From: Candidatus Hydrogenedentota bacterium
Lineage (GTDB): Bacteria > Hydrogenedentota > Hydrogenedentia > Hydrogenedentales > SLHB01
Assembly (NCBI GenBank): GCA_963668025.2
Contig: CAXXTH010000017.1
Location: forward strand, 960,001 to 1,024,000
Reading direction: 5' to 3'
DNA length: 64,000 bases
Shown: positions 1 through 64,000 of the stretch, one piece after another
Layout: every line of letters begins with the position of its first letter
Position numbering within the stretch: the stretch's first letter is position 1
Made by a program: the position numbers and the translations under genes
The notes under the pieces: model-generated
What the model saw: only the letters and a program-made list of their open reading frames with translations
Told to the model about the DNA's origin: nothing
Databases searched by the model: none

Positions 1-734
1 CCTTGCCGCACGCGCTCGAACCACTCTTCCGCCGTATAGCCGGGCGCAGGCTCCATGGCTTGTACAAATGGGCCCAGATAGGAGTCATCTAGAAAATCGC
101 AGAATGAATCATAAAGCTGTATGTGGTTTTTCAGGCGCATAGGCTCCGTATACGGCTGATCCAGGATAACACTGTCGAGATCAATGAAGTCGAACGAACT
201 GCCGCCTCGCGTTAGTATATTCTTCCCCGACAGATCGGCATGGCGCGCGCCTGAAGCGCATAACGCCTGGACCGCGTGCGCAAGGCCCCCCAGAAAGACA
301 TCAAGCGTTGTACGAGCTGCCCCGTCTTGCACCAAGGACTCGGCATGCTGTTCGACCGTGCGCGCGCCATCCAGGTATTCCGACACCATGGCGTTTCCCC
401 ACATGAACCCGAAACGATTCCATTCCACAAACGCCAGGGGAGCAGGCACGCCGACACCAGCCCGGCGCAGTCTCCAAGCAGAACGCCAAGCCTGGCGGTA
501 GTGCTCGCGGCAGCAGGTGTGCTTGAGTGGCCCGAGCCCGCCCTCGAACCGGCTTTTTTTGAGGATGCAGCCGCCAATCCGCCACGTAGCCGACTTGCGC
601 GAGGTTTTCAACAGCACGCCAGGCATGGCCAATGCATCCAGGACGGCATCTAGAGAATAACCGCGCCAGTGCTGAATCCGCATGGCACCGATTCGCGCCG
701 CCACGATATCTGGGCTATCTGGTTCCGTGCGCAC
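1..734 (-). CDS. Lipopolysaccharide kinase (Kdo/WaaP/InaA family), 3' end beyond the window
   Basis: Not in the ORF track. Manual translation from GTG at 734 (AGGAG upstream) gives MRTEPDSPD...GVPAPLAFVE...MVSEYLDG...HADLSGKNIL...FIDLD, with kinase catalytic-loop and DLD motifs. Frame is open to position 1. Confidence 0.8.
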   Translation of the reverse strand, partial: MRTEPDSPDIVAARIGAMRIQHWRGYSLDAVLDALAMPGVLLKTSRKSATWRIGGCILKKSRFEGGLGPLKHTCCREHYRQAWRSAWRLRRAGVGVPAPLAFVEWNRFGFMWGNAMVSEYLDGARTVEQHAESLVQDGAARTTLDVFLGGLAHAVQALCASGARHADLSGKNILTRGGSSFDFIDLDSVILDQPYTEPMRLKNHIQLYDSFCDFLDDSYLGPFVQAMEPAPGYTAEEWFERVRQ

Positions 735-850
735 CTGCCGCTCCTATATCTTCACGAGTTTATTTTTCAGTTACATTTTAGCCATCTGAAGCAAAAGCAT
801 CGGGACGGTTTTTGAGCTTAGAATACATAACAAACCGCCGATGGTGGAGG

Positions 851-1012
851 TTTTTTAGACATGCTTTACAAGATGAAACAAGATTTTTTTGATAGCAATT
901 TTGCTACACAAAAAAACGCGCCCGGACACTTCATAGATTAGCTTTCAAATCTGTAACTAATCCTGGCGATCTTGTCCAATCTTGTTCATCTTGTTAAATC
1001 ATGTCTAAAAAA
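851..1012. repeat. Inverted repeat with internal ~9-10-nt tandem units
   Basis: TTTTTTAGACATGCTTTACAAGATGAAACAAGAT (851-884) matches the reverse complement of the arm ending at 1012, TTTTTTAGACATGATTTAACAAGATGAACAAGAT. Confidence 0.85.
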
Positions 1013-1093
1013 GAGGTGTAGCTCTGTTATTACCGCTCCCGGAAGAATATATCATGTGTACGTATTGAAGAAATAACGTAAAACCGCCTACCT

Positions 1094-1401
1094 GTCATCT
1101 CCGCGAACGCGGGGATACAGAGAATTTGCACTGGATTCCCGCTTTCGGGGATTTCCAAAAAAGGAGCTGGCAAGCCCGAGCATGAAAATAGCGGCAAAAG
1201 GATGTAAAAGAGAACAAGAAAGCGGTAGCAAGCTACCGCACTCCATACACGCCCTAAGTGCTTCTTGTGAAAGCATATGGAGTGCGGCAGCTTGCTGCCG
1301 CTTTGGGCGTGCGGTTCTCGCTTGAATGTGCAATTTCGACGCCAAGGCGGTATAAACTCGCTCGTGGGGAGTTTTTGGAAGACCCCTTTCGCGGGAATGA
1401 C
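1094..1401. repeat. Nested repeat: dRS3-like GTCATTCCCGCG palindromes around a ~228-bp TTCCAAAAA...TTTTTGGAA element that contains a REP doublet
   Basis: Outer GTCATCTCCGCGAACGCGGGGA...CGCGGGAATGAC. Inner element 1153-1380. REP pair AAAGCGGTAGCAAGCTACCGCACTCC (1219-1244) and GGAGTGCGGCAGCTTGCTGCCGCTTT (1279-1304). Homologous copy at 63312-63578. Confidence 0.8.
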
Positions 1402-1445
1402 AACAAGGTAGTTTACAAGGTTTTATACAACAAATGCTATTAGTC

Positions 1446-1732
1446 GAGGCATTTGCGAAATAAAGAAAATCCGTATTGACAAGGGTTTACAAAGCGGCGG
1501 AATTGGCGCCTACCCCGGAGAATGCGGGGAAAGGGGCTTGGCGGGGGCATGAATAAGGATTTTTTGTGAAAAATCACCCCAAATGCCCTCGGCGAGCGGG
1601 AAAAGGCGTAACGTCTCCCGTGTGTGATTGTAGTATAGTTGACCACATAACCACGCACACACCAAGGAGACGTTTGCGATGGCCATTATACACCAAATGG
1701 GGTTGTTCTCGTGGAACCAGGTCGACGCGGCG
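1446..1732 (+). mobile_element. Truncated left end of the IS5/IS1182-like element
   Basis: 287 bp identical to 3347-3633. Starts with the IR GAGGCATTTGCGAAATA, is preceded by TTAGTC and is cut by ISAs1 at 1733. Confidence 0.92.
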
Positions 1733-1795
1733 CAGGGCTTACGCATCTAATAGTGCTCAAGAGTCGATTTATCCTGTTGTGCATGATTTTTTCTG

Positions 1796-2095
1796 TCAAC
1801 GTGGCCTGGGATTTTTCGCTTGGGGGAAGGTCTTTGCGCGCTCACGGCGGGTTTGCTTGACGACTTCGTCCACGTAGCGTTCAGCCAGCTTCATGAAAGC
1901 CTGGTAGCCATTGATGGCCTCTTTTAGGAACTCGGTTTCGCGCGCCGGCACATAGCGAACCACGTTCTTCTCGTTCTCCCAGCTCTGGTGGTTAAAGTGG
2001 GGACGCCCGCCCATTTGACAGAGCTTTCCGCGCTCCATCCGCTCAATCTGCGCCATGCGCTCCAGCAATGCTTGCATCTTTTTGGTGTGCTTCAT
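1796..2095 (-). CDS. IS-borne 99-aa basic accessory protein (DUF6788-like)
   Basis: MERGKLCQM...FNHQSWENEKNVVRYVP...EAINGY resembles DUF6788 IS-associated proteins. Present in both ISAs1 copies, with its own promoter. Confidence 0.7.
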   Translation of the reverse strand: MKHTKKMQALLERMAQIERMERGKLCQMGGRPHFNHQSWENEKNVVRYVPARETEFLKEAINGYQAFMKLAERYVDEVVKQTRRERAKTFPQAKNPRPR

Positions 2096-2102
2096 GGATT
2101 TT

Positions 2103-2132
2103 AATATATAGAATTCTATATACTAGAGTCAA
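2103..2132 (-). promoter_or_regulatory. Sigma70-like promoter of the accessory ORF overlapping an 18-bp perfect palindrome
   Basis: Minus strand reads TTGACT-N17/18-(A)TATATT, ending 7 nt before the ATG. Palindrome TATATAGAATTCTATATA lies at 2105-2122. Confidence 0.6.
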
Positions 2133-2166
2133 CAGTGCTTCGGCGCATGAATGAAAGGAGCACCCC

Positions 2167-3325
2167 ATGACCGCTGAAAAGAAATCCCTGCCCAAGCCCA
2201 AGCCTATTATCGAGTGTTTCGCGGGCCTGCCTGATCCCCGCATGGACCGGACCCGCAGGCACAACTTCATTGACATCTTGATGATTGGGCTATGCTCAGC
2301 CCTCGTGGGCGGGGAGAGCTTTTCGGATATGGAGCGCTTCGGCTGGCTCCGGGAGGATTGGCTGAAGGGCTTCCTGGAATTGCCCGGCGGCATCCCCTCG
2401 CACGACACCTTCAACCGGGTCTTTTCCGCCCTCGACCCCCATGCCTTTCTGGAATGCTTCGGCCAATGGGTGCAGGGCATTTGCCCCAATCTGAGCGATG
2501 AGGTCGCCGCCATTGACGGCAAAGCCCTGCGGCGCGCCTTGAATCAGGGGGAGGCCATCCCCTACATCGTCAGCGCATGGGCTTGCGAGCACGGCCTGGC
2601 GCTGGGGCAGGTCAAGGTGGACGAGAAATCCAACGAAATCACCGCCGTCCCCAAACTCCTCAACGCCTTAAAGCTCAAGGGAGCCATCGTCACCCTGGAC
2701 GCCATGGGCTGCCAGAAGGATATCGCCTCCCACATTATCCAACGGCAGGCCGACTACGTGCTGGCCCTCAAAGGCAACCACGCCACCGCCCTAGAAGAAG
2801 TGAAGGCCTTTTTCAAGGACGCCGTTCCCCCTTGCGCCACCCAGTGCGCGCCAACAGCCGACGCCACACGGATGGATTTCCACCAGACCATCGACAAGGG
2901 GCATGGCCGCATCGAAACCCGCCGATACTGGCAATCCACCGACTTGGGCTGGTTCGAGGACAAAGGACTTTGGAAGGGCCTCAAGAGTTTCGGCATGGTC
3001 GAGTCCATCCGCAAGGAAAAAGGGAAGAACACCATCGAGCGGCGCTACTACTTGAGCAGCCTGCCCCTCGACGCACGACGATTCGCCCACGCCGTGCGTG
3101 GACACTGGGGCGTGGAAAACAATTTGCACTGGCGCCTAGACATTATCTTTCGCGAAGACGACAACCGCGCCCCGAACAAGAAACGCCGCCCAGAATCTCG
3201 CCTCCTTGAGGAGAATTACACTCAACCTCCTCAAGAAAGACAAGACCAACAAAGATTTCCTCAGGGGCAAGCGCTTCGCTGCTGCACTCGACCCCGAATA
3301 CCTTCTACGTTTACTGGGAATTTAG
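2167..3325 (+). pseudogene. ISAs1 transposase with a +1 frameshift near the C-terminus
   Basis: Motifs DPR, PSHDTF, IDGK, KSNEI, DAMGCQ, HGRIETR, HWGVEN. One extra C at 3170-3173 relative to copy 2 alters the last ~50 aa; a sequencing error is possible. Confidence 0.85.
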
Positions 3326-3346
3326 ATGCGTAAGCCCTGACACCAG

Positions 3347-5168
3347 GAGGCATTTGCGAAATAAAGAAAATCCGTATTGACAAGGGTTTACAAAGCGGCG
3401 GAATTGGCGCCTACCCCGGAGAATGCGGGGAAAGGGGCTTGGCGGGGGCATGAATAAGGATTTTTTGTGAAAAATCACCCCAAATGCCCTCGGCGAGCGG
3501 GAAAAGGCGTAACGTCTCCCGTGTGTGATTGTAGTATAGTTGACCACATAACCACGCACACACCAAGGAGACGTTTGCGATGGCCATTATACACCAAATG
3601 GGGTTGTTCTCGTGGAACCAGGTCGACGCGGCGTCGGATCTGGATCGGCTGAACCTGTTGCTGGCGGCGCTGCCGGATGAAGATTTGATGCGGGCGATGG
3701 AAGCCGAACGCAAGGGGCGGCGCGACGATTATCCTATCCGCGCGATGTGGAACAGCATACTGGCGGGGATCGTCTTCCAGCACGACGGCGTCGAAAGCCT
3801 GCGCCGCGAACTAGCCCGAAACGGGCAATTGCGCCAGTTGTGCGGATTCGACGTGTTGCGGGGCGCCAAGGCGGTCCCGCCCGAATGGGTGTACACGCGG
3901 TTCTTCGCCAGATTACTGCGCCACTGGAAAGAAGTGGACCGGATGTTCGACGCGCTCATCGTCCGGCTGATGGAACGCTTGCCGGATCTCGGGGTGCGTC
4001 TGGCCGTAGACTCGAAAGCCATCCAAACCCACGCCAAGCCTCCGCGCAAAGACGCGGTCCTGGAAAACGAAGAGCCGGACGGGCGGCGCGACCGCGACGC
4101 AGACTGGGGCACGAAAACCTACAAGGGCGTTCACAAGGACGGCACGCCCTGGGAGAAGGTCAAACGGTGGTTCGGCTACAAGCTGCACCTCATCGTGGAC
4201 ACGAAATACGAATTGCCGCTGGGCTACGCGGTCACGAAAGCCAGCGCCAACGACTCGCCCTTTCTGCTGCCCCTCGTGGCGGCTCTCGACGCGCGCCACC
4301 CCGAACTCGTCCAACGCGCCGAGTACCTCAGCGCCGACAAGGGCTATGATTCCGAAGCCAACAACAAGGGCCTCTTCGAGGAACATGAAATCCGGCCCAT
4401 CGTGGACATCCGGGCGACCTGGAAAGAAGAACCGGAACGGCCCCGCCCTTTATATCCCGAACGGGTAGACACGATCTTCCATACCGAACGAGGTGAAGTC
4501 CTCTGCCGGTGTCGTAACGGCGCCCCAAACGAACGCGACAACTATGATTCCATGGCCTACCAAGGATTCGAGCAAGATCGGGGAACCTTGAAATACCGTT
4601 GCCCAGCCAAGGCACGCGGGAGCGCCTGTACCCAGCAAGACCTCTGCAACCAAGGATGCCAGCCCGAACACGGACGGATTGTCCGCGTGCCCATCGCTAT
4701 CGACCGGCGCATCTTTACCCCCCTGCCCCGCAGCGCCAAATCCTGGCGCCGCGAATACAAACACCGCACCGCCATCGAGCGAGTCAACAGCCGACTCGAC
4801 GGCGCATACGGATTCGAGCGCCACTACATCCGCGGTATGAAAAAGATGCGCGCCCGCACCGGATTAGCCCTCCTCGTCATGCTCGGCATGGCCCTGGGAT
4901 GGCTCGAAGCCGGCCAGGCAGAACGCATGCGCTCGCTCCTCGGACAGCCCCGCGCCGCATAGATCACATCGAATCCGCACAAGCAATGATGGCCCGAATC
5001 AAGGGCAAACCATGCCCATTCGGGCCGCAAGGGTCCTACACGCGAACCTCCTGCATGATTTATTGCACCCGTAGCGGAGGCGTAATCCCATTGCCACAGG
5101 CGAAAACCGCTCCGCGTGTGCCCGCACCGTCCGCGCGTTCGCAAACCACGCTATTTCGCAAATGCCTC
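3347..5168 (+). mobile_element. Complete IS5/IS1182-like (IS4-superfamily DDE) insertion sequence
   Basis: IRs GAGGCATTTGCGAAATA and TATTTCGCAAATGCCTC, followed by TTAGTC (5169-5174). Confidence 0.9.
3580..4962 (+). CDS. DDE transposase (IS5/IS1182-like)
   Basis: Motifs GRRDDYP, VDSK, DADWG, FGYKLHL, ADKGYDS, RTAIERVNSRL. AAGGAG RBS. Confidence 0.9.
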   Translation: MAIIHQMGLFSWNQVDAASDLDRLNLLLAALPDEDLMRAMEAERKGRRDDYPIRAMWNSILAGIVFQHDGVESLRRELARNGQLRQLCGFDVLRGAKAVPPEWVYTRFFARLLRHWKEVDRMFDALIVRLMERLPDLGVRLAVDSKAIQTHAKPPRKDAVLENEEPDGRRDRDADWGTKTYKGVHKDGTPWEKVKRWFGYKLHLIVDTKYELPLGYAVTKASANDSPFLLPLVAALDARHPELVQRAEYLSADKGYDSEANNKGLFEEHEIRPIVDIRATWKEEPERPRPLYPERVDTIFHTERGEVLCRCRNGAPNERDNYDSMAYQGFEQDRGTLKYRCPAKARGSACTQQDLCNQGCQPEHGRIVRVPIAIDRRIFTPLPRSAKSWRREYKHRTAIERVNSRLDGAYGFERHYIRGMKKMRARTGLALLVMLGMALGWLEAGQAERMRSLLGQPRAA

Positions 5169-5483
5169 TTAGTCGGTGGGGCAAATCCGCCATGTATTTT
5201 GGTTCATAAGCGCGCTCAAGAACGGCTCCAAATAAATTGCGGCTATCCCTCGGCAAGGCGAATGGAGCGGTAATGACAGAGCGGCACCCTCTTTAAAGGG
5301 AACAAAAAAAGCAAGACAATGGGCGCAAGCATCCGATGCGATAGGCGCTAACACTAGGGAGGGATGAAATAATTTGGCAATTGAACTATTTTTCTCTTTA
5401 AATGAGATATTCAATGGATGTAGATTGGAATAGTACTTCCATTTTGTTCGACTTGATATCAACAGAAGAGGAGGATTAGAAGA

Positions 5484-5776
5484 ATGCTACTGATGTTGTT
5501 TGTCTTATGCATTATTTTGACTATTTCCACGATCACCGTATCTGCATTATTTTTGCAGCATAGGAAGTATTCCGAGCAATACAAATCTATGCTTGATTCA
5601 CTAAATCAAAAATACCTGCTAGATCATAACCAATGGACGGAATACACAAACAATCTCAAAAAAGAACTGCAAAGGCTATCGAAATGGCAAATTGTGGCGG
5701 ACGCGGACGTGAAAGCCAAAGAGCTCATTCAGGAAGCTAGAAGTATTCTAGATCGAGCAAATAGAGAGACTTCACA
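5484..5776 (+). pseudogene. 5' fragment of a membrane-anchored coiled-coil protein (possibly DUF4041/T5orf172 type), truncated by ISKra4
   Basis: GGAGG RBS, N-terminal hydrophobic helix and AT-rich coding (…LSKWQIVADADVKAKELIQEA…). Ends at the ISKra4 IR; no continuation after the IS. Confidence 0.6.
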
Positions 5777-7148
5777 GGGGTGCTCCCTCAATATGATAAC
5801 CTCAATTGACCCCGTGGCGGGCCACGTGTTGCCAGAACTGGTCCCAACGGCCCTCGGTCATCTCCAGCGACCTGAGCGCGATCACCGCGCTCGCGCCCGC
5901 TTCCTTCCACCGCATCCCGGAGCATGCCAGGCGTTGCTTGATCAGCGTCTTGCACGCCGCCTCCGTCACTCCGCTGCCGATGGGAAGGCGCTCCGCCGTG
6001 TGCCGCCAGTATTGCATCTTCGAGCGGTGATTGCCGAAGTAGGTGATCGCCTTGCCGAGTTCCTCGCGGCAAGCCTGGGCGCGCACGCTTGGCAAGCTCG
6101 CCTTCATCTCCTCCAGCAAGCGTCCGGCTGCGCCCCTCGTGTGCTTCAGCCGGTGACTCCAGTCCGCCTCCCACTCCCGGCGGCGCGCGCCATGACCGTG
6201 AATCGCCTCCGCCGCCTTCCCCACGTATTCCCGCGCGTGATAGAAATCCAGCATCTGCCGGTCCGTGCGCGGCGTCAAAAACTTCCAGTTGTCCGGCGCG
6301 CCGTCGGCCAGGCCGATATACAGCGCCGCCGGGTGCCTCGCCCTCACGCGCTCCACCTCGCGGCCGAAGCGCTCGAGGAAAGTCTGCTTGCCGTACTCGG
6401 GCGATGCGCCCGCGTAGATCGTGTGCAGCCGCTCCCCGTCCTTGTCGTACAGGCTGATGGACCCGCACATCGCCTGACGCCAGCCGTCCTCCCTGAGCAG
6501 CATGCAGGTGCCGTCCAGGCCCACGGCCACCGACGCGACCGGCCTGTCCAATTCCGGCAGCTCGTACTCCCACGTCTCCTCCCTGGCCTGCGCCAGGGCG
6601 CCCACAAAATCGCCGATCTTCTTCACATAGTCGCGCGAGATTGCGCGGCCTGTCGACTCGAGCAGGTCGCGGCGCATGACATCGGCGCCCATGCGGGAGT
6701 ATTTTCCGCTGACGATCCGGGCGTAGCGCGGCGTGGCGTTCATGACCATTCGCGCGTCCCGCTCCAGCGGGCAGAAGGTGCGCCCGCCCGTGGCGGTGTT
6801 CTGGTAGACGTGCCGCTCGACGCGGACCGGGCCGTGGGGCGTCTCGTAGGTCTGGCCGAAGCGCCCCTTGGTTTTGAAGGTGGTGGCGCCGACGCGGATG
6901 GGCGAGCCGTCTGTGTCGAAACGGGCCAGGGCCTCGGCCATGACTGCGCGCCCCACCCCGTTCAGGGCCTCCTGGACCGCCTCCTCCATATCGAGCATCG
7001 AACCACGCAGCCTCAGCGAGAAACTCACCTCGAACGTGTCGCCGTCGCGCCTTGTCACCATCGCTGCCATCGGTCTTCCTCCGTTAAGGGTCCGGCATAC
7101 TTATCGACCCGACACGAGGATTTCTTTAGCATTCTGCGGGAACACCCC
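5777..7148 (-). mobile_element. ISKra4-family IS
   Basis: Imperfect IRs GGGGTGCTCCCTCAATATG and (reverse complement) GGGGTGTTCCCGCAGAATG. No flanking direct repeat. Confidence 0.85.
5802..7070 (-). CDS. ISKra4-family transposase
   Basis: Motifs GLDGTCM, LADGAPDNW, LDFYHAREY, PIGSGVTEAACKTLIKQRL...GMRW. Confidence 0.92.
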   Translation of the reverse strand: MAAMVTRRDGDTFEVSFSLRLRGSMLDMEEAVQEALNGVGRAVMAEALARFDTDGSPIRVGATTFKTKGRFGQTYETPHGPVRVERHVYQNTATGGRTFCPLERDARMVMNATPRYARIVSGKYSRMGADVMRRDLLESTGRAISRDYVKKIGDFVGALAQAREETWEYELPELDRPVASVAVGLDGTCMLLREDGWRQAMCGSISLYDKDGERLHTIYAGASPEYGKQTFLERFGREVERVRARHPAALYIGLADGAPDNWKFLTPRTDRQMLDFYHAREYVGKAAEAIHGHGARRREWEADWSHRLKHTRGAAGRLLEEMKASLPSVRAQACREELGKAITYFGNHRSKMQYWRHTAERLPIGSGVTEAACKTLIKQRLACSGMRWKEAGASAVIALRSLEMTEGRWDQFWQHVARHGVN

Positions 7149-7151
7149 TCC

Positions 7152-7323
7152 CAACCACGAATAGACACCAATCAACGCCAATGTAGAGCGGCATTCCTGC
7201 TATGCACTTTTTCTGGGCATCATCAGCGTAATCGGTAGAAAATCAGAACTGGTATTATTGGAGAGCATTGGAGCTCATTCGTGGTTCAAAATCCGGATCT
7301 TTGCTTGCGGCCATACCGCGCTG
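7152..7323. repeat. Inverted array of tandem units (AACCACGAAT type) plus the GCCGCAANCAAA motif
   Basis: AACCACGAATAGACACCAATCAACGCCAATG ... CATTGGAGCTCATTCGTGGTT. Positions 7300-7323 read CAGCGCGGTATGGCCGCAAGCAAA on the minus strand. Confidence 0.7.
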
Positions 7324-7351
7324 CGAGAATTTGTGGGCGTTTGAGCACTAG

Positions 7352-7537
7352 CTCAACTTTCGCAGTTAGTGGTTGGATTTGCTGTGAACAGGGGTAAATC
7401 GCATCCATAAGCTTTCATACGTCCAGCAAAATGAATGAGGGCGGTTTCGCCGCCTATGAAAACAGCGGTGTAGTGAAGACTTTTGATACTCGATCCAACA
7501 AAATCAACCACTTACAAAAATAACTGCGGAAGTTGGG
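7352..7537. mobile_element. MITE (186 bp) with IS1380-like terminal IRs
   Basis: CTCAACTTTCGCAGTTA ... TAACTGCGGAAGTTGGG, flanked by CTAG and TTAA. No ORF. Confidence 0.65.
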
Positions 7538-8657
7538 TTAAGCTCCAGCTTCTGTAGAAAACAACAAGAAGCTTTGAACCTAAAAACGCCAGTTGAATCT
7601 TGAGTGTCGAGCAGGAAGTAGTTCAAGATAAAGAACATGGAAACAGAATCGCAACAGCAAGATGCTCCCCCATTGGGAGAGGAGGAATGGTTGTCTTTGG
7701 AGGCGCCGATTTTCGTAGATAGCTACGGGGGCCGGGTGCATGTGGAATGGGACCGGGAGGCGGCAACGACGCCGTTTGGCCAGTTGGCGTTCTTTATCGA
7801 TTTCCTCAAGACGGCGGAGCTTTTTGAAGCGTGGGTGGAGGACTGTCCGCTGGCGTACGCCAGCAATAATGCGCCGCGCAAGAGGGATGTGCTGGGCACG
7901 CTATTTTTATCAGTGCTGGCGGGCCACACCCGCTATGCGCACATTGACGCGGTCCGTTACGACGCGGTGAACCCGGGCTTGCTGGGTATGAGCAAGATCA
8001 TGAGCGCCTCCTCGGCGCGGCGGGCATTTATACTGGCGGACGGGGAAGCCTGCGCGGGCTGGCTACAGAAGCACCTGCGCCGCTGTTATGAGCCGTTGCT
8101 TTATGAGCCTTGGATTTTGGACGTGGATACAAGCGTGAAGCCCCTGTTCGGCCATCAAGAAGGGGCCGTGCTGGGCTACAATCCGGCGAAACAGGGCCGT
8201 CCTTCTCATGTGCTGCATACCTATTTTATGGCGAACACGCGCTTGGTGCTGGACGTGGAAGTCCGGCCGGGCAACGAGACGGCGGCGAAATACACCATGC
8301 CTGGATTGTGGCATTTTCTCGATGGCTTGCCGCGCGCGGCCTGGCCGGGCATGATTCGCGGCGACTGCGCCTTCGGCAACGAACGCGACATGAGCGAAGC
8401 CGAAGCGCGCGGAGTGCCCTATCTGTTCAAATTGCGGCAGACCAGCAACGTGAAACGGCTTATCCAGCAGGCCTTTTGTTCTAAGGACTGGACGCCAGCA
8501 GGCCAAGGCTGGGAAGGTTTGGAAGACCGTCTGGAGCTTATGGGATGGACGAGCAAACGCCGGATAATCGTTCTGCGGCGCAAGCTCAAAGGGAGTATCG
8601 TTCTGGAAACGGAGCCGCTATTGCCTGACCCCTCCCCCCAACTCAGGGCTTACGCAT

Positions 8658-9815
8658 CTAAATTCCCAGTAAACGTAGAAGGTATTCGGGGTCGAGTGCA
8701 GCAGCGAAGCGCTTGCCCCTGAGGAAATCTTTGTTGGTCTTGTCTTTCTTGAGGAGGTTGAGTGTAATTCTCCTCAAGGAGGCGAGATTCTGGGCGGCGT
8801 TTCTTGTTCGGGCGCGGTTGTCGTCTTCGCGAAAGATAATGTCTAGGCGCCAGTGCAAATTGTTTTCCACGCCCCAGTGTCCACGCACGGCGTGGGCGAA
8901 TCGTCGTGCGTCGAGGGGCAGGCTGCTCAAGTAGTAGCGCCGCTCGATGGTGTTCTTCCCTTTTTCCTTGCGGATGGACTCGACCATGCCGAAACTCTTG
9001 AGGCCCTTCCAAAGTCCTTTGTCCTCGAACCAGCCCAAGTCGGTGGATTGCCAGTATCGGCGGGTTTCGATGCGGCCATGCCCCTTGTCGATGGTCTGGT
9101 GGAAATCCATCCGTGTGGCGTCGGCTGTTGGCGCGCACTGGGTGGCGCAAGGGGGAACGGCGTCCTTGAAAAAGGCCTTCACTTCTTCTAGGGCGGTGGC
9201 GTGGTTGCCTTTGAGGGCCAGCACGTAGTCGGCCTGCCGTTGGATAATGTGGGAGGCGATATCCTTCTGGCAGCCCATGGCGTCCAGGGTGACGATGGCT
9301 CCCTTGAGCTTTAAGGCGTTGAGGAGTTTGGGGACGGCGGTGATTTCGTTGGATTTCTCGTCCACCTTGACCTGCCCCAGCGCCAGGCCGTGCTCGCAAG
9401 CCCATGCGCTGACGATGTAGGGGATGGCCTCCCCCTGATTCAAGGCGCGCCGCAGGGCTTTGCCGTCAATGGCGGCGACCTCATCGCTCAGATTGGGGCA
9501 AATGCCCTGCACCCATTGGCCGAAGCATTCCAGAAAGGCATGGGGGTCGAGGGCGGAAAAGACCCGGTTGAAGGTGTCGTGCGAGGGGATGCCGCCGGGC
9601 AATTCCAGGAAGCCCTTCAGCCAATCCTCCCGGAGCCAGCCGAAGCGCTCCATATCCGAAAAGCTCTCCCCGCCCACGAGGGCTGAGCATAGCCCAATCA
9701 TCAAGATGTCAATGAAGTTGTGCCTGCGGGTCCGGTCCATGCGGGGATCAGGCAGGCCCGCGAAACACTCGATAATAGGCTTGGGCTTGGGCAGGGATTT
9801 CTTTTCAGCGGTCAT
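8658..9815 (-). CDS. ISAs1 transposase (intact, 385 aa)
   Basis: Full ISAs1 motif set, including the C-terminal REDDNRARTRNAAQNLASLRRITLNLL. Confidence 0.95.
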   Translation of the reverse strand: MTAEKKSLPKPKPIIECFAGLPDPRMDRTRRHNFIDILMIGLCSALVGGESFSDMERFGWLREDWLKGFLELPGGIPSHDTFNRVFSALDPHAFLECFGQWVQGICPNLSDEVAAIDGKALRRALNQGEAIPYIVSAWACEHGLALGQVKVDEKSNEITAVPKLLNALKLKGAIVTLDAMGCQKDIASHIIQRQADYVLALKGNHATALEEVKAFFKDAVPPCATQCAPTADATRMDFHQTIDKGHGRIETRRYWQSTDLGWFEDKGLWKGLKSFGMVESIRKEKGKNTIERRYYLSSLPLDARRFAHAVRGHWGVENNLHWRLDIIFREDDNRARTRNAAQNLASLRRITLNLLKKDKTNKDFLRGKRFAAALDPEYLLRLLGI

Positions 9816-9886
9816 GGGGTGCTCCTTTCATTCATGCGCCGAAGCACTGTTGACTCTAGTATATAGAATTCTATATATTAAAATCC

Positions 9887-10186
9887 ATGAAGCACACCAA
9901 AAAGATGCAAGCATTGCTGGAGCGCATGGCGCAGATTGAGCGGATGGAGCGCGGAAAGCTCTGTCAAATGGGCGGGCGTCCCCACTTTAACCACCAGAGC
10001 TGGGAGAACGAGAAGAACGTGGTTCGCTATGTGCCGGCGCGCGAAACCGAGTTCCTAAAAGAGGCCATCAATGGCTACCAGGCTTTCATGAAGCTGGCTG
10101 AACGCTACGTGGACGAAGTCGTCAAGCAAACCCGCCGTGAGCGCGCAAAGACCTTCCCCCAAGCGAAAAATCCCAGGCCACGTTGA
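9887..10186 (+). CDS. IS-borne 99-aa accessory protein (DUF6788-like), copy 2
   Basis: Identical to 1796-2095. Confidence 0.7.
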   Translation: MKHTKKMQALLERMAQIERMERGKLCQMGGRPHFNHQSWENEKNVVRYVPARETEFLKEAINGYQAFMKLAERYVDEVVKQTRRERAKTFPQAKNPRPR

Positions 10187-11204
10187 CAGAAAAAATCATG
10201 CACAACAGGATAAATCGACTCTTGAGCACTATTAGATGCGTAAGCCCTGCCCCCCAACTACAGCTCATTGAGATCCAAGCGGGAGCCGTGCAGCAGTATG
10301 AATACGCGCTGCTGGCCACTTCGCTGACAGACCCCCTATCGGCCTTGGCCCAGCATTATCGCGACCGGGGCGATGCGGAAAACATCTACGATGAACAGAA
10401 AAACCAGTGGGGGTGGGGCGGGTATACCACCCACGATATGAAGCGCTGCCAAATCATGGCGCGAATCATAGCCCTGATTTACAATTGGTGGTCTTTGTAC
10501 GTGCGCTTGGCGATTCCGGAGCGCCACGCCGAAGCGATCACAAGCCGCCCTCTGCTGCTGTATGGTGTGGGACAGCAGACCCGCCACGGAGGCCAAACCA
10601 CGCTCACCATCACCCCCGTGCATGCGCAAGGACATGCTATGGAACAAGTTCTGAAATCCGTAAACGCCTTTTTATTGGAGGTGAAAGCAACTGCGCGGCA
10701 GTTGAACTGGAACGAACGATGGCGGACGATCCTCAGCCGGATCTTCGCCAAAATACTCGAGGGAAGGCCGCTGGCCACCCCCAACCTGCTGTCGGCGCCA
10801 ACGTAAAGAGCGGGCCAGGACAGTTATTTCTTTACAAAATTGGGCCGGAAAAATCCCAAAGCAAGTTCCTACTGCCTTTTTTAGGTTGAATCGATTTGCG
10901 TGACCGCTTGATAAGACTAGGTTTATCATATGTGAAAACTGCGGCGATTATTTCAGCGATCAGGGGTATGGGCAGCCTCCACGCCAGTGTCTTAGCCCCA
11001 GCTTCAACAAGAAAACTAGGAGTTTTTTCATTGCAGGTATGTCGCGCTTTAAATGGTTGCATTCTTCGCGGCTCGCGTGAAATAGATGAGTAAGACTGGC
11101 GCGCCGTACTATCAACAGGAATCCCATTCGATTGATACGCACGCAAAGGTAAACGAGAATAAACAATGTTATGTCGTTGCATTGGATTGTGGGTAACGTC
11201 CACA

Positions 11205-11741
11205 TCAGGCATTTTCTGCATTATCCGGTGACAGAATGATTCGCGCTGGAACGCCAACCGCTAATGCGCCGGGAGGCACGTCATGCAGCACCACGGCGTT
11301 CGCGCCGATCCGGGCGTGATCTCCAATCACCACATTCCCTAGGATTTTCGCACCCGCCCCAATATCGACATGCCCGCCTAGTTTGGGGACATCAAGCTTT
11401 TTTGATTCAGTCACGGTTCCCAGAGTGACTTGATGAAAAATGAGGCAATTAGGGCCGATCTCCACGGAAGGATGGATAACGACGCCATTTGGGTGTATCA
11501 ATAACAATCCGCCGCCTATCTGTGTCGTAAGCTGAATCTCCGCACCCGTCACCACGCTCCAAAACCGGTGCCGTAAGGCATGCCAGCGGGCGATACACCG
11601 TCCTGCGATTCCCCAGCGGTTGCGCCAATATTGATAGCGGCGAATCGAATGGAGAAGCTGGCGGGAGGGATCCCACCATTGCCGCCGGCTCTCCCGGCTC
11701 CAGTCTGGGACGCTTGCGGAGACATTGGATTTGCCTGCCAA
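11205..11741 (-). CDS. Serine O-acetyltransferase-like hexapeptide acetyltransferase (CysE/WcaB family)
   Basis: IGGGLLLIHPNGVVIH...IFHQVTLG...IGAGAKILG...IGANAVVLHDVP...VGVPAR. TTG start 9 nt after AGGAGG. Confidence 0.85.
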   Translation of the reverse strand: MAGKSNVSASVPDWSRESRRQWWDPSRQLLHSIRRYQYWRNRWGIAGRCIARWHALRHRFWSVVTGAEIQLTTQIGGGLLLIHPNGVVIHPSVEIGPNCLIFHQVTLGTVTESKKLDVPKLGGHVDIGAGAKILGNVVIGDHARIGANAVVLHDVPPGALAVGVPARIILSPDNAENA

Positions 11742-11776
11742 TTGGAGTAGCCTCCTCTCTTCAGCCTGTTGCCCGA

Positions 11777-12757
11777 TCAAGCCCTGCAAGCTTCTTCGGG
11801 TATCCGGGCATACGTCCGCCCATTGCGCAGCACATCCTCCGCGCGTGCGATGGATTGGGCCAGTTGTAAAGTGAAAGCGGTTCCATATGGGCTCCCCATC
11901 TGCCCTCGAACCGCAGCCAGCCAATCTTCAAGCGCCACTGATTCCGCACACAACGGATGCATTTCCCGCCCGGAAAGCCGCGCGATGCCGCCTACATACT
12001 CGAAGACATCATACGCGCCCCGCACCACGACAGGCTGGCCCGGAGCGGCCCCTTTCCGGCATGCCACGGCGAAGGTATGGCCATTCGCGTATTCCAGCGT
12101 CAACAAAGCCCCGCCGTTTTCATAGGCCCCCGCGGAACAAATCCGAACCGGACTCGATTCACCCGTGGCCAGCATGACGCCCGCCAAGCATCGCGGCAGC
12201 TCCATTCCCGCGCATTCCAGATCGCATGCCGCCTGGCTCCAGCGCGGCGCGCCCAACCGCCCTTCCTCGATTATTCGCCGAAGCGACAGCCATACGCCCC
12301 ATTCCGAACCGGACGGCAACACATGCAGCGCTTTACCCGAACGGGCCGCCGCGCCATCCAGCATACGGGCCTCCGCTGCACCTGGCCATGCCGAAGCCGC
12401 ATATGCGGCGTGGCAGCCCGCGTCCAGCACATCGCACGCCAGTTTTGGGCGCAGCGCATCCGGTGCGGCGATAACCACGCCATCTATCTTCGCCTCACTC
12501 AAGCATACGCGCCCAGCCATCCACTCCGCGGCCGTTCGCCAATGCGCGGCAAGCGCCGCGCCATCCAGCCGGGCAAGCGCTCCACGCCAAACGGCGGCAG
12601 CCGGTTCGCCGCCGATGACGCCGATACGCAGCGGGCTTGTTACCGGAGAAGAGAAACCACGGGCGCCCGGATCCCATGCCAAACAGCCCAATCCGGCTGC
12701 GCCTCGAACCAAGAAATCACGCCGCGACATTGCCGTTATGGATGCGCCTGCCATCAT
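11777..12757 (-). CDS. Tat-signal Gfo/Idh/MocA-like protein (divergent)
   Basis: SRRDFL Tat motif, LRIGVIG, IDGVVIAAPDALR, IEEGRLG. EKP motif is absent. Confidence 0.65.
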   Translation of the reverse strand: MMAGASITAMSRRDFLVRGAAGLGCLAWDPGARGFSSPVTSPLRIGVIGGEPAAAVWRGALARLDGAALAAHWRTAAEWMAGRVCLSEAKIDGVVIAAPDALRPKLACDVLDAGCHAAYAASAWPGAAEARMLDGAAARSGKALHVLPSGSEWGVWLSLRRIIEEGRLGAPRWSQAACDLECAGMELPRCLAGVMLATGESSPVRICSAGAYENGGALLTLEYANGHTFAVACRKGAAPGQPVVVRGAYDVFEYVGGIARLSGREMHPLCAESVALEDWLAAVRGQMGSPYGTAFTLQLAQSIARAEDVLRNGRTYARIPEEACRA

Positions 12758-12991
12758 GTAGCCTCTATTCCTTAACCTGTCACGCACGATAAAAAATGCT
12801 TGCCAACAGAACCACCGTAACAAACGGTACTCGATTCGAGCCTGGCAAGTCCAAATGAAGATAAGCCATGGATGGGAAAGAAAGCAGAAATCAGGAAAGT
12901 TACGACAAACTTGAACCGATGGCGTTCTTCGCGTAGCCTTTAGGTGTCAAGGCGCTGGTGAAACCACTCCTCGGACAAGCCACTACGAAAC

Positions 12992-13066
12992 GCCCCGATA
13001 GTTCAACGGATAGAACGGCCGCCTCCTAAGCGGCAAATCCGGGTTCGACTCCCGGTTGGGGCGCCA
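12992..13066 (+). tRNA. tRNA-Arg(CCT)
   Basis: Acceptor stem GCCCCGA/TTGGGGC, anticodon arm GCCGC-CTCCTAA-GCGGC, GGTTCGACTC T-loop, encoded CCA. Confidence 0.95.
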
Positions 13067-13121
13067 TCCTTTGTTAGGCGGCGCACCTAATTGCGGGCGC
13101 CGTGGTATGAAGAGGCATAAA

Positions 13122-14111
13122 ATGATCAAGCACATGGCAATAATAGACAACCGCATCGTAGAATCCACTGAGGGAATCGGGGAGGTTCTGGTCGCAAGTG
13201 CTCCGAATGAGTGCGAACGGGCGGTCATCCAAGAACAGTTTGCTCTAGATGAGTATGATCTGAACGCGATGCTCGATCTAGATGAAGTTCCTCGACTCGA
13301 GTTCGCCGACGGACGGGCGCTTCTTATCTGGAAAATGCCTGAGACCACATCGGTTTCTGAAGCCATTGAGCTTGCCGTGAGTGTAATTGGCCTGTCGCTC
13401 CTCGAAAATCGGCTCGCCTTTGTGCGGGGTTCGGCAGAGCTCTCCTTCGCGGACAGGGAATTCCGCAAGGTCAGCGATGTCAGGGATGCAATGCTGGCAT
13501 TTCTACTTCGCACCGTCCGCCACTTCGTGGGCCACCTAAGAGTCATAAAGCAAATCAGCACCGAGTTGGAGGAGAAAATTACCGTATCAATGGAAAACAA
13601 GCATCTACTGCAGATGTTCAGTCTGAGCGAGAGTCTTGTTTATTATGTGGACGCTATCGAAGGGAACGCGGTTGTACTGGCAAAACTGCGAAGCCTCGGT
13701 GTCCAGCTCGGATTTTTACCTCGGCATCTTGAGATGCTTGATGATGTAATTCTCGAGAACACTCAAGCCGCGCGGCAAGCAAGCATCTACAGTTCTGTGC
13801 TCAGTGGCCTGATGGATGCTCGTGGCACTATTGTGAACAACAATATGAATGTCCTGCTCAAGAATCTCACCCTGATCAACATCGTGTTCCTGCCTCTAAA
13901 TCTTATCGCCAGCATCGGGGGCATGTCGGAGTGGAGCATGATGACCCAAAGACTTGATTGGAGGCTGTCTTACATTCTGTTCTGCCTCGGGATGGTGATC
14001 TTAGGCTGGGGCATGTGGATTTTTATGAAGAAGGTGATCGATCGACGCCCGGCGCGTGCGGGCAATAGAGCTGCCCGAACGTTGCACGAACCCCGTCTAA
14101 CAAGCCGATGA
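13122..14111 (+). CDS. corA: CorA-family magnesium transporter
   Basis: NNNMNVLLKNLTLINIVFLPLNLIASIGGMSE (GMS variant of GMN) and two C-terminal TM helices. Confidence 0.88.
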   Translation: MIKHMAIIDNRIVESTEGIGEVLVASAPNECERAVIQEQFALDEYDLNAMLDLDEVPRLEFADGRALLIWKMPETTSVSEAIELAVSVIGLSLLENRLAFVRGSAELSFADREFRKVSDVRDAMLAFLLRTVRHFVGHLRVIKQISTELEEKITVSMENKHLLQMFSLSESLVYYVDAIEGNAVVLAKLRSLGVQLGFLPRHLEMLDDVILENTQAARQASIYSSVLSGLMDARGTIVNNNMNVLLKNLTLINIVFLPLNLIASIGGMSEWSMMTQRLDWRLSYILFCLGMVILGWGMWIFMKKVIDRRPARAGNRAARTLHEPRLTSR

Positions 14112-14156
14112 AGCTTGCCTGTTCTCCGTAGCGCCTCGCTGTTTGTTAGCGGCGCG

Positions 14157-15089
14157 CTAACTGGATGCGGCTTGGGCGACATGGGATGGCCTTAGCGAGA
14201 GCACGGGGCATAACGCGCGGCGGACGACTTTATCGGCTACGCTCCCAAATAAGAAGTGCGAAATGCCGCTCGCGCCATGTGCGGGCATCACAATAAGGTC
14301 CGCCGCAAGCTCTTCGGCGGTGTGGCAAATTTCGCGGTAAGGCACGCCTATGGCTAAGCGCGATTCGACGGGAACGCCTTCTATGCCCTTTTCAAGCCGC
14401 GCCAGCGCTTCATGCGCATGGGCGTCTATATCCGCTCCAAAATACCCCACTGTATCAGGGGCGTATTCTGGCATCACGATGGCCGCCTCGGTGACATGGC
14501 AGAGGGCCAGGCCGGCGTTGAATTCGCGGCATAGTGAGGCCGCATAGAGCAGGGCTTGATCGGCATATTCGGAAAAATCCGTTGGGAATAGTATTTTGCG
14601 GATATGCAGGTCGAGTTCACTTCCATCCACGAATTCATGCTCGGGGTGCTTGATGCACAACACGGGAACCGTGGCGTTGCGCACGACGCGCTCCGCCACG
14701 CTGCCAAACACCATGTGGTCGAAACCGGTGCGGCCATGGGTGGCGATGGCGATGAGCCCGCAGTTTTGCTCTTCCGCAAGCCGGACAATCTCCGCATCGG
14801 GCCGGCCTTGCACCATAAAGCTGACTACGTCCACGCCTTCGCTAGAGATAATGCGCTCCACGCATGCCAGCCGTGTTTCCGCTTGCTGCCGCATGGCGGC
14901 CGAGGCGCGCTCGGGGATATTCGAAGCGCGCCACATGCCATGCTTGCCGCCGGAAAGGGCCGGATCAAGCACATGGGCCAAATAAATGGGCCCTCCAAAT
15001 TTCTTGGCGAAGGCAATGGCGTATTTCATGGCATATAGAGCGTAATGGGAAAAATCGGTGGGAAATAGGATAGGGCTCTTGTGAAACAT
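14157..15089 (-). CDS. Tandem-domain universal stress protein
   Basis: Two ILFPTDFS domains, with THGRTG...FGSVAERVVR and FGSVADKVVR. Confidence 0.95.
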   Translation of the reverse strand: MFHKSPILFPTDFSHYALYAMKYAIAFAKKFGGPIYLAHVLDPALSGGKHGMWRASNIPERASAAMRQQAETRLACVERIISSEGVDVVSFMVQGRPDAEIVRLAEEQNCGLIAIATHGRTGFDHMVFGSVAERVVRNATVPVLCIKHPEHEFVDGSELDLHIRKILFPTDFSEYADQALLYAASLCREFNAGLALCHVTEAAIVMPEYAPDTVGYFGADIDAHAHEALARLEKGIEGVPVESRLAIGVPYREICHTAEELAADLIVMPAHGASGISHFLFGSVADKVVRRALCPVLSLRPSHVAQAASS

Positions 15090-15146
15090 GGCGCTATCTC
15101 CTCAGCATGCCGCCTAAAAACCAGACCGCTGCTTTTGATAGATATC

Positions 15147-16010
15147 TTACCGCTGGCGCGATGGAGGCGCAAGCTTCTTGTGGACAGGCCCGGGAGCCAC
15201 CTCATGTAATTCCTGAATGGCTTCGAGAAGGGCTGCCGCTTCCGTCCACGGTAAAAAATGATTCCGCCCTTCGAAGGTGTTCACCCGCTTGAGCACGCCA
15301 GGCGGCAAATGTTTTTGGATATACGCTACATTGGCATACGGAGTAAAGGTGTCTTCCGTGCCATGGAATACAATCACCGGACATCGGATGCGCCCCAGCA
15401 TTGGAGCCAGTTCTTTGAGTTGCTTTTTCAGTGACACCGCCTCCATCCGGGCATTGCGCAAACTCGAAGGCATGAGCCTCCGAAACCATTTTGAACGAAA
15501 CACTTTTTTCACCGGTGAGGGCGGTTCAAGCAATTCCGGATCCAGGGCCGCGCCGATTAACACCAAGCCGCCTACTTGTTCCGGGAACTCCGCGGCGGCG
15601 CGGCAGGCCACCGGCGCTCCGTAGGAATGGGCCACCAGAATGGGCCAGCGCTCGTTGCGCTCGACGAGCAACGGCTTGAGGGCTTGCGCTTGTTTGCTTA
15701 GGGTGGGAAAGGCTTTTTCTGGGAGTGTCGCACCAAATCCAGGCCGATCATAGGCGGTAAATTCCATTCCGGGTAGCGGCGAGTGTAGCAGTGGGCTCCA
15801 TTCGGCTGCGAAGCCTGGCGTGCCATGGATGAAGATGACCCGCTGGCCTTCTTTATCACCCGCGCTATACCAGGTAATAGCGCCTTCCTTCCAGGCCGAT
15901 TTTTCTTCTTGGGCTCCGAGCAAACTTTCCACCGGAAGGGCATGCGCCTCTAATCCCACAGCCGCAGCTATTCCAACCGCGATCCATATGCGCCCGAGAA
16001 TTCCACTCAT
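15147..16010 (-). CDS. Secreted alpha/beta hydrolase
   Basis: Signal peptide, FIHGTPG, YDRPGFG, AHSYG nucleophile, HGTED, NHFLPW. Confidence 0.9.
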   Translation of the reverse strand: MSGILGRIWIAVGIAAAVGLEAHALPVESLLGAQEEKSAWKEGAITWYSAGDKEGQRVIFIHGTPGFAAEWSPLLHSPLPGMEFTAYDRPGFGATLPEKAFPTLSKQAQALKPLLVERNERWPILVAHSYGAPVACRAAAEFPEQVGGLVLIGAALDPELLEPPSPVKKVFRSKWFRRLMPSSLRNARMEAVSLKKQLKELAPMLGRIRCPVIVFHGTEDTFTPYANVAYIQKHLPPGVLKRVNTFEGRNHFLPWTEAAALLEAIQELHEVAPGPVHKKLAPPSRQR

Positions 16011-16250
16011 GGCTGGCCCTCAACCTTTTATCGATCCAGTAGAAAAGCATATCATAATTGCATGCCAAGACTGGGCGAAGCATGAAAATGTACTTACATC
16101 CGTCCAATGCATGCCGAAACGAAGAGTAATGTGTGCATTTTATGGTTTCGTAAGCTGTGCGCCAATATTTTGTTAGAGCGTTATTATTTACCAGGCGGCG
16201 AAGGAGAGTAAGTGACAAATGGGCCAAGACCTGTCATACTAGCCAGGGCA

Positions 16251-16297
16251 GCCGCGTGGGAGAAAATGGGCGCGGCGCATACGGGTAATGAAGCCCG
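16251..16297 (+). ncRNA. Probable Na+-I (DUF1646) riboswitch
   Basis: P1 GCCGCG-TGGGAGAAAATGGG-CGCGGC and P2 CGGGT-AATGAA-GCCCG. Sits just after a GTGACA-N17-CATACT promoter and upstream of a Na+/solute symporter. Consensus recalled from memory. Confidence 0.6.
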
Positions 16298-16330
16298 CAA
16301 TCTCTGTTACAGAAAGGAGGGAAACAAGGC

Positions 16331-16504
16331 ATGTTCGGCATAGATGATCCGTTAATCTGGTCGGCGTATCTCGGCTGCATTCTAAGCACGCTGTTATGCG
16401 TGGTGTATGGCATGGTGAACTGGAACCGCGGCGCGGACGATGAACCCACCAAAGAAGATGTCGATTGGGCCTCGGAAGAAGACAAAATCGGCGAAGAACT
16501 ATAA
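16331..16504 (+). CDS. Symporter small accessory membrane protein (57 aa)
   Basis: MFGIDDPLIWSAYLGCILSTLLCVVYGMVNWNRG... with AGGAGG RBS, immediately upstream of the SSS gene. Below the ORF-track length cutoff. Confidence 0.85.
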   Translation: MFGIDDPLIWSAYLGCILSTLLCVVYGMVNWNRGADDEPTKEDVDWASEEDKIGEEL

Positions 16505-16594
16505 GTACATCGTGTATGCCCGGCGGCCATGCAATGTGGATCTGCCGGAAATAACCATTTGAGCTCGGGCGTATTTCAATCAGGGGGAATTACC

Positions 16595-18436
16595 ATGAGC
16601 GTGGAATTACTGGCGTTTGTCGCAATTCTGTATTTGGGCGCCGTGGCCTATCTGGGCTTCCGGGGCTACCAGGCCACCCGGTCCACATCGGACTATCTCG
16701 TCGCAGGCCGCAAAACCCATCCGTACGTGATGGCGCTGTCATATGGCGCTACTTTCATCAGCACGTCCGCCATCGTCGGCTTCGGAGGCGCGGCGGCGGC
16801 TTTCGGAATGGGGCTATTGTGGCTCACTTTCCTCAATATTTTTGTGGGGATATTTCTCGCCTTTGTCGTGTTCGGCAAGCGCACGCGGCTGATGGGCCAC
16901 CGCTTGCAGGCGCACACGTTCCCGGAACTCCTGGGGCGTCGCTTCAATTCGCGCTTCATCCAGGGATTTTCTGGATTAATTATTCTGCTGTTTATGCCGC
17001 TATATGCGTCGGCCGTGCTGATCGCGGCGGCGCGCTACATCGAAACCACCTTCACCGCCGTGAATTATGAAGTGGCGGTGGTGCTGTTTAGCATCCTCAT
17101 CGCGGGCTATGTGGTGGCGGGTGGCCTTAAAGGCGTCATGTACACCGACGCCTTCCAGGGCGTCATCATGTTTGTGGGCATGGTGATTTTACTAGCGTTC
17201 ACCTATGGCCAATTGGGCGGCATCGTGACGGCCCATCGCAGACTCGCGGACTTGCCCGCCCAGATCGACGCCCAGTATCAAGAACTAACTCCAGCGATAC
17301 GCGGGATAGCACCGCCGGATGTGCAGGATGCCCAATTGTTCGGCTGGTTCGCGGGCAAAGCTACGGCATTGAAAGAAATGTCGGAGAAGAGCGACGCGGA
17401 GAAAGCCGCCGCCATGGGCGCCGATCCCTCCTTGAAAGCCGTGGGCGGCCTTCTCAAGGAAAATCCGGCCCTGACGAATAAGCTCGTCATCGCCAAACTG
17501 GCGAAAGGCGGTTTCTTGGGCTGGACGAACATGCCCGCCACCGGCAGCTCGATGTTTTACGTCCTTGTGACCAGCATCATCATGGGCGTGGGCATAGGCG
17601 TGCTGGCCCAGCCGCAGCTCACCGTGCGATTCATGACGGTTAAGAGCGCGCGCGAGCTGAACCGGGCCGTGCTCGTGGGCGGCGTGTTCATTCTCGCCAT
17701 GACCGGCGTGGCCTTCATCGTCGGCAGCCTCTCGAATGCCTGGTTCGCCGATCCGGCGAATGGCGGCAAAGTGTCGCTTGCGGCCGTTCCGGGAGGAAAC
17801 ATAGACTTGATCATACCGCTGTTCATCAAGCAGGCCTTGCCGCAGTGGTTCGGGGCGATCTTCATGCTGACCTTGCTATCGGCGGCCATGAGCACCTTAA
17901 GCTCCCAATTCCACGCCATGGGCACTTCGATTGGGCGCGACTTTTACGAAAAGGGCATATTGGGGGCGCACGATCACCAAAGCACCGTGCTCATCACGCG
18001 CGCGGGCGTTATCTTGGCTATATTGGCCACGATGGTGCTCTCCTTTATATTGCCCGAAGGCATCGTCGCCGCGGCCACGGCCATTTTCTTCGGTTTGTGC
18101 GCCTCATCTTTCCTGCCCATGTATATTGGCGGCTTATTCTGGAAGGGCATGACCAGGGTGGGAGCCGTATCAAGCCTGTGCGCGGGTTTTGGCGTGAGTT
18201 TTTTCTGGCTCATGTTTGTCCAACAGCCTAAAAGCACGCTGGATGCGATACTCGCGCGGGCGCTTTTTGACAAGGCGACGGTGTTTCCCGAGCCAATTTT
18301 TGGGATTCATTGGAATTGGACAGAGGCGTTATTCGTAGCGCTGCCCATCTCGGCCATCGTGGCGGTCGCTGTAAGCCTTGCCACGAAACCGGAATCCGCC
18401 GAACATTTAGCAAAGTGCTTCAATAAAACAAATTGA
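16595..18436 (+). CDS. Sodium:solute symporter (SSS; PutP/PanF-like)
   Basis: DYLVAGR, GGLKGVMYTDAFQG, QPQLTVRF, LSAAMSTLSSQ; many TM helices. Confidence 0.93.
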   Translation: MSVELLAFVAILYLGAVAYLGFRGYQATRSTSDYLVAGRKTHPYVMALSYGATFISTSAIVGFGGAAAAFGMGLLWLTFLNIFVGIFLAFVVFGKRTRLMGHRLQAHTFPELLGRRFNSRFIQGFSGLIILLFMPLYASAVLIAAARYIETTFTAVNYEVAVVLFSILIAGYVVAGGLKGVMYTDAFQGVIMFVGMVILLAFTYGQLGGIVTAHRRLADLPAQIDAQYQELTPAIRGIAPPDVQDAQLFGWFAGKATALKEMSEKSDAEKAAAMGADPSLKAVGGLLKENPALTNKLVIAKLAKGGFLGWTNMPATGSSMFYVLVTSIIMGVGIGVLAQPQLTVRFMTVKSARELNRAVLVGGVFILAMTGVAFIVGSLSNAWFADPANGGKVSLAAVPGGNIDLIIPLFIKQALPQWFGAIFMLTLLSAAMSTLSSQFHAMGTSIGRDFYEKGILGAHDHQSTVLITRAGVILAILATMVLSFILPEGIVAAATAIFFGLCASSFLPMYIGGLFWKGMTRVGAVSSLCAGFGVSFFWLMFVQQPKSTLDAILARALFDKATVFPEPIFGIHWNWTEALFVALPISAIVAVAVSLATKPESAEHLAKCFNKTN

Positions 18437-18446
18437 GCCATATAAT

Positions 18447-18494
18447 GCGGGCATTCACTCCCAAGGCTTCGCTCCACGTGAATGCCCGCTTTTT
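18447..18494 (+). terminator. Intrinsic terminator-like hairpin
   Basis: GCGGGCATTCAC...GTGAATGCCCGC followed by TTTTT. Confidence 0.6.
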
Positions 18495-18664
18495 CGCGAA
18501 TTTCTCCCCAGGCCTCCGCGTGCAGGCGTGATTTTCTTGCACTGTGTTCGGACGTATGCTATAGTCCCGTGTTGCGTCTGGCGCTGTACAGGGGCATTGT
18601 CTGCGTTGTTCATCTCATTTCAGATGGCGCGGGCAGGCCTGTGCGCGGCGCTCGGGAGAACAGG

Positions 18665-19117
18665 GTGATTGAACGGACATTCGTAATGATAAAGCCTGAC
18701 GGCGTAGGCCGGCGGCTGGTGGGCGAGGTGATTCGGCGCTTCGAGCGCAAGGGCCTCACGTTGGTGGGATTGAAAATGCAGATCATCCCGCGCGGCCTCG
18801 CCGAGAAGCACTACGCCGAGCACAAAGGCAAAGGGTTTTACGACGATTTGTTGGCGTTCATCACCACCGGGCCAACCGTCCAAATGGTGTGGGAAGGCCT
18901 CAATGCCATTGCCGTGGTGCGCAAATTGAATGGCGCGACCAATTCGCAAGAGGCGGTTCATGGCACGATTCGCGGCGATTTTGGATTAACGGTCCAGAAC
19001 AATATTGTCCACGCCTCGGATAAGGCGGAGACAGCGGAGCGCGAGATCGCACTCTATTTCGATGCATCCGAGCTGATTACGTATGCTATGCCCGACGGCC
19101 ATTGGCTTGGGGCGTAA
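18665..19117 (+). CDS. ndk: Nucleoside diphosphate kinase
   Basis: ERTFVMIKPDGV, HYAEHKGKGFY, GTIRGDFG, NIVHASD. Confidence 0.97.
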   Translation: MIERTFVMIKPDGVGRRLVGEVIRRFERKGLTLVGLKMQIIPRGLAEKHYAEHKGKGFYDDLLAFITTGPTVQMVWEGLNAIAVVRKLNGATNSQEAVHGTIRGDFGLTVQNNIVHASDKAETAEREIALYFDASELITYAMPDGHWLGA

Positions 19118-19151
19118 CTGCGCATAATCTTGACAAGAAAGGAGGAGGCGC

Positions 19152-19241
19152 ATGGCCGGAGGTAGAAAAGTGCGGCGGGCGAAGATCGCCAAGCATAAAC
19201 GCAAAAAGAAGCGTCGCGCGAACCGCCATAAGAACAAATAG
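19152..19241 (+). CDS. Small basic ribosomal protein bS22-like (AURKAIP1/COX24 family), 29 aa
   Basis: MAGGRKVRRAKIAKHKRKKKRRANRHKNK with AGGAGGAGG RBS; matches the KHKRKK..R..RHK pattern. Confidence 0.8.
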   Translation: MAGGRKVRRAKIAKHKRKKKRRANRHKNK

Positions 19242-19413
19242 TAGGTCCTAAGCCTGCGTGTCCTGTTTATTTCCAGGCGCATCGAAAGCCGGTGCGCGCT
19301 CGGGAAACAGCATAGTTCCTATCGGCTTCGGCCCCGTGTATGCGGGGCCGAAGCCTTCTGAATGTGTTGGCCGCGAACAAGCCACGGCCTAGTGACAAAA
19401 AGGAGCCTGGAGC

Positions 19414-19857
19414 ATGGCTGGCGACGAGCCAAAGATTTTCATCGACGAAGGCTGGAAAGCCCAAGTCCAGCGGGAAAAAGAATTGGCCGAAGAGCAAGCT
19501 CGCGCCACCGCTGGGACTGAACCGGACGGTGAGGATGCCGAGCAGGAAGAAAAAGGCACACCGTTCATGATGCTGGTGAACAGTTTGGCGACGCAAGCCC
19601 TGTTCGCTCTGGGCCTCATCACCCCGCCAAATTCGAAGCAAGTATACATCGATATTGAAGAGGCGGGTTTTTCCATTGAGATGCTGCTCGTTCTCCGCGA
19701 GAAGACCAAGGGCAATCTAGAGCCTGAAGAAGAAGGCATGCTGGCGGAGAGCATTTCCGAACTGCAGCGGGCGTACGCGGTGCGTGCGCAGCAAGTGCAG
19801 GAAGCCGCTCTCAAAAACGCGGGTGTCCATCCGAACCATCTCAAGAACCGGCCCTAA
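19414..19857 (+). CDS. DUF1844-family protein
   Basis: LATQALFALG...IEMLLVLREKTKGNLEPEE. Confidence 0.8.
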   Translation: MAGDEPKIFIDEGWKAQVQREKELAEEQARATAGTEPDGEDAEQEEKGTPFMMLVNSLATQALFALGLITPPNSKQVYIDIEEAGFSIEMLLVLREKTKGNLEPEEEGMLAESISELQRAYAVRAQQVQEAALKNAGVHPNHLKNRP

Positions 19858-19897
19858 CCGGCAGGCTCGCGGCTGTTATTTTACGTGCGTTCTATGA

Positions 19898-21229
<1,332 letters not shown>

Positions 21230-21243
21230 GGTTTTTATTTACG

Positions 21244-21273
21244 AAAGGCATGGGCCATCGCCCATGCCTTTTT
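21244..21273 (+). terminator. purA intrinsic terminator (intron target)
   Basis: AAAGGCATGGGC-CATC-GCCCATGCCTTT followed by TT. Confidence 0.88.
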
Positions 21274-21277
21274 CGAT

Positions 21278-23169
21278 GTGTGCCAAGCATGGCGCGGATC
21301 TAAGGGGTGTAAGTCCCCTGCAAGCCCTGATGGTGGGAATTGCTAGCCAAGAGCAAGGGCGTCGCCGCGAGGCGGGGTCTGGAGGAAGCAGGAGGCAAAA
21401 GTCGGACTCGACGCACAGAAACCGGATAGAAGGCCGGGGTGGCGGGGCAAGCCAGCAATGGATGGCGACGCCCAATAACCATTCGGACACACCTTGGTAA
21501 ATCCGGCGAGGCCCGGCGGAAAGAGGCGCGTCTTACCTTGGGAGACCTGTTCATCTGTCTGGAAGAGCCAGACTAGCGGGATGGCAACATGTCGCGAGGG
21601 GTGGGCAGGAGTCAGCCGAGGCCATAATACCCGCAAGGGGAAGGGCCGAATCGATCATTCAAGGAGCAGCATTGAACGTCTCGTGGGATAGGGAGCGGCA
21701 GGAAGTAGCAGGTTGCCAGATGGAGTTCCCACTGGAGTCGGCTTGCCACGGCGCAATCGGAGAAGGCGGAACCGAATCGGATGCGTTCGAGGCGCGGCAA
21801 CTATCCCCGGCGGCGAACAAGAGGCGAGCCTTGACGCAAGACTTGATGGAACGGGTCGCGAGTCTTGCGAACCTGACGGAAGCGGTACGCCGGGTGCAAC
21901 GGAACAAAGGCGCGGCGGGTGCGGACGGCATGAGCGTACGCGACCTGAAGCGTTGGTTTCCGGAACACTGGCGGGGACTGCAAGAGGAACTGACGGCAGG
22001 GCGCTACCGTCCCCAACCGGTGTTGGGAGTGCAAATCCCCAAGCCGGGCGGGGGGATGCGGCAACTGGGCATTCCGACGGTGGTGGACCGAGTCGTGCAA
22101 CAAGCGCTCTTGCAGGCTCTCGAACCGCTTCTAGACCCGGCCTTCTCGGAAAGCAGTTATGGATTTCGTCCAAGGCACAATGCACATCAGGCGCTGCGGC
22201 AAGCCAGCACGTACGTAAGCGAAGGCCGCTGCATTGTTGTGGACATGGACCTGGAAAAATTCTTCGACCGGGTCAACCACGACATCCTGATGGCGCGCGT
22301 GGCGCGGCACGTGTCAGACAAACGCGTACTCCGACTCATCCGCTGGTTTCTTGAAGTCGGCATGATGCAGAACGGCGTATGCATCGAACGATACGAAGGG
22401 ACCCCGCAAGGCGGTCCTCTATCGCCGCTGCTGGCCAACCTGCTCTTGGACGACCTGGACAAGGAGTTGGAGAAACGAGGGCATCGTTTTTGCCGCTATG
22501 CGGACGACTGCAACATTTACGTGCAGACGATACGCGCGGGAGAACGTGTCCTGACATCGGTCACGCAGTTCCTTGAGGGGAAGCTGAAACTACGGGTGAA
22601 CCGCGAGAAGAGCGCGGTGGCGTTCGTGGGAGAGCGGAAATTTTTGGGTTATCGCTTGCTGGGTGGGGGGCGATTGGGCATCGCGCCCAAGAGCCTCGAC
22701 CGGGCGAAAGACCGCATCCGCGACATCACGCGACGCAACCGCGGCGACGCCAAAGTGCGCCAGATGATTGAGGAGCTCAACAGCTTCCTGAGCGGCTGGA
22801 TAACCTACTATCGGTTTGCCGAAGCAAAGGGCCATCTGGAACGCCTCGGGGAATGGATGCGGCGCAAACTGCGCTGCGTCATCCTCAAACGCCTCAAGCG
22901 CACGAAAACCATAGCGGACTTCCTTAGAAAACTAGGCGTGCCGCAATTTCAGGCGTGGATACTCGCAGGGTCCGGGAAGGGCTGGTGGCGCAAAGCGGGG
23001 AGTCCTCCCGCGCAACACGCCATGGACAAACAATGGTTCGCGAAACAAAAACTGATAGACCCGGTTCAACGGTACGAAACGTTCAAAAATGACCGAAACC
23101 GCCGTGGTACCGAGCAGGTATGCCCGGTGGTGTGAGAGGGGGGGACCGTGAGGAACCCCCCTACTCGAT
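21278..23169 (+). mobile_element. Group IIC intron
   Basis: 5' GTGTG 4 nt after a terminator. Domain V/VI-like 3' end ACCGCCGTG...CGGTGGTGTGAGAGG...CCTACTCGAT. Encodes a reverse transcriptase. Confidence 0.92.
21720..23135 (+). CDS. ltrA: Group II intron reverse transcriptase/maturase (no endonuclease domain)
   Basis: NKGAAGADG, RQLGIPTVVDR, DLEKFFD, GTPQGGPLSPLLAN, YADD, GWITYY. Start codon uncertain. Confidence 0.93.
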   Translation: MEFPLESACHGAIGEGGTESDAFEARQLSPAANKRRALTQDLMERVASLANLTEAVRRVQRNKGAAGADGMSVRDLKRWFPEHWRGLQEELTAGRYRPQPVLGVQIPKPGGGMRQLGIPTVVDRVVQQALLQALEPLLDPAFSESSYGFRPRHNAHQALRQASTYVSEGRCIVVDMDLEKFFDRVNHDILMARVARHVSDKRVLRLIRWFLEVGMMQNGVCIERYEGTPQGGPLSPLLANLLLDDLDKELEKRGHRFCRYADDCNIYVQTIRAGERVLTSVTQFLEGKLKLRVNREKSAVAFVGERKFLGYRLLGGGRLGIAPKSLDRAKDRIRDITRRNRGDAKVRQMIEELNSFLSGWITYYRFAEAKGHLERLGEWMRRKLRCVILKRLKRTKTIADFLRKLGVPQFQAWILAGSGKGWWRKAGSPPAQHAMDKQWFAKQKLIDPVQRYETFKNDRNRRGTEQVCPVV

Positions 23170-23216
23170 TGCAAGCCCGTTCGGAATGAAATAGGGCCAT
23201 TCTGTTTTTCGCGCAT

Positions 23217-24611
23217 TCACTTCAATGCCGGAAGGCTGGCGGCGGCGATGGATTGGCCGACCCGGCGCGCCTTCTCGTCGGGGAGCTGCACGTTGATGCG
23301 CGCGGCTAATTCGGGGAATTCCCCTTTCAACACTTCCATCGCGCCATCGACGAGCAAGTCGCCGCCCCGGCCCGAGGTGCAGCGCCCGAGCACGAGTATG
23401 TGGTTCAACGCATAAAAATCCGCGTAATGGGCGATGCCGTATCCCAGGTAGTATCCCATGCTGCGCCAGATATCCGTCGCGCCCGCCTCCCCGGCTTCGA
23501 GTTTCGCTTGCACGATTTTGAGGCGTTCCGCGTCGGTGATGTCCGTGGGCAGTTCGATGCCCACCTTCGGCGCGAGTCGGAACACGCATTGCTGCGAGAA
23601 ATACAGCGCGCCTACGCCGGCGTCTTTGGACCATTCGTCGGCGGGCGCTTCTGGATTGTAGTCGATGGGTGCAAAGGCCAGTTCATTGAGCCAGCCAGTG
23701 ATGTTGCCGTCCATGGTCACATAGCCGCCCGCCTCGCTCGAACCCAGGGCGATGCCTAGCACGCCGTTGTCTTCGAGCGACATCGAACCGGCCAGCGCGG
23801 TCACTTCGCCATCATTCACCACATCGAAGGGCACGCCGAACTCCTTGCCCAGGCGGAGAAACATCGAGCGCACTTCGTCGAACCGGTCTTTCGGGATGCC
23901 CCGGAACAACGAGGCGATCATGGGGCGGTTGTTGATGTAGACGCCCGCACTGCTGCCGCCGATGGCGTCGACACGCGGCATCTTGGACGCCGCCGTGAGG
24001 AGTGCGGTTTTAATCTCGTTATAGTGGTAACTGGGGTCCGTGTGTTTGCGCGGCTCCCACACGACCTCTTCGCTGTAAACGGCCTGCCCGTCGATGACGG
24101 CGGACACCTTGCGGTCCGATGCGCCTAGATCAAAGCCGATGCGGCAGCCTTCCAGGTGGCGGCCCAGGGCTTGCGTGGTCTCGTGTTCAGGCGGCACATC
24201 CTCCGCCGTACACGAGACAACCTCGAAGGTCCGCTCGTAGACATCCTCGCCCATGAAATGATAATCGAAAGCCTGCGAGCCATCGGCGGCATAGCACTGG
24301 GCGATATACGCCCCGATGCTGGCCGGGCCGCCCACGTAGACCTTACACCCGCCGCGCTGCCAAAGCAGGAATTTCACGATGCGCTCGACATACCGCAGAT
24401 TGGCGGTGGCGCGGGGATGGCCCTCGGGAAACACCTTCGTTTCATAGCGCGATACCGAGCCATCGGACCGTTCTAGGCCCAGTACCAGCGGCGCGCCGCC
24501 CTCTCGATTCACTTCTTCGAGAAAGGCCCGGTTCGCCAACACGGCGGGACGAAATCCAGGATCCAATGGCGGTACAAAACGAGGCTCTACAAGTTTGAAT
24601 GCATCCAACAT
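23217..24611 (-). CDS. ROK-family sugar kinase-like protein with N-terminal extension
   Basis: IGFDLGAS, GGSSAGV, VVNDGEVTALAG, ALGSSEAGGY, NEL. Confidence 0.85.
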   Translation of the reverse strand: MLDAFKLVEPRFVPPLDPGFRPAVLANRAFLEEVNREGGAPLVLGLERSDGSVSRYETKVFPEGHPRATANLRYVERIVKFLLWQRGGCKVYVGGPASIGAYIAQCYAADGSQAFDYHFMGEDVYERTFEVVSCTAEDVPPEHETTQALGRHLEGCRIGFDLGASDRKVSAVIDGQAVYSEEVVWEPRKHTDPSYHYNEIKTALLTAASKMPRVDAIGGSSAGVYINNRPMIASLFRGIPKDRFDEVRSMFLRLGKEFGVPFDVVNDGEVTALAGSMSLEDNGVLGIALGSSEAGGYVTMDGNITGWLNELAFAPIDYNPEAPADEWSKDAGVGALYFSQQCVFRLAPKVGIELPTDITDAERLKIVQAKLEAGEAGATDIWRSMGYYLGYGIAHYADFYALNHILVLGRCTSGRGGDLLVDGAMEVLKGEFPELAARINVQLPDEKARRVGQSIAAASLPALK

Positions 24612-25050
24612 GTCATAGGGCTCCTTATGATGATTCAGTTAAAAGAGGTTAAACGGTGAAACGATAGCATAAAATAGCAGCGCGTATCATACCGCGAAGC
24701 GGTTTGGCGATAAATGCAACCATTTGCCTGCTCTGATGTCGTTGCGCTGAAATAAAAACACGGCACCCACTACGGACAAGGTCCATATGGTGACGCCCAA
24801 TCACTTGGAATGGCGGATAGATGGCCGTCAAGAGTAGTTTTAGCGCAATGAGAAGATTTGCGAATCCGTTATCTATTTGAGATAGATCTTGGTGGTGCCC
24901 CATAAAACCACTTGAATCACCCCGGCGTCCTGGGGATAATCACGACATCAGGTGCTCCATTTTTACGCCGCCACCTGATTCACTTCTAAAACTAGCGCCG
25001 CCATGCGGAAAGCAGGCGAAGGCGCGGCCTTTGCCGGGAAGGGAATAACG

Positions 25051-26058
25051 ATGCGTTTACAGCATTGGATCACTCTTACGTTCATTGTGGTTTTACCCCT
25101 AGGTTGCACTGCGCCCGAACAAGCGGGCAGCCCAGCGGGAAAAGCTGTGCAATCAAGTGAAAAGGAAGCCGCTGCACCTTCCAATCAAGCCGCCGCGAAA
25201 AAGCCTCGGATTGCCCTGGTGATGAAGTCGCTGGCGAATGAATTCTTCAAGACGATGGAGCAAGGCGCGCGCGACTATAACGCTGAACACGCGGATGAAT
25301 TCGAGCTTGTGGTGAACGGGATCAAAAACGAAGAAGACATCAGCGGCCAGGTGGCGCTGGTCGAGCAGATGATGGCCATCAAAGTCGATGCGCTGGTAAT
25401 CGCCCCCGCGGACTCGAAGGCCTTGGTGTCGGTGCTTGAACGTGCTACGAAGAGCGGCATCAAGGTGGTGAACATCGACAATAAGCTGGATGATGCGATC
25501 CTTGCGGAGCGGAATTTGCAGATCCCCTTTGTGGGCCCGGATAACCGGAAGGGCGCCCGGCTGGCCGGTGAATACCTGGCGGCAAAACTCGAACCGGGCG
25601 CGGAGGTGGCCATCATCGGCGGGATTCCCAGCGCCTTCAACGCGATCCAGCGCAAGAACGGGTTCGAAGATGCGATGGCGGCAGGGAAAATGGCTATTGT
25701 CGAAAGCCAAAGCGCCAATTGGGAGATGAGCAAGGCGAGCCAAGTCGTCTCGGGTATCGTAAGCGAACACCCCGGCCTGAAAGCGTTGTTATGCGCAAAC
25801 GACAGCATGGCCTTAGGCGCGGTGGCCGCGCTTGAAGACGCTGGCAAACTCAAAGATGTCCTCGTGGTCGGCTATGACAACATTAGCGCGGCCCAGGCGC
25901 TTGTGCGTGAAGGCAAAATGCTCTGCACCGTAGACCAGCATGCCGATAAGCTGGCCGTGTATGGTATTCAGTATGCGTTGGAGCTTCTGAAAACAGGCAC
26001 ATCGCCCACCAACCAGGAAACGGCTGTAGAAGTGGTGTCGGCTGAGGACCTCGCGTGA
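25051..26058 (+). CDS. Sugar ABC substrate-binding lipoprotein (RbsB-like)
   Basis: LGC lipobox, LANEFF, VGPDN, ANW, CANDSMALG, GYD. Confidence 0.92.
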   Translation: MRLQHWITLTFIVVLPLGCTAPEQAGSPAGKAVQSSEKEAAAPSNQAAAKKPRIALVMKSLANEFFKTMEQGARDYNAEHADEFELVVNGIKNEEDISGQVALVEQMMAIKVDALVIAPADSKALVSVLERATKSGIKVVNIDNKLDDAILAERNLQIPFVGPDNRKGARLAGEYLAAKLEPGAEVAIIGGIPSAFNAIQRKNGFEDAMAAGKMAIVESQSANWEMSKASQVVSGIVSEHPGLKALLCANDSMALGAVAALEDAGKLKDVLVVGYDNISAAQALVREGKMLCTVDQHADKLAVYGIQYALELLKTGTSPTNQETAVEVVSAEDLA

Positions 26059-27029
26059 ATCAATTGAATTTGCCTCAGCCAAAGGAGGGAACGGCAAACC
26101 CTCGATGGAGAGCGCGCCTTGGCAGTGTCTTTGGCATGGCCTTTGCCCTCATAGGACTCATCATTTTGTTTGGCGTGCTCACGGACCACTTCCTGAGCAT
26201 GGGCAATGTGCGCACCATCGCCAATCAGATTCCGGCGCTGTTAATTGTTTCCGTGGGCATGACCTTCGTGCTGATTTCCGGAGGCATCGACTTATCCGTC
26301 GGTTCTGTTTTGGCGCTATCCAGCGGTGTGATGGGTGTGGCGCTGGCGCGTTACTCTGTTCCGCTCTTTCCTGCGCTGCTGCTTGCGGTGTGTGCTGGAC
26401 TGCTATGCGGCATGATGAACGGGATCATCGTGGCGTGGTGGCGGCTGCCCTCCTTCATCGTCACCTTGGGCATGCTCGAGGCGGCGCGCGGGGCCGCATA
26501 CCTTGTGACCGATTCACAAACGCAGTACATCGGCTTGAAGATCGAAAGGGTCGCGGAGGCGGGTGTGGCGGGCATCTCGGTTCCCTTCCTTGTGGCGCTT
26601 CTTGTGGTGATTTCTGGCCATGTCATTCTGACTAAAACCGTACTAGGACGCCATCTGGTCGCGACCGGGTATCGTGAGGAGGTGGCCCATTATAGCGGCG
26701 TCAAAACGCGCGGCATCCACTTTTTCGTATTCTCGCTCGCGGGCGCTTTGACCGGGCTTGCGGCGATCATGCACACGGCCCGGTTATCCGCGGTGGACCC
26801 GAATGCGGGCTTGGGGCTGGAGCTCGAGGCGATTGCGGCGGTTGTCATCGGCGGCACGAGCCTGGCTGGCGGCCGGGGTTCCGTGCTGCGCACCACCTTT
26901 GGCGTCCTAATCATCGCGGTGCTGGGAAATGGCCTGGCGCAAGTAGGCGCTCAAGAACCCACCAAACGATTGATAACAGGCCTCGTAATCGTCGCCGCAG
27001 TCATCCTGGATCATTACCGGAAAGATTAA
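26055..27029 (+). CDS. Sugar ABC permease (RbsC-like)
   Basis: GMTFVLISGGIDLSVGS, PSFIVTLGM, ELEAIAAVVIGGTSLAGGRGS. Confidence 0.93.
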   Translation: MNQLNLPQPKEGTANPRWRARLGSVFGMAFALIGLIILFGVLTDHFLSMGNVRTIANQIPALLIVSVGMTFVLISGGIDLSVGSVLALSSGVMGVALARYSVPLFPALLLAVCAGLLCGMMNGIIVAWWRLPSFIVTLGMLEAARGAAYLVTDSQTQYIGLKIERVAEAGVAGISVPFLVALLVVISGHVILTKTVLGRHLVATGYREEVAHYSGVKTRGIHFFVFSLAGALTGLAAIMHTARLSAVDPNAGLGLELEAIAAVVIGGTSLAGGRGSVLRTTFGVLIIAVLGNGLAQVGAQEPTKRLITGLVIVAAVILDHYRKD

Positions 27030-27105
27030 CATCCGCAAATAAGCTTTGGAGTGAAGATCGAATAGTTCTACAGTGATGATGGGTATCTGCAAATAAGTTC
27101 CCGCA

Positions 27106-27390
27106 TTATGGTGAATATTCGCAAAAAGCAGAGTCAGGACCATGGCCCTGAAGCGGTCCAGCTAAAAAATTCGGACTACCTTGTGCGAGTGAGGAAGCGA
27201 GTGGCGCGAGAAAGGCCTCCACTGCCTCTACAATATCGCGGAATGAAGCAGGAATGTGATCTTGTTGCAGGCGTTTCCTGAAGGCCGTCCATTGAACCTG
27301 TTTGGCGTCGTTGAATGGCCTTTTATCGCTCTTGGCGCGGTTGAGGAGGCGCTGGTGAACGGATGCGGACACATTTTTTATGGGCTTCAT
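27106..27390 (-). pseudogene. AbiEii-type nucleotidyltransferase toxin remnant (central deletion)
   Basis: N-terminal KNVSASVHQRLLNRAK..RPFN is fused directly to C-terminal KQVQWTAF...; the GG-type nucleotidyltransferase core is missing. Confidence 0.75.
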
Positions 27391-27980
27391 ATACTCGTTT
27401 CCAGGTAGGGACGCATCACTTTTTCGACTCGGCAGATTTTCGCGTATTTGAGTAGTTCACCAAAATCGAATTTCTTACGTGTTTTGTAGAGTTTTAAGGC
27501 CTCCAGCACCACGTCCATACCGATTTTATTTCGGAACTTGAAGCAATCGGCGAGTGTTTTTTCAGGAGTATAGATTTTGACGGCTACGCCGTCGATTTGA
27601 TGTTCCTCAATACCCGCGCGCTATGCCTGGCCGGAGAATCGGTGAACGAGGAGAGGCGGGTAATCAAGCGATGGCGCCCGTGACTCCCTGGAAATCGCTA
27701 CGGAGACGTTATGCGGAACTTGTGTCGTGATATCATGGTAAGCCAGCGCTGAGACGAGGCAGATGATTGCGTTCGGGAAACGCAGTCCAGTCGTCGCCAG
27801 GTCGGGATTACTGATGGGTGGAAGCTCCGCCAGACGATATACTCCTCTGCTTACTGGTTCAATCGCTCCTCTGTCCCTAAGTGAATAGAGCATATAGCGA
27901 GTGATCCCAAGCTCAATGGCTTCGCTCATTCGTAGTTGGCCGCCATATGAACGGAAAATATTTTCTGGATTCTCTTTCAT
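27387..27980 (-). pseudogene. AbiEi type IV antitoxin with an internal amber stop
   Basis: VSRGVYRL, ICLVSALAYHDITTQVP, then TAG at 27621-27623. The frame continues as RAGIEE...YTPEKTLADCFKFRNKIG...RPYLE to a TGA overlapping the toxin ATG. Confidence 0.85.
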
Positions 27981-27989
27981 GCCTGGTCC

Positions 27990-28035
27990 CAGACAAATTG
28001 TCGCCACTTATACACAAGTGGTAACAATTTGTCTG
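27990..28035. promoter_or_regulatory. Inverted-repeat operator upstream of abiEi
   Basis: CAGACAAATTGTCGCCACTT-ATACAC-AAGTGGTAACAATTTGTCTG. Confidence 0.75.
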
Positions 28036-28164
28036 ATTTGCACCGAAAAATCAAGAAGAAAACAAGAAAAAATGAAAACTGGCGCGGCACATACAGACTT
28101 TATCTATTACATCCATTCACGCATCCGGCTTTTCACTCCGTGTGTGGAATCTGTATTTCACTTA

Positions 28165-29052
28165 TTACGTGGGCAGGGTGGAAGCGGAGATCAGCGTATC
28201 TTCGAATCGCAGCGTGCTGGATTGCCGGTAGTGGGAGGGAGACAGCATAAAACACGCTTTGAACTCCCGGCTGAAATGAAACGGATTGCAGAAGCCGGTT
28301 TGTTGGGCGATTTGGGCAATGGATTCGCTGCTGGACATGAGCAGTTTACAGGCCTCGTTCAATCGGATTTGTTTGACATAGTCCATGGGAGAGCATTTCA
28401 TATGCTCTTTGAAAAAGGCGTGGAACCGCGAACGCGACATGTGGGCCAAGCTGGCCAGATGCGCCACATCCATCGGCTCGGCCATATGCGCCCGGATGTG
28501 GGAGAACACCGAAGTCAGCCGTTCCGAGTGTTGCAGGATATTCAGGCTCTCGGGCCGCATGGGCGCACTGGCGCAAAGAATGCGCAGAATCGCATATGCT
28601 TGTTCCTGGCGCCAAGCCAGCCAATACAATGAATCGTCAATCTCTTGAGGATTCACATCCAGCAGGTTCTCCACGACCTTGCCCATTTGGGCGGCTTTGC
28701 TGGCCTCCAAGCACAGGGGCATGTCCAGCAGCGAGGTGAGGTCCACCGTGCCGAATAACGTGAAATGAAAATGAATCCAGCGCGCCCCCATCCAGCCGCC
28801 GCGCCCGGGTTCCGCGTGATGCACAATCGTCATGATACGGTTGGCGGGTGTCAAAAAGGCTTCTCCAGGGCGAATGGCCTCGGTGCGCCCATCACAGGTG
28901 ATTTCATATGCGCCGAACAGCACTTGCGCGAAAATCGTGCAGGGAACAATTTTCTGATGGACCAAGCCATCGGGAAGTTGCTGTGATTGGCCTGGAGCCA
29001 GAAAATGCAGCGTTAAAGCATCAGGCGGAATCGCGGATATCGAAAATTTCAC
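28165..29052 (-). CDS. AraC-family transcriptional regulator
   Basis: Cupin-like N-domain; LAHMSRSRFHAFFK...SPMDY...RLNEACKLL...IAQQTGFCNPFHFSREFK. Start codon approximate. Confidence 0.93.
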   Translation of the reverse strand: MKFSISAIPPDALTLHFLAPGQSQQLPDGLVHQKIVPCTIFAQVLFGAYEITCDGRTEAIRPGEAFLTPANRIMTIVHHAEPGRGGWMGARWIHFHFTLFGTVDLTSLLDMPLCLEASKAAQMGKVVENLLDVNPQEIDDSLYWLAWRQEQAYAILRILCASAPMRPESLNILQHSERLTSVFSHIRAHMAEPMDVAHLASLAHMSRSRFHAFFKEHMKCSPMDYVKQIRLNEACKLLMSSSESIAQIAQQTGFCNPFHFSREFKACFMLSPSHYRQSSTLRFEDTLISASTLPT

Positions 29053-29067
29053 GGCGGTATTCCTTAA

Positions 29068-29115
29068 GTGGCATGGCCTTCCCGGCCATGCGCATGGGCG
29101 AGACGCCCATGCTAC
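29068..29115. repeat. GTRGCATGG-type REP doublet
   Basis: GTGGCATGGCCTTCCCGGCCATG-CG-CATGGGCGAGACGCCCATGCTAC. Related units at 42340-42362, 53071-53093, 59226-59267 and 63056-63082. Confidence 0.75.
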
Positions 29116-29288
29116 GGAATAAAGTTCATTGGCTCCATCCTATCAGAGCCAGCAAGGAAACGGAAACCACTTTTTAGAAAACAAGACTCTCAGATATATC
29201 TTCGAGATTCGCGGGCATTCTCATATAACTCGTTGTCTCTTATAATCATATATAGATTCTCAGCCTTAAAATCATAGGAGAGTGCATC

Positions 29289-31568
29289 ATGAGCAGCAAT
29301 GGACACGAACTCGACCGGCGGGATTTCATTAAAACGATGGGCGCGGGTTTGGCGTTAGGCGGGGGAGTGCTGGCAATGAACACGGCGCAAGCGAGCGCGC
29401 CCAGCCGCGTATCCGTATCGGATTGGAGCCGTCCCGCGCCGTTTGCCACCCCGCATCATTTGTCGGACCAGACGCATGTATTGGCCCAGCGCGGATTGGC
29501 GGGCGAACATGGCCGGGCGCTCGTGAATGCCGATTTTAAGATCGATGAGCAAGTGACGAAAGCCCTTTCACCGGATATGCATTATGCCCATGCGGTCCGT
29601 TTGATGGCCGAAAAAGCGCCCTTGCGGGTATTGCCAGGAGAACGCATCATCGGCTCGGCGACGCTGCGCGAGTCTTCCACCCATAAGACGCCGGTGTTCG
29701 AGCAATACAGCACGAGCCACCTGACCATCGGCTTCGATCAAGTGCTTCCGATGGGATATAAAGGCCTGCGGGAGAAGATCCAGGAACGTCTTTCACGCGG
29801 CGGCCTGGATGAGCAGGGAACCGAATTGCTGCACGCGATGCAGATGTGCCTCGATGGGGCTGCAATCTGGAACCAACGCCATATCGAGTTGCTCGGCCAG
29901 CTCGCCACCCAGTCCAGCGGCCCGGAACAAGCCAATTATCTTCATTTACGAGACATCTTACAGCGAGTGCCGGAAAATCCGCCCGCGACCTTCGAGGAAG
30001 CCGTGCAATCGCTTTGGTCCATGTTCGCCTTTCAACGCTTGTGCGGCACCTGGTCCGGCATTGGCCGCATTGACCAAATGCTGGGTGGTTATCTGAAGAA
30101 AGATTTGGCGGAAAAACGCATCACGCTCGATGAGGCGCGTGAACTGCTGGCCCATTTCTGGATCAAAGGCACGGAATGGACCGGGGCTAATCCAGGCCCT
30201 GGTTCGGGCGACGCCCAATTTTATCAGAATGTGATCCTGGCGGGCGTTGATGCGCAGGGCCAGCCGGTGCTCAATGATGTGACTTATCTGGTGCTGGATG
30301 TCGTGGAAGAGCTGCATATCAGCGATTTCCCGATTGCCGTGCGCGTGAGTGAAAACACCCCGAAGAAGCTGCTGCGCCGCGTCGCGGAGGTGCAGCGCCA
30401 TGGCGGCGGAATTGTAGCGCTCTACCAGGAAGACGTGGTTATCGCCGGGCTCGTCAAGCTCGGGTATCCGCTCGAAGAAGCGCGTAAATTCGCCAATGAC
30501 GGCTGCTGGGAAGCGCAAGTGCCGGGAGCCACCTGTTTCTCTTATGTGGCCTTTGATATGTTGGGCATATTGCAGCGGGCGTTGAAAGTGGACAAGCCGG
30601 AAGAGGCCGTCGCCGAGTTTGCCGATTTTGAAGGATTTTACACGGCATTTCGCACGGAAATGACCCGTGTGCTTGACGAAATCGCGAATTTGTCGGATGG
30701 CCACGCCATGGCGGATCCCAAGACAGGGCCGCCCACGCCGCTGGTCTCGATGTTCATCGACGATTGCATCGAGCGCGGACGGGGCTATTACAATCGCGGG
30801 GCGCGGTACAATGTCGTATCGCCTCACGCGGGCGGCATGGCCAACGTCGCCAATAGCCTGCAGGTGATTAAGCGCCTGGTGTATGAAGAGAAGGCAATCA
30901 CGCTGCCGGAATTAGTCGCCACATTGCGTTCGGACTGGAAAGGCCAGGAACCGATGCGGCGGTTGATCCTGAACCGGTTTGAATTCTATGGCAATGACAA
31001 TGAGCAAGCAGATGCCATGATGCAGCGCTTGTTCAACGATTACACGGATTTGGTGTGGCGCACGCCGGAGCGCAATGGCGTGCTCCGTCCGGCGGGGATC
31101 AGCACGTTTGGGCGTGAGATCTTTTTCTCCCACGAGAGCTATTTTGGCTGCACGCCCCGGCTGGCGACGGCCGACGGCCACCACCAGGGTGAATTCTTGG
31201 CCACGAATTTCTCGCCCTCTCCCGGAACCGATCAAAAGGGCCCATCCGCGGCGTTGAATTCTTACTGCAAAATGGATTTCAGCCGGGCTCCCAATGGTGC
31301 GACATTGGAACTGAAGATTCATCCGTCCTGCCTTCAAGGCGATGCGGGCGTCGATGCGCTAGTCGGGCTGATGCGCGGTTTTATCCGCCAGGAAGGGTGG
31401 TTCATGCACGTCGACGTCGTGGACTCCGCCATGCTGCTCGATGCCCAAAAGCATCCCGAGAAGTATCCAAATTTGCCCGTGCGCGTCGCTGGCTGGTCCG
31501 CGCGGTTTGCCACGCTCGACAAGGAATGGCAAGACATGGTCATCAATCGCACGCAGCAGATCATTTGA
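29289..31568 (+). CDS. Glycyl radical enzyme (PFL-like) with an N-terminal Tat signal peptide
   Basis: DRRDFIK-h-region-AQASA; GIGRIDQML; Cys loop DGCWE; Gly loop VRVAGWS near the C-terminus. Confidence 0.93.
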   Translation: MSSNGHELDRRDFIKTMGAGLALGGGVLAMNTAQASAPSRVSVSDWSRPAPFATPHHLSDQTHVLAQRGLAGEHGRALVNADFKIDEQVTKALSPDMHYAHAVRLMAEKAPLRVLPGERIIGSATLRESSTHKTPVFEQYSTSHLTIGFDQVLPMGYKGLREKIQERLSRGGLDEQGTELLHAMQMCLDGAAIWNQRHIELLGQLATQSSGPEQANYLHLRDILQRVPENPPATFEEAVQSLWSMFAFQRLCGTWSGIGRIDQMLGGYLKKDLAEKRITLDEARELLAHFWIKGTEWTGANPGPGSGDAQFYQNVILAGVDAQGQPVLNDVTYLVLDVVEELHISDFPIAVRVSENTPKKLLRRVAEVQRHGGGIVALYQEDVVIAGLVKLGYPLEEARKFANDGCWEAQVPGATCFSYVAFDMLGILQRALKVDKPEEAVAEFADFEGFYTAFRTEMTRVLDEIANLSDGHAMADPKTGPPTPLVSMFIDDCIERGRGYYNRGARYNVVSPHAGGMANVANSLQVIKRLVYEEKAITLPELVATLRSDWKGQEPMRRLILNRFEFYGNDNEQADAMMQRLFNDYTDLVWRTPERNGVLRPAGISTFGREIFFSHESYFGCTPRLATADGHHQGEFLATNFSPSPGTDQKGPSAALNSYCKMDFSRAPNGATLELKIHPSCLQGDAGVDALVGLMRGFIRQEGWFMHVDVVDSAMLLDAQKHPEKYPNLPVRVAGWSARFATLDKEWQDMVINRTQQII

Positions 31569-31575
31569 ACCATAC

Positions 31576-32478
31576 ATGAACGAAGCGCTTGTTTTTCAAA
31601 TTCAGCGGTTTTGCACGCACGATGGGCCCGGTGTTCGTACCACGGTGTTCCTCAAAGGCTGCCCGTTGCGCTGCGCGTGGTGTCATAACCCTGAATCGCA
31701 ACGCTTTGAAAAAGAGTTATCGTATTCACCGGCTTTATGCATTGGTTGTGGGGCATGCGTCCAGGCATGCCCCGCAGGCGCGCATCGCATCGTAGAGGGG
31801 CGGCATGTATTGGACCGCAGCCGCTGCCAAAGCTGTTTTCGATGCGTCCAGGCCTGTTCCGCCAGGGCCTTGGAGGCCGTGGGCCGGGAGCAATCAATCG
31901 AGTCCATCATGAAGGAAGTCGAGTCGGACCGCGTCTATTACGAAGAAACAGGGGGGGGATTGACCGTCTCCGGCGGCGAACCGCTGGCTCATTTTCCCTT
32001 TATATACGCCCTGCTGGCCGAAGCGCACAAACGAAAAATCCATACCTGCGTCGAAACCAGCGGATATGCCCCGCCAAACAGAGTACTAAGCCTGCTGGAT
32101 GTAGTTGATTTGTTTCTCTGGGATATCAAGGACACTGAGCCCATCCGCCATCAGGCAATGACAGGCGTTTCTCTCGATACGATTTTGGATAATCTGCGCC
32201 TGGTGGACGAAGCTGGGGGGCATACGCGGCTGCGTTGCATCTTGGTGGATGGGGTGAACATGGCCATGCCGCATATCGAAGGAGTAGCCCGGCTGGCGCT
32301 ATCGTTGAAACATTGCCAGGGTTTAGCCCTATTGCCCTACCACCCCATGGGGGATGCGAAACTGGAGCGAATCGGACGCACGCGATCTGGATTGAATCTA
32401 GGCGCACCTTTTCCCAAGGCCCTCGATGAAGCACGCGCTCGTTTAGCCGATCTGGGCGTAGCTTGCTTTGATTCATAA
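31576..32478 (+). CDS. Glycyl-radical activating enzyme (radical SAM with ferredoxin insert)
   Basis: HDGPGVRTTVFLKGCPLRCAWCHNPES, two CxxCxxCxxxC motifs, GGLTVSGGEP, VETSG. Confidence 0.95.
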   Translation: MNEALVFQIQRFCTHDGPGVRTTVFLKGCPLRCAWCHNPESQRFEKELSYSPALCIGCGACVQACPAGAHRIVEGRHVLDRSRCQSCFRCVQACSARALEAVGREQSIESIMKEVESDRVYYEETGGGLTVSGGEPLAHFPFIYALLAEAHKRKIHTCVETSGYAPPNRVLSLLDVVDLFLWDIKDTEPIRHQAMTGVSLDTILDNLRLVDEAGGHTRLRCILVDGVNMAMPHIEGVARLALSLKHCQGLALLPYHPMGDAKLERIGRTRSGLNLGAPFPKALDEARARLADLGVACFDS

Positions 32479-32689
32479 GTGGCGCTGAAAAGCCCTTCTT
32501 CGGGAACGGCTTCCATCCGATGTAAACGCCTTTGGAACAAAGAAACGGATATCTACAAATCCGTTACCGTTTGCATAAAAAGCAGAATTATGCTAAAATA
32601 TAAAAGCATGAGCGCAGTAGCTCATGGAGTCTTGTCTCCAGCATTTCCGAACGAGTCATACCAGAGACTTATATGGAAAGGTCAATCCC

Positions 32690-34411
32690 ATGAAATCAAA
32701 GCGCCCACTTAAACAATTCTTTTCTATCTTGGGCATCATCATATTGATGCTGTCCTTGAGCCCCCTTTTAGGTGCGGGTTGTAATCTGGTACAAACGACG
32801 CGCCAGCAAACCGTCTGTCCAATCGCAGTGCCAGCAGGCGCGCCGGAAATCCCGCCCTCCTACGTGCCCGAGTATGAGCTTTACGGCTACAGCGCCTGGA
32901 AGACAGGCCCCGGTGTGGACGATGGCCGGAGGTTCGACCTGATGCGGGATGGCTACACAGGTTCACCCAATCGTGCGCGGCTCCTGTCTTTCTTCTCGCT
33001 AAGCGATATTCATATCACAGATAAAGAATCGCCCGCCCAGGTGGTCTACTTCGGATGGAGCGCGCCATTTGGGACAACGGGGCTTTTATCGCAAGCCTAT
33101 TCTCCCGTTATGCTTTCCACCACGCAAGTCCTGGACGCCGCAATCAGCACCATCAATTGCATGCATCTTCAGACTCCGTTTGATTTTGGCATAACGCTCG
33201 GTGATATGGCCAACGCTTCCCAATATAACGAGCTTCGATGGTTCATTGACGTGCTTGATGGTAAATACATCACGCCAAGTTCTGGCGCTCATCTTGGCGC
33301 TGGCTATATTGATTATCAGACGCCTTTCCAGGCCGCTGGGCTTAATAGCTCGATTCCCTGGTATGCGACTGTCGGCAACCACGATCAGTTCTGGATGGGC
33401 GTCTCCTATCCAAGTGATAAAATTCGGGACACCCTTAAGGGCGGCGAAGTCCTTAACATGGCCGATGATCCCTTTGCAATCAATGCCTCAGAAGGCAATG
33501 GCGTGTATACAGGCGTGATCGACGGCACGACGATATATGGAGATGTGATCAAGGCTGGACTAACAGGTGATTTTGCATCAGCCCCGACCGTTGTTGCCGA
33601 CGAGAGCCGCCATTCCCTTACGACGGCGGACTCTTCCACGGCGGAATTCATGGAAACCTTCTTCGACACTACATCGTCTCCCGTGGGGCATGGGTTCAGC
33701 CAGGCCAATCTAGACGCCGATTTTGCCTCCTACACCTTCGAGCCAAAGACGGATTTGCCGCTCAAAGTCATCGTGCTGGATGACACCTGCAAAACGATAA
33801 GCCCTGACGGCGGGCCGTCCTATTATGGTTCAGGCTGGCTCGATGAGGAGCGCTACGCCTGGCTCACCAACGAACTACAGAAAGGCCAGGACGAAGAGAA
33901 GCTCATGATCATCGCGACCCATATCCCCGTCAATCCGCAAGAGGATCTCTACAAGACGGACCGGGAAGCTCAATTCTATCCAGAATCCTATCAAACCGAC
34001 GAAGAATTAATCGCCACGCTCAACAACTACCCGAATCTCATCATGTTGATTGCGGGCCATCGCCACCTGAACACCGTGACTCCGCAGCCATCTCCAGACC
34101 CCGCTCATCCAGAAAATGGTTTTTGGGAGGTGGAAAATTCCTCGTTGCGAGACTTCCCCCAGCAATTCCGTACATTCGATATCCGCCGCAACAAAGACAA
34201 CACCATTTCCATCCTAGTGACCAACGTGGACCCCATTGTTGAAGAAGGAAGCCCTGCCGCGAAGTCACGCGACTATGCGGTCGGCGCATCGCGGACATTC
34301 GGCAAAACCGCCCTCGACGACACGTCATCGCATGCGTACAATGCCGAGTTGGTCAAGCAATTAACCCTCGACATGCAAGAAAAAATCGCTTCTTACGGAA
34401 CAGCGCTATAA
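32690..34411 (+). CDS. Metallophosphoesterase lipoprotein (TIGR03768-like)
   Basis: LGAGC lipobox, SDIHITDKESP, LGD, GNHD, THIP, AGHRH, SSLRDFPQQFR. Confidence 0.85.
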   Translation: MKSKRPLKQFFSILGIIILMLSLSPLLGAGCNLVQTTRQQTVCPIAVPAGAPEIPPSYVPEYELYGYSAWKTGPGVDDGRRFDLMRDGYTGSPNRARLLSFFSLSDIHITDKESPAQVVYFGWSAPFGTTGLLSQAYSPVMLSTTQVLDAAISTINCMHLQTPFDFGITLGDMANASQYNELRWFIDVLDGKYITPSSGAHLGAGYIDYQTPFQAAGLNSSIPWYATVGNHDQFWMGVSYPSDKIRDTLKGGEVLNMADDPFAINASEGNGVYTGVIDGTTIYGDVIKAGLTGDFASAPTVVADESRHSLTTADSSTAEFMETFFDTTSSPVGHGFSQANLDADFASYTFEPKTDLPLKVIVLDDTCKTISPDGGPSYYGSGWLDEERYAWLTNELQKGQDEEKLMIIATHIPVNPQEDLYKTDREAQFYPESYQTDEELIATLNNYPNLIMLIAGHRHLNTVTPQPSPDPAHPENGFWEVENSSLRDFPQQFRTFDIRRNKDNTISILVTNVDPIVEEGSPAAKSRDYAVGASRTFGKTALDDTSSHAYNAELVKQLTLDMQEKIASYGTAL

Positions 34412-34422
34412 AGCCATCTCCC

Positions 34423-34457
34423 TTGATGCGGCAGGCCAAACCCACCTGCCGCATCAA
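34423..34457. terminator. Hairpin between convergent genes
   Basis: TTGATGCGGCAGG-N9-CCTGCCGCATCAA. Confidence 0.75.
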
Positions 34458-34474
34458 TCTTTATATATCCCCAG

Positions 34475-35977
34475 TTATTTTACCTCCAGCGAGCCGTCAT
34501 CGATCTGCTGATTGATATCGAGAGGCAAATAGGAATACAAATCGGCATTCTTGAGAAAGAACCGGACCTTTTTGTCTTTGTCCGCCAGCTCTTCGGGGAA
34601 CTTAGTGGTCTTCCAGGTGAGCGTGTGCCGCACGGAGTCCCCGGTGAAGGAGATACATTCCTGGCGCGAGAAGCCGGGAATCACTTTGTTTTTCCGGTCC
34701 AACAATTCCGCCGCTACGTAGCCGTCCGGGCCGCAGCACTTGGCATTGATCAAGACTTGCGGCGTGTTGAAAACCTCCCGGCGGCTGATCAGCCAGCCTT
34801 CTTGTCCACCGGCATGCATCGAACAAAAGCCATCCAGGCGAAGCGTAGCTAGGCCGATAGCGCCATTGGCCCTGGGGCCGTCATGTTTTTGGTCGAACCC
34901 GGAATAGTAAAAAAACAATTGGTCTCCCATAAGAATAGGTGCGCGGGCGGTGAACGCCATCTGCGAGTCGAACGCATCGGGGGAACCAAGGCCGATGAAC
35001 GGCTTGCGCTCGGGCGGGCGCGTCCATTGGAGCAGATTCCAGCTCCACGCGAATTGCACATCGACGGTAAGCGGGCTTCCTTCCTGGGCTTCGTACATGA
35101 CGTCGGGGTCGGTGTATTGGCCATACTTGATCCACCGGGCGTGATAGACCCAAGGCAGGCCGATATACAATCCCTGATACGGGAAAACCGGCATGCCGTA
35201 GATTTGCGTGGCGTCTGGATCAAGGTCATCCGCGCCGAAGACCGCGCCCTCGACCGGCTTATGCCACTTGAGGCCATCTTCCGACACGGCGACGCCAACG
35301 GCCCGGTGTCGGCGATTCGCTGTCTTGTACGTGGCCGTATACCGGCGCTGATAGGGATCATAGAAAAAATTAGTCACATCGGACGTGCCGAACAGATGTT
35401 GTTGCTCGGGCGGGCGATTCCAGTCCCAGTGCAAGCCATCTTCCGAATAGGCAACCGACGCGCCTGCTTCACCCGCATAGCCATACATGGCCCACTGCTT
35501 GTTAGGCGCAGGCGGAGCGGGCACGCGGATCACGCTGGGTATGTGGCAACTGCCGCCCGGAGCCACGATGTTGTTGTCCGTGGAGCCTTGGCAATCCACT
35601 ATGCCGAGTTTGGGCTTTGTCCAATGAATGCCGTCCTGGGATTCCGCATACGATACATCCGCGTAGTCGTTTCCAATCCCCTGATACCACATTCGCAGCT
35701 TTCCATCGTCCCAAAGAACGGTGCCGTAGACATATGGCCCCCACCCCTCCCAGGGATGTTCTTTGCGGATGATAGGATTCTCCGCATATTTCTCCGCGCC
35801 ATGAAACACTCGCGCAAGGCCATCGGACTCCTCGAGCACCATGGCGTCCAGGAAAAGCCTGCGGTAAGGCGGCTCGCCCGCTAGAGGATCGCTTGCTTCA
35901 AGCGCCCATGCTTGGCTGGCCCAAACCGCCATTTGAAAAAACAAGACACTCATGATTCTAGGGGCATACCTGTTCAT
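34475..35977 (-). CDS. Secreted five-bladed beta-propeller glycoside hydrolase-like protein
   Basis: Signal peptide, repeated Asp-boxes (ESQDGIHW, YSEDGLHW, VSEDGLKW), IGLATLRLDGF. Confidence 0.75.
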   Translation of the reverse strand: MNRYAPRIMSVLFFQMAVWASQAWALEASDPLAGEPPYRRLFLDAMVLEESDGLARVFHGAEKYAENPIIRKEHPWEGWGPYVYGTVLWDDGKLRMWYQGIGNDYADVSYAESQDGIHWTKPKLGIVDCQGSTDNNIVAPGGSCHIPSVIRVPAPPAPNKQWAMYGYAGEAGASVAYSEDGLHWDWNRPPEQQHLFGTSDVTNFFYDPYQRRYTATYKTANRRHRAVGVAVSEDGLKWHKPVEGAVFGADDLDPDATQIYGMPVFPYQGLYIGLPWVYHARWIKYGQYTDPDVMYEAQEGSPLTVDVQFAWSWNLLQWTRPPERKPFIGLGSPDAFDSQMAFTARAPILMGDQLFFYYSGFDQKHDGPRANGAIGLATLRLDGFCSMHAGGQEGWLISRREVFNTPQVLINAKCCGPDGYVAAELLDRKNKVIPGFSRQECISFTGDSVRHTLTWKTTKFPEELADKDKKVRFFLKNADLYSYLPLDINQQIDDGSLEVK

Positions 35978-36374
35978 TTGGCTCAATCCTCCTTTGGAAT
36001 CCCATTTTCTGATCCTCAATAGTGGCCGATAGTTCCCCTGGAGATTCATTGCGCGGCCTGGAGATGGCGCTTATGCAGGCATGGCCCTAGAAGTGGCCAG
36101 GGTCAAAATGAAACAAAAACGGAGACAGCCCAGTTTCCACCATCTCGGTTCGTTTTAACTGTACGGCATAATGACGCATATAGCGGCTCATGTTTTTAGG
36201 TAATTGGCGGCGGGCGTCCTTTGTTTTTTGGGGTGTTGTGGATTCGGCCAAGGAATTTTCACCAGCATGCCCTTCCGTATGCCCGGTGATTTCGGTGTAA
36301 AACAAGCCTGAAAATAGGTATGATAACGATACTGAAAATCCATGGGGTACTAACCAGGCGCGTGAATTCTATTA

Positions 36375-37523
36375 ATGCGGCTTATTCACACATCAGACAT
36401 ACATTTAGATGCGAGCTTCGCCATGCCTGGCGCGCCAGCGGGATTTGGCAACCGGCGCCGCCAAGCGGTGCGTGATGTGTTCCTGCGCATTTTACAGCGG
36501 GCGAAGGAATGGCCTGCCGACGCCGTGCTCATTGCGGGCGATTTGCTGGATTATGAGCGCGCCAGCCGGGATACCGTGGTGTTTTTGCAAGAAGAATTCA
36601 AACGCCTTGCGCCTATCCCGGTCTTTTTAGCGCCAGGCAACCATGATCCTTATACGGTGATTTCACCCTATGCCACCGAAGAATGGCCTTCGAATGTAAC
36701 GATTTTCCACCGGTCTGAATGGACGGCGCATGCGCTGGCGGCGATTCCGCTTACAGTACATGGCTTCGGTTTTGACGGCCCGGATATTTCGGTGAATCCA
36801 TTCGGGAATTTGCAAATACCGCGCGATGACCGCGTCCATGTCGCGGTGGGCCACGGCACCGCCATGGGAAGCGCGCCTTCTGAAATGGGCGCGTATGCGC
36901 CGTTCTCGCCCGCGCTCGCCGCGGATCACCGCTTGGCGTATCTGGCCTTGGGCCATTTCCATGGCATGAAGGCCATCGAGGCACCGTTCGGCACCGTGAT
37001 GTATTATTCGGGAGCGCCCGAAGGGCATGGTTTCAACGAATGCGGCCTCCATTATTTCCTGGAAGTGGAGCTCGATGCGGGGCGCGTGCAGGTGAATCCC
37101 GTGCCTTCCTGCCAGTCTCTATATGAGGTCTATACCGTGGATTGCTCGGCCTTTGTGTCGAAACAGCAAGCCATTGACGCCATTCGCGCCCTAGCGCCGC
37201 AAGATGGCCGGAGCCGCATCGCCCGCATTTGGCTCACGGGTTCCTGCGCGGATGCGTGGCGTGGCGAAGCGCTGGTGATCCGGGACAGTGTCGCGCCATT
37301 GTTCGAGTATCTTGATTTGGTGGATGAACTCGAGCCCGCCGAGGATTTTGAAATGCTGGCGCGGGATGAAACCAGCCTGGGCGTCTTCGTGCGGCGCATG
37401 CTTAAGGAATCGGACATGGTGGCGGAGCCCGCCAAGCGGCGCATGCTGGCGCGCGCCCTCGAGGTGGGCGTGGCGGCCTTCCGGGATCGGCCGCTGCCGA
37501 TTCGCGGCGCGGGAGGGGAATAA
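36375..37523 (+). CDS. Mre11/SbcD-like (YhaO) DNA nuclease
   Basis: HTSDIHL, AGDL, PGNHD, GHG, YLALGHFH, YSGAPE. Confidence 0.92.
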   Translation: MRLIHTSDIHLDASFAMPGAPAGFGNRRRQAVRDVFLRILQRAKEWPADAVLIAGDLLDYERASRDTVVFLQEEFKRLAPIPVFLAPGNHDPYTVISPYATEEWPSNVTIFHRSEWTAHALAAIPLTVHGFGFDGPDISVNPFGNLQIPRDDRVHVAVGHGTAMGSAPSEMGAYAPFSPALAADHRLAYLALGHFHGMKAIEAPFGTVMYYSGAPEGHGFNECGLHYFLEVELDAGRVQVNPVPSCQSLYEVYTVDCSAFVSKQQAIDAIRALAPQDGRSRIARIWLTGSCADAWRGEALVIRDSVAPLFEYLDLVDELEPAEDFEMLARDETSLGVFVRRMLKESDMVAEPAKRRMLARALEVGVAAFRDRPLPIRGAGGE

Positions 37524-37525
37524 CC

Positions 37526-40500
37526 ATGCGCATCCGCACCCTCTGGCTCGATGCTTATGGCTGTTTCCTGGGCCGCGAACTGCCGCTCGAGGATGGCCTT
37601 CAAGTCATTTATGGCCCCAACGAGCAAGGCAAAAGCACGGTGCGCAGTTTCGTTGGCGATATGCTGTTCGGGCAAAAGCGCAGCACCAACCAGCGGCTCT
37701 ATGATGATCATCATGAATTGCGGCGTCCCTGGATGAATCCGGAATCGTATGGCGGGCGGATGCGATATGTGCTCGACAATGGCCACGAGTATGACATACA
37801 GCGGATATTCGACCGGAACAACGAGTCCGTGCAGGTATTCAATCGCTCGCTGGGCCGGGATGTAACGGGCGATTACGCCCGGCAGCGCAATCGCGAACCC
37901 GGCTTCGCGGATGAACAGCTCGGTGTCACCAAGGCCGTTTTCTTGAACACGGTCACCATCACCCATGTGACGCTCGAACAATTGGGCAACGATGAGGCCA
38001 TGACGCAGCTCCGTGAAAAACTCCTCTCCCTCGCCGATACGGCCGAGGAATCACATAGCTCGGAATCAGCCATCAGTTATATCGACGCGCGCATTAAAGC
38101 TATCGGCAACCAGCAGGCCCGCACGCGGCCTTTGCCCGCGGCACGCGCCCGCCTGGCGGAACTCGACACCGAGCATGCCCTGGCCACCGGGGTGCGGCAA
38201 GAACTCGAAGACTTGGAACGGCGGCGGCAAGATATCCGCGCCGCCATGGCCAGGCAGCAACAACAACATGCCGCCATCGAGGCCGAGCGCGCCGCCATCG
38301 AACGCTCACAACGCGAGCAGCTTCTCGCCAGCGCCGAACGGCTGCAAGAAGAGATCGACCTGATCACACACCGGTGCTTCTCGCTGAGCAACGTGCGTGA
38401 TTTTCCCATCGAGCGGGAGCCGGAGCTTCAGCGCGCGCTGAATGTCCTCAATACAGCGCGTACGCAGCTTCGCCGCACGGAGATGGCCAGGAAGGATGTC
38501 GAGGAGCAGCTTAGCGACGAGCGCCATCGCTTGGGCGAACTGGCGGACCAGCGCGTCGTGGATGTTTCGGACGAATGCGAGCAGCGTTTGGCCGATCTCG
38601 AGACGGCCATCACCCGCCTGACGGAGCGCCTCGAACAATATGATGCGGAACGCGCCGCAGCGGAAGGCCGCCTCGAGGCCGCCCATGCGGAACTGGCCCG
38701 CCTGCCGGATTTCGCGCAATTAGCGCCTGATCCCGTCGAGTGGCTCGGCCGCCTCGCCGCCGAATTTCAACAGCGCCGCCAGGCGTCTGAGCATGAACAG
38801 GAGAAATGGGAGCAGCTTACCGCCGCCATCGCGCGCCTTGAACAGCGGCAGGAAGGCCTTGACGCCATATTCGCCGTATTTGAAGATTTTAATGCCGAGG
38901 CGGATGAATACAAACTGGCGGTGCGCCTCTACGAAGAGAAAACAAAAGAACTCGAAACGGAGACCGAAAAAGCCCAAGCTCAGATCATCGAACGGGACGC
39001 CGCCGCGCCTTTGGCCCGCAGGTGGGCTATTGTAAGCGCGGCAGGCGCGGGGCTGCTGGCCGGGGCTGCCTATTATTTTGAAGAGCCAAGCGTTTTTATC
39101 TCCGTAGCGTTTCTGGGATTGGTGGCGGGCTGTTTTGTGGTCCGGCTGGCCCTGGCGCTGCAAGGCGCGCGGCAGGGCCGCGCACGGCTGCTCAACGCGG
39201 AAACCCAGCGCGCCTTGTTGGAAAAAGAGACCGCCCAGAAACGGGAACGCATCGAGCACGCCCTCCAGGTTTCGGGCCTGGGCGCGTTGCGGGAACTCGA
39301 AGCCCTTCATGAGCGCTTTTCGAGCGGCCAGGAGGCGCTGGCCTCGTATCGGGCGGAGCTTGAAACACAAGAAGCGCGCGTGCGGGAAGAAGAGGCTTCC
39401 CTGGCCCAGCATTTCTCGAATTTGTGCGAGGCGTTCGCGGGTATTGGCGTGCATTTAGAAGACGCCGGGGGCGTGCAGGAAGCCGTGAATGCGGGCATTG
39501 CCCGCTACCAGGAATACCGTGACGCCCTGCGGCGCGTGCAAGAAAACAAAGATACGCCCGCCCTGCTTCAATCACAGTCGGCGCAAGCGCGGACGGAACT
39601 CGATGCGGCGAAAGCGGAAGAACGCGAGCGCGCCCTCGAGGTGCGCGAGATCATGCGGTCCCAAGGTTTCCGTGACGAGGCCCGGCATACCAGCGCGCTG
39701 CGCGCCGTGCGCGCTTATCGGACGCGATGCCATCAGGTGCGCGAGAAACAGGGCCGCATGCATGTGCTTGAAGAAAATTTAGCGGCCTACAAGCGGCAGC
39801 TCGAAAACGAACGGCGCGACATGGAGCAGCAGCAAGCGGCGCTCGAGCGCTTCTTACGCAGCGTAGGAGCGGAATCGCCGGAGCATTGGCGCGAATTGGC
39901 GTCCCAAGCGCGTGAATATCGCGAAGCCCGAGAACGCCGGACCAACCTGCGCGATAAACTCGAGGCTCTGTTGCGCGGCGAAACCCTGGAAGGTTTGCGC
40001 GTTTCTCTGGATGGCGGCGGGCCGCATGAAAATGTAGTACTGTCCGGGCGCAGCCCTGAAGAACTAGACGCCGCCTTCCAGCATACGGCGGCGGAATTGG
40101 ACGCCTTGGCGAAAGAAGATCATGCCTTGCACCTGCGCATCGCCCAACGCGCCGCAGGGGTGCGCCCACTGAACGACATTGAGGAAGAGCGCGCCAACGT
40201 GGCGGCGCGGGCGGAAATCCTCGCGGAAGAGCTTCAGGCCGCCGCGTATGCCGCCGCCATCATCGAGGAAGTGGCCAATGACCGCCATGCCCGCATCGCC
40301 CCCCGCCTTGCGGCGTCCGCCAGCGCCTATCTCGCGGAAATCACGGGTGACATATATGACGAGCTGCTCATTGGGCGTGATCTGCGCGTGAGCGTGCGCG
40401 TGCCGCAGACCAAGGAATTAAAAGAATATCCAGAGATGCGCTTGAGCAAGGGCACGGTGGACCAAATCTACTTGGCCTTGCGGCTGGCGCTGGTCGAGGG

Positions 40501-40693
40501 CATGAGCCGCACCGGCGAACGGCTGCCGATGATCATGGATGATCCCTTCGTGAATTACGATGGAGGGCGCCTGGCGAACGCGCTGCGCGTCCTTATCCGT
40601 ATCGCGAGGGACGGACAGATCCTGTTGTTTACCTGCCATGAAAACATGGCGAGGCTCGCCCGAGAATCGGGTGCGGCTGTGCTCGAGTTATAA
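37526..40693 (+). CDS. YhaN/SbcC-like coiled-coil ATPase with central TM hairpin
   Basis: GPNEQGKST Walker A, long coiled coil, LSKGTVDQIYLALRL, MDDPFVNYD, FTCH. Confidence 0.9.
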   Translation: MRIRTLWLDAYGCFLGRELPLEDGLQVIYGPNEQGKSTVRSFVGDMLFGQKRSTNQRLYDDHHELRRPWMNPESYGGRMRYVLDNGHEYDIQRIFDRNNESVQVFNRSLGRDVTGDYARQRNREPGFADEQLGVTKAVFLNTVTITHVTLEQLGNDEAMTQLREKLLSLADTAEESHSSESAISYIDARIKAIGNQQARTRPLPAARARLAELDTEHALATGVRQELEDLERRRQDIRAAMARQQQQHAAIEAERAAIERSQREQLLASAERLQEEIDLITHRCFSLSNVRDFPIEREPELQRALNVLNTARTQLRRTEMARKDVEEQLSDERHRLGELADQRVVDVSDECEQRLADLETAITRLTERLEQYDAERAAAEGRLEAAHAELARLPDFAQLAPDPVEWLGRLAAEFQQRRQASEHEQEKWEQLTAAIARLEQRQEGLDAIFAVFEDFNAEADEYKLAVRLYEEKTKELETETEKAQAQIIERDAAAPLARRWAIVSAAGAGLLAGAAYYFEEPSVFISVAFLGLVAGCFVVRLALALQGARQGRARLLNAETQRALLEKETAQKRERIEHALQVSGLGALRELEALHERFSSGQEALASYRAELETQEARVREEEASLAQHFSNLCEAFAGIGVHLEDAGGVQEAVNAGIARYQEYRDALRRVQENKDTPALLQSQSAQARTELDAAKAEERERALEVREIMRSQGFRDEARHTSALRAVRAYRTRCHQVREKQGRMHVLEENLAAYKRQLENERRDMEQQQAALERFLRSVGAESPEHWRELASQAREYREARERRTNLRDKLEALLRGETLEGLRVSLDGGGPHENVVLSGRSPEELDAAFQHTAAELDALAKEDHALHLRIAQRAAGVRPLNDIEEERANVAARAEILAEELQAAAYAAAIIEEVANDRHARIAPRLAASASAYLAEITGDIYDELLIGRDLRVSVRVPQTKELKEYPEMRLSKGTVDQIYLALRLALVEGMSRTGERLPMIMDDPFVNYDGGRLANALRVLIRIARDGQILLFTCHENMARLARESGAAVLEL

Positions 40694-40714
40694 TTCAGCC
40701 GGAGGAGCGAATCG

Positions 40715-41650
40715 ATGATGGGCGTCTCGGTGGTGATTCCGGTGTATAATAGTGAAGGCTCGCTTGGACCGCTGGCCGAACGGCTCGAACCGGTGCTGGA
40801 ATCCCTCGGCGGGCCGTACGAGCTGATCCTGGTGAACGACGGCAGCGCGGATGCGAGCTGGCAAGCCATCCAGCAATTGGCGCGGCGCTATGCGTGGGTG
40901 CGCGGCGTCAATTTGATGCGCAATTATGGGCAGCATAACGCCCTCCTATGCGGGATCCGCCTGGCGCGGCACCCGATTACCGCCACGATGGATGATGATC
41001 TGCAGAATCCCCCCGAAGAATTGCCCAAGCTATTGTCCAAATTGGCGGATGGATGGGATGTCGTATATGGCGCGCCCGCGCAAGAGCAGCATGGCTTGTG
41101 GCGGGACATTGCGTCGAAAGTGACGAAAATCGCCCTCCAGGCCGCCATGGGCGTCGAGGCCGCCCGGAGTGTGAGCGCTTACCGGGTTTTCCGAACCGAT
41201 GTGCGGGAAGCGTTCGCCAATTACCATGGCGCATATGTCTGCATAGACGTATTGCTGACCTGGGCGGCGAGGCGGTTTGCCGCCGTGCAAGTCGAACATG
41301 CCCCCCGCACGATCGGCGCATCGAATTACACTTTCCGCAAACTGCTGACCCACGCCATGAATATGCTGACGGGATTCAGCGTGCTGCCTTTGCAGGCCGC
41401 CAGCTTAGTGGGATTTGTGTTTACGTTGTTTGGGATGGCGGTGCTGTTTTTTGTACTGGGGCGCTTCATGATAGCGGGCCAGGTCGTCCCTGGCTTTGTA
41501 TTTTTGGCGAGCATCGTGGCGATTTTTTCCGGGGCACAGCTTTTCGCGTTAGGCGTGATCGGCGAATATCTTGCGCGCATCCATTTCCGAAGCATGGATA
41601 AGCCTCCGTATGCCGTGCGGGAAGCATGCGGCGGAAAGGATGAAACCTGA
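40715..41650 (+). CDS. GT2 polyprenol-phosphate glycosyltransferase (ArnC/GtrB-like)
   Basis: VVIPVYN, VNDGSAD, RNYGQHNA, MDDDLQNPPE, two TM helices, GEYLARI. Confidence 0.92.
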   Translation: MMGVSVVIPVYNSEGSLGPLAERLEPVLESLGGPYELILVNDGSADASWQAIQQLARRYAWVRGVNLMRNYGQHNALLCGIRLARHPITATMDDDLQNPPEELPKLLSKLADGWDVVYGAPAQEQHGLWRDIASKVTKIALQAAMGVEAARSVSAYRVFRTDVREAFANYHGAYVCIDVLLTWAARRFAAVQVEHAPRTIGASNYTFRKLLTHAMNMLTGFSVLPLQAASLVGFVFTLFGMAVLFFVLGRFMIAGQVVPGFVFLASIVAIFSGAQLFALGVIGEYLARIHFRSMDKPPYAVREACGGKDET

Positions 41651-42249
41651 TGCTTCGGGCCATGTTGCAAGGCCTTACGCGCATTCCGTCCGTTTATGCC
41701 GCCTCGCAGTATTTTGCGGGTGTCCGGATGGTGCATGCGCGCTTATCCGTCCGGCTGTCCCGGCGGAAGTTGGGAACGGTGCTGGATGTGGGCGGCGGCG
41801 TAGGCCTGGTGCGGCCTTTATGCAGGGAAACACGCGCCTATGTGTGCTTGGAATATGCGCCGCGTATTCTCGCCTCCTTTCATCGTTCATATCCGGCGGA
41901 CGGCGCGGTGCTGGGCGATGCGGCGCGGCTGCCATTCGCCGATGAATCCTTCGATACCGTGTTGTGCGTGATGATGCTCCACCACCTGGATGACTCCGCC
42001 GCCCGGGAATGCTTGGCCCAAAGCGCGCGGGTGTTGAGGCAAAGCGGGCGCTTGCTCATGGTGGAGCCGCTCTGGAATCCATCCCGGCTGCGCGGACGGA
42101 TGCTCTGGCGGCTGGACCGAGGCTCCCACCCCCGGACCATGCAAGAGAACCTCGAGCTGGTTGGGGCTGCTTTTGAGATTGTCTATGCGGAACGGTTTTC
42201 CGCCCATCATGAATATGTTTTGTGCGAGGCGCGTCTTCGCGGACTATAA
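41650..42249 (+). CDS. Class I SAM-dependent methyltransferase
   Basis: VLDVGGGVG, GDAARLPFADESFD, LHHL. Confidence 0.88.
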   Translation: MLRAMLQGLTRIPSVYAASQYFAGVRMVHARLSVRLSRRKLGTVLDVGGGVGLVRPLCRETRAYVCLEYAPRILASFHRSYPADGAVLGDAARLPFADESFDTVLCVMMLHHLDDSAARECLAQSARVLRQSGRLLMVEPLWNPSRLRGRMLWRLDRGSHPRTMQENLELVGAAFEIVYAERFSAHHEYVLCEARLRGL

Positions 42250-42254
42250 TCATT

Positions 42255-42316
42255 GCCGCAACCAAAGCGCTTCGTTTTTTTACCGCGAATGGACGCGAAT
42301 GGACGCGAATATATCC
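42255..42316 (+). repeat. Dispersed repeat: GCCGCAACCAAA motif plus (GGACGCGAAT)n arm
   Basis: 37 nt identical to 48795-48831, followed by 10-nt tandem units. Confidence 0.85.
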
Positions 42317-42749
42317 TTTAGCATGTTTTTGCAGCTCCCGTGGCATGGGCGTCTCGCCCATGCGATAAAAGAGAGGGCGCGTACAACACGTCCCTACGAC
42401 GGCACATAAAAAAAGCACATCCCGTATCTATTTGATATGATTTGAGTTCAATGCAAAATGTTCGTAAAAAACAACATTTGACAGATAGTCGTATGGAATC
42501 AACAGGCCAAATCTGGGGTTATTCTCGTGTGTAACGCTGGCCCGGCATAATGGCACTGAGTACGCATAGGCCGTTCCGCCGAGGTGGTTGGGTTCAGACG
42601 CCAAAGCCCGCAATGAAGTACCGGGTATGTTCTATTTTGGAACACATCCGCCTACCTGAGATGGCCGATTGTTGCCAAATTCATGAAAAATAGGGTACAG
42701 TTCTTCAATGACTTGGTGTTTTTCGAACGCCCGCTAGGAGGCCATTGGT

Positions 42750-45700
42750 TTGTTTAAACTCCATTATTTCCGAATGTTTCTATTCTTTTTCTCCGCCGTT
42801 TTCGTGGGGATAGGTTTCTTCCCATCGGCGCAAGCAGCGCCGCTTACAGAGCAGCGCTGGACAGCGCTTTCCACCAGCGCATCCGCCGGTTCGGGCATTT
42901 CTGTCGAGGTGGAATCCCAGGCAAGCGGACTTCATGTGTCCTGTACGTTGGGTGGCGTGTGGATGCGGGATGTGGAACTGGATAGCGTGGCGTTCACGAA
43001 GCTGGAAGTGCCTGGGGCAGGGGTAACGGGCTTGGATGGCGCACCAGAGCTGCCAGCATGGCGTCGCCTCATCGAAGTGCCGCTCGATGCCACGAATGTG
43101 CGCATCGAGATGGATAGCGCGCTGGCGAAAGCGTCCGCAGCGCCGCTATCGGCCAATCATCCCATTTGCCCGGTGCAGCCGCCTCAGCCGAAGACCGCCA
43201 ATTCAGTTGATGTAAAACCGTTGGTATGGAATAAAAGTTTGTACCAGGAATCAGGCTCGATGCTGCCGGAAGCGGCGGTTGTCGAGGAATACGGCGTGAT
43301 TCGCGGACACCGTTATGTGATGGTGACAGTCTATCCTTTTGACTATAACCCGGCATCTGGCGCATTAACTCCACGAAAGACGCTGGATTTTCAAATACGG
43401 TGGGAGCAATCCAAGAGCGCCGCGACGGGAACGGATGACCGCCTCGATTCGCCAGCCTATGCAGCAATGCTTCACGATAGCGTATTGAATTCTTCTGGCG
43501 CGAAATCAGAGGCATCCAGCGGCGTGGAAGGCTATTTGATCATTGTCGCGGATGCGCTGGCGGAAAATGCCCAGCTACAGACATTCGTGGATTGGAAGCA
43601 GGCGCAGGGATATAAAGTCTCGATTGCAACGGCAACTGAAGCGGGAACAACCAATGAAGGCATCCTCGCCTATATCCGCACCGCGTACACGACATGGGCG
43701 CTGCCGCCCACCTACGTGCTTTTAGTGGGCGATACAGACACGATACCCCATTGGGTTAGCACGCAAATGGACAATCCGGCGACGGATCTGTATTACACGA
43801 TATTGGATGGGACGGAATGGTACACGCCCGATGTCATGCTGGGCCGCTTGCCCGTGGCCACGGAAGAACAGCTCGATGCGGCATTGAAAAAAATCCTCAC
43901 TTTCGAGCAGATGTCGTGGCCGGCGTCTTATGATGGATGGGAACAGCGGGCGGCTTTTCTCGCGGGAAGCGATAACCGGTCCGTTACGGAAGGCACCCAT
44001 AATTATGTCATCAAAACCTATTTGACCCCTGCGGCATTCACGAGTGACATGCTGTATAGCGTCGCCTACGGCGCTACGGCGGCCAGCGTCACGGACGCCA
44101 TTAACGCGGGGCGTTCCATAGTGGCGTATTCAGGCCACGGCGGTTCGGCGCTGTGGGCGGACGGGCCGGCATATACTCAAGCCAACGTGCGTTCCCTCAC
44201 CACTGAAGCGCCCCCCGTGGTGCTCAGTTTCGCTTGCGATACGGCCGAGTATACATCGAGCGAGTGTTTTGCCGAAACGTGGCTGCGCGCGGAGCATGGC
44301 GCCGCCGCGTTCTTCGGCTCGTCGACAACCTCGTACTGGGGTGAGGATGATATCCTCGAGCGAGTAATGTTCGAAGGGCTTTTCGCGGAAAATAGCGCCA
44401 CGGTAGGCGCTATGATCGCGTACGGCAAAACAAAGCTGTACCAGCATTATTCCTCTTCTACAGCTATGATGCACCGGTATTTTGACATGTACAACACCTT
44501 TGGCGATCCTTCGATGGCACTCTTCACCAGTGCGGTGGAAGAGCTCGATGTTTCCCATCAGGCCTCGTTATCGCCAGTGGCGGCATATTTGAATGTAAAT
44601 ATTGCCCAAGATGGCGCTCGAGCGGCGCTATCCAGCGAAGACGGCGTGATTGGCGTGGGGATCAGCGCAAGCGGCGTTGCCCAAATACCCATTGCGGAAC
44701 CCATTTCCGCCACGGAGCTTCAACTCGTTGTCACGGCCCAAAATCACCGCCCCTATATCGCTTCCATTATTGTGGCTCCTGAGATCGATGGCGTGTTATC
44801 CCTCGATGAAACGGCATATACGTGTACGGACACCATCCAGTTCACCTTGATCGACGCGGATCTCGCGGGCGCTCAAAGCAACGAGATCACCGTATCTTGC
44901 GGCGCCGATACGGAGACCGTTGTGCTGGAGGAGGGAGATCGCCAGGGAATACTGCGGGGCTCGATTGAGCTCGCATGCAGCGAGGCTGCGGCGGGGGACC
45001 ACGTATTGCAGGTTGCCCACGACGAAACGATCACCGCGCAGTATGAAGACTTGAACACGAGCACTGGCGTGCTGGAGGCCAGGACTGCTTCCGCACTAGT
45101 AGACACCCAAAGCCCCGTCATCTCCAATGTGGCGTTTGTGGAGGGCACCTCCACTACGGCCGTGATCACGTTTGAAACAAACGAGTCCGCCCAGCCCTCC
45201 GCGATGTATGGGCCTTCCTATGGAGAGCCGTATCCGTCTTCCCAATCATCCGCGGTGAAAGGCGTCCAGCATACGCTCTATTTATCGGATTTAGAGCCTA
45301 GCAGCCTTTACTTTTTCCAGGTCTCGGCGGTGGATGGATGCGGCAACAAAGCCGTGAGTGAAGAAGTGCTGCATTTTAACACCCTGGCGCGCATGGAGCA
45401 TTTCACCCAATGTTTTGATACGGAACTCAATGATTTGACCAACCATACCATCACTTTCGTGCCTGACGGGTCGGATAATTACTATGCGGCGTCCATTACC
45501 GCCGCTTCGGTGTTTCCCACCCCGATCAACGGCAGCAATCCATTAAGCCTGAAGGATGACAGTTCCTATTACATTGCCCTATCGGGCAGCCAGTTCCCGT
45601 TTTATGGGGTCAATTACAGTGGGTATTACGTCGGAAGCAACGGCTACATCACCTTTGGCAAAAGCGATGTGACCATGCTCGAGGATATCGATACCCATTT

Positions 45701-46742
45701 CGCCTTGCCCCGGATTTCGGCGATGTTCAATGACCTTGATCCGGAAAGCGGCGGCGCCATCGCCTGGATGCAATACACAGATAGGGCGGTCGTCACATTT
45801 TTAAACATACTTAAATACGGCTCAAACGCAACGAATAGCTTCCAAATCGAGATGTTCTTTACGGGCGTGATTCGCATCACGTGGCTCAATGTAGAATCTT
45901 CGGATGGCTTGGCCGGGCTTTCTGATGGCCTCGGCATGCCTGCGGATTTCACCGAAACGGATCTGACTGCGTTATCGGACATCATTCCGTCGGTAACATC
46001 GAGCCGCTGCATGGGGCCGCCATCCGGTAAAGCCGCGAGCATCGAGTTTTTAGTCACGTTCAGCAAGCCCGTGCTGGGCGTGGATATCCCTGATTTCCGT
46101 GTGACTACCACCGGGGTGGATGGCGCCGGGGTGGAGAATGTAACGCCGTTGAGTGATTCCATTTACCTTGTCGAAACGGCCACAGGCGTGGGCGAGGGCA
46201 CCATCCGCTTGGATGTGGTTGATGATGACACCATTACCGATACGCTGGATGTGCCATTGGGCGGCGGCGGCAAAGGCAATGGAGATTTTACGGATGGCGA
46301 TGTGTATACGCTGGATAACGTCGGGCCAAGCGTAGTATCGGCCCGCGTCGCCGCTCCTAACGCCCTCTATGTGGAGTTCTCCGAGGCCATGGATGCCGCC
46401 AGCGCGCTTGATCCGGCCTGTTACTCTATTTCCGGCACGGGCCAAGGCACTCTCGCGGAAACGCCTGATGAGGTGGTTTGGGTGGAAGGCAACATCTATA
46501 TGCTCCTCTGGACGCAAGGCGGGATGGTTTCTGGCGGCGATATCACCGTTACGGTCAATGGGGCGGAAGATGCGGCGGGCAATTCCGTGGGCGAAAGCAA
46601 CACGTCCACGCTCGAGAATCTGGATGCCTCCCTGCCGATGACATGGGCCACGGAATTCCTTGTGTTGCTGGCCATGGCGGCAGGCATGTGTTATCTCGGG
46701 CGCATGCGGCGGGCAGGACGTTGTTACCGCCACGGCAAGTGA
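42750..46742 (+). CDS. Gingipain-like peptidase C25 multidomain surface protein
   Basis: Signal peptide, propeptide (GAPELP), YVLLVGD, TDLYY, GRLP, YSGHG (His), FACDT (Cys), FGDP, FN3/Ig/NIDO-like domains, C-terminal TM with basic tail. Confidence 0.88.
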   Translation: MFKLHYFRMFLFFFSAVFVGIGFFPSAQAAPLTEQRWTALSTSASAGSGISVEVESQASGLHVSCTLGGVWMRDVELDSVAFTKLEVPGAGVTGLDGAPELPAWRRLIEVPLDATNVRIEMDSALAKASAAPLSANHPICPVQPPQPKTANSVDVKPLVWNKSLYQESGSMLPEAAVVEEYGVIRGHRYVMVTVYPFDYNPASGALTPRKTLDFQIRWEQSKSAATGTDDRLDSPAYAAMLHDSVLNSSGAKSEASSGVEGYLIIVADALAENAQLQTFVDWKQAQGYKVSIATATEAGTTNEGILAYIRTAYTTWALPPTYVLLVGDTDTIPHWVSTQMDNPATDLYYTILDGTEWYTPDVMLGRLPVATEEQLDAALKKILTFEQMSWPASYDGWEQRAAFLAGSDNRSVTEGTHNYVIKTYLTPAAFTSDMLYSVAYGATAASVTDAINAGRSIVAYSGHGGSALWADGPAYTQANVRSLTTEAPPVVLSFACDTAEYTSSECFAETWLRAEHGAAAFFGSSTTSYWGEDDILERVMFEGLFAENSATVGAMIAYGKTKLYQHYSSSTAMMHRYFDMYNTFGDPSMALFTSAVEELDVSHQASLSPVAAYLNVNIAQDGARAALSSEDGVIGVGISASGVAQIPIAEPISATELQLVVTAQNHRPYIASIIVAPEIDGVLSLDETAYTCTDTIQFTLIDADLAGAQSNEITVSCGADTETVVLEEGDRQGILRGSIELACSEAAAGDHVLQVAHDETITAQYEDLNTSTGVLEARTASALVDTQSPVISNVAFVEGTSTTAVITFETNESAQPSAMYGPSYGEPYPSSQSSAVKGVQHTLYLSDLEPSSLYFFQVSAVDGCGNKAVSEEVLHFNTLARMEHFTQCFDTELNDLTNHTITFVPDGSDNYYAASITAASVFPTPINGSNPLSLKDDSSYYIALSGSQFPFYGVNYSGYYVGSNGYITFGKSDVTMLEDIDTHFALPRISAMFNDLDPESGGAIAWMQYTDRAVVTFLNILKYGSNATNSFQIEMFFTGVIRITWLNVESSDGLAGLSDGLGMPADFTETDLTALSDIIPSVTSSRCMGPPSGKAASIEFLVTFSKPVLGVDIPDFRVTTTGVDGAGVENVTPLSDSIYLVETATGVGEGTIRLDVVDDDTITDTLDVPLGGGGKGNGDFTDGDVYTLDNVGPSVVSARVAAPNALYVEFSEAMDAASALDPACYSISGTGQGTLAETPDEVVWVEGNIYMLLWTQGGMVSGGDITVTVNGAEDAAGNSVGESNTSTLENLDASLPMTWATEFLVLLAMAAGMCYLGRMRRAGRCYRHGK

Positions 46743-46834
46743 CGCCCGGGATAGGCGAATCTCGTGTAACACGGTAGCTCCACCGCGCAAAGCGGCTTGC
46801 CGCCGCATTGGGCTTCATAGGAGGGGATACCGCC

Positions 46835-47209
46835 ATGAACCGCTTTGGGGTCAGCGCGGCAAAAGAAGAGGAGCTGGCCCAGCGCATGGCGGCTTGCGGG
46901 CTTATCGAGGCTGAACTCGAAGAATCCTTTGTCCGTTCGGGCGGGCCTGGTGGCCAAAAGGTCAACCGTTCCGCCACCTGCGTCCATTTGCGCCATATCC
47001 CCACGGGATTGGACGTAAAAATGCAGGAAGCCCGCTCGCAAGCCTTGAACCGGTTTTACGCGCGCAGGCGCTTATGCGAACTCCTGGAGGAGCGCCTGCT
47101 GGGCCATGCCAGCCCGGAGGCCGTGCGCCGTGATAAACTCCGCAAACAAAAAGCACGCCGCTCCCGCCGCTCCGCCCATAAAGCGCCCCAGGATTCCGAG
47201 CCCGCGTGA
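46835..47209 (+). CDS. arfB: Ribosome-rescue peptidyl-tRNA hydrolase (RF-1 domain, ArfB/C12orf65-like)
   Basis: FVRSGGPGGQKVN, RSQALNR, basic C-terminal tail. Confidence 0.8.
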   Translation: MNRFGVSAAKEEELAQRMAACGLIEAELEESFVRSGGPGGQKVNRSATCVHLRHIPTGLDVKMQEARSQALNRFYARRRLCELLEERLLGHASPEAVRRDKLRKQKARRSRRSAHKAPQDSEPA

Positions 47210-47216
47210 CGGCGCT

Positions 47217-47363
47217 CTATTCCTCGCCTCCGCCGAAAATAGTCGATATGAGATCGATGAGCGATGTGATCGGCTTCACCACCGAACTATACACGACCAT
47301 TCCGGCGCTCAATAAGGAAAGAGGGAGAGCCAGCAGCAAACTAAACACAAACAAAAAATCCAT
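47217..47363 (-). CDS. Small hydrophobic membrane protein (48 aa)
   Basis: MDFLFVFSLLLALPLSLLSAGMVVYSSVVKPITSLIDLISTIFGGGEE, with AAAGGAG 9 nt upstream. Confidence 0.6.
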   Translation of the reverse strand: MDFLFVFSLLLALPLSLLSAGMVVYSSVVKPITSLIDLISTIFGGGEE

Positions 47364-47625
47364 ATCACGCTACTCCTTTATAATAGGCCAGCAGAACTCG
47401 GACGGCCACCAGCCGGAAGTATAGCTTAAATGGCCTGCGCGATTCTCCCCGATTTCTGGGTATGGGTGTGCCCACCATAAGAGTATTGATGTGTTTTGCA
47501 GGGAAAACCGCCTTTCTTTTGTATATGAACATATACACCGTGCGCCTTCCCCGATAAAAAGGTTCGTATCGCCTGTTGAACGCTTCAAGATTGCCTGCTG
47601 TTTCTTTCATTATCCGCACGTCCCC

Positions 47626-47855
47626 TTAGCCCGCTTGAGCGGGCTCTCCTTAGCACCTGGCTTCAGCCAGGGTGGATCGTCGTGAAGCGCCTGAAGAAGC
47701 ACGCTTTAGCGTGGCTTCTCGACCCGCTTCAGCAGGCCTCTTTTCGCTTAAGCTCCCCGTGAAGCCGCGCTGAAGCGCGCTCTTGATTGTTGGTCCGAAC
47801 TCTCCACCCTGGCTGAAGCCAGGTGCTAAGGGGGAGCCTGCTCAAAGCAGGCTGA
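47626..47855. repeat. Long compound REP-like inverted repeat
   Basis: CCTTAGCACCTGGCTTCAGCCAGGGTGGA ... TCCACCCTGGCTGAAGCCAGGTGCTAAGG, with AGCCCGCTTGAGCGGGCT-type sub-hairpins. Confidence 0.8.
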
Positions 47856-48201
47856 TCGGAAAACGCAAGACATTCCAAGCACACCGAAACCGGGATGGCG
47901 CACATTTGGATTGGAGCCGCTCACAACGAAAACCTCACCCTATTTCAAAGCGCTCCTTCTTTTATGGCGCACACCCTCTGGGTGTCCGGCGGCCAGGTTA
48001 AATTCCTACAGGGATAAACGAAGCCCTGGTTTTTTTCTTGCCCATTTCTTTCCCCCGCCTTTCCCCAAGGCCATCGGGCGAATACGAAACAAGATAACGT
48101 AATGAAAGCGCCAGGACAGAGCAGCTCCGCCTAGATTCGCCTACCATCCCGTGCGTGCGGCCCGATGCAGGGACGCAAAACGCATATATAGGAGGCGAAT
48201 C

Positions 48202-48573
48202 ATGGAAGAGTGGGATAAAGTGAACCGGCATGAAGTGATATTGAGTCCAGAGGCGCTCAAGCACTTTGATATTACTGCGTCCGCATGGCACGAGACGCCC
48301 GAGGAAATCGAGGCGGGTTTGGCATGGGGGCGGGAAAAGGCCATCTTGCTGCGCTGGGTGCGCCGCCAAATCAAACGGCGGCTGACGGCGTGTGAACAGC
48401 GCTGCATGGAACTCTATTTCTTTGAAAACATGACCTATCGGGAAGTGGCGGCGCAGTCGAACCGGAATGTGACTTCCGCATACCGGGCGGTCCAGCGCTC
48501 CCTGCGCAAACTGCGCGCCGCCCTCCAAGAAGGAGATGCGCCCCGGCTCCGGCGCAACCGGCGTGCGCCATAA
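48202..48573 (+). CDS. Stand-alone sigma70 region 4-like HTH protein
   Basis: LTACEQRCMELYFFENMTYREVAAQ...RAVQRSLRKLR; AGGAGG RBS. Confidence 0.75.
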   Translation: MEEWDKVNRHEVILSPEALKHFDITASAWHETPEEIEAGLAWGREKAILLRWVRRQIKRRLTACEQRCMELYFFENMTYREVAAQSNRNVTSAYRAVQRSLRKLRAALQEGDAPRLRRNRRAP

Positions 48574-48599
48574 TGGATCCCGAATCGCCGGATAAGAGG

Positions 48600-48761
48600 T
48601 CCGGATTTTTCACCACGAAGATACGAAGGACACGAAGTTTTTCTTTAAATGCTGTTCACAATACCATGGGCTGAATACCGTTTCGAGAGGCAGCCATTGG
48701 TTATGATCATACCGTTTTCTGCTTCGTGCTCTTCGTGCTCTTCGTGGTGAAGTTATCCGGA
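48600..48761. repeat. Inverted array of 9-nt tandem units (CACGAAGAG type)
   Basis: TCCGGATTTTTCACCACGAAGATACGAAGGACACGAAG ... CTTCGTGCTCTTCGTGCTCTTCGTGGTGAAGTTATCCGGA. Confidence 0.85.
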
Positions 48762-49000
48762 AATTCAGACCACATATATACACAGCGCAGCAGAGCCGCA
48801 ACCAAAGCGCTTCGTTTTTTTACCGCGAATGAACCTAATATATCCTCTGACGTGGGCTTTGCCCACAACTTAATATTTGCCGCGGTTTTATCAGTTCCGT
48901 CAACAAGGCTAAGTTATTGATTTTAGGAAAATCACATTCTGCAGGCACTATTGGCGCCGCAAGTTCTTCATGTTCTTTGCAGCTTCGAGGTTTTAAGGTA

Positions 49001-50569
49001 CTAATGGTCCAGATGATGCCCCATCCATGCAAAGGGCATGCAGGCCGCCGTAAAGGCCGAGTGAGCGGAGCCATATTGCTGGATGAACGTATTGAGCATG
49101 GGTGCAGCCGCATAATATCCCGCGACAAGCGCGCCGCCGCCGGGAACGCGCAGCAAGCCGTTATCACGGAATGCGCGTAGACCGGCTAATGCATAGGGGC
49201 TGTTCTTGAGCGCCTTGGACGCTGGGCAGTCTCCTGGAGTCGAGGTTCCGCTAAGCCATTGGGATACGGATGAATAGAACGACGCGAAAGAGGAAAAGTA
49301 GTCCATATTCCCGGTATTGTCGGAGCAGGAATGGGTAGGGCCGTTGCTTAGGCATCCCACCAAGACATAACCGGCGCTGGCCAAAAACAACCCGGAACCC
49401 GAGGAGCCATCCTCGGTGACGCCATCATCCCAATGGACTTTATTTTGATGCAGCCAGTCATAGCGCGCCAGATCCGTATCGACGATTTCCCCATATGCGA
49501 TCCGCATGTGGGAGCCGTCGGCGTGTCCCATGGTGATCACCGCATCGCCCGCTTGCAGAGCTTCCGTCGAATATCCGGCGTATGTGCGCCCCAGCGTGCC
49601 CGATGCCACGGAGTCCAGTTCGAGCAGGCTTATGTCTAGAGTAGCGCTGGTGGCCAGAAGGGATTCTCCGGTGCTGCGGGGCAGTGAGGAAAGAGCCGGG
49701 GCCGATGACGAGCCGCAAGCCGTGGCCCGGTAATCCCACACCACATCGATTTGCGTGGCTTCCCACTGCGAGGTGATACAGTGATTGGCCGTTATAAAAT
49801 AAGGTTCGAGGGTGGTGGTGTCGGGATTGTTGATCAGCGTGCCGGTGCACATCGCGCTGTCATAATCGGCGCTTGGGATGACAATGATGCCGACGCCCGT
49901 GGACACCGATTGAATGACGGAATCGGTCTCGCATGCGATGTTGATATTGCACGAAAGCAGTTTGCCTTCTTGGGCTTCCGCGAAGCTGCGGTAGAAATGA
50001 GAAAGGCCCAATACCGCCACTTGCGGCGTATGCGAGGACGAGGTTCTGGCCATGAGAACCGCCGTGTCGCCTTCGATGGTAGGCAGCCACGCGCCGCCGG
50101 AAACCGCGTTCGCCGCCGTATACGGCCCGAAGGCCCGTGCGCTGGCGGGATCAACAGCCCATATTTCCTCTCCAGATTCCAGGCCCGACAGATCTACAAT
50201 CAGCCGCAATGCCAATGCGCCGGTGGAAGTGAGCGAAGCCAAATACACCGTCTGTCCGCCATCCTGGAACACGCTCGACCATAACTCAGGCGGGCGAATG
50301 TCCAACGGCATGCCTGCCGCCATGGGCAAGCCCTTGGCTTCATTGCCCGAGGCGCGCAGCGCGTCGTTTTGGCCTGCATACGCATCAAGAACAAGGCGTT
50401 CCGCCAGATGGGCCAAATAGCTTTCGACTTGCGCGCGCGCCATGGGAAACAGCGATTGGTCCGCTTGCTTGACCGAAACCGGCGGAGCGAAAGCGGGAGG
50501 TGCGACCACCGCGTGGGCGGATAGGCCAACCACGAAAAGGACGAAAATGGACAGCATATGCAGTTTCAT
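49001..50569 (-). CDS. Secreted trypsin-like (lysyl endopeptidase-like) protease with CFI-box-CTERM-like tail
   Basis: CTGTLIN, TANHC, DISLLEL, GSSGS; tail CPA...LRAFRD..L...GG.LV..YY..AP. Confidence 0.85.
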   Translation of the reverse strand: MKLHMLSIFVLFVVGLSAHAVVAPPAFAPPVSVKQADQSLFPMARAQVESYLAHLAERLVLDAYAGQNDALRASGNEAKGLPMAAGMPLDIRPPELWSSVFQDGGQTVYLASLTSTGALALRLIVDLSGLESGEEIWAVDPASARAFGPYTAANAVSGGAWLPTIEGDTAVLMARTSSSHTPQVAVLGLSHFYRSFAEAQEGKLLSCNINIACETDSVIQSVSTGVGIIVIPSADYDSAMCTGTLINNPDTTTLEPYFITANHCITSQWEATQIDVVWDYRATACGSSSAPALSSLPRSTGESLLATSATLDISLLELDSVASGTLGRTYAGYSTEALQAGDAVITMGHADGSHMRIAYGEIVDTDLARYDWLHQNKVHWDDGVTEDGSSGSGLFLASAGYVLVGCLSNGPTHSCSDNTGNMDYFSSFASFYSSVSQWLSGTSTPGDCPASKALKNSPYALAGLRAFRDNGLLRVPGGGALVAGYYAAAPMLNTFIQQYGSAHSAFTAACMPFAWMGHHLDH

Positions 50570-50754
50570 TAGGTTTACTCCTGTATGGCGCGGCTGGCCC
50601 GCCAGCCGCTTGTTTTCGTGGAATTATACTGCTAAACGGACCAGGTTGGATCAAATATCCATACTCGATACAATTCTATAGGCTTGACAAAGCGGGCATG
50701 GCCTGCTTCGTATACATCCATACGCTGTGTTGAACAACGCGAGGAGGTGCGCAT

Positions 50755-52446
50755 ATGCCGGATCCATTGAAAATCGTGGTGGTGGGAGGTGTGGCGGCGG
50801 GGCCCAAAGCCGCTTCTAAAGTAAAGCGGCTCATGCCGGACGCGGAAGTAATCCTTATCGAGAAAGGCGCGTTATTTTCGTTTGCAGGCTGCGGCCTTCC
50901 CTATTATGTATCGGAAGTGGTGCATGAACAAAAGGACCTGATGGCGACGCCCGTGGGCGCGGTGCGCGACACCGCGTTTTTTCAGAAAGTGAAAGGCGTC
51001 CGTGTGTTGAACCGTACGGAAGCCATCGAGATTGACCGCGAGGGCAAGCAAGTGCGCATCCGCGCGCTCGAATCGGGAGAGGAATCCTGGCTGCCCTACG
51101 ACAAGCTCATGCTCGCCACGGGTGCGGGCCCGGTGGTTCCGCCGATTCCCGGCGTCGAACGCAAGGGTGTTTATACCCTGCATAGCATCGAGGACGCCGA
51201 ACGGGTGAAAGCGTCGCTGGCGGAAGGCCGCGTGCGCAATGCCGTCATTATTGGCGGCGGCCTTATCGGCATCGAAACAGCGGAGGCGCTGGCCGCGAAA
51301 GGCTGCCAGGTCACGCTGGTCGAGATGCTTCCCCACATCCTCGCAATGATGCTCGATTTCGAGATGGCGCGCCTGGTCGAACTCCACATGCAATCCAAAG
51401 GCGTCCGGATCATGGCGGACACGAAAGCCCTTGCAATTGTAGGCGAAGGCGATGCCGTATCTTCGGTGCAAACGGATAAAGGCCAATTGCCCGCGGAAGC
51501 GGTCATCCTGGCTGTCGGCGTCCGCCCCCGCACCGAGCTGGCCATGAAAGCGGGCTTGGCAATCGGAGAGAAAACGCACGCCATTGTCGTGGACGAATGC
51601 ATGCGCACCTCCGATCCGGATATCTACGCGGCAGGCGATTGCGTCGAGTGCAAGGACCGTATCACCGGGCAGCCGTGTTTCGTCCCCCTAGGCTCGACGG
51701 CGAACAAGCAGGGCCGCGTGGCGGCCATTAATATGTGTGGCGGGCACGACACCTTCCCTGGCGTGTTCGGCAGCACGGTATGCAAGGTGTTCGATTTCTG
51801 CGTCGGGCGGACCGGCTTAACGGAGAAAGCGGCGCGGGCGAATGGGTATGACGCCATCACAGTCCTTTCGCCGGGGGCGGACCGCGCCCATTACATGCCC
51901 ACGGCGAAGACGCTGATGATAAAGCTCATCGCCAGCCGCGCCACACGCAAGCTTCTCGGGCTTCAGGTGGTGGGCCCCGGGGCAGGCGACAAGCGCGTGG
52001 ATGTGGCGGCCATGGCCTTGGCGGCGGGCATGACGGTGGACCAGCTCGCCAAAGCCGATTTGTGTTATGCCCCGCCCTTCTCGGGGGCCATGGACAATAT
52101 CATCACGGCGGCGGACATCGCCCGGAACAAACTGGACGGGCAAATGGCGTCGCTGACTCCCATGGAAGTACGCGCCAAGCTCGATGCGAAAGAAGATTTC
52201 GTGTTCTTGGATGTCCGTTCTCCAGGCGAATGGGAGGAGGTGCGCCTGCCCGGCTCGATGTTAATCCCCCTTGGCGCATTGCGCGAGCGCTCGGGCGAAC
52301 TGCCCAGAGATAAGGAGATCGTCGCCTTTTGCAAGGCTTCGCTGCGCGGATACGAAGCGGCGCGCATCCTGCTCGGACAAGGCTTCACCGACGTAAAGGT
52401 GATGGATGGCGGGGTGGCCATGTGGCCCTTCGCGAAAGAGAAATGA
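50755..52446 (+). CDS. CoA-disulfide reductase-rhodanese fusion (CoADR-RHD/Npsr-like)
   Basis: GGVAAG, SFAGCG, ATGA, GGGLIG, YAAGDC, YAPPFS; rhodanese domain LDVRSPGEW...CKASLR. Confidence 0.9.
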   Translation: MPDPLKIVVVGGVAAGPKAASKVKRLMPDAEVILIEKGALFSFAGCGLPYYVSEVVHEQKDLMATPVGAVRDTAFFQKVKGVRVLNRTEAIEIDREGKQVRIRALESGEESWLPYDKLMLATGAGPVVPPIPGVERKGVYTLHSIEDAERVKASLAEGRVRNAVIIGGGLIGIETAEALAAKGCQVTLVEMLPHILAMMLDFEMARLVELHMQSKGVRIMADTKALAIVGEGDAVSSVQTDKGQLPAEAVILAVGVRPRTELAMKAGLAIGEKTHAIVVDECMRTSDPDIYAAGDCVECKDRITGQPCFVPLGSTANKQGRVAAINMCGGHDTFPGVFGSTVCKVFDFCVGRTGLTEKAARANGYDAITVLSPGADRAHYMPTAKTLMIKLIASRATRKLLGLQVVGPGAGDKRVDVAAMALAAGMTVDQLAKADLCYAPPFSGAMDNIITAADIARNKLDGQMASLTPMEVRAKLDAKEDFVFLDVRSPGEWEEVRLPGSMLIPLGALRERSGELPRDKEIVAFCKASLRGYEAARILLGQGFTDVKVMDGGVAMWPFAKEK

Positions 52447-52491
52447 CAAGTGGAGGGGGCGGCTGTCTGCGCCGCCCCCGAGTAATTCCAT

Positions 52492-52836
52492 CTATTCGTC
52501 GCGCGCGGCGGGAGCAGGATTTAAAAATGCCCGCTTGTTTTCCACCTCTTTAAATTCCTCGGAAGTGGGCATGGGCTCTTGTGTCTGGGTAATGACCGGC
52601 CACATAGCCGCGTGCTGGGCGTTCAATTCGAGGAACTCCAGCCATTTCTCCGGCAAGTCTTCTTCGGGATAAATAGCGCTGACCGGGCATTCATCAATGC
52701 ATGCGCCGCAGTCGATGCATTCATCGGGATCAATCGCCAGCATATTCGCTCCCTCGTGGAAACAATCCACGGGGCACACCGCCACGCAGTCGGTGAACTT
52801 GCACTTGATGCAGGGCTCCGCCACTACATGCGTCAT
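52492..52836 (-). CDS. fdxA: 7Fe ferredoxin (FdxA-type)
   Basis: [18 protein letters not shown]...[16 protein letters not shown]. Confidence 0.92.
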
Positions 52837-53191
52837 ATCCAATCATCTCCTTATCAAAACGGGGCTGAGTACATCACCGGGAAGAATACCATTATGCGCG
52901 GGTGCGGTTCATATTCCCGCATGCCCGGCCCTTTGGTTATCATGGGAAGGCGGAATAAGTCAAGCGGCTGGCTAGGAATCATTGGGTGCATGGAGCAGCG
53001 TCCGCAACCAAATATCTTTTACTTCACCACGAATGAACGCCAATAGATTTCTCTCCCTGTTTTGACTCTCGCGGCATGGGCGTCCCGTCCATGCTGCGGT
53101 GGGAGCATACTCTTGTGCGTCAAGCCATTCGCGGCATTGACTCTTTCGCTTCGCATCTGCAACCATCTCGTTTGTTTTACTCACGGGGCGC

Positions 53192-55855
53192 GTGCGCCCA
53201 TCAGGAAGGAAGGCGCATCTGTATTCACGTTGCAAAATCGGGCGCTGGCTTTGGGCGGCGCTGGCTATATTGGCCGCCGCCGCGCCGCTGTCTATTGCCG
53301 CTGAAACGGGCGGGCTCCATGTGGCGCATCGTTCAGGGCAGACCTTCCTCACGTGGCGTGAATCGGAAGCGGCTTCCTATCGGGTGTATGCCAGCGAGAA
53401 GGCCATCACCCGTGCGCATATCGAACAAGCGCTGCTCTTGGCGGAGCTGCCCCCTGGCTCTGGGCGTGATCCGTATTTGCCTGCGGCGGTGCGCCAGGAT
53501 CCAGCGGCGGCAGGGTTGTATGAACCTTCCATGCAGATTCTGGAAGAGGGGGGCGCGCCGCTCGATGTGGGAACAGGCTTATTCGTGGCGGCCATACAAG
53601 AAGCAGGAAAACGCTATTACGCTGTGGCCCATATAAACTCCGGAGGCGATATTACCCGAGTGGACGCCCTTGACGCGCCGGTGGCGGAAACGCCCGGGAT
53701 GCCCGCCCTGCTTCAGTTGGGGTCGCGGTTCGAGGATGCGCCTGATCCGGCGTTCCGGCGCTACCGCACCGAATTCGTTCATTGGAGCACGCCCGCGATG
53801 TGCCACCGGCCCAGCGTGCCGTTTCACTTGGCGGTCTTGACGAAGGAGCCGCTTGATTCCGCGCGTGCGTATACGCTCGTATTCTCTTTCTATGGTTTCG
53901 GCGGCGGATATGAGAATTTGGGATATCCGATTCCGAATGAAGATGAGATGGTGGTGCTCCCTTCTTGCTATTATCCTTTTTTGCGCGAGGTGAACGGCGG
54001 CGACTCGTGGTGGAGGGGGTATGTGCCCGCGCTGGCGGACCCGGATTCGGATGATTTGGCGTGGCATGATTTTGATGGAGAACGGCTAAACTATTATTAT
54101 GAAGAGTTGTCTAAGCGGTTTCATGGCGTTCCGGAAGCCGCATGGGCATGGGGCGCGGGCGCGGGTGCTGCCGGGGCGATTCATTTCGCCATGAATACTC
54201 CCGCCCGTTTTCGTTATGTGGCCGCCCAAACGCCCGTGCTGGATCCCGCCACGAGCGCCGATTGGGTATACCGGCAACTTGCCCCCTTGTATGGCGCGCC
54301 TTCCGCTTTGCCCGATGTATACAGCCATGTGTCGCTGATGGAGCGCATTCAACAGCCGAATGCGGATACGCCACCGCTGTTGCTGCAATTCGGGGTGTTC
54401 GATTCGATCACGGACCGAAGTGTTGTTGGGCGTTTTCTCGGTGTTTTGGACCAGCGCCGGCTGCCGGGCATGGGGGTGATGGGACTGTGCGGCGAGGTGT
54501 TCGATAGCGCCACTGCGCCCCGCCTGCCCTATTTCCCGAGTGAGTTCCGCCCAACAGTGGTCTTGAGCCATTTGCGCATCGAATCATGGGAAGGCGTGTC
54601 GTCTTCAACGCCCATCGAGGTGAACCAGGCCCGTGGATTCCGCACCCGCTACCAGGGGTATGTTTTAACGGATGAGCCAGAACGCTGTACAGTAGTGATT
54701 TATCCGTTGGGCGGTGACATGACCATTTTTCAGCCCGAGGACATTGCAACCCGCGTGAAGGTCTCGGCGGATCAAGATCCGGATGGGCGGTTTGACATCC
54801 CGTTCCTTCCGAATGCCAGCGAACGCCCCGTGCTGGCGAATGGCGAAGCGTATCCCGCCTATTGGTCGGCGCCGCTGCCCGCGTGGATGGAAGTGGACCT
54901 GGGAGCGCCCCGCCGGGTGTGCCGGATCGAATTAGCGCCTCCGCCGGGATATCCGCCACTGGATTGGGCGGCCTTTCAAGCGATTGACGCGGAGGGGAAT
55001 CTCATGCTGATGGAGTCCCGCCGGGACGCCGTTTCGACCTTTCCTGGGAGCTGGATCCACGTCTACCGCCTCAAGCCCGCCGTCACTTCCCGGGTCCGCA
55101 TTTCGTTCAACTCGCCAAGCGACCGCGCGCTGCGCGTGGGCCGCATCCAGGTCTTCGGCACGCCCCCGGAAGAGGAGGCCATCGCAGATGTCACGCTGCG
55201 CGGATTGGCTACGTTTCCCATGACGGGAGCGGTTTCATATGAATGCCGCGACACGGCCCGGCCAGAGCGTGTGTATACCGTGGCCCCGTGGGAACATGGT
55301 GCGCTCAGCATCGAGAATGTGCGTATCGAGGGCGAAACGATTCTGGAATTACATGCCAAACAGGCTCCGGTGGACGCGGAAGCGTCCGCACCGCCATCCG
55401 CCAAACCGGGCTGCCTGCAAAATGGCGGCTTCGAGATTTGGGAGGATGGCCTTCCCAAGGGATGGAATGGAGCGGCGGCAAACCAGCCATATGTGCGCCG
55501 CATGCGCGGGCAAGCGCCGGAAGGGGAGTCTTGCCTGTTGTTGTATGGCCAGTATTACTTCATGAATCTATCGCAAACCTTGGATGGATATGGGCCGCTT
55601 GCAGGCAAGCAAGTTACCGTATCGGTGCGCATCCAATCTTTCGAAAAGGACTCGGCTTCGGTTTCCGTACATCAAGAGGATCTGGGAGACCTGTATTCGG
55701 AGCCTCATCCTGGCGATGGGTTATGGCATGAACTGCGTGTTTCGTTCCGTGTGCCCGAATTCAGCGTGCATGATTCATTCATCGTTTCCATTGGCAACGG
55801 CAATCTGCCCAGGCAGCCTTGCTATTTCGACGATGTGCAGGTTCATGTGGAATAG
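53192..55855 (+). CDS. Secreted multidomain protein: alpha/beta-hydrolase-like, discoidin-like and carbohydrate-binding modules
   Basis: Signal peptide, HRSGQTFLTW, WAWGAGAGAAGA elbow, WMEVDLG, LQNGGFEIW...YFDDV. Start codon uncertain. Confidence 0.6.
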   Translation: MRPSGRKAHLYSRCKIGRWLWAALAILAAAAPLSIAAETGGLHVAHRSGQTFLTWRESEAASYRVYASEKAITRAHIEQALLLAELPPGSGRDPYLPAAVRQDPAAAGLYEPSMQILEEGGAPLDVGTGLFVAAIQEAGKRYYAVAHINSGGDITRVDALDAPVAETPGMPALLQLGSRFEDAPDPAFRRYRTEFVHWSTPAMCHRPSVPFHLAVLTKEPLDSARAYTLVFSFYGFGGGYENLGYPIPNEDEMVVLPSCYYPFLREVNGGDSWWRGYVPALADPDSDDLAWHDFDGERLNYYYEELSKRFHGVPEAAWAWGAGAGAAGAIHFAMNTPARFRYVAAQTPVLDPATSADWVYRQLAPLYGAPSALPDVYSHVSLMERIQQPNADTPPLLLQFGVFDSITDRSVVGRFLGVLDQRRLPGMGVMGLCGEVFDSATAPRLPYFPSEFRPTVVLSHLRIESWEGVSSSTPIEVNQARGFRTRYQGYVLTDEPERCTVVIYPLGGDMTIFQPEDIATRVKVSADQDPDGRFDIPFLPNASERPVLANGEAYPAYWSAPLPAWMEVDLGAPRRVCRIELAPPPGYPPLDWAAFQAIDAEGNLMLMESRRDAVSTFPGSWIHVYRLKPAVTSRVRISFNSPSDRALRVGRIQVFGTPPEEEAIADVTLRGLATFPMTGAVSYECRDTARPERVYTVAPWEHGALSIENVRIEGETILELHAKQAPVDAEASAPPSAKPGCLQNGGFEIWEDGLPKGWNGAAANQPYVRRMRGQAPEGESCLLLYGQYYFMNLSQTLDGYGPLAGKQVTVSVRIQSFEKDSASVSVHQEDLGDLYSEPHPGDGLWHELRVSFRVPEFSVHDSFIVSIGNGNLPRQPCYFDDVQVHVE

Positions 55856-55890
55856 AACGCCGCACCGGGCTCAAATCGCCGGACAAGATG

Positions 55891-56038
55891 GTCATTTTCG
55901 ACGCAGAGGCGCTGAGAACGTAGAGATCCGTAAAGTAGAAAAAATGACTCTCGAACAATTTATTCGCACATTCGAGAATAGAGAAGAGTGGATTCTCTGC
56001 GATGCTTTGCGTTCTTCGCGCGCTGCGTTAAAAATGAC
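55891..56038. repeat. Inverted array of 9-10-nt tandem units (CGCAGAG type)
   Basis: GTCATTTTCGACGCAGAGGCGCTGAGAACGTAGAG ... CTCTGCGATGCTTTGCGTTCTTCGCGCGCTGCGTTAAAAATGAC. Confidence 0.75.
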
Positions 56039-56241
56039 TCCGTTTCACCAAGAAGGTGAGCCTGGGCATTCCATGCTACACAATTATGAGGATGGCTCTT
56101 TTGAGCCAATGCGCCTGTTTGCCAGAAAAAGATGGGCTTTGCCCGGCGATTAGGGAGCGGGCGGCCTGTTTTGCGTGGATCTGTTTCACCTGATACCATG
56201 GACTCGCGCCGTAAAGAATCGCACTAGAGAGGTTTATTCGC

Positions 56242-56859
56242 ATGCCGCTGGTTTCATTACAAAGCGAGGCCTTGTTCGCCAATGAATTCAGCGCCATGAT
56301 TGCGCTGGCGGTTGGATTGGCGTATTGCCTGTTTGGATATCCCGTGCTCAGACTCATGGTTGGTCTTACAGGCTTCGTGGCCGCGGGGGCCGTGGCGGGC
56401 GCGCTCGCCAACATCTTCTCGGATGGCCAAGCCATGGTGGTGGGCGGGGCTGCCCTTGTAGGGGGAATATGCGGCGCATTCGCCTTATTCTTTCTGTACC
56501 GGCTTGGCATTTTCATCATCGGAGTCGCCGGGGCGTTTTTATTGGCGAGAGCCATTCTAGAGGGCGGGGCCGCGCCATGGACGCCTTGGGCTATCTTGGG
56601 TTCGAGTGTGTTGGGCGGCGTGGTGGCGCTACTGCTCGAACGGCCCATTCTCATCTTCGCCACGGCGGTCATTGGCGCTTGGGCAAGCGTGCATGCGGGT
56701 TTATTTCTCTGGACGCATGAGGCTAATCCGGCCTATGCCAGCATCGGCGGCATGGGTTTCCCCGCCGAATGGATTCGCTTGGGGGGATGGGCGCTTTTTT
56801 CTCTGTTAGGCCTGATCGTCCAGTTCCACCTATCGAGCAAACACCACGAGCGGCGATAA
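56242..56859 (+). CDS. DUF4203/TMEM198-like membrane protein
   Basis: GLAYCLFGY.. pattern, Gly-rich TM helices, ATAVIGA, GLIVQ. Confidence 0.75.
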   Translation: MPLVSLQSEALFANEFSAMIALAVGLAYCLFGYPVLRLMVGLTGFVAAGAVAGALANIFSDGQAMVVGGAALVGGICGAFALFFLYRLGIFIIGVAGAFLLARAILEGGAAPWTPWAILGSSVLGGVVALLLERPILIFATAVIGAWASVHAGLFLWTHEANPAYASIGGMGFPAEWIRLGGWALFSLLGLIVQFHLSSKHHERR

Positions 56860-56861
56860 GT

Positions 56862-58061
56862 TCAAGAGGTGATCTTCAAAAGCTTGTCTAGGGTGTCTTC
56901 CACGGCTATTCGCTCCACGCACGGGGCGGGCCTGCGGCTGAACTGCCGGTAGCGGCAGAGCCAGTTACATTGAAAACAGGGCATTTCATGCGTGAGTGTC
57001 CAGTTGCGCATGGGGCCTTCCGCGTTGGGATACGGATAGAAGCGCCCGTATTGGCCTCCGCCCATGAGCACGAGCGTATGCAGGCCTACGGCGGAAGCGA
57101 TATGGGCCGCCGCCGTGTCGCTGCTCAAGGAAGCCCGCGCCCGCGCCAGCACGCAAACGGCTTCTGGCAGGCTGGTGTGGCCCGCTAAAGTGATGATGCG
57201 GGGATCAGAGCTGAGGGGAGCCATCGCGGGACGCTCGTGCGCGGTTCCCATAAGAAGCACGCGCCAGTTGGGCCGGTTTTCGAGAAAGGCGTGCAACAGC
57301 CCGGCATATTTGGGAATAGGCCAATTCTTGAGCGCCGTGCTGGTGAATGGCGAGACGGCGATGAACGGGGCGTCCTGTTTCATCTCGACTCCGCATCGGG
57401 CCATCACGCATGCGAACGTATCTTCAGCCAATGCTTGCGGCAGCGTCCACTGGGGGGTGCGTGCGCGGCCAATCTCTTTATCCGGTGCAAGCCCAGCCAC
57501 TAAGCGCGCATATCGAGTGTATTCTGGTTCATCCAATAAAATGGGAATCAACTGGTTGTAGAACGATTGATGGCGCGTATTCGCACGGGCCGTTTGATTC
57601 GCGTGGTCGCCTTCCGAGGCGATAGTATAGCCCGGAGCCAGCGCCAGCAGCCGGTCCATCGCACTGGTGCGCGAGGAACTAAAATACACCAGGGTTTGAT
57701 ACTGGGCCATGAGCGCCGCCGCATGCTGGAATTCCGGCCATTGCGTGAGCTGTTCCTGCGCCAGCGGGATGAAGGCGTCGAATAGGCCCACTTTCCCCTC
57801 GATAATCGGATTTTCGTTCAGCCATTGGGCCAGTTCCGCCCAGGAAGGATGTCCAATCAGATGAATCTCCGCATGGGGAAAACATTGCCGGAAATCGTGC
57901 AGATAAGAGGAAGCGAGGACGAAATCGCCGATGAGGTCCGGCTTGATGAGCGCCATAGTTCCTGGACGTATGCTTGATGCGGCCATTTGGGAACGCATGC
58001 GCCGCGCGTTCCGATACGTCTGGCCCTCGCGCATGCATATGCGCAACGCTTTTAGAATCAC
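56862..58061 (-). CDS. GT9 (heptosyltransferase-like) glycosyltransferase
   Basis: DLIGDFVL, KNWP, LAGHTSL, SSDTAAAHIASAVG. Confidence 0.88.
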   Translation of the reverse strand: MILKALRICMREGQTYRNARRMRSQMAASSIRPGTMALIKPDLIGDFVLASSYLHDFRQCFPHAEIHLIGHPSWAELAQWLNENPIIEGKVGLFDAFIPLAQEQLTQWPEFQHAAALMAQYQTLVYFSSSRTSAMDRLLALAPGYTIASEGDHANQTARANTRHQSFYNQLIPILLDEPEYTRYARLVAGLAPDKEIGRARTPQWTLPQALAEDTFACVMARCGVEMKQDAPFIAVSPFTSTALKNWPIPKYAGLLHAFLENRPNWRVLLMGTAHERPAMAPLSSDPRIITLAGHTSLPEAVCVLARARASLSSDTAAAHIASAVGLHTLVLMGGGQYGRFYPYPNAEGPMRNWTLTHEMPCFQCNWLCRYRQFSRRPAPCVERIAVEDTLDKLLKITS

Positions 58062-58085
58062 GGAGGCCTCCGATGGTTTAGGTAT

Positions 58086-59132
58086 TCAGGCCCCGGCCCT
58101 GATGGCGTCGGAAACGACTTTGACGATGCCTTCCGCCCGCTCGATGGTGGGCACATAGGCGGTCGCGCCCGCTTGTTTGGCTTGGGTGGCGATGGCGCGA
58201 ACATCCCCGCCATCTTTGCCATAGACGAATTTGAGCATTTTTGCTAAGCGCGGCGAGGCGGACAGAATCCGGCACACATCCACGCCGGTGCATGCGCCTA
58301 ATTCATACGACATGAGAATCGCTACTGGCAAGGAATAGCCTAGCCGCGCCATGGCGGAAACGGGGTTGTCGGTGGTGGCCACGTCGATGTCATGCTGCCG
58401 GAACAGCTCGCGCAGGGAAGCGACGCTATCGGGGTTGGGCTCGATCATCAGCACCCATGGCCGGCGGTGTGTGCACACGCTAGGGCCTGCCTGGGCGATT
58501 CCAAGGAAGAATTCAATTCCGGAACGCTGGATTTCCGTCAGAGCTCCAAATGCCAGGCCCAGGATATGCCCATCTGGGGCCGGAGATACGGAACACACTT
58601 TCACGGGCGCTTCTTCAAGCGTGCTCTCGGCGGGGAGTTCGATGCACAGTTTGAAGGAGAGGCCCTTCCCGACGGCTGCTTGGACGAGTACTTTACATCC
58701 GCCCAAGCTCATATCGATGGTTTCACCGGATATGGCTCCGCCGCCTTCGTTGATGAGCAGGCATGGGGCATGCAATTCGACACGTTCGTTGCGCCGGATG
58801 GGCACGGTTTGAAATGTCTTTGGCCAGGTAAAACGGAAAAACGAGTAGTAAGCGCCCGTGCCCATATCGAGGATGCTGGAGGTGAAGGCGCATGCCTGGC
58901 CATGCGCCATAAAACGGACGACGCATACCTGGTTCTGCTGCAAGTCCGACGCATACTGCCGTTCGGAGGGGGCCTGCATAAACAGGTATTCGCCGGTATG
59001 CCATCCCCGGAGCATGGAAGAAAACCGGCGCCTGCTCACCATGCTAGGTTCCGCATCGACAATAAAGGTAAGCCCGACGGAGAGCAATGACTCCAGCGCC
59101 GGATTTTCTATTTCCCTGTCGGCCATGCGCAT
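58086..59132 (-). CDS. YcgR-like PilZN-PilZ protein fused to a pseudo-receiver domain
   Basis: RRNER (RxxxR) and DMSLGG (DxSxxG). C-terminal REC fold with ILMSY in place of the acceptor Asp. Confidence 0.8.
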   Translation of the reverse strand: MRMADREIENPALESLLSVGLTFIVDAEPSMVSRRRFSSMLRGWHTGEYLFMQAPSERQYASDLQQNQVCVVRFMAHGQACAFTSSILDMGTGAYYSFFRFTWPKTFQTVPIRRNERVELHAPCLLINEGGGAISGETIDMSLGGCKVLVQAAVGKGLSFKLCIELPAESTLEEAPVKVCSVSPAPDGHILGLAFGALTEIQRSGIEFFLGIAQAGPSVCTHRRPWVLMIEPNPDSVASLRELFRQHDIDVATTDNPVSAMARLGYSLPVAILMSYELGACTGVDVCRILSASPRLAKMLKFVYGKDGGDVRAIATQAKQAGATAYVPTIERAEGIVKVVSDAIRAGA

Positions 59133-59790
59133 CCGCCCCGTGTGTGTAAGTTCCGCGATATAAGCACCCCGATGCAATTGTATGCCAAGGGGGTGCGCAA
59201 GGCAAGTGCAGTATGATGGACGAACATGGTATGGGCGTCTCGCCCATGAATCGATGGCCCATGATACTCGCTTCATGAGTGGGACATCCATCCCTAGAAT
59301 ATGGCCTCTTCAACTCGTTTTCAGCCAAAGTACACATATAGACTTATATTTTTTGCGGTTTTCTATTGTAAAAGACAAGATGCGTCGGACAATAACGATT
59401 AATGCAGCTTTGCGCCAATGCCTGCCGGAATGGAAGTTACAGAGTTATGGCTCATGGATGCTTATTGCAAAAAAGGCGGATAATTACCGCATTAATGGAG
59501 CTCAACTAAAACACAAATCGGTTTGACTGATTTCACCTCACAAAAGGCACACGAAGAGACAAGAAATCTGGAACCGAGGCAACTATGCCGCCACAGGTAA
59601 ATCGGTGACTTAATCTCGGCCTCCATTTGTCCCACTTTCGCTGATGATATACAATCGTCCTATCGCTGTCGGGCTGACATGAAAAGTGGGTATTCATTGG
59701 CCGGCGTTGGTTTCTACTATGCTATGAAAGATACGACGGTGTAAGTGCATCTGGCCAAGCGCGGTTAGCGAAAAGGAGTAAAGGCTTGCT

Positions 59791-61737
59791 ATGAATCAAC
59801 AACCGGTAATGGCGGCAGCGAGACGCTCTTGTTCACTTTCGAGAACACTGATTCAGATTCTACTTTCATTTGCCGTTGCTTCAGGCGTTCTCGTCGGCGC
59901 TGTTCCGGGCCAAGGCTCCGCCGCCGCAGAAAGTCTCCTGGAATTAGGCAAACTGCGCAAGGGGATTACCCTAGATCGAATGTTCCATACCGTCCCACCT
60001 GAGGAGATCATGAAGATCAGAGCTTGTGACATCCGATTGCTCCATTGCATGGGATTTGACTATGTGAAACTGCTTGTGAATCCGATTCTTTTCATAGAGG
60101 ATTCTGGCGTGAATTCCTCGAACATGTGGTATATCGACGAGATTGTCAATACGGTCGTAGACGAAGGTTTGGCGGTGGTGGTGTGCATTCACCCGATGCC
60201 TGATTTCAAGTATACCTATCTTGGCAATCCTTCAGACTTTCAAAGTCTGCTCGGGTTCTATGAGGCGTTTGCAGGCTACCTGGCTGCGAGATGGGGAGCG
60301 GATGAACTTGCGTTCCAATTGATGACCGAGCCATTCGGGAACTACACCAGTTGGAATGAATTGCAGCCTCAGATGTGGGCTGCCGTCCGCCGTGGGATGC
60401 CGGACCATACGTTGGTGTTGAGCGGGGATGACGTGGGAAAAATCTCCGCCCTGGTCAATGTCAAACCCGTAGACGACGATAATGTCGTATACGGATTCTC
60501 GAGGTACGAACCCTTTCTGGTCAATTTGCAGGGCGCCGCTTGGGGGGACGGGTGGTGGCCGTACCTGGGTGATGTTCCCTATCCTTCCAGCCCAGAAATC
60601 ATTGCGGCCGCGATGGATGACATCTTGGATAGCGTGCCAACCCAGTGGCGCGATTCCGTTCGAGCCGAAGCGATAGCCTATGGGAATGAGCGTTGGTCCA
60701 AGGAGGCGCAGATAGCGCAATTTCAGAGCGTTGTGGACTGGTGCAATGCCTACGGCGTCCAGGCGTGGTGTGGGGAATTTGGGAATCTCGATCCTATCCA
60801 AGGCGGATCGAAAGGCGGCGGGATCAATGCGGAAGACCGCTATGCCTATATACGGGATATCCGGGAAGTCTTCGAAGAGAGCAATATAGGGTGGACCTAT
60901 TGGTCGTACAATGAAACCTTCACCGTCTTGAACCCCGAGACAAGAACGCCCTTCGGCTATCCCAATTACGAGAATGTCGACGCGCAGATGCTGGCTGCGC
61001 TTGGTCTTCCAGCATTCGGTGATTGTGAGCCTCTGGAATGTGAAGGTGAGGGCGAGTGCATGACGCTGCTTAATGATCCTGACTGCACGATCGACGACCA
61101 GTACACGTGCTGCGGTCTTCCCGAGTCCGACGTGACAGCCGGGCTGGAGAATGTGGCGTTTGCCAGCCGCGGCGGGGTGGCGTGGGCTTCCTCCGAGCAC
61201 GAGTACGATTACCACAAGGTGTACGCGTTGAACGATGGCACTCCCACGGATTTTGGGGACGTCTTCATCACCGGCGGCGACACGTGGTCCGACGATGAGT
61301 TCATCGGCATCACATTCGCGGCAGCCACAGACATCAACATGCTTGCGATCCACAGCCAGCCGCAATTTGGCCGGCCACATCCCCCGTTTACGACCCAATA
61401 CACGACCGTTCCCAATCCGGACGAGACGACCCCCGACGGGGATTGGATAACGATCTGCGGCCCTGAATCCATACGCGCCGGCATATCGTGTCCAGCGGAG
61501 GACTGTGGAACATATTGCTCCGAGTGGCGTCACGTATACGGATTCGATTCGGTCAATGCCACCGGCATCCGCCTCTTGCTTCCGGACTCAGGCCCTGCGT
61601 CCTATGCCGAGTTGGAGGTATATGCCACCCCATCTATCGGCCCAGGCGTCCCTGTAGCAGGGATAGTAGGTTTGGGTCTGATCTCGAGCGTCTTATGTCT
61701 CAGCGGAGGTATGTTGTTCGTGCGGAAACGGAGATAG
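59791..61737 (+). CDS. GH5-family glycoside hydrolase with discoidin-like domain and C-terminal anchor
   Basis: GFDYVKL, MTEP (acid/base), CGEFG (nucleophile), IGWTYW, EGEGE linker, VPVAG-TM-RKRR. Confidence 0.82.
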   Translation: MNQQPVMAAARRSCSLSRTLIQILLSFAVASGVLVGAVPGQGSAAAESLLELGKLRKGITLDRMFHTVPPEEIMKIRACDIRLLHCMGFDYVKLLVNPILFIEDSGVNSSNMWYIDEIVNTVVDEGLAVVVCIHPMPDFKYTYLGNPSDFQSLLGFYEAFAGYLAARWGADELAFQLMTEPFGNYTSWNELQPQMWAAVRRGMPDHTLVLSGDDVGKISALVNVKPVDDDNVVYGFSRYEPFLVNLQGAAWGDGWWPYLGDVPYPSSPEIIAAAMDDILDSVPTQWRDSVRAEAIAYGNERWSKEAQIAQFQSVVDWCNAYGVQAWCGEFGNLDPIQGGSKGGGINAEDRYAYIRDIREVFEESNIGWTYWSYNETFTVLNPETRTPFGYPNYENVDAQMLAALGLPAFGDCEPLECEGEGECMTLLNDPDCTIDDQYTCCGLPESDVTAGLENVAFASRGGVAWASSEHEYDYHKVYALNDGTPTDFGDVFITGGDTWSDDEFIGITFAAATDINMLAIHSQPQFGRPHPPFTTQYTTVPNPDETTPDGDWITICGPESIRAGISCPAEDCGTYCSEWRHVYGFDSVNATGIRLLLPDSGPASYAELEVYATPSIGPGVPVAGIVGLGLISSVLCLSGGMLFVRKRR

Positions 61738-61805
61738 GATTCCAGAGATTTGACAGCCTTGTTTATTGCCTTGCGCCGGTATTGATACATCATTTTGCAT
61801 CTGAA

Positions 61806-61874
61806 GACCGACGAGGGCGTCGGTCCCACACCTTGTAATGTAATCAAATTGTGGGACCGGCGCCCTCGCCGGTC
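61806..61874. repeat. REP doublet
   Basis: GACCGACGAGGGCGTCGGTCCCACA ... TGTGGGACCGGCGCCCTCGCCGGTC. Confidence 0.75.
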
Positions 61875-61954
61875 ATTCTTTACCATTTGGCTAAAGTGTT
61901 ACTTTTTCTTTAATAGGAGATGCTGTCGTTATGATTACTTAATTGGAGCGGCAT

Positions 61955-62944
61955 TCAGCCCAAATCGAGGGCCTCGACCAAATCGCGGATGGCCTTGATC
62001 TCGTCCGCCGCCAGTTGGATATCGCCCGCGACCGCGTTTTCTTCGACTTGCCGCTCGTTGCGCGCGCCCGCCAAGGCCGCCGTAAGGCCGGGCTGCGCCA
62101 CGACCCATGCCAGGGCCACTTGCGCCAGCGTGGCGTCGTGGTTTTCGGCGATGGGCTTGACGTGTTCGAGCATATCGAGAACCTTCTGGCGATTCTCCCG
62201 GGTGAACCAAGGGTGCCCGTGGCGCAGGTCGTCTTCTTCGAATTCGCGCTCGAGCGTGATTTTACCGGTCATGAGCCCTTGCACCAAGGGACTGTAGGCC
62301 AGTATGCCTACTTTATGCTCGATGCAGAAGGGAACCACATCCGCCTCGATGCCCCGATTCAGCGGGCTATATAGGGGCTGATCGCTGGCGACTTCGCCAT
62401 GTTTCAAGCAGGCGGCCATCATCTCAGGCGTGAAATTGCTGACGCCGATAGCGCGAATCTTGCCTTCTTTGCGCAGTTGGAGCAGCTCCGCCATGGTGTC
62501 GTCCAATGGGCACGTGGAATCGGGCCAATGGCATTGGTACAGGTCGATGACATCCACGCCGAGGCGTCTAAGGCTTTGCTCGCATTCAAGGCGGATGGAC
62601 TCGGGGCGAAGATTGCGGTATACCTTCAGCGCTTTACCATTGTTGTCTTTGGTGATGAAGAAAAACTCGCCTTGTTCGAGATCCCAGCGCAATCCGCATT
62701 TGGTGGCGACCACGACTCGATCCCGGCGGCCCGCGATGGCTTGGCCCACGACCTGCTCGCTACGGCCCATGCCATACATCGGCGCGGTGTCGATGCAGGT
62801 GACGCCCAGCTCGACGCCGTGCTGGATGGCGCGTATGGCGGCCTTGTCATCCGAGCCGCCCCACATCCAGCCGCCAATCGCCCATGTGCCAAAACAAACT
62901 ACGGGCACATGAATATCGCTTTTGCCTAATTGCCGGAATTCCAT
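61955..62944 (-). CDS. Aldo/keto reductase
   Basis: GTWAIGG, IDTAPMYG, ATK, IDLYQCHWPD, GKIRAIGVSNF, YSPL. Confidence 0.95.
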   Translation of the reverse strand: MEFRQLGKSDIHVPVVCFGTWAIGGWMWGGSDDKAAIRAIQHGVELGVTCIDTAPMYGMGRSEQVVGQAIAGRRDRVVVATKCGLRWDLEQGEFFFITKDNNGKALKVYRNLRPESIRLECEQSLRRLGVDVIDLYQCHWPDSTCPLDDTMAELLQLRKEGKIRAIGVSNFTPEMMAACLKHGEVASDQPLYSPLNRGIEADVVPFCIEHKVGILAYSPLVQGLMTGKITLEREFEEDDLRHGHPWFTRENRQKVLDMLEHVKPIAENHDATLAQVALAWVVAQPGLTAALAGARNERQVEENAVAGDIQLAADEIKAIRDLVEALDLG

Positions 62945-63122
62945 ATCGAAGAACCTCCTTGGCAAGCCGCCAACGGCCCGCCTCGCTTTGTATCGCTTAT
63001 TGACATGCAGCCATGAAAACATGAGTATAGCAACGGTTCAGACGAGATGCACAACGTAGCATGGGCGGGACGCCCATGCTACAAGAGGTTCAACGAGCTA
63101 TGCGCCCATCGGGAGAATGGGT

Positions 63123-63258
63123 ATGCGAGTAATCGTGATCGGCGGAACCGGCCGTATTGCGATACCGGCCCAGGTATTCACCGCTGGAGGCGATCTTCGA
63201 GTCGCTCGAATGGCTCATCGCCCATGGCGTGCTTAAAGTGGACCGGAATGGGGGCTGA
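63123..63258 (+). pseudogene. Hollowed NAD-dependent epimerase/dehydratase remnant
   Basis: MRVIVIGGTGRI joined out of frame to YRPRYSPLEAIFESLEWLIAHG...stop; GGAG RBS. Confidence 0.65.
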
Positions 63259-63311
63259 GGAACGTTGATTATAGAAAAATACAGCAAAATAACCGATATA
63301 CTATCACTGAA

Positions 63312-63578
63312 TCATTCCCGCGCAAGCGGGATTTCCAGAAATGGAGCAGGCAAGCCAAAACAAGGAAATGCCCGTGAAGTACGCCAAAGAGCACAAGAAA
63401 GCGGTAGCAAGCTACTGCACTCCCCATAGGCTTCCAAAAATTCCGCAGATTGTATGGAGTGCGGCAGCTTGCTGCCGCTTTGGGGGTGCGGATTTCTTCT
63501 GTATGCCCGTTTTCGGTTTTGTGGCGATGTAGATTTACTCGGGGCGCATTTTTGGAAGGCCTCGTTCGTGGGGGATGA
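63312..63578. repeat. Second copy of the nested dRS3-like/MITE/REP structure
   Basis: TCATTCCCGCGCAAGCGGGA, inner element 63333-63557 (TTCCAGAAA...TTTTTGGAA) with the same REP doublet, then TCGTGGGGGATGA. Confidence 0.8.
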
Positions 63579-63636
63579 TGGCAAGGTTGGGTCTCAGATT
63601 ATTAGTCAGAAGTGAAACGGCTAGGTAGGGCATTGC

Positions 63637-64000
63637 ATGGACGCCGGTGAATACAAACTCATGTATGAAGTGGAGGCGCGCTATTGGTGGTATGCGGGGC
63701 TGCGCGGCATGCTCGGGCTTTTCCTGAAGCGCCATGAAAGCCACTGCGGCGGCCAGACGCTCGATGTGGGCTGCGGCACAGGCGCGAACATGGAGTTGCT
63801 CACGCGCGAGGGCGGCATAGCCATGGGGATCGATTTTGCGCCGCAAGCCATCTATTTTTGCCGCCAACGGGGATTGGCGCGCACCGCCGTGGCCTCCGCG
63901 CTGGCATTGCCGTTCCCCGATGGCCATTTCGACCGCGTGCTGCTCATGGATGTGCTGTATCATAAAGGCATTCCAGACAAGGCGGCCGCTCTTCATGAAG
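63637..64000 (+). CDS. Class I SAM-dependent methyltransferase (partial)
   Basis: MDAGEYKLMYEVEARYWWY...LDVGCGTG...ALALPFPDGHFD...DVLYH; runs off the window. Confidence 0.88.
   Translation, partial: MDAGEYKLMYEVEARYWWYAGLRGMLGLFLKRHESHCGGQTLDVGCGTGANMELLTREGGIAMGIDFAPQAIYFCRQRGLARTAVASALALPFPDGHFDRVLLMDVLYHKGIPDKAAALHE

Follow-up and report, generated by a model that had tools for sequence, protein, structure and literature searches.

Can an enzyme that depends on an oxygen-sensitive protein radical work outside the cytoplasm? The question is raised by a locus in the 64,000-nucleotide stretch of Candidatus Hydrogenedentota DNA analysed here (the window), in which the gene for a glycyl radical enzyme (GRE) begins with what looks like a twin-arginine (Tat) leader. 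Oxidants reach the periplasm more readily than the cytoplasm, and a radical lost there could not be restored, since activase, SAM and reductant are all confined to the cytoplasm. According to a sequence-only reading of the window, characterised GREs are cytoplasmic or microcompartment-bound. This agrees with a June 2026 review of the field, which gives bacterial microcompartments as their only cellular compartments, and whose text has no mention of an exported GRE, the periplasm, signal peptides or Tat (PMC13450708).

Table 1. Features of the GRE locus and its surroundings (positions in the window).
Feature	Position	Strand	Length	Evidence or remark
Sugar-binding protein and permease	25003-27029			Pfam
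AraC-family regulator	28165-29052	-		HTH_18 E 2.2e-23, HTH_AraC; divergent from GRE operon
Sigma-70-like promoter match, TTCTCA-17-TATAAT	29218-29246	+		43 nt upstream of GRE ATG
AGGAG ribosome-binding site	29276-29280	+		Direct sequence reading; ATG 8 nt on
Glycyl radical enzyme (P0001)	29289-31568	+	759 aa	N-terminus MSSNGHELDRRDFIKTMGAGLALGGGVLAMNTAQASA
Twin-arginine leader, residues 1-37	29289-29399	+		TIGR01409 above cut-off, PF10518 below
RRDFIK codons (residues 10-15), Tat consensus core	29316-29333	+		Sequence and family logo
Variable linker, residues 38-55, leader to GRE core	29400-29453	+		Homolog comparison, pLDDT
His144	29718-29720	+		Aligned to His166 of propanediol dehydratase
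Cys loop D404-G-C406-W-E408, CXE motif	30498-30512	+		Aligned to GCVE
Glycyl radical motif R732-V-A-G735-W-S	31482-31499	+		Gly735, predicted radical site
Radical-SAM GRE-activating enzyme	31576-32478	+	300 aa	TIGR02494 304.8 bits, cut-off 174
Metallophosphoesterase	32624-34411			TIGR03768 match, lipoprotein-type Sec signal
ORF	34475-36049		524 aa	Sec-type signal

Start of the GRE gene and anatomy of its leader

The ATG of this ORF is the first ATG, GTG or TTG codon downstream of the preceding in-frame stop, with no alternative start codon 5' of it, and the AGGAG that the sequence-only reading saw ahead of it is present. The promoter match further upstream is weak evidence only, as the region has three sigma-70-like sites against 2.8 expected from shuffles. 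In-frame Met codons do occur at positions 17 and 30, and two homolog records (P0014 and P0017) were called from such internal Mets; both facts would favour translation of the GRE from M17 or M30, with the "leader" as untranslated 5' sequence. We regard this annotation artefact as scarcely credible: AGGAG sits before the first ATG, the RRxFxK peptide is kept in five or more phyla while its codons change synonymously, and one mis-called homolog (L118) has MNRRDF in frame upstream. A downstream start, which the earlier reading had raised against itself, is not needed to account for the gene.

The Tat motif, Gly-rich h-region and AxA sites noticed earlier make up a canonical leader. The n-region has R10-R11 within DRRDFIK, followed by the Gly-rich h-region GAGLALGGGVLAM and the c-region NTAQASA. 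Residues 8-33 scored above the cut-off of TIGR01409 (NCBIfam TAT_signal_seq; 19.7 bits, cut-off 16.7), and Pfam PF10518 gave 19.0 bits, under its gathering cut-off of 22.7. Hydrophobicity of the h-region is Tat-like, at 1.78 (family mean 1.63). Signal peptidase would likely cut after A35 in A33-Q-A35-S36; we favour this site because cleavage at the alternative, A35-S-A37, would leave Pro38 at +1, where Pro disfavours signal peptidase I. In the AlphaFold2 model, residues 1-49 have low confidence, with a short helix at 10-22, and pLDDT exceeds 90 from about residue 50 onward. The conserved core opens after the linker with a (R/H)LSD..TH.LA motif, and leaderless relatives start 4-17 residues ahead of this motif.

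Catalytic core, activase and neighbouring genes

Pfam identified PFL-like (E 2.2e-106) and Gly_radical (E 9.5e-25, residues 638-740) domains in the GRE. The catalytic loops DGCWE (residues 404-408) and RVAGWS (732-737) are intact, as previously read. In the alignment, the Cys loop is matched by GCVE (Cys438/Glu440) in propanediol dehydratase; its single Cys, already recognised as a departure from PFL, is of the Cys-x-Glu eliminase type by alignment and fold, and the CXE motif marks GRE 1,2-eliminases (PMC13450708). By alignment, His144 is the counterpart of His166 of propanediol dehydratase and so of the glycerol dehydratase residue His164, which is proposed to donate a proton to the departing hydroxyl group (PMC13450708, section 5.6.1). 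His144 is invariant in a 70-sequence alignment and in 204/204 family rows, as is G-C-W-E in all 204; R-[IVL]-x-G occurs in 202, and the remaining two records miss the C-terminus. Judged from these alignments, the near-invariance of His144, G-C-W-E and R-x-x-G across the family is support for retained radical chemistry.

No NCBIfam equivalog was reached: the GRE scored 356.5 bits with TIGR01774 (cut-off 678.2) and 342.5 with the HypD equivalog model (cut-off 1100). Foldseek placed the AlphaFold2 model (mean pLDDT 90.6) closest to propanediol dehydratase 5I2G (TM 0.81) and glycerol dehydratase 1R8W. By sequence and model, the GRE would belong to an uncharacterised family, with the C-O-cleaving 1,2-eliminases as its nearest relatives.

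The activase, with Radical_SAM, Fer4_12 and ferredoxin-type cluster motifs (Pfam), begins 8 nt past the GRE stop codon, and the two genes therefore probably form one operon. Because Fer4_12 starts at residue 16, the activase has no leader. In the window, in a paralog locus and in 10 of 11 other loci, the first activase domain begins between residues 14 and 16, the last locus (L047, residue 29) being probably a start-call artefact. The sequence-only reading was thus right on both the missing signal peptide and the divergent AraC gene. An activase adjoins the family GRE in 25 loci, and an AraC-type gene (cluster 2) lies near it in 22 of the loci that were clustered, mostly upstream and divergent; another is in the paralog locus (L086 7603-8487).

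The same reading took a secreted phosphoesterase, sugar ABC genes and a beta-propeller glycosidase nearby as hints of the substrate. The phosphoesterase and ABC genes are there, but the glycosidase was not confirmed, since the 524-aa ORF has no match in Pfam or NCBIfam. A link to the phosphoesterase and ABC genes is itself unsupported, as only the activase and AraC genes recur across loci. Fe-alcohol dehydrogenases lie near the GRE in seven loci; the two that were read have no leader, which would place any later step in the cytoplasm.

The leader across the family and the case for export

RRxF occurs within the first 45 residues in 91 of the 119 closest database homologs, which speaks against an annotation accident. 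Three more homologs with an h-region only, among them L118, are truncated gene calls. Against 12 homologous loci, the six RRDFIK codons show 1-3 synonymous and 1-2 non-synonymous differences. The family logo (104 RR leaders) has F at +3 in 93%, K at +5 in 74% and G at +14 in 71%, and a small-x-small motif follows the h-region in 104/104. With RRxFxK codons kept despite synonymous change, this recurrence is, on comparative grounds, more than chance, and we take the leader to be a real, translated, family-conserved signal of the Tat type. In a family tree built from core columns only, a single clade (148 rows, SH-like support 97) contains all 121 leader-bearing rows (105 RR and 16 single-Arg). 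The other 56 rows are basal and leaderless; they come from Bacillota, Lentisphaerota, Verrucomicrobiota and Poribacteria.

The window's genome encodes TatC, two TatA matches and roughly 15-20 further canonical Tat leaders, as well as a second Tat-GRE (C9:128978-131254) 66% identical to the first. TatC was found in 11/11 leader-GRE genomes versus 1/5 leaderless-GRE genomes, a comparison of 16 genomes that are related to one another and of established completeness in few cases. In 39 family rows, a Laminin_G_3 (ConA-like lectin) insert of 212-215 aa follows residue 174; RR is present in 38 of these, and the remaining record is truncated at its N-terminus. The modelled insert resembles extracellular ligand-binding LamG and pentraxin domains, including heparin-binding thrombospondin-N. 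Its restriction to leader-bearing GREs would be further support for export.

Those parts of the sequence-only reading that are open to computational checking hold up: the leader and its conservation, the catalytic residues, the Tat machinery and the leaderless activase. We infer, with a probability of roughly 0.6, that the GRE acquires its radical in the cytoplasm, leaves by the Tat pathway and serves in the periplasm as a C-O-cleaving 1,2-eliminase. The AraC regulator, GRE and radical-SAM activase would form a three-gene module. The GRE would fold in the cytoplasm, where the leaderless activase, with SAM and reductant, would put the radical on Gly735, and the folded, probably dimeric enzyme would leave via TatA/TatC, guided by its RRDFIK leader, which would probably be cut after A35. 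In the periplasm, the Cys406 thiyl radical would take a hydrogen atom from the hydroxyl-bearing carbon of the substrate, Glu408 would deprotonate the hydroxyl on that carbon, and His144 would protonate the -OH or -OR group that departs from the adjacent carbon, yielding an aldehyde or ketone. Since the radical would be regenerated at every turnover, no SAM would be required outside the cell; a GRE quenched in the periplasm could not be re-armed.

At the sequence level, three features complicate the export of an already activated GRE: second-Arg loss in Bacteroidales, nested leader loss and unchanged Cys content. Seventeen Bacteroidales orthologs (L027 included) have a leader and h-region with the second Arg gone, SR[A/K/S/E/G][D/E]FLK, while the same genomes keep canonical RR leaders on other proteins, their true Tat substrates. 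Judged by the Tat systems of E. coli and plants, such a loss should weaken recognition, and the pattern suggests selection other than on TatC recognition. The leader could then be a retained Tat-like peptide that serves as a chaperone or activase binding site or in membrane association, on a GRE that faces the cytoplasm, as does nitrate reductase NarG with its vestigial Tat motif. Leaderless derivatives nested within the leader clade (for example, a 9-row clade and L015) indicate that the GRE can also function in the cytoplasm. Cys content is not lower in leader-bearing members (mean 10.0-10.4 vs 11.0, p = 0.07), and the leaderless Fe-alcohol dehydrogenases and a presumably cytoplasmic AraC sensor point the same way. 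We nevertheless find retention without export rather unlikely. Nothing is missing from the window's leader (RR, F, K, Gly-rich h-region and AxA), whereas the NarG remnant lacks a comparable h-region or cleavage site; the LamG insert is confined to leader-bearing forms; and 0/11 leader-bearing GREs are in a TatC-less genome.

All evidence for export applies equally to a GRE that is exported and left uncleaved, anchored by its signal on the outer face of the inner membrane in the manner of Rieske proteins. The unusually conserved GGG of the h-region, Pro38 after one of the two AxA sites and a variable linker of 15-25 residues after the leader would suit such an anchor. The small-x-small motif in every RR leader, the Pro-free +1 position after A35, and an h-region whose shortness (some 13 residues) and Gly content ill suit a stable transmembrane helix make it quite improbable.

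It is more improbable still that the GRE is exported without its radical (unactivated, or in a non-radical role such as binding), or that its N-terminus is a microcompartment encapsulation peptide. A radical cannot be re-installed beyond the cytoplasm, and the helix at residues 10-22 superficially resembles an encapsulation helix. However, Gly735, Cys406, Glu408 and His144 are kept in all complete leader-bearing rows and a dedicated activase adjoins the GRE, which together argue for radical catalysis; and a search for shell genes (PF00936) gave no hit in the window's genome (93.75% complete) or in five other leader-GRE genomes. Under the export reading, the conserved signal on an oxygen-sensitive GRE suggests that radical chemistry may also occur in the bacterial periplasm.

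Comparison with known systems

The best PDB sequence matches to the GRE are the B12-independent glycerol dehydratase of C. butyricum (1R8W, E 1.7e-89) and 1,2-propanediol dehydratase of Roseburia inulinivorans (5I2A/5I2G, E 6.2e-83). They share its fold (TM 0.80-0.81), Gly loop, CXE Cys loop and leaving-hydroxyl His, as well as an adjacent dedicated radical-SAM activase with ferredoxin-like clusters. The window's GRE differs in being only 25-27% identical, in its TIGR01774 score below the cut-off, in CWE for CVE, and in its shorter N-terminal region, Tat leader and lack of microcompartment genes. Trans-4-hydroxy-L-proline dehydratase (HypD, 6VXC) and the sugar-phosphate GREs YbiW/PflD (8ID7, 8ID0) are likewise eliminase-type enzymes of similar fold, YbiW and PflD having been crystallised with anhydro-sugar phosphates bound (PDB entry titles). 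Their identity to the GRE is about 24%, the HypD equivalog cut-off is missed, and, as far as the review text shows, they have no signal peptide (PMC13450708).

GRE microcompartments (GRMs), like the proposed export, keep an eliminase and the aldehyde it makes apart from the bulk cytoplasm (PMC13450708, section 6). In contrast to GRMs, the compartment here would be the periplasm, with the activase left behind and re-activation impossible, and no shell gene was found in 6/6 leader-GRE genomes tested.

Periplasmic hydrogenases, DMSO/TMAO reductases and glucose-fructose oxidoreductase are Tat-exported enzymes matured in the cytoplasm. Their leader has the form S/T-RRxFLK, with an h-region of mild hydrophobicity; they fold and mature before export and cross the membrane folded, and some are oxygen-sensitive. 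The GRE locus has no evident gene for a dedicated Tat proofreading chaperone. Compared with these classic substrates, the "cofactor" exported with the window's GRE would be a radical on the protein backbone, not a bound metal or nucleotide.

The GRE gene and its N-terminal leader

We found the gene for the glycyl radical enzyme (GRE) to be an open frame of 759 codons whose start is the first ATG, GTG or TTG past the upstream in-frame stop. The product matches the PFL-like (PF02901, E 2.2e-106) and Gly_radical (PF01228, E 9.5e-25) families of Pfam, and carries DGCWE at residues 404-408, with C406 on the Cys loop, and RVAGWS at residues 732-737. Its translated N-terminus, MSSNGHELDRRDFIKTMGAGLALGGGVLAMNTAQASA, is the true N-terminus of the protein and holds a Tat motif, D-R-R-D-F-I-K, at residues 9-15, an h-region whose best 12-residue Kyte-Doolittle mean is 1.78, and the c-region sites AQA and ASA. 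On the N-terminal 50 residues, the NCBIfam Tat signal model TIGR01409 scored above its cut-off (19.7 bits; cut-off 16.7) and Pfam PF10518 scored below (19.0 bits; cut-off 22.7). An AlphaFold2 model built from a 70-sequence alignment had a mean pLDDT of 90.6 and exceeded 90 from about residue 50; residues 1-49 were of low confidence, with a short helix at 10-22, as expected in a predicted structure for a flexible signal peptide with a linker after it. The sequence-only reading had described a GRE with a Tat leader beside an activase and a divergent AraC gene. This description was correct, as the motifs, ribosome-binding site, ORFs and families were all found, and the finding is real and wider than that reading could see.

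A promoter scan around the GRE returned one good match, yet the number of sites in the region was no higher than the shuffle level. A search of window 27000-34600 for riboswitches or other RNA elements returned none at E <= 1. Coordinates of all features are collected in the table below.

Table. Location of the features discussed (window coordinates unless a contig or locus is named)
Feature	Location	Strand	Remarks
Group II intron reverse transcriptase/maturase	21672-23135	(+)	RVT_1 + GIIM
464-aa ORF with canonical Tat leader	23217-24611	(-)	no Pfam match
Sugar-binding protein and permease	25003-27029		sugar ABC genes
Small AbiEi-type antitoxin-like regulator	27621-28007	(-)	
AraC-family regulator	28165-29052		divergent
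Sigma-70-like match TTCTCA-17-TATAAT	29218-29246		ahead of GRE; promoter scan
AGGAG ribosome-binding site	29276-29280	(+)	8 nt before GRE ATG
GRE	29289-31568	(+)	
Activase	31576-32478		
Metallophosphoesterase	32624-34411	(+)	
524-aa ORF	34475-36049		
SbcD-like nuclease, then 1055-aa AAA_23/AAA_27 protein	36375-40693	(+)	likely SbcCD pair
1330-aa protein	42750-46742	(+)	gingipain-type peptidase C25 domains; purple-acid-phosphatase N-terminal domain
Second Tat-leader GRE (paralog)	contig C9:128978-131254 (locus L086 8975-11260)		window's own genome
tatC	contig C11:129170-129877		window's own genome
cydA + cydB	locus L017 5135-7804		rumen Bacteroidales
Single-Arg GRE N-termini	loci L013, L009-L012, L014, L016-L018, L020-L022, L024, L027, L047, L057, L062		

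Distribution and history of the leader

A homolog search of 5.8 billion clustered proteins gave 2001 matches, the best 120 of which were listed, and we scored leader presence for the best 119 of the 2001 together with 68 genome loci. RR-x-[hydrophobic] occurs within the first 45 residues in 91 of these best 119 non-query homologs (56-81% identity); the prospect, raised earlier, that close homologs would lack the leader is thus not borne out. Among the other 28 of the best 119, three begin inside the h-region and are truncated gene calls, some lie on short contigs or start past the conserved core motif, and a further set is truly leaderless. A logo of 104 RR leaders reads [G/A][M/I/L][N/S/D]-R-R-[D/E]-F-[L/I/V]-K followed by an Ala/Ser/Gly-rich stretch, with F in 93% at +3, K in 74% at +5 and Gly in 71% at +14. 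A clade of more than 100 GREs, spread over at least five phyla, has a conserved predicted Tat leader.

This conservation bears on the start codon. Were translation to begin at a downstream Met, as the sequence-only reading had allowed, the leader would not be made. We aligned the codons of the window gene with those of 12 homologous loci (from Armatimonadota, Planctomycetota, Hydrogenedentota, Bacteroidota and the window's own relatives), and the six RRxFxK codons differed by 1-3 synonymous and 1-2 non-synonymous changes. Family-wide, the motif varies mainly at the D/E and I/L/V/M positions, a pattern that would be expected of a translated peptide under selection. At the genome locus that matches the truncated calls, L118, the frame upstream of the call reads MNRRDFMKQATGG.... 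Codon conservation and this upstream frame both speak against the later start, and we regard a wrong start codon as scarcely credible.

A full HMMER scan, run over 1.84 billion 50%-identity representatives, shows a clear family boundary. On one side stand about 20 representatives with scores of 495 bits or more, whose alignments begin near query residue 50; on the other are ordinary GRE eliminases, which reach no more than about 360 bits and whose alignments begin only near residue 140. A FastTree phylogeny of 204 family sequences and six outgroup GREs was computed on columns from residue 56 onward only. Rooting on the outgroup left 56 basal sequences (Bacillota, Lentisphaerota, Verrucomicrobiota, Poribacteria), none with a Tat-like motif, and a single clade of 148 sequences (SH-like support 97) holds all 105 RR and all 16 single-Arg sequences. 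The simplest history, read from a quick tree with several long branches, would be a single gain of the leader and several later losses, for example in a 9-sequence clade (P0032...P0122) and at the Armatimonadia locus L015. One leaderless protein, P0124 (875 aa), has a PFL-like match that does not begin until residue 271, some 150 residues further in than that of the window GRE, and its extra N-terminal region is without a Pfam match.

Seventeen Bacteroidales orthologs, among them those of Alistipes hominis (L013), Tannerella and rumen bins, retain the leader in the form S-R-[A/K/S/E/G]-[D/E]-F-L-K, and three Bacteroidota sequences (L023, L025, L026) keep RR. The single-Arg version thus sits in a cultured human-gut species, A. 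hominis. Genomes with the single-Arg version encode TatC and put canonical RR leaders on other proteins, with five such N-termini in A. hominis and three in another bin. Rerouting of these leaders to Sec through a more hydrophobic h-region is unsupported: single-Arg h-regions are no more hydrophobic than RR ones (1.72 vs 1.63, p = 0.30), so a switch of pathway is not indicated. In a single case, the rumen Bacteroidales locus L017, the genes for cytochrome bd oxidase lie directly upstream of the leader-bearing GRE.

A sub-form of the enzyme, about 960 aa long, carries an additional domain. In 39 sequences (P0010, P0055 and 37 others; loci L019, L029 and L033), an insert of 212-215 aa after residue 174 matches Laminin_G_3 (Pfam, E 1e-16 to 1e-21), which belongs to the ConA-like lectin/glucanase superfamily. 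The insert is confined to leader-bearing members: 38 of the 39 have an RR leader and the remaining one is an N-truncated record. It is also the commoner form among the window's relatives. Ten of 40 relatives of the window's genome have a family member, and in eight of those ten the family match begins near residue 175, as it does for the LamG forms, seven of them in open frames of 954-1065 aa. A model of the insert, built from only three sequences and of moderate confidence (pLDDT 68.5, core 80-95), matches a putative carbohydrate-binding protein of Bacteroides as well as the extracellular domains LamG, pentraxin and thrombospondin-N.

Enzyme class and gene neighbourhood

Searched by sequence, the GRE has its best PDB matches in propanediol dehydratase (5I2A, E 1.7e-89), glycerol dehydratase (1R8W) and HypD (6VXC), and Foldseek ranked them alike (TM about 0.8; identity 24-27%). 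HMMER aligned C406-W-E408 to C438-V-E440 of propanediol dehydratase and H144 to H166 of that enzyme. In its passages on these enzymes, the GRE review of Imrich et al. (PMC13450708) states that all C-O-cleaving GRE eliminases keep a CXE motif, and that in glycerol dehydratase Glu435 deprotonates the C1 hydroxyl and His164 protonates the leaving C2 hydroxyl. We infer that His166 of propanediol dehydratase is the equivalent of this His164; H144, which takes the same position by way of H166, is invariant in the family. The GRE most likely works as a C-O-cleaving 1,2-eliminase, and a vicinal-diol or sugar-derived substrate is plausible. All curated subfamily and equivalog models (TIGR01774, HypD, CutC, HpsG and others) scored below their cut-offs for the GRE, with 356.5 bits against 678.2 for TIGR01774 and 342.5 against 1100 for HypD. 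We therefore file it as an uncharacterised sister family that works like an eliminase, and not as a member of a named subfamily.

The activase gene begins 8 nt past the GRE stop, and its product scores 304.8 bits on TIGR02494 (cut-off 174). The activase is without a leader, since its first Fe-S domain already begins at residue 16. Several neighbouring genes had been named in the sequence-only reading as hints of a sugar or polyol substrate. The sugar-binding protein and permease were confirmed by Pfam and the metallophosphoesterase by TIGR03768, the latter with a lipoprotein-type Sec signal and an LGAGC lipobox; the 524-aa ORF has a Sec-type signal and no family match in Pfam or NCBIfam. Because a 146-nt gap follows the activase and the metallophosphoesterase has its own promoter-like site, this gene is probably outside the GRE operon. 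With the AbiEi-type regulator placed between the AraC gene and the sugar ABC genes, the transporter is set apart from the GRE module.

We clustered the ORFs of 80 fetched loci with those of the window and paralog stretches, and annotated 123 neighbour proteins. Across the clustered loci, only the activase (25 loci) and the AraC gene (22 loci) recur. Scattered near the GRE are an Fe-alcohol dehydrogenase (seven loci in three phyla, with no leader in either of the two read), sulfatases (three loci), glycoside hydrolases and an alginate lyase, and one locus has a sugar kinase and a GlpD-like (glycerol-3-phosphate dehydrogenase-like) gene. The neighbours therefore do not bear out the hint of a substrate, and no pathway is assignable from them. 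The paralog in the window's genome is 66% identical to the window GRE and has its own leader, AraC gene and activase; its neighbours are an NPCBM-melibiase, DUF386, a Gfo/Idh/MocA oxidoreductase, a cyclase, a KDPG aldolase and a PfkB kinase.

Proposed export and its relation to known systems

The window's genome (6.1 Mb, 93.75% complete) encodes TatC (212 bits) and has two TatA matches (63.7 and 25.9 bits), the second of which adjoins tatC. A crude scan of the same genome found roughly 15-20 further ORFs that start with a canonical RR leader. One of them is the 464-aa ORF within the window, with the canonical Tat leader LTRRNFMKASVLSTGALLSGAWA. TatC was present in 11 of 11 genomes with a leader-bearing GRE (the window's own, five Bacteroidales and five others) and in one of five with a leaderless family member, a co-occurrence that is suggestive only, since the genomes are mostly metagenome bins of uncertain completeness and are not independent. 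On the sequence evidence, the Tat-type leader of the GRE is real, and export would be its most economical interpretation.

Our preferred reading, to which we give a probability of about 0.6, is that the GRE is activated in the cytoplasm, exported folded and active in the periplasm. The leaderless activase would install the radical in the cytoplasm after folding; the folded enzyme would then pass out through Tat and have its leader cut at A33-Q-A35|S36; and the periplasmic enzyme would reuse its self-regenerating radical in a compartment where re-arming would be impossible. Other proteins are known to be matured by radical-SAM enzymes in the cytoplasm and exported afterwards. A variant of export, in which the signal would remain uncleaved as an anchor, seems to us quite improbable; a small-x-small motif follows the Ala/Ser/Gly-rich stretch in 104 of 104 RR leaders.

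The leader might also be kept for a role other than export, as the Tat-like leader of NarG is. Leaderless forms are nested in the leader clade, which shows that the GRE can also work in the cytoplasm, and Cys depletion, looked for as a periplasmic adaptation, was not seen in leader-bearing proteins (mean 10.0-10.4 vs 11.0 in leaderless ones, p = 0.07). The single-Arg Bacteroidales leaders, and the two Fe-alcohol dehydrogenases read to be leaderless, likewise complicate the case for export. In favour of export stand the distribution of TatC, the canonical form of the leader, the other RR leaders and the paralog in the window's genome, and the LamG insert with its matches to extracellular domains; we consider the NarG-like alternative unlikely. 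Two further alternatives, export of the GRE without its radical and an N-terminus that serves as a microcompartment peptide, are together very unlikely. All 204 family sequences, leader-bearing and leaderless alike, have His144 and Gly-Cys-Trp-Glu, and 202 have Arg-[I/V/L]-x-Gly, the other two being records without a C-terminus; since this catalytic signature is invariant in both classes, the leader-bearing proteins are still under selection as radical enzymes. No BMC shell gene (PF00936) was found in the window's genome at its 93.75% completeness or in five other leader-GRE genomes, so the GRE N-terminus is not a microcompartment targeting peptide, and we rejected such targeting on these six genomes.

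Starting from the preferred reading of cytoplasmic arming and Tat export, we also propose, as a tentative and rather doubtful extension, a periplasmic radical C-O lyase system for glycans that is armed only once. Outside the cytoplasm, thiyl-radical chemistry would remove -OR leaving groups (glycosidic, ether or ester-type) adjacent to a hydroxyl. Its targets would be sugars or oligosaccharides that the cell is unable to import, and the forms with a LamG insert would attach themselves to polysaccharide. In place of the microcompartment, the periplasm would be where a reactive carbonyl product is kept apart from the cytoplasm. If this is true, glycyl radical chemistry would gain a new cellular compartment, and glycan breakdown a non-hydrolytic route that is independent of oxygen.

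To our knowledge, all characterised GREs are cytoplasmic or microcompartment-bound. The compartments chapter of the June 2026 review by Imrich et al. (PMC13450708) treats only microcompartments, and a word search of its whole text found no periplasm, signal peptide, twin-arginine, Tat, membrane, exported, secreted, extracellular or localization. A full-text literature search of open papers, with supplements and subscription-only articles outside its scope, returned no paper on a signal-peptide-bearing GRE; the cluster might already stand, unremarked, in a similarity-network table (e.g. of Levin et al. 2017). What appears to be new is an eliminase-like GRE family with a conserved Tat leader, and a sub-form of it with a lectin-like insert. 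The leader clade would make it directly testable whether a protein-backbone radical can form in the cytoplasm, pass through the Tat pore and still serve outside. Should radical export work, Tat would be seen to carry a wider range of cargo and radical enzymology to reach further in the cell, and the family would point to unknown anaerobic chemistry on extracytoplasmic substrates in glycan-degraders of guts, sediments and digesters. If it fails, the family would be a second case in nature in which a Tat-like leader is retained for something other than export.
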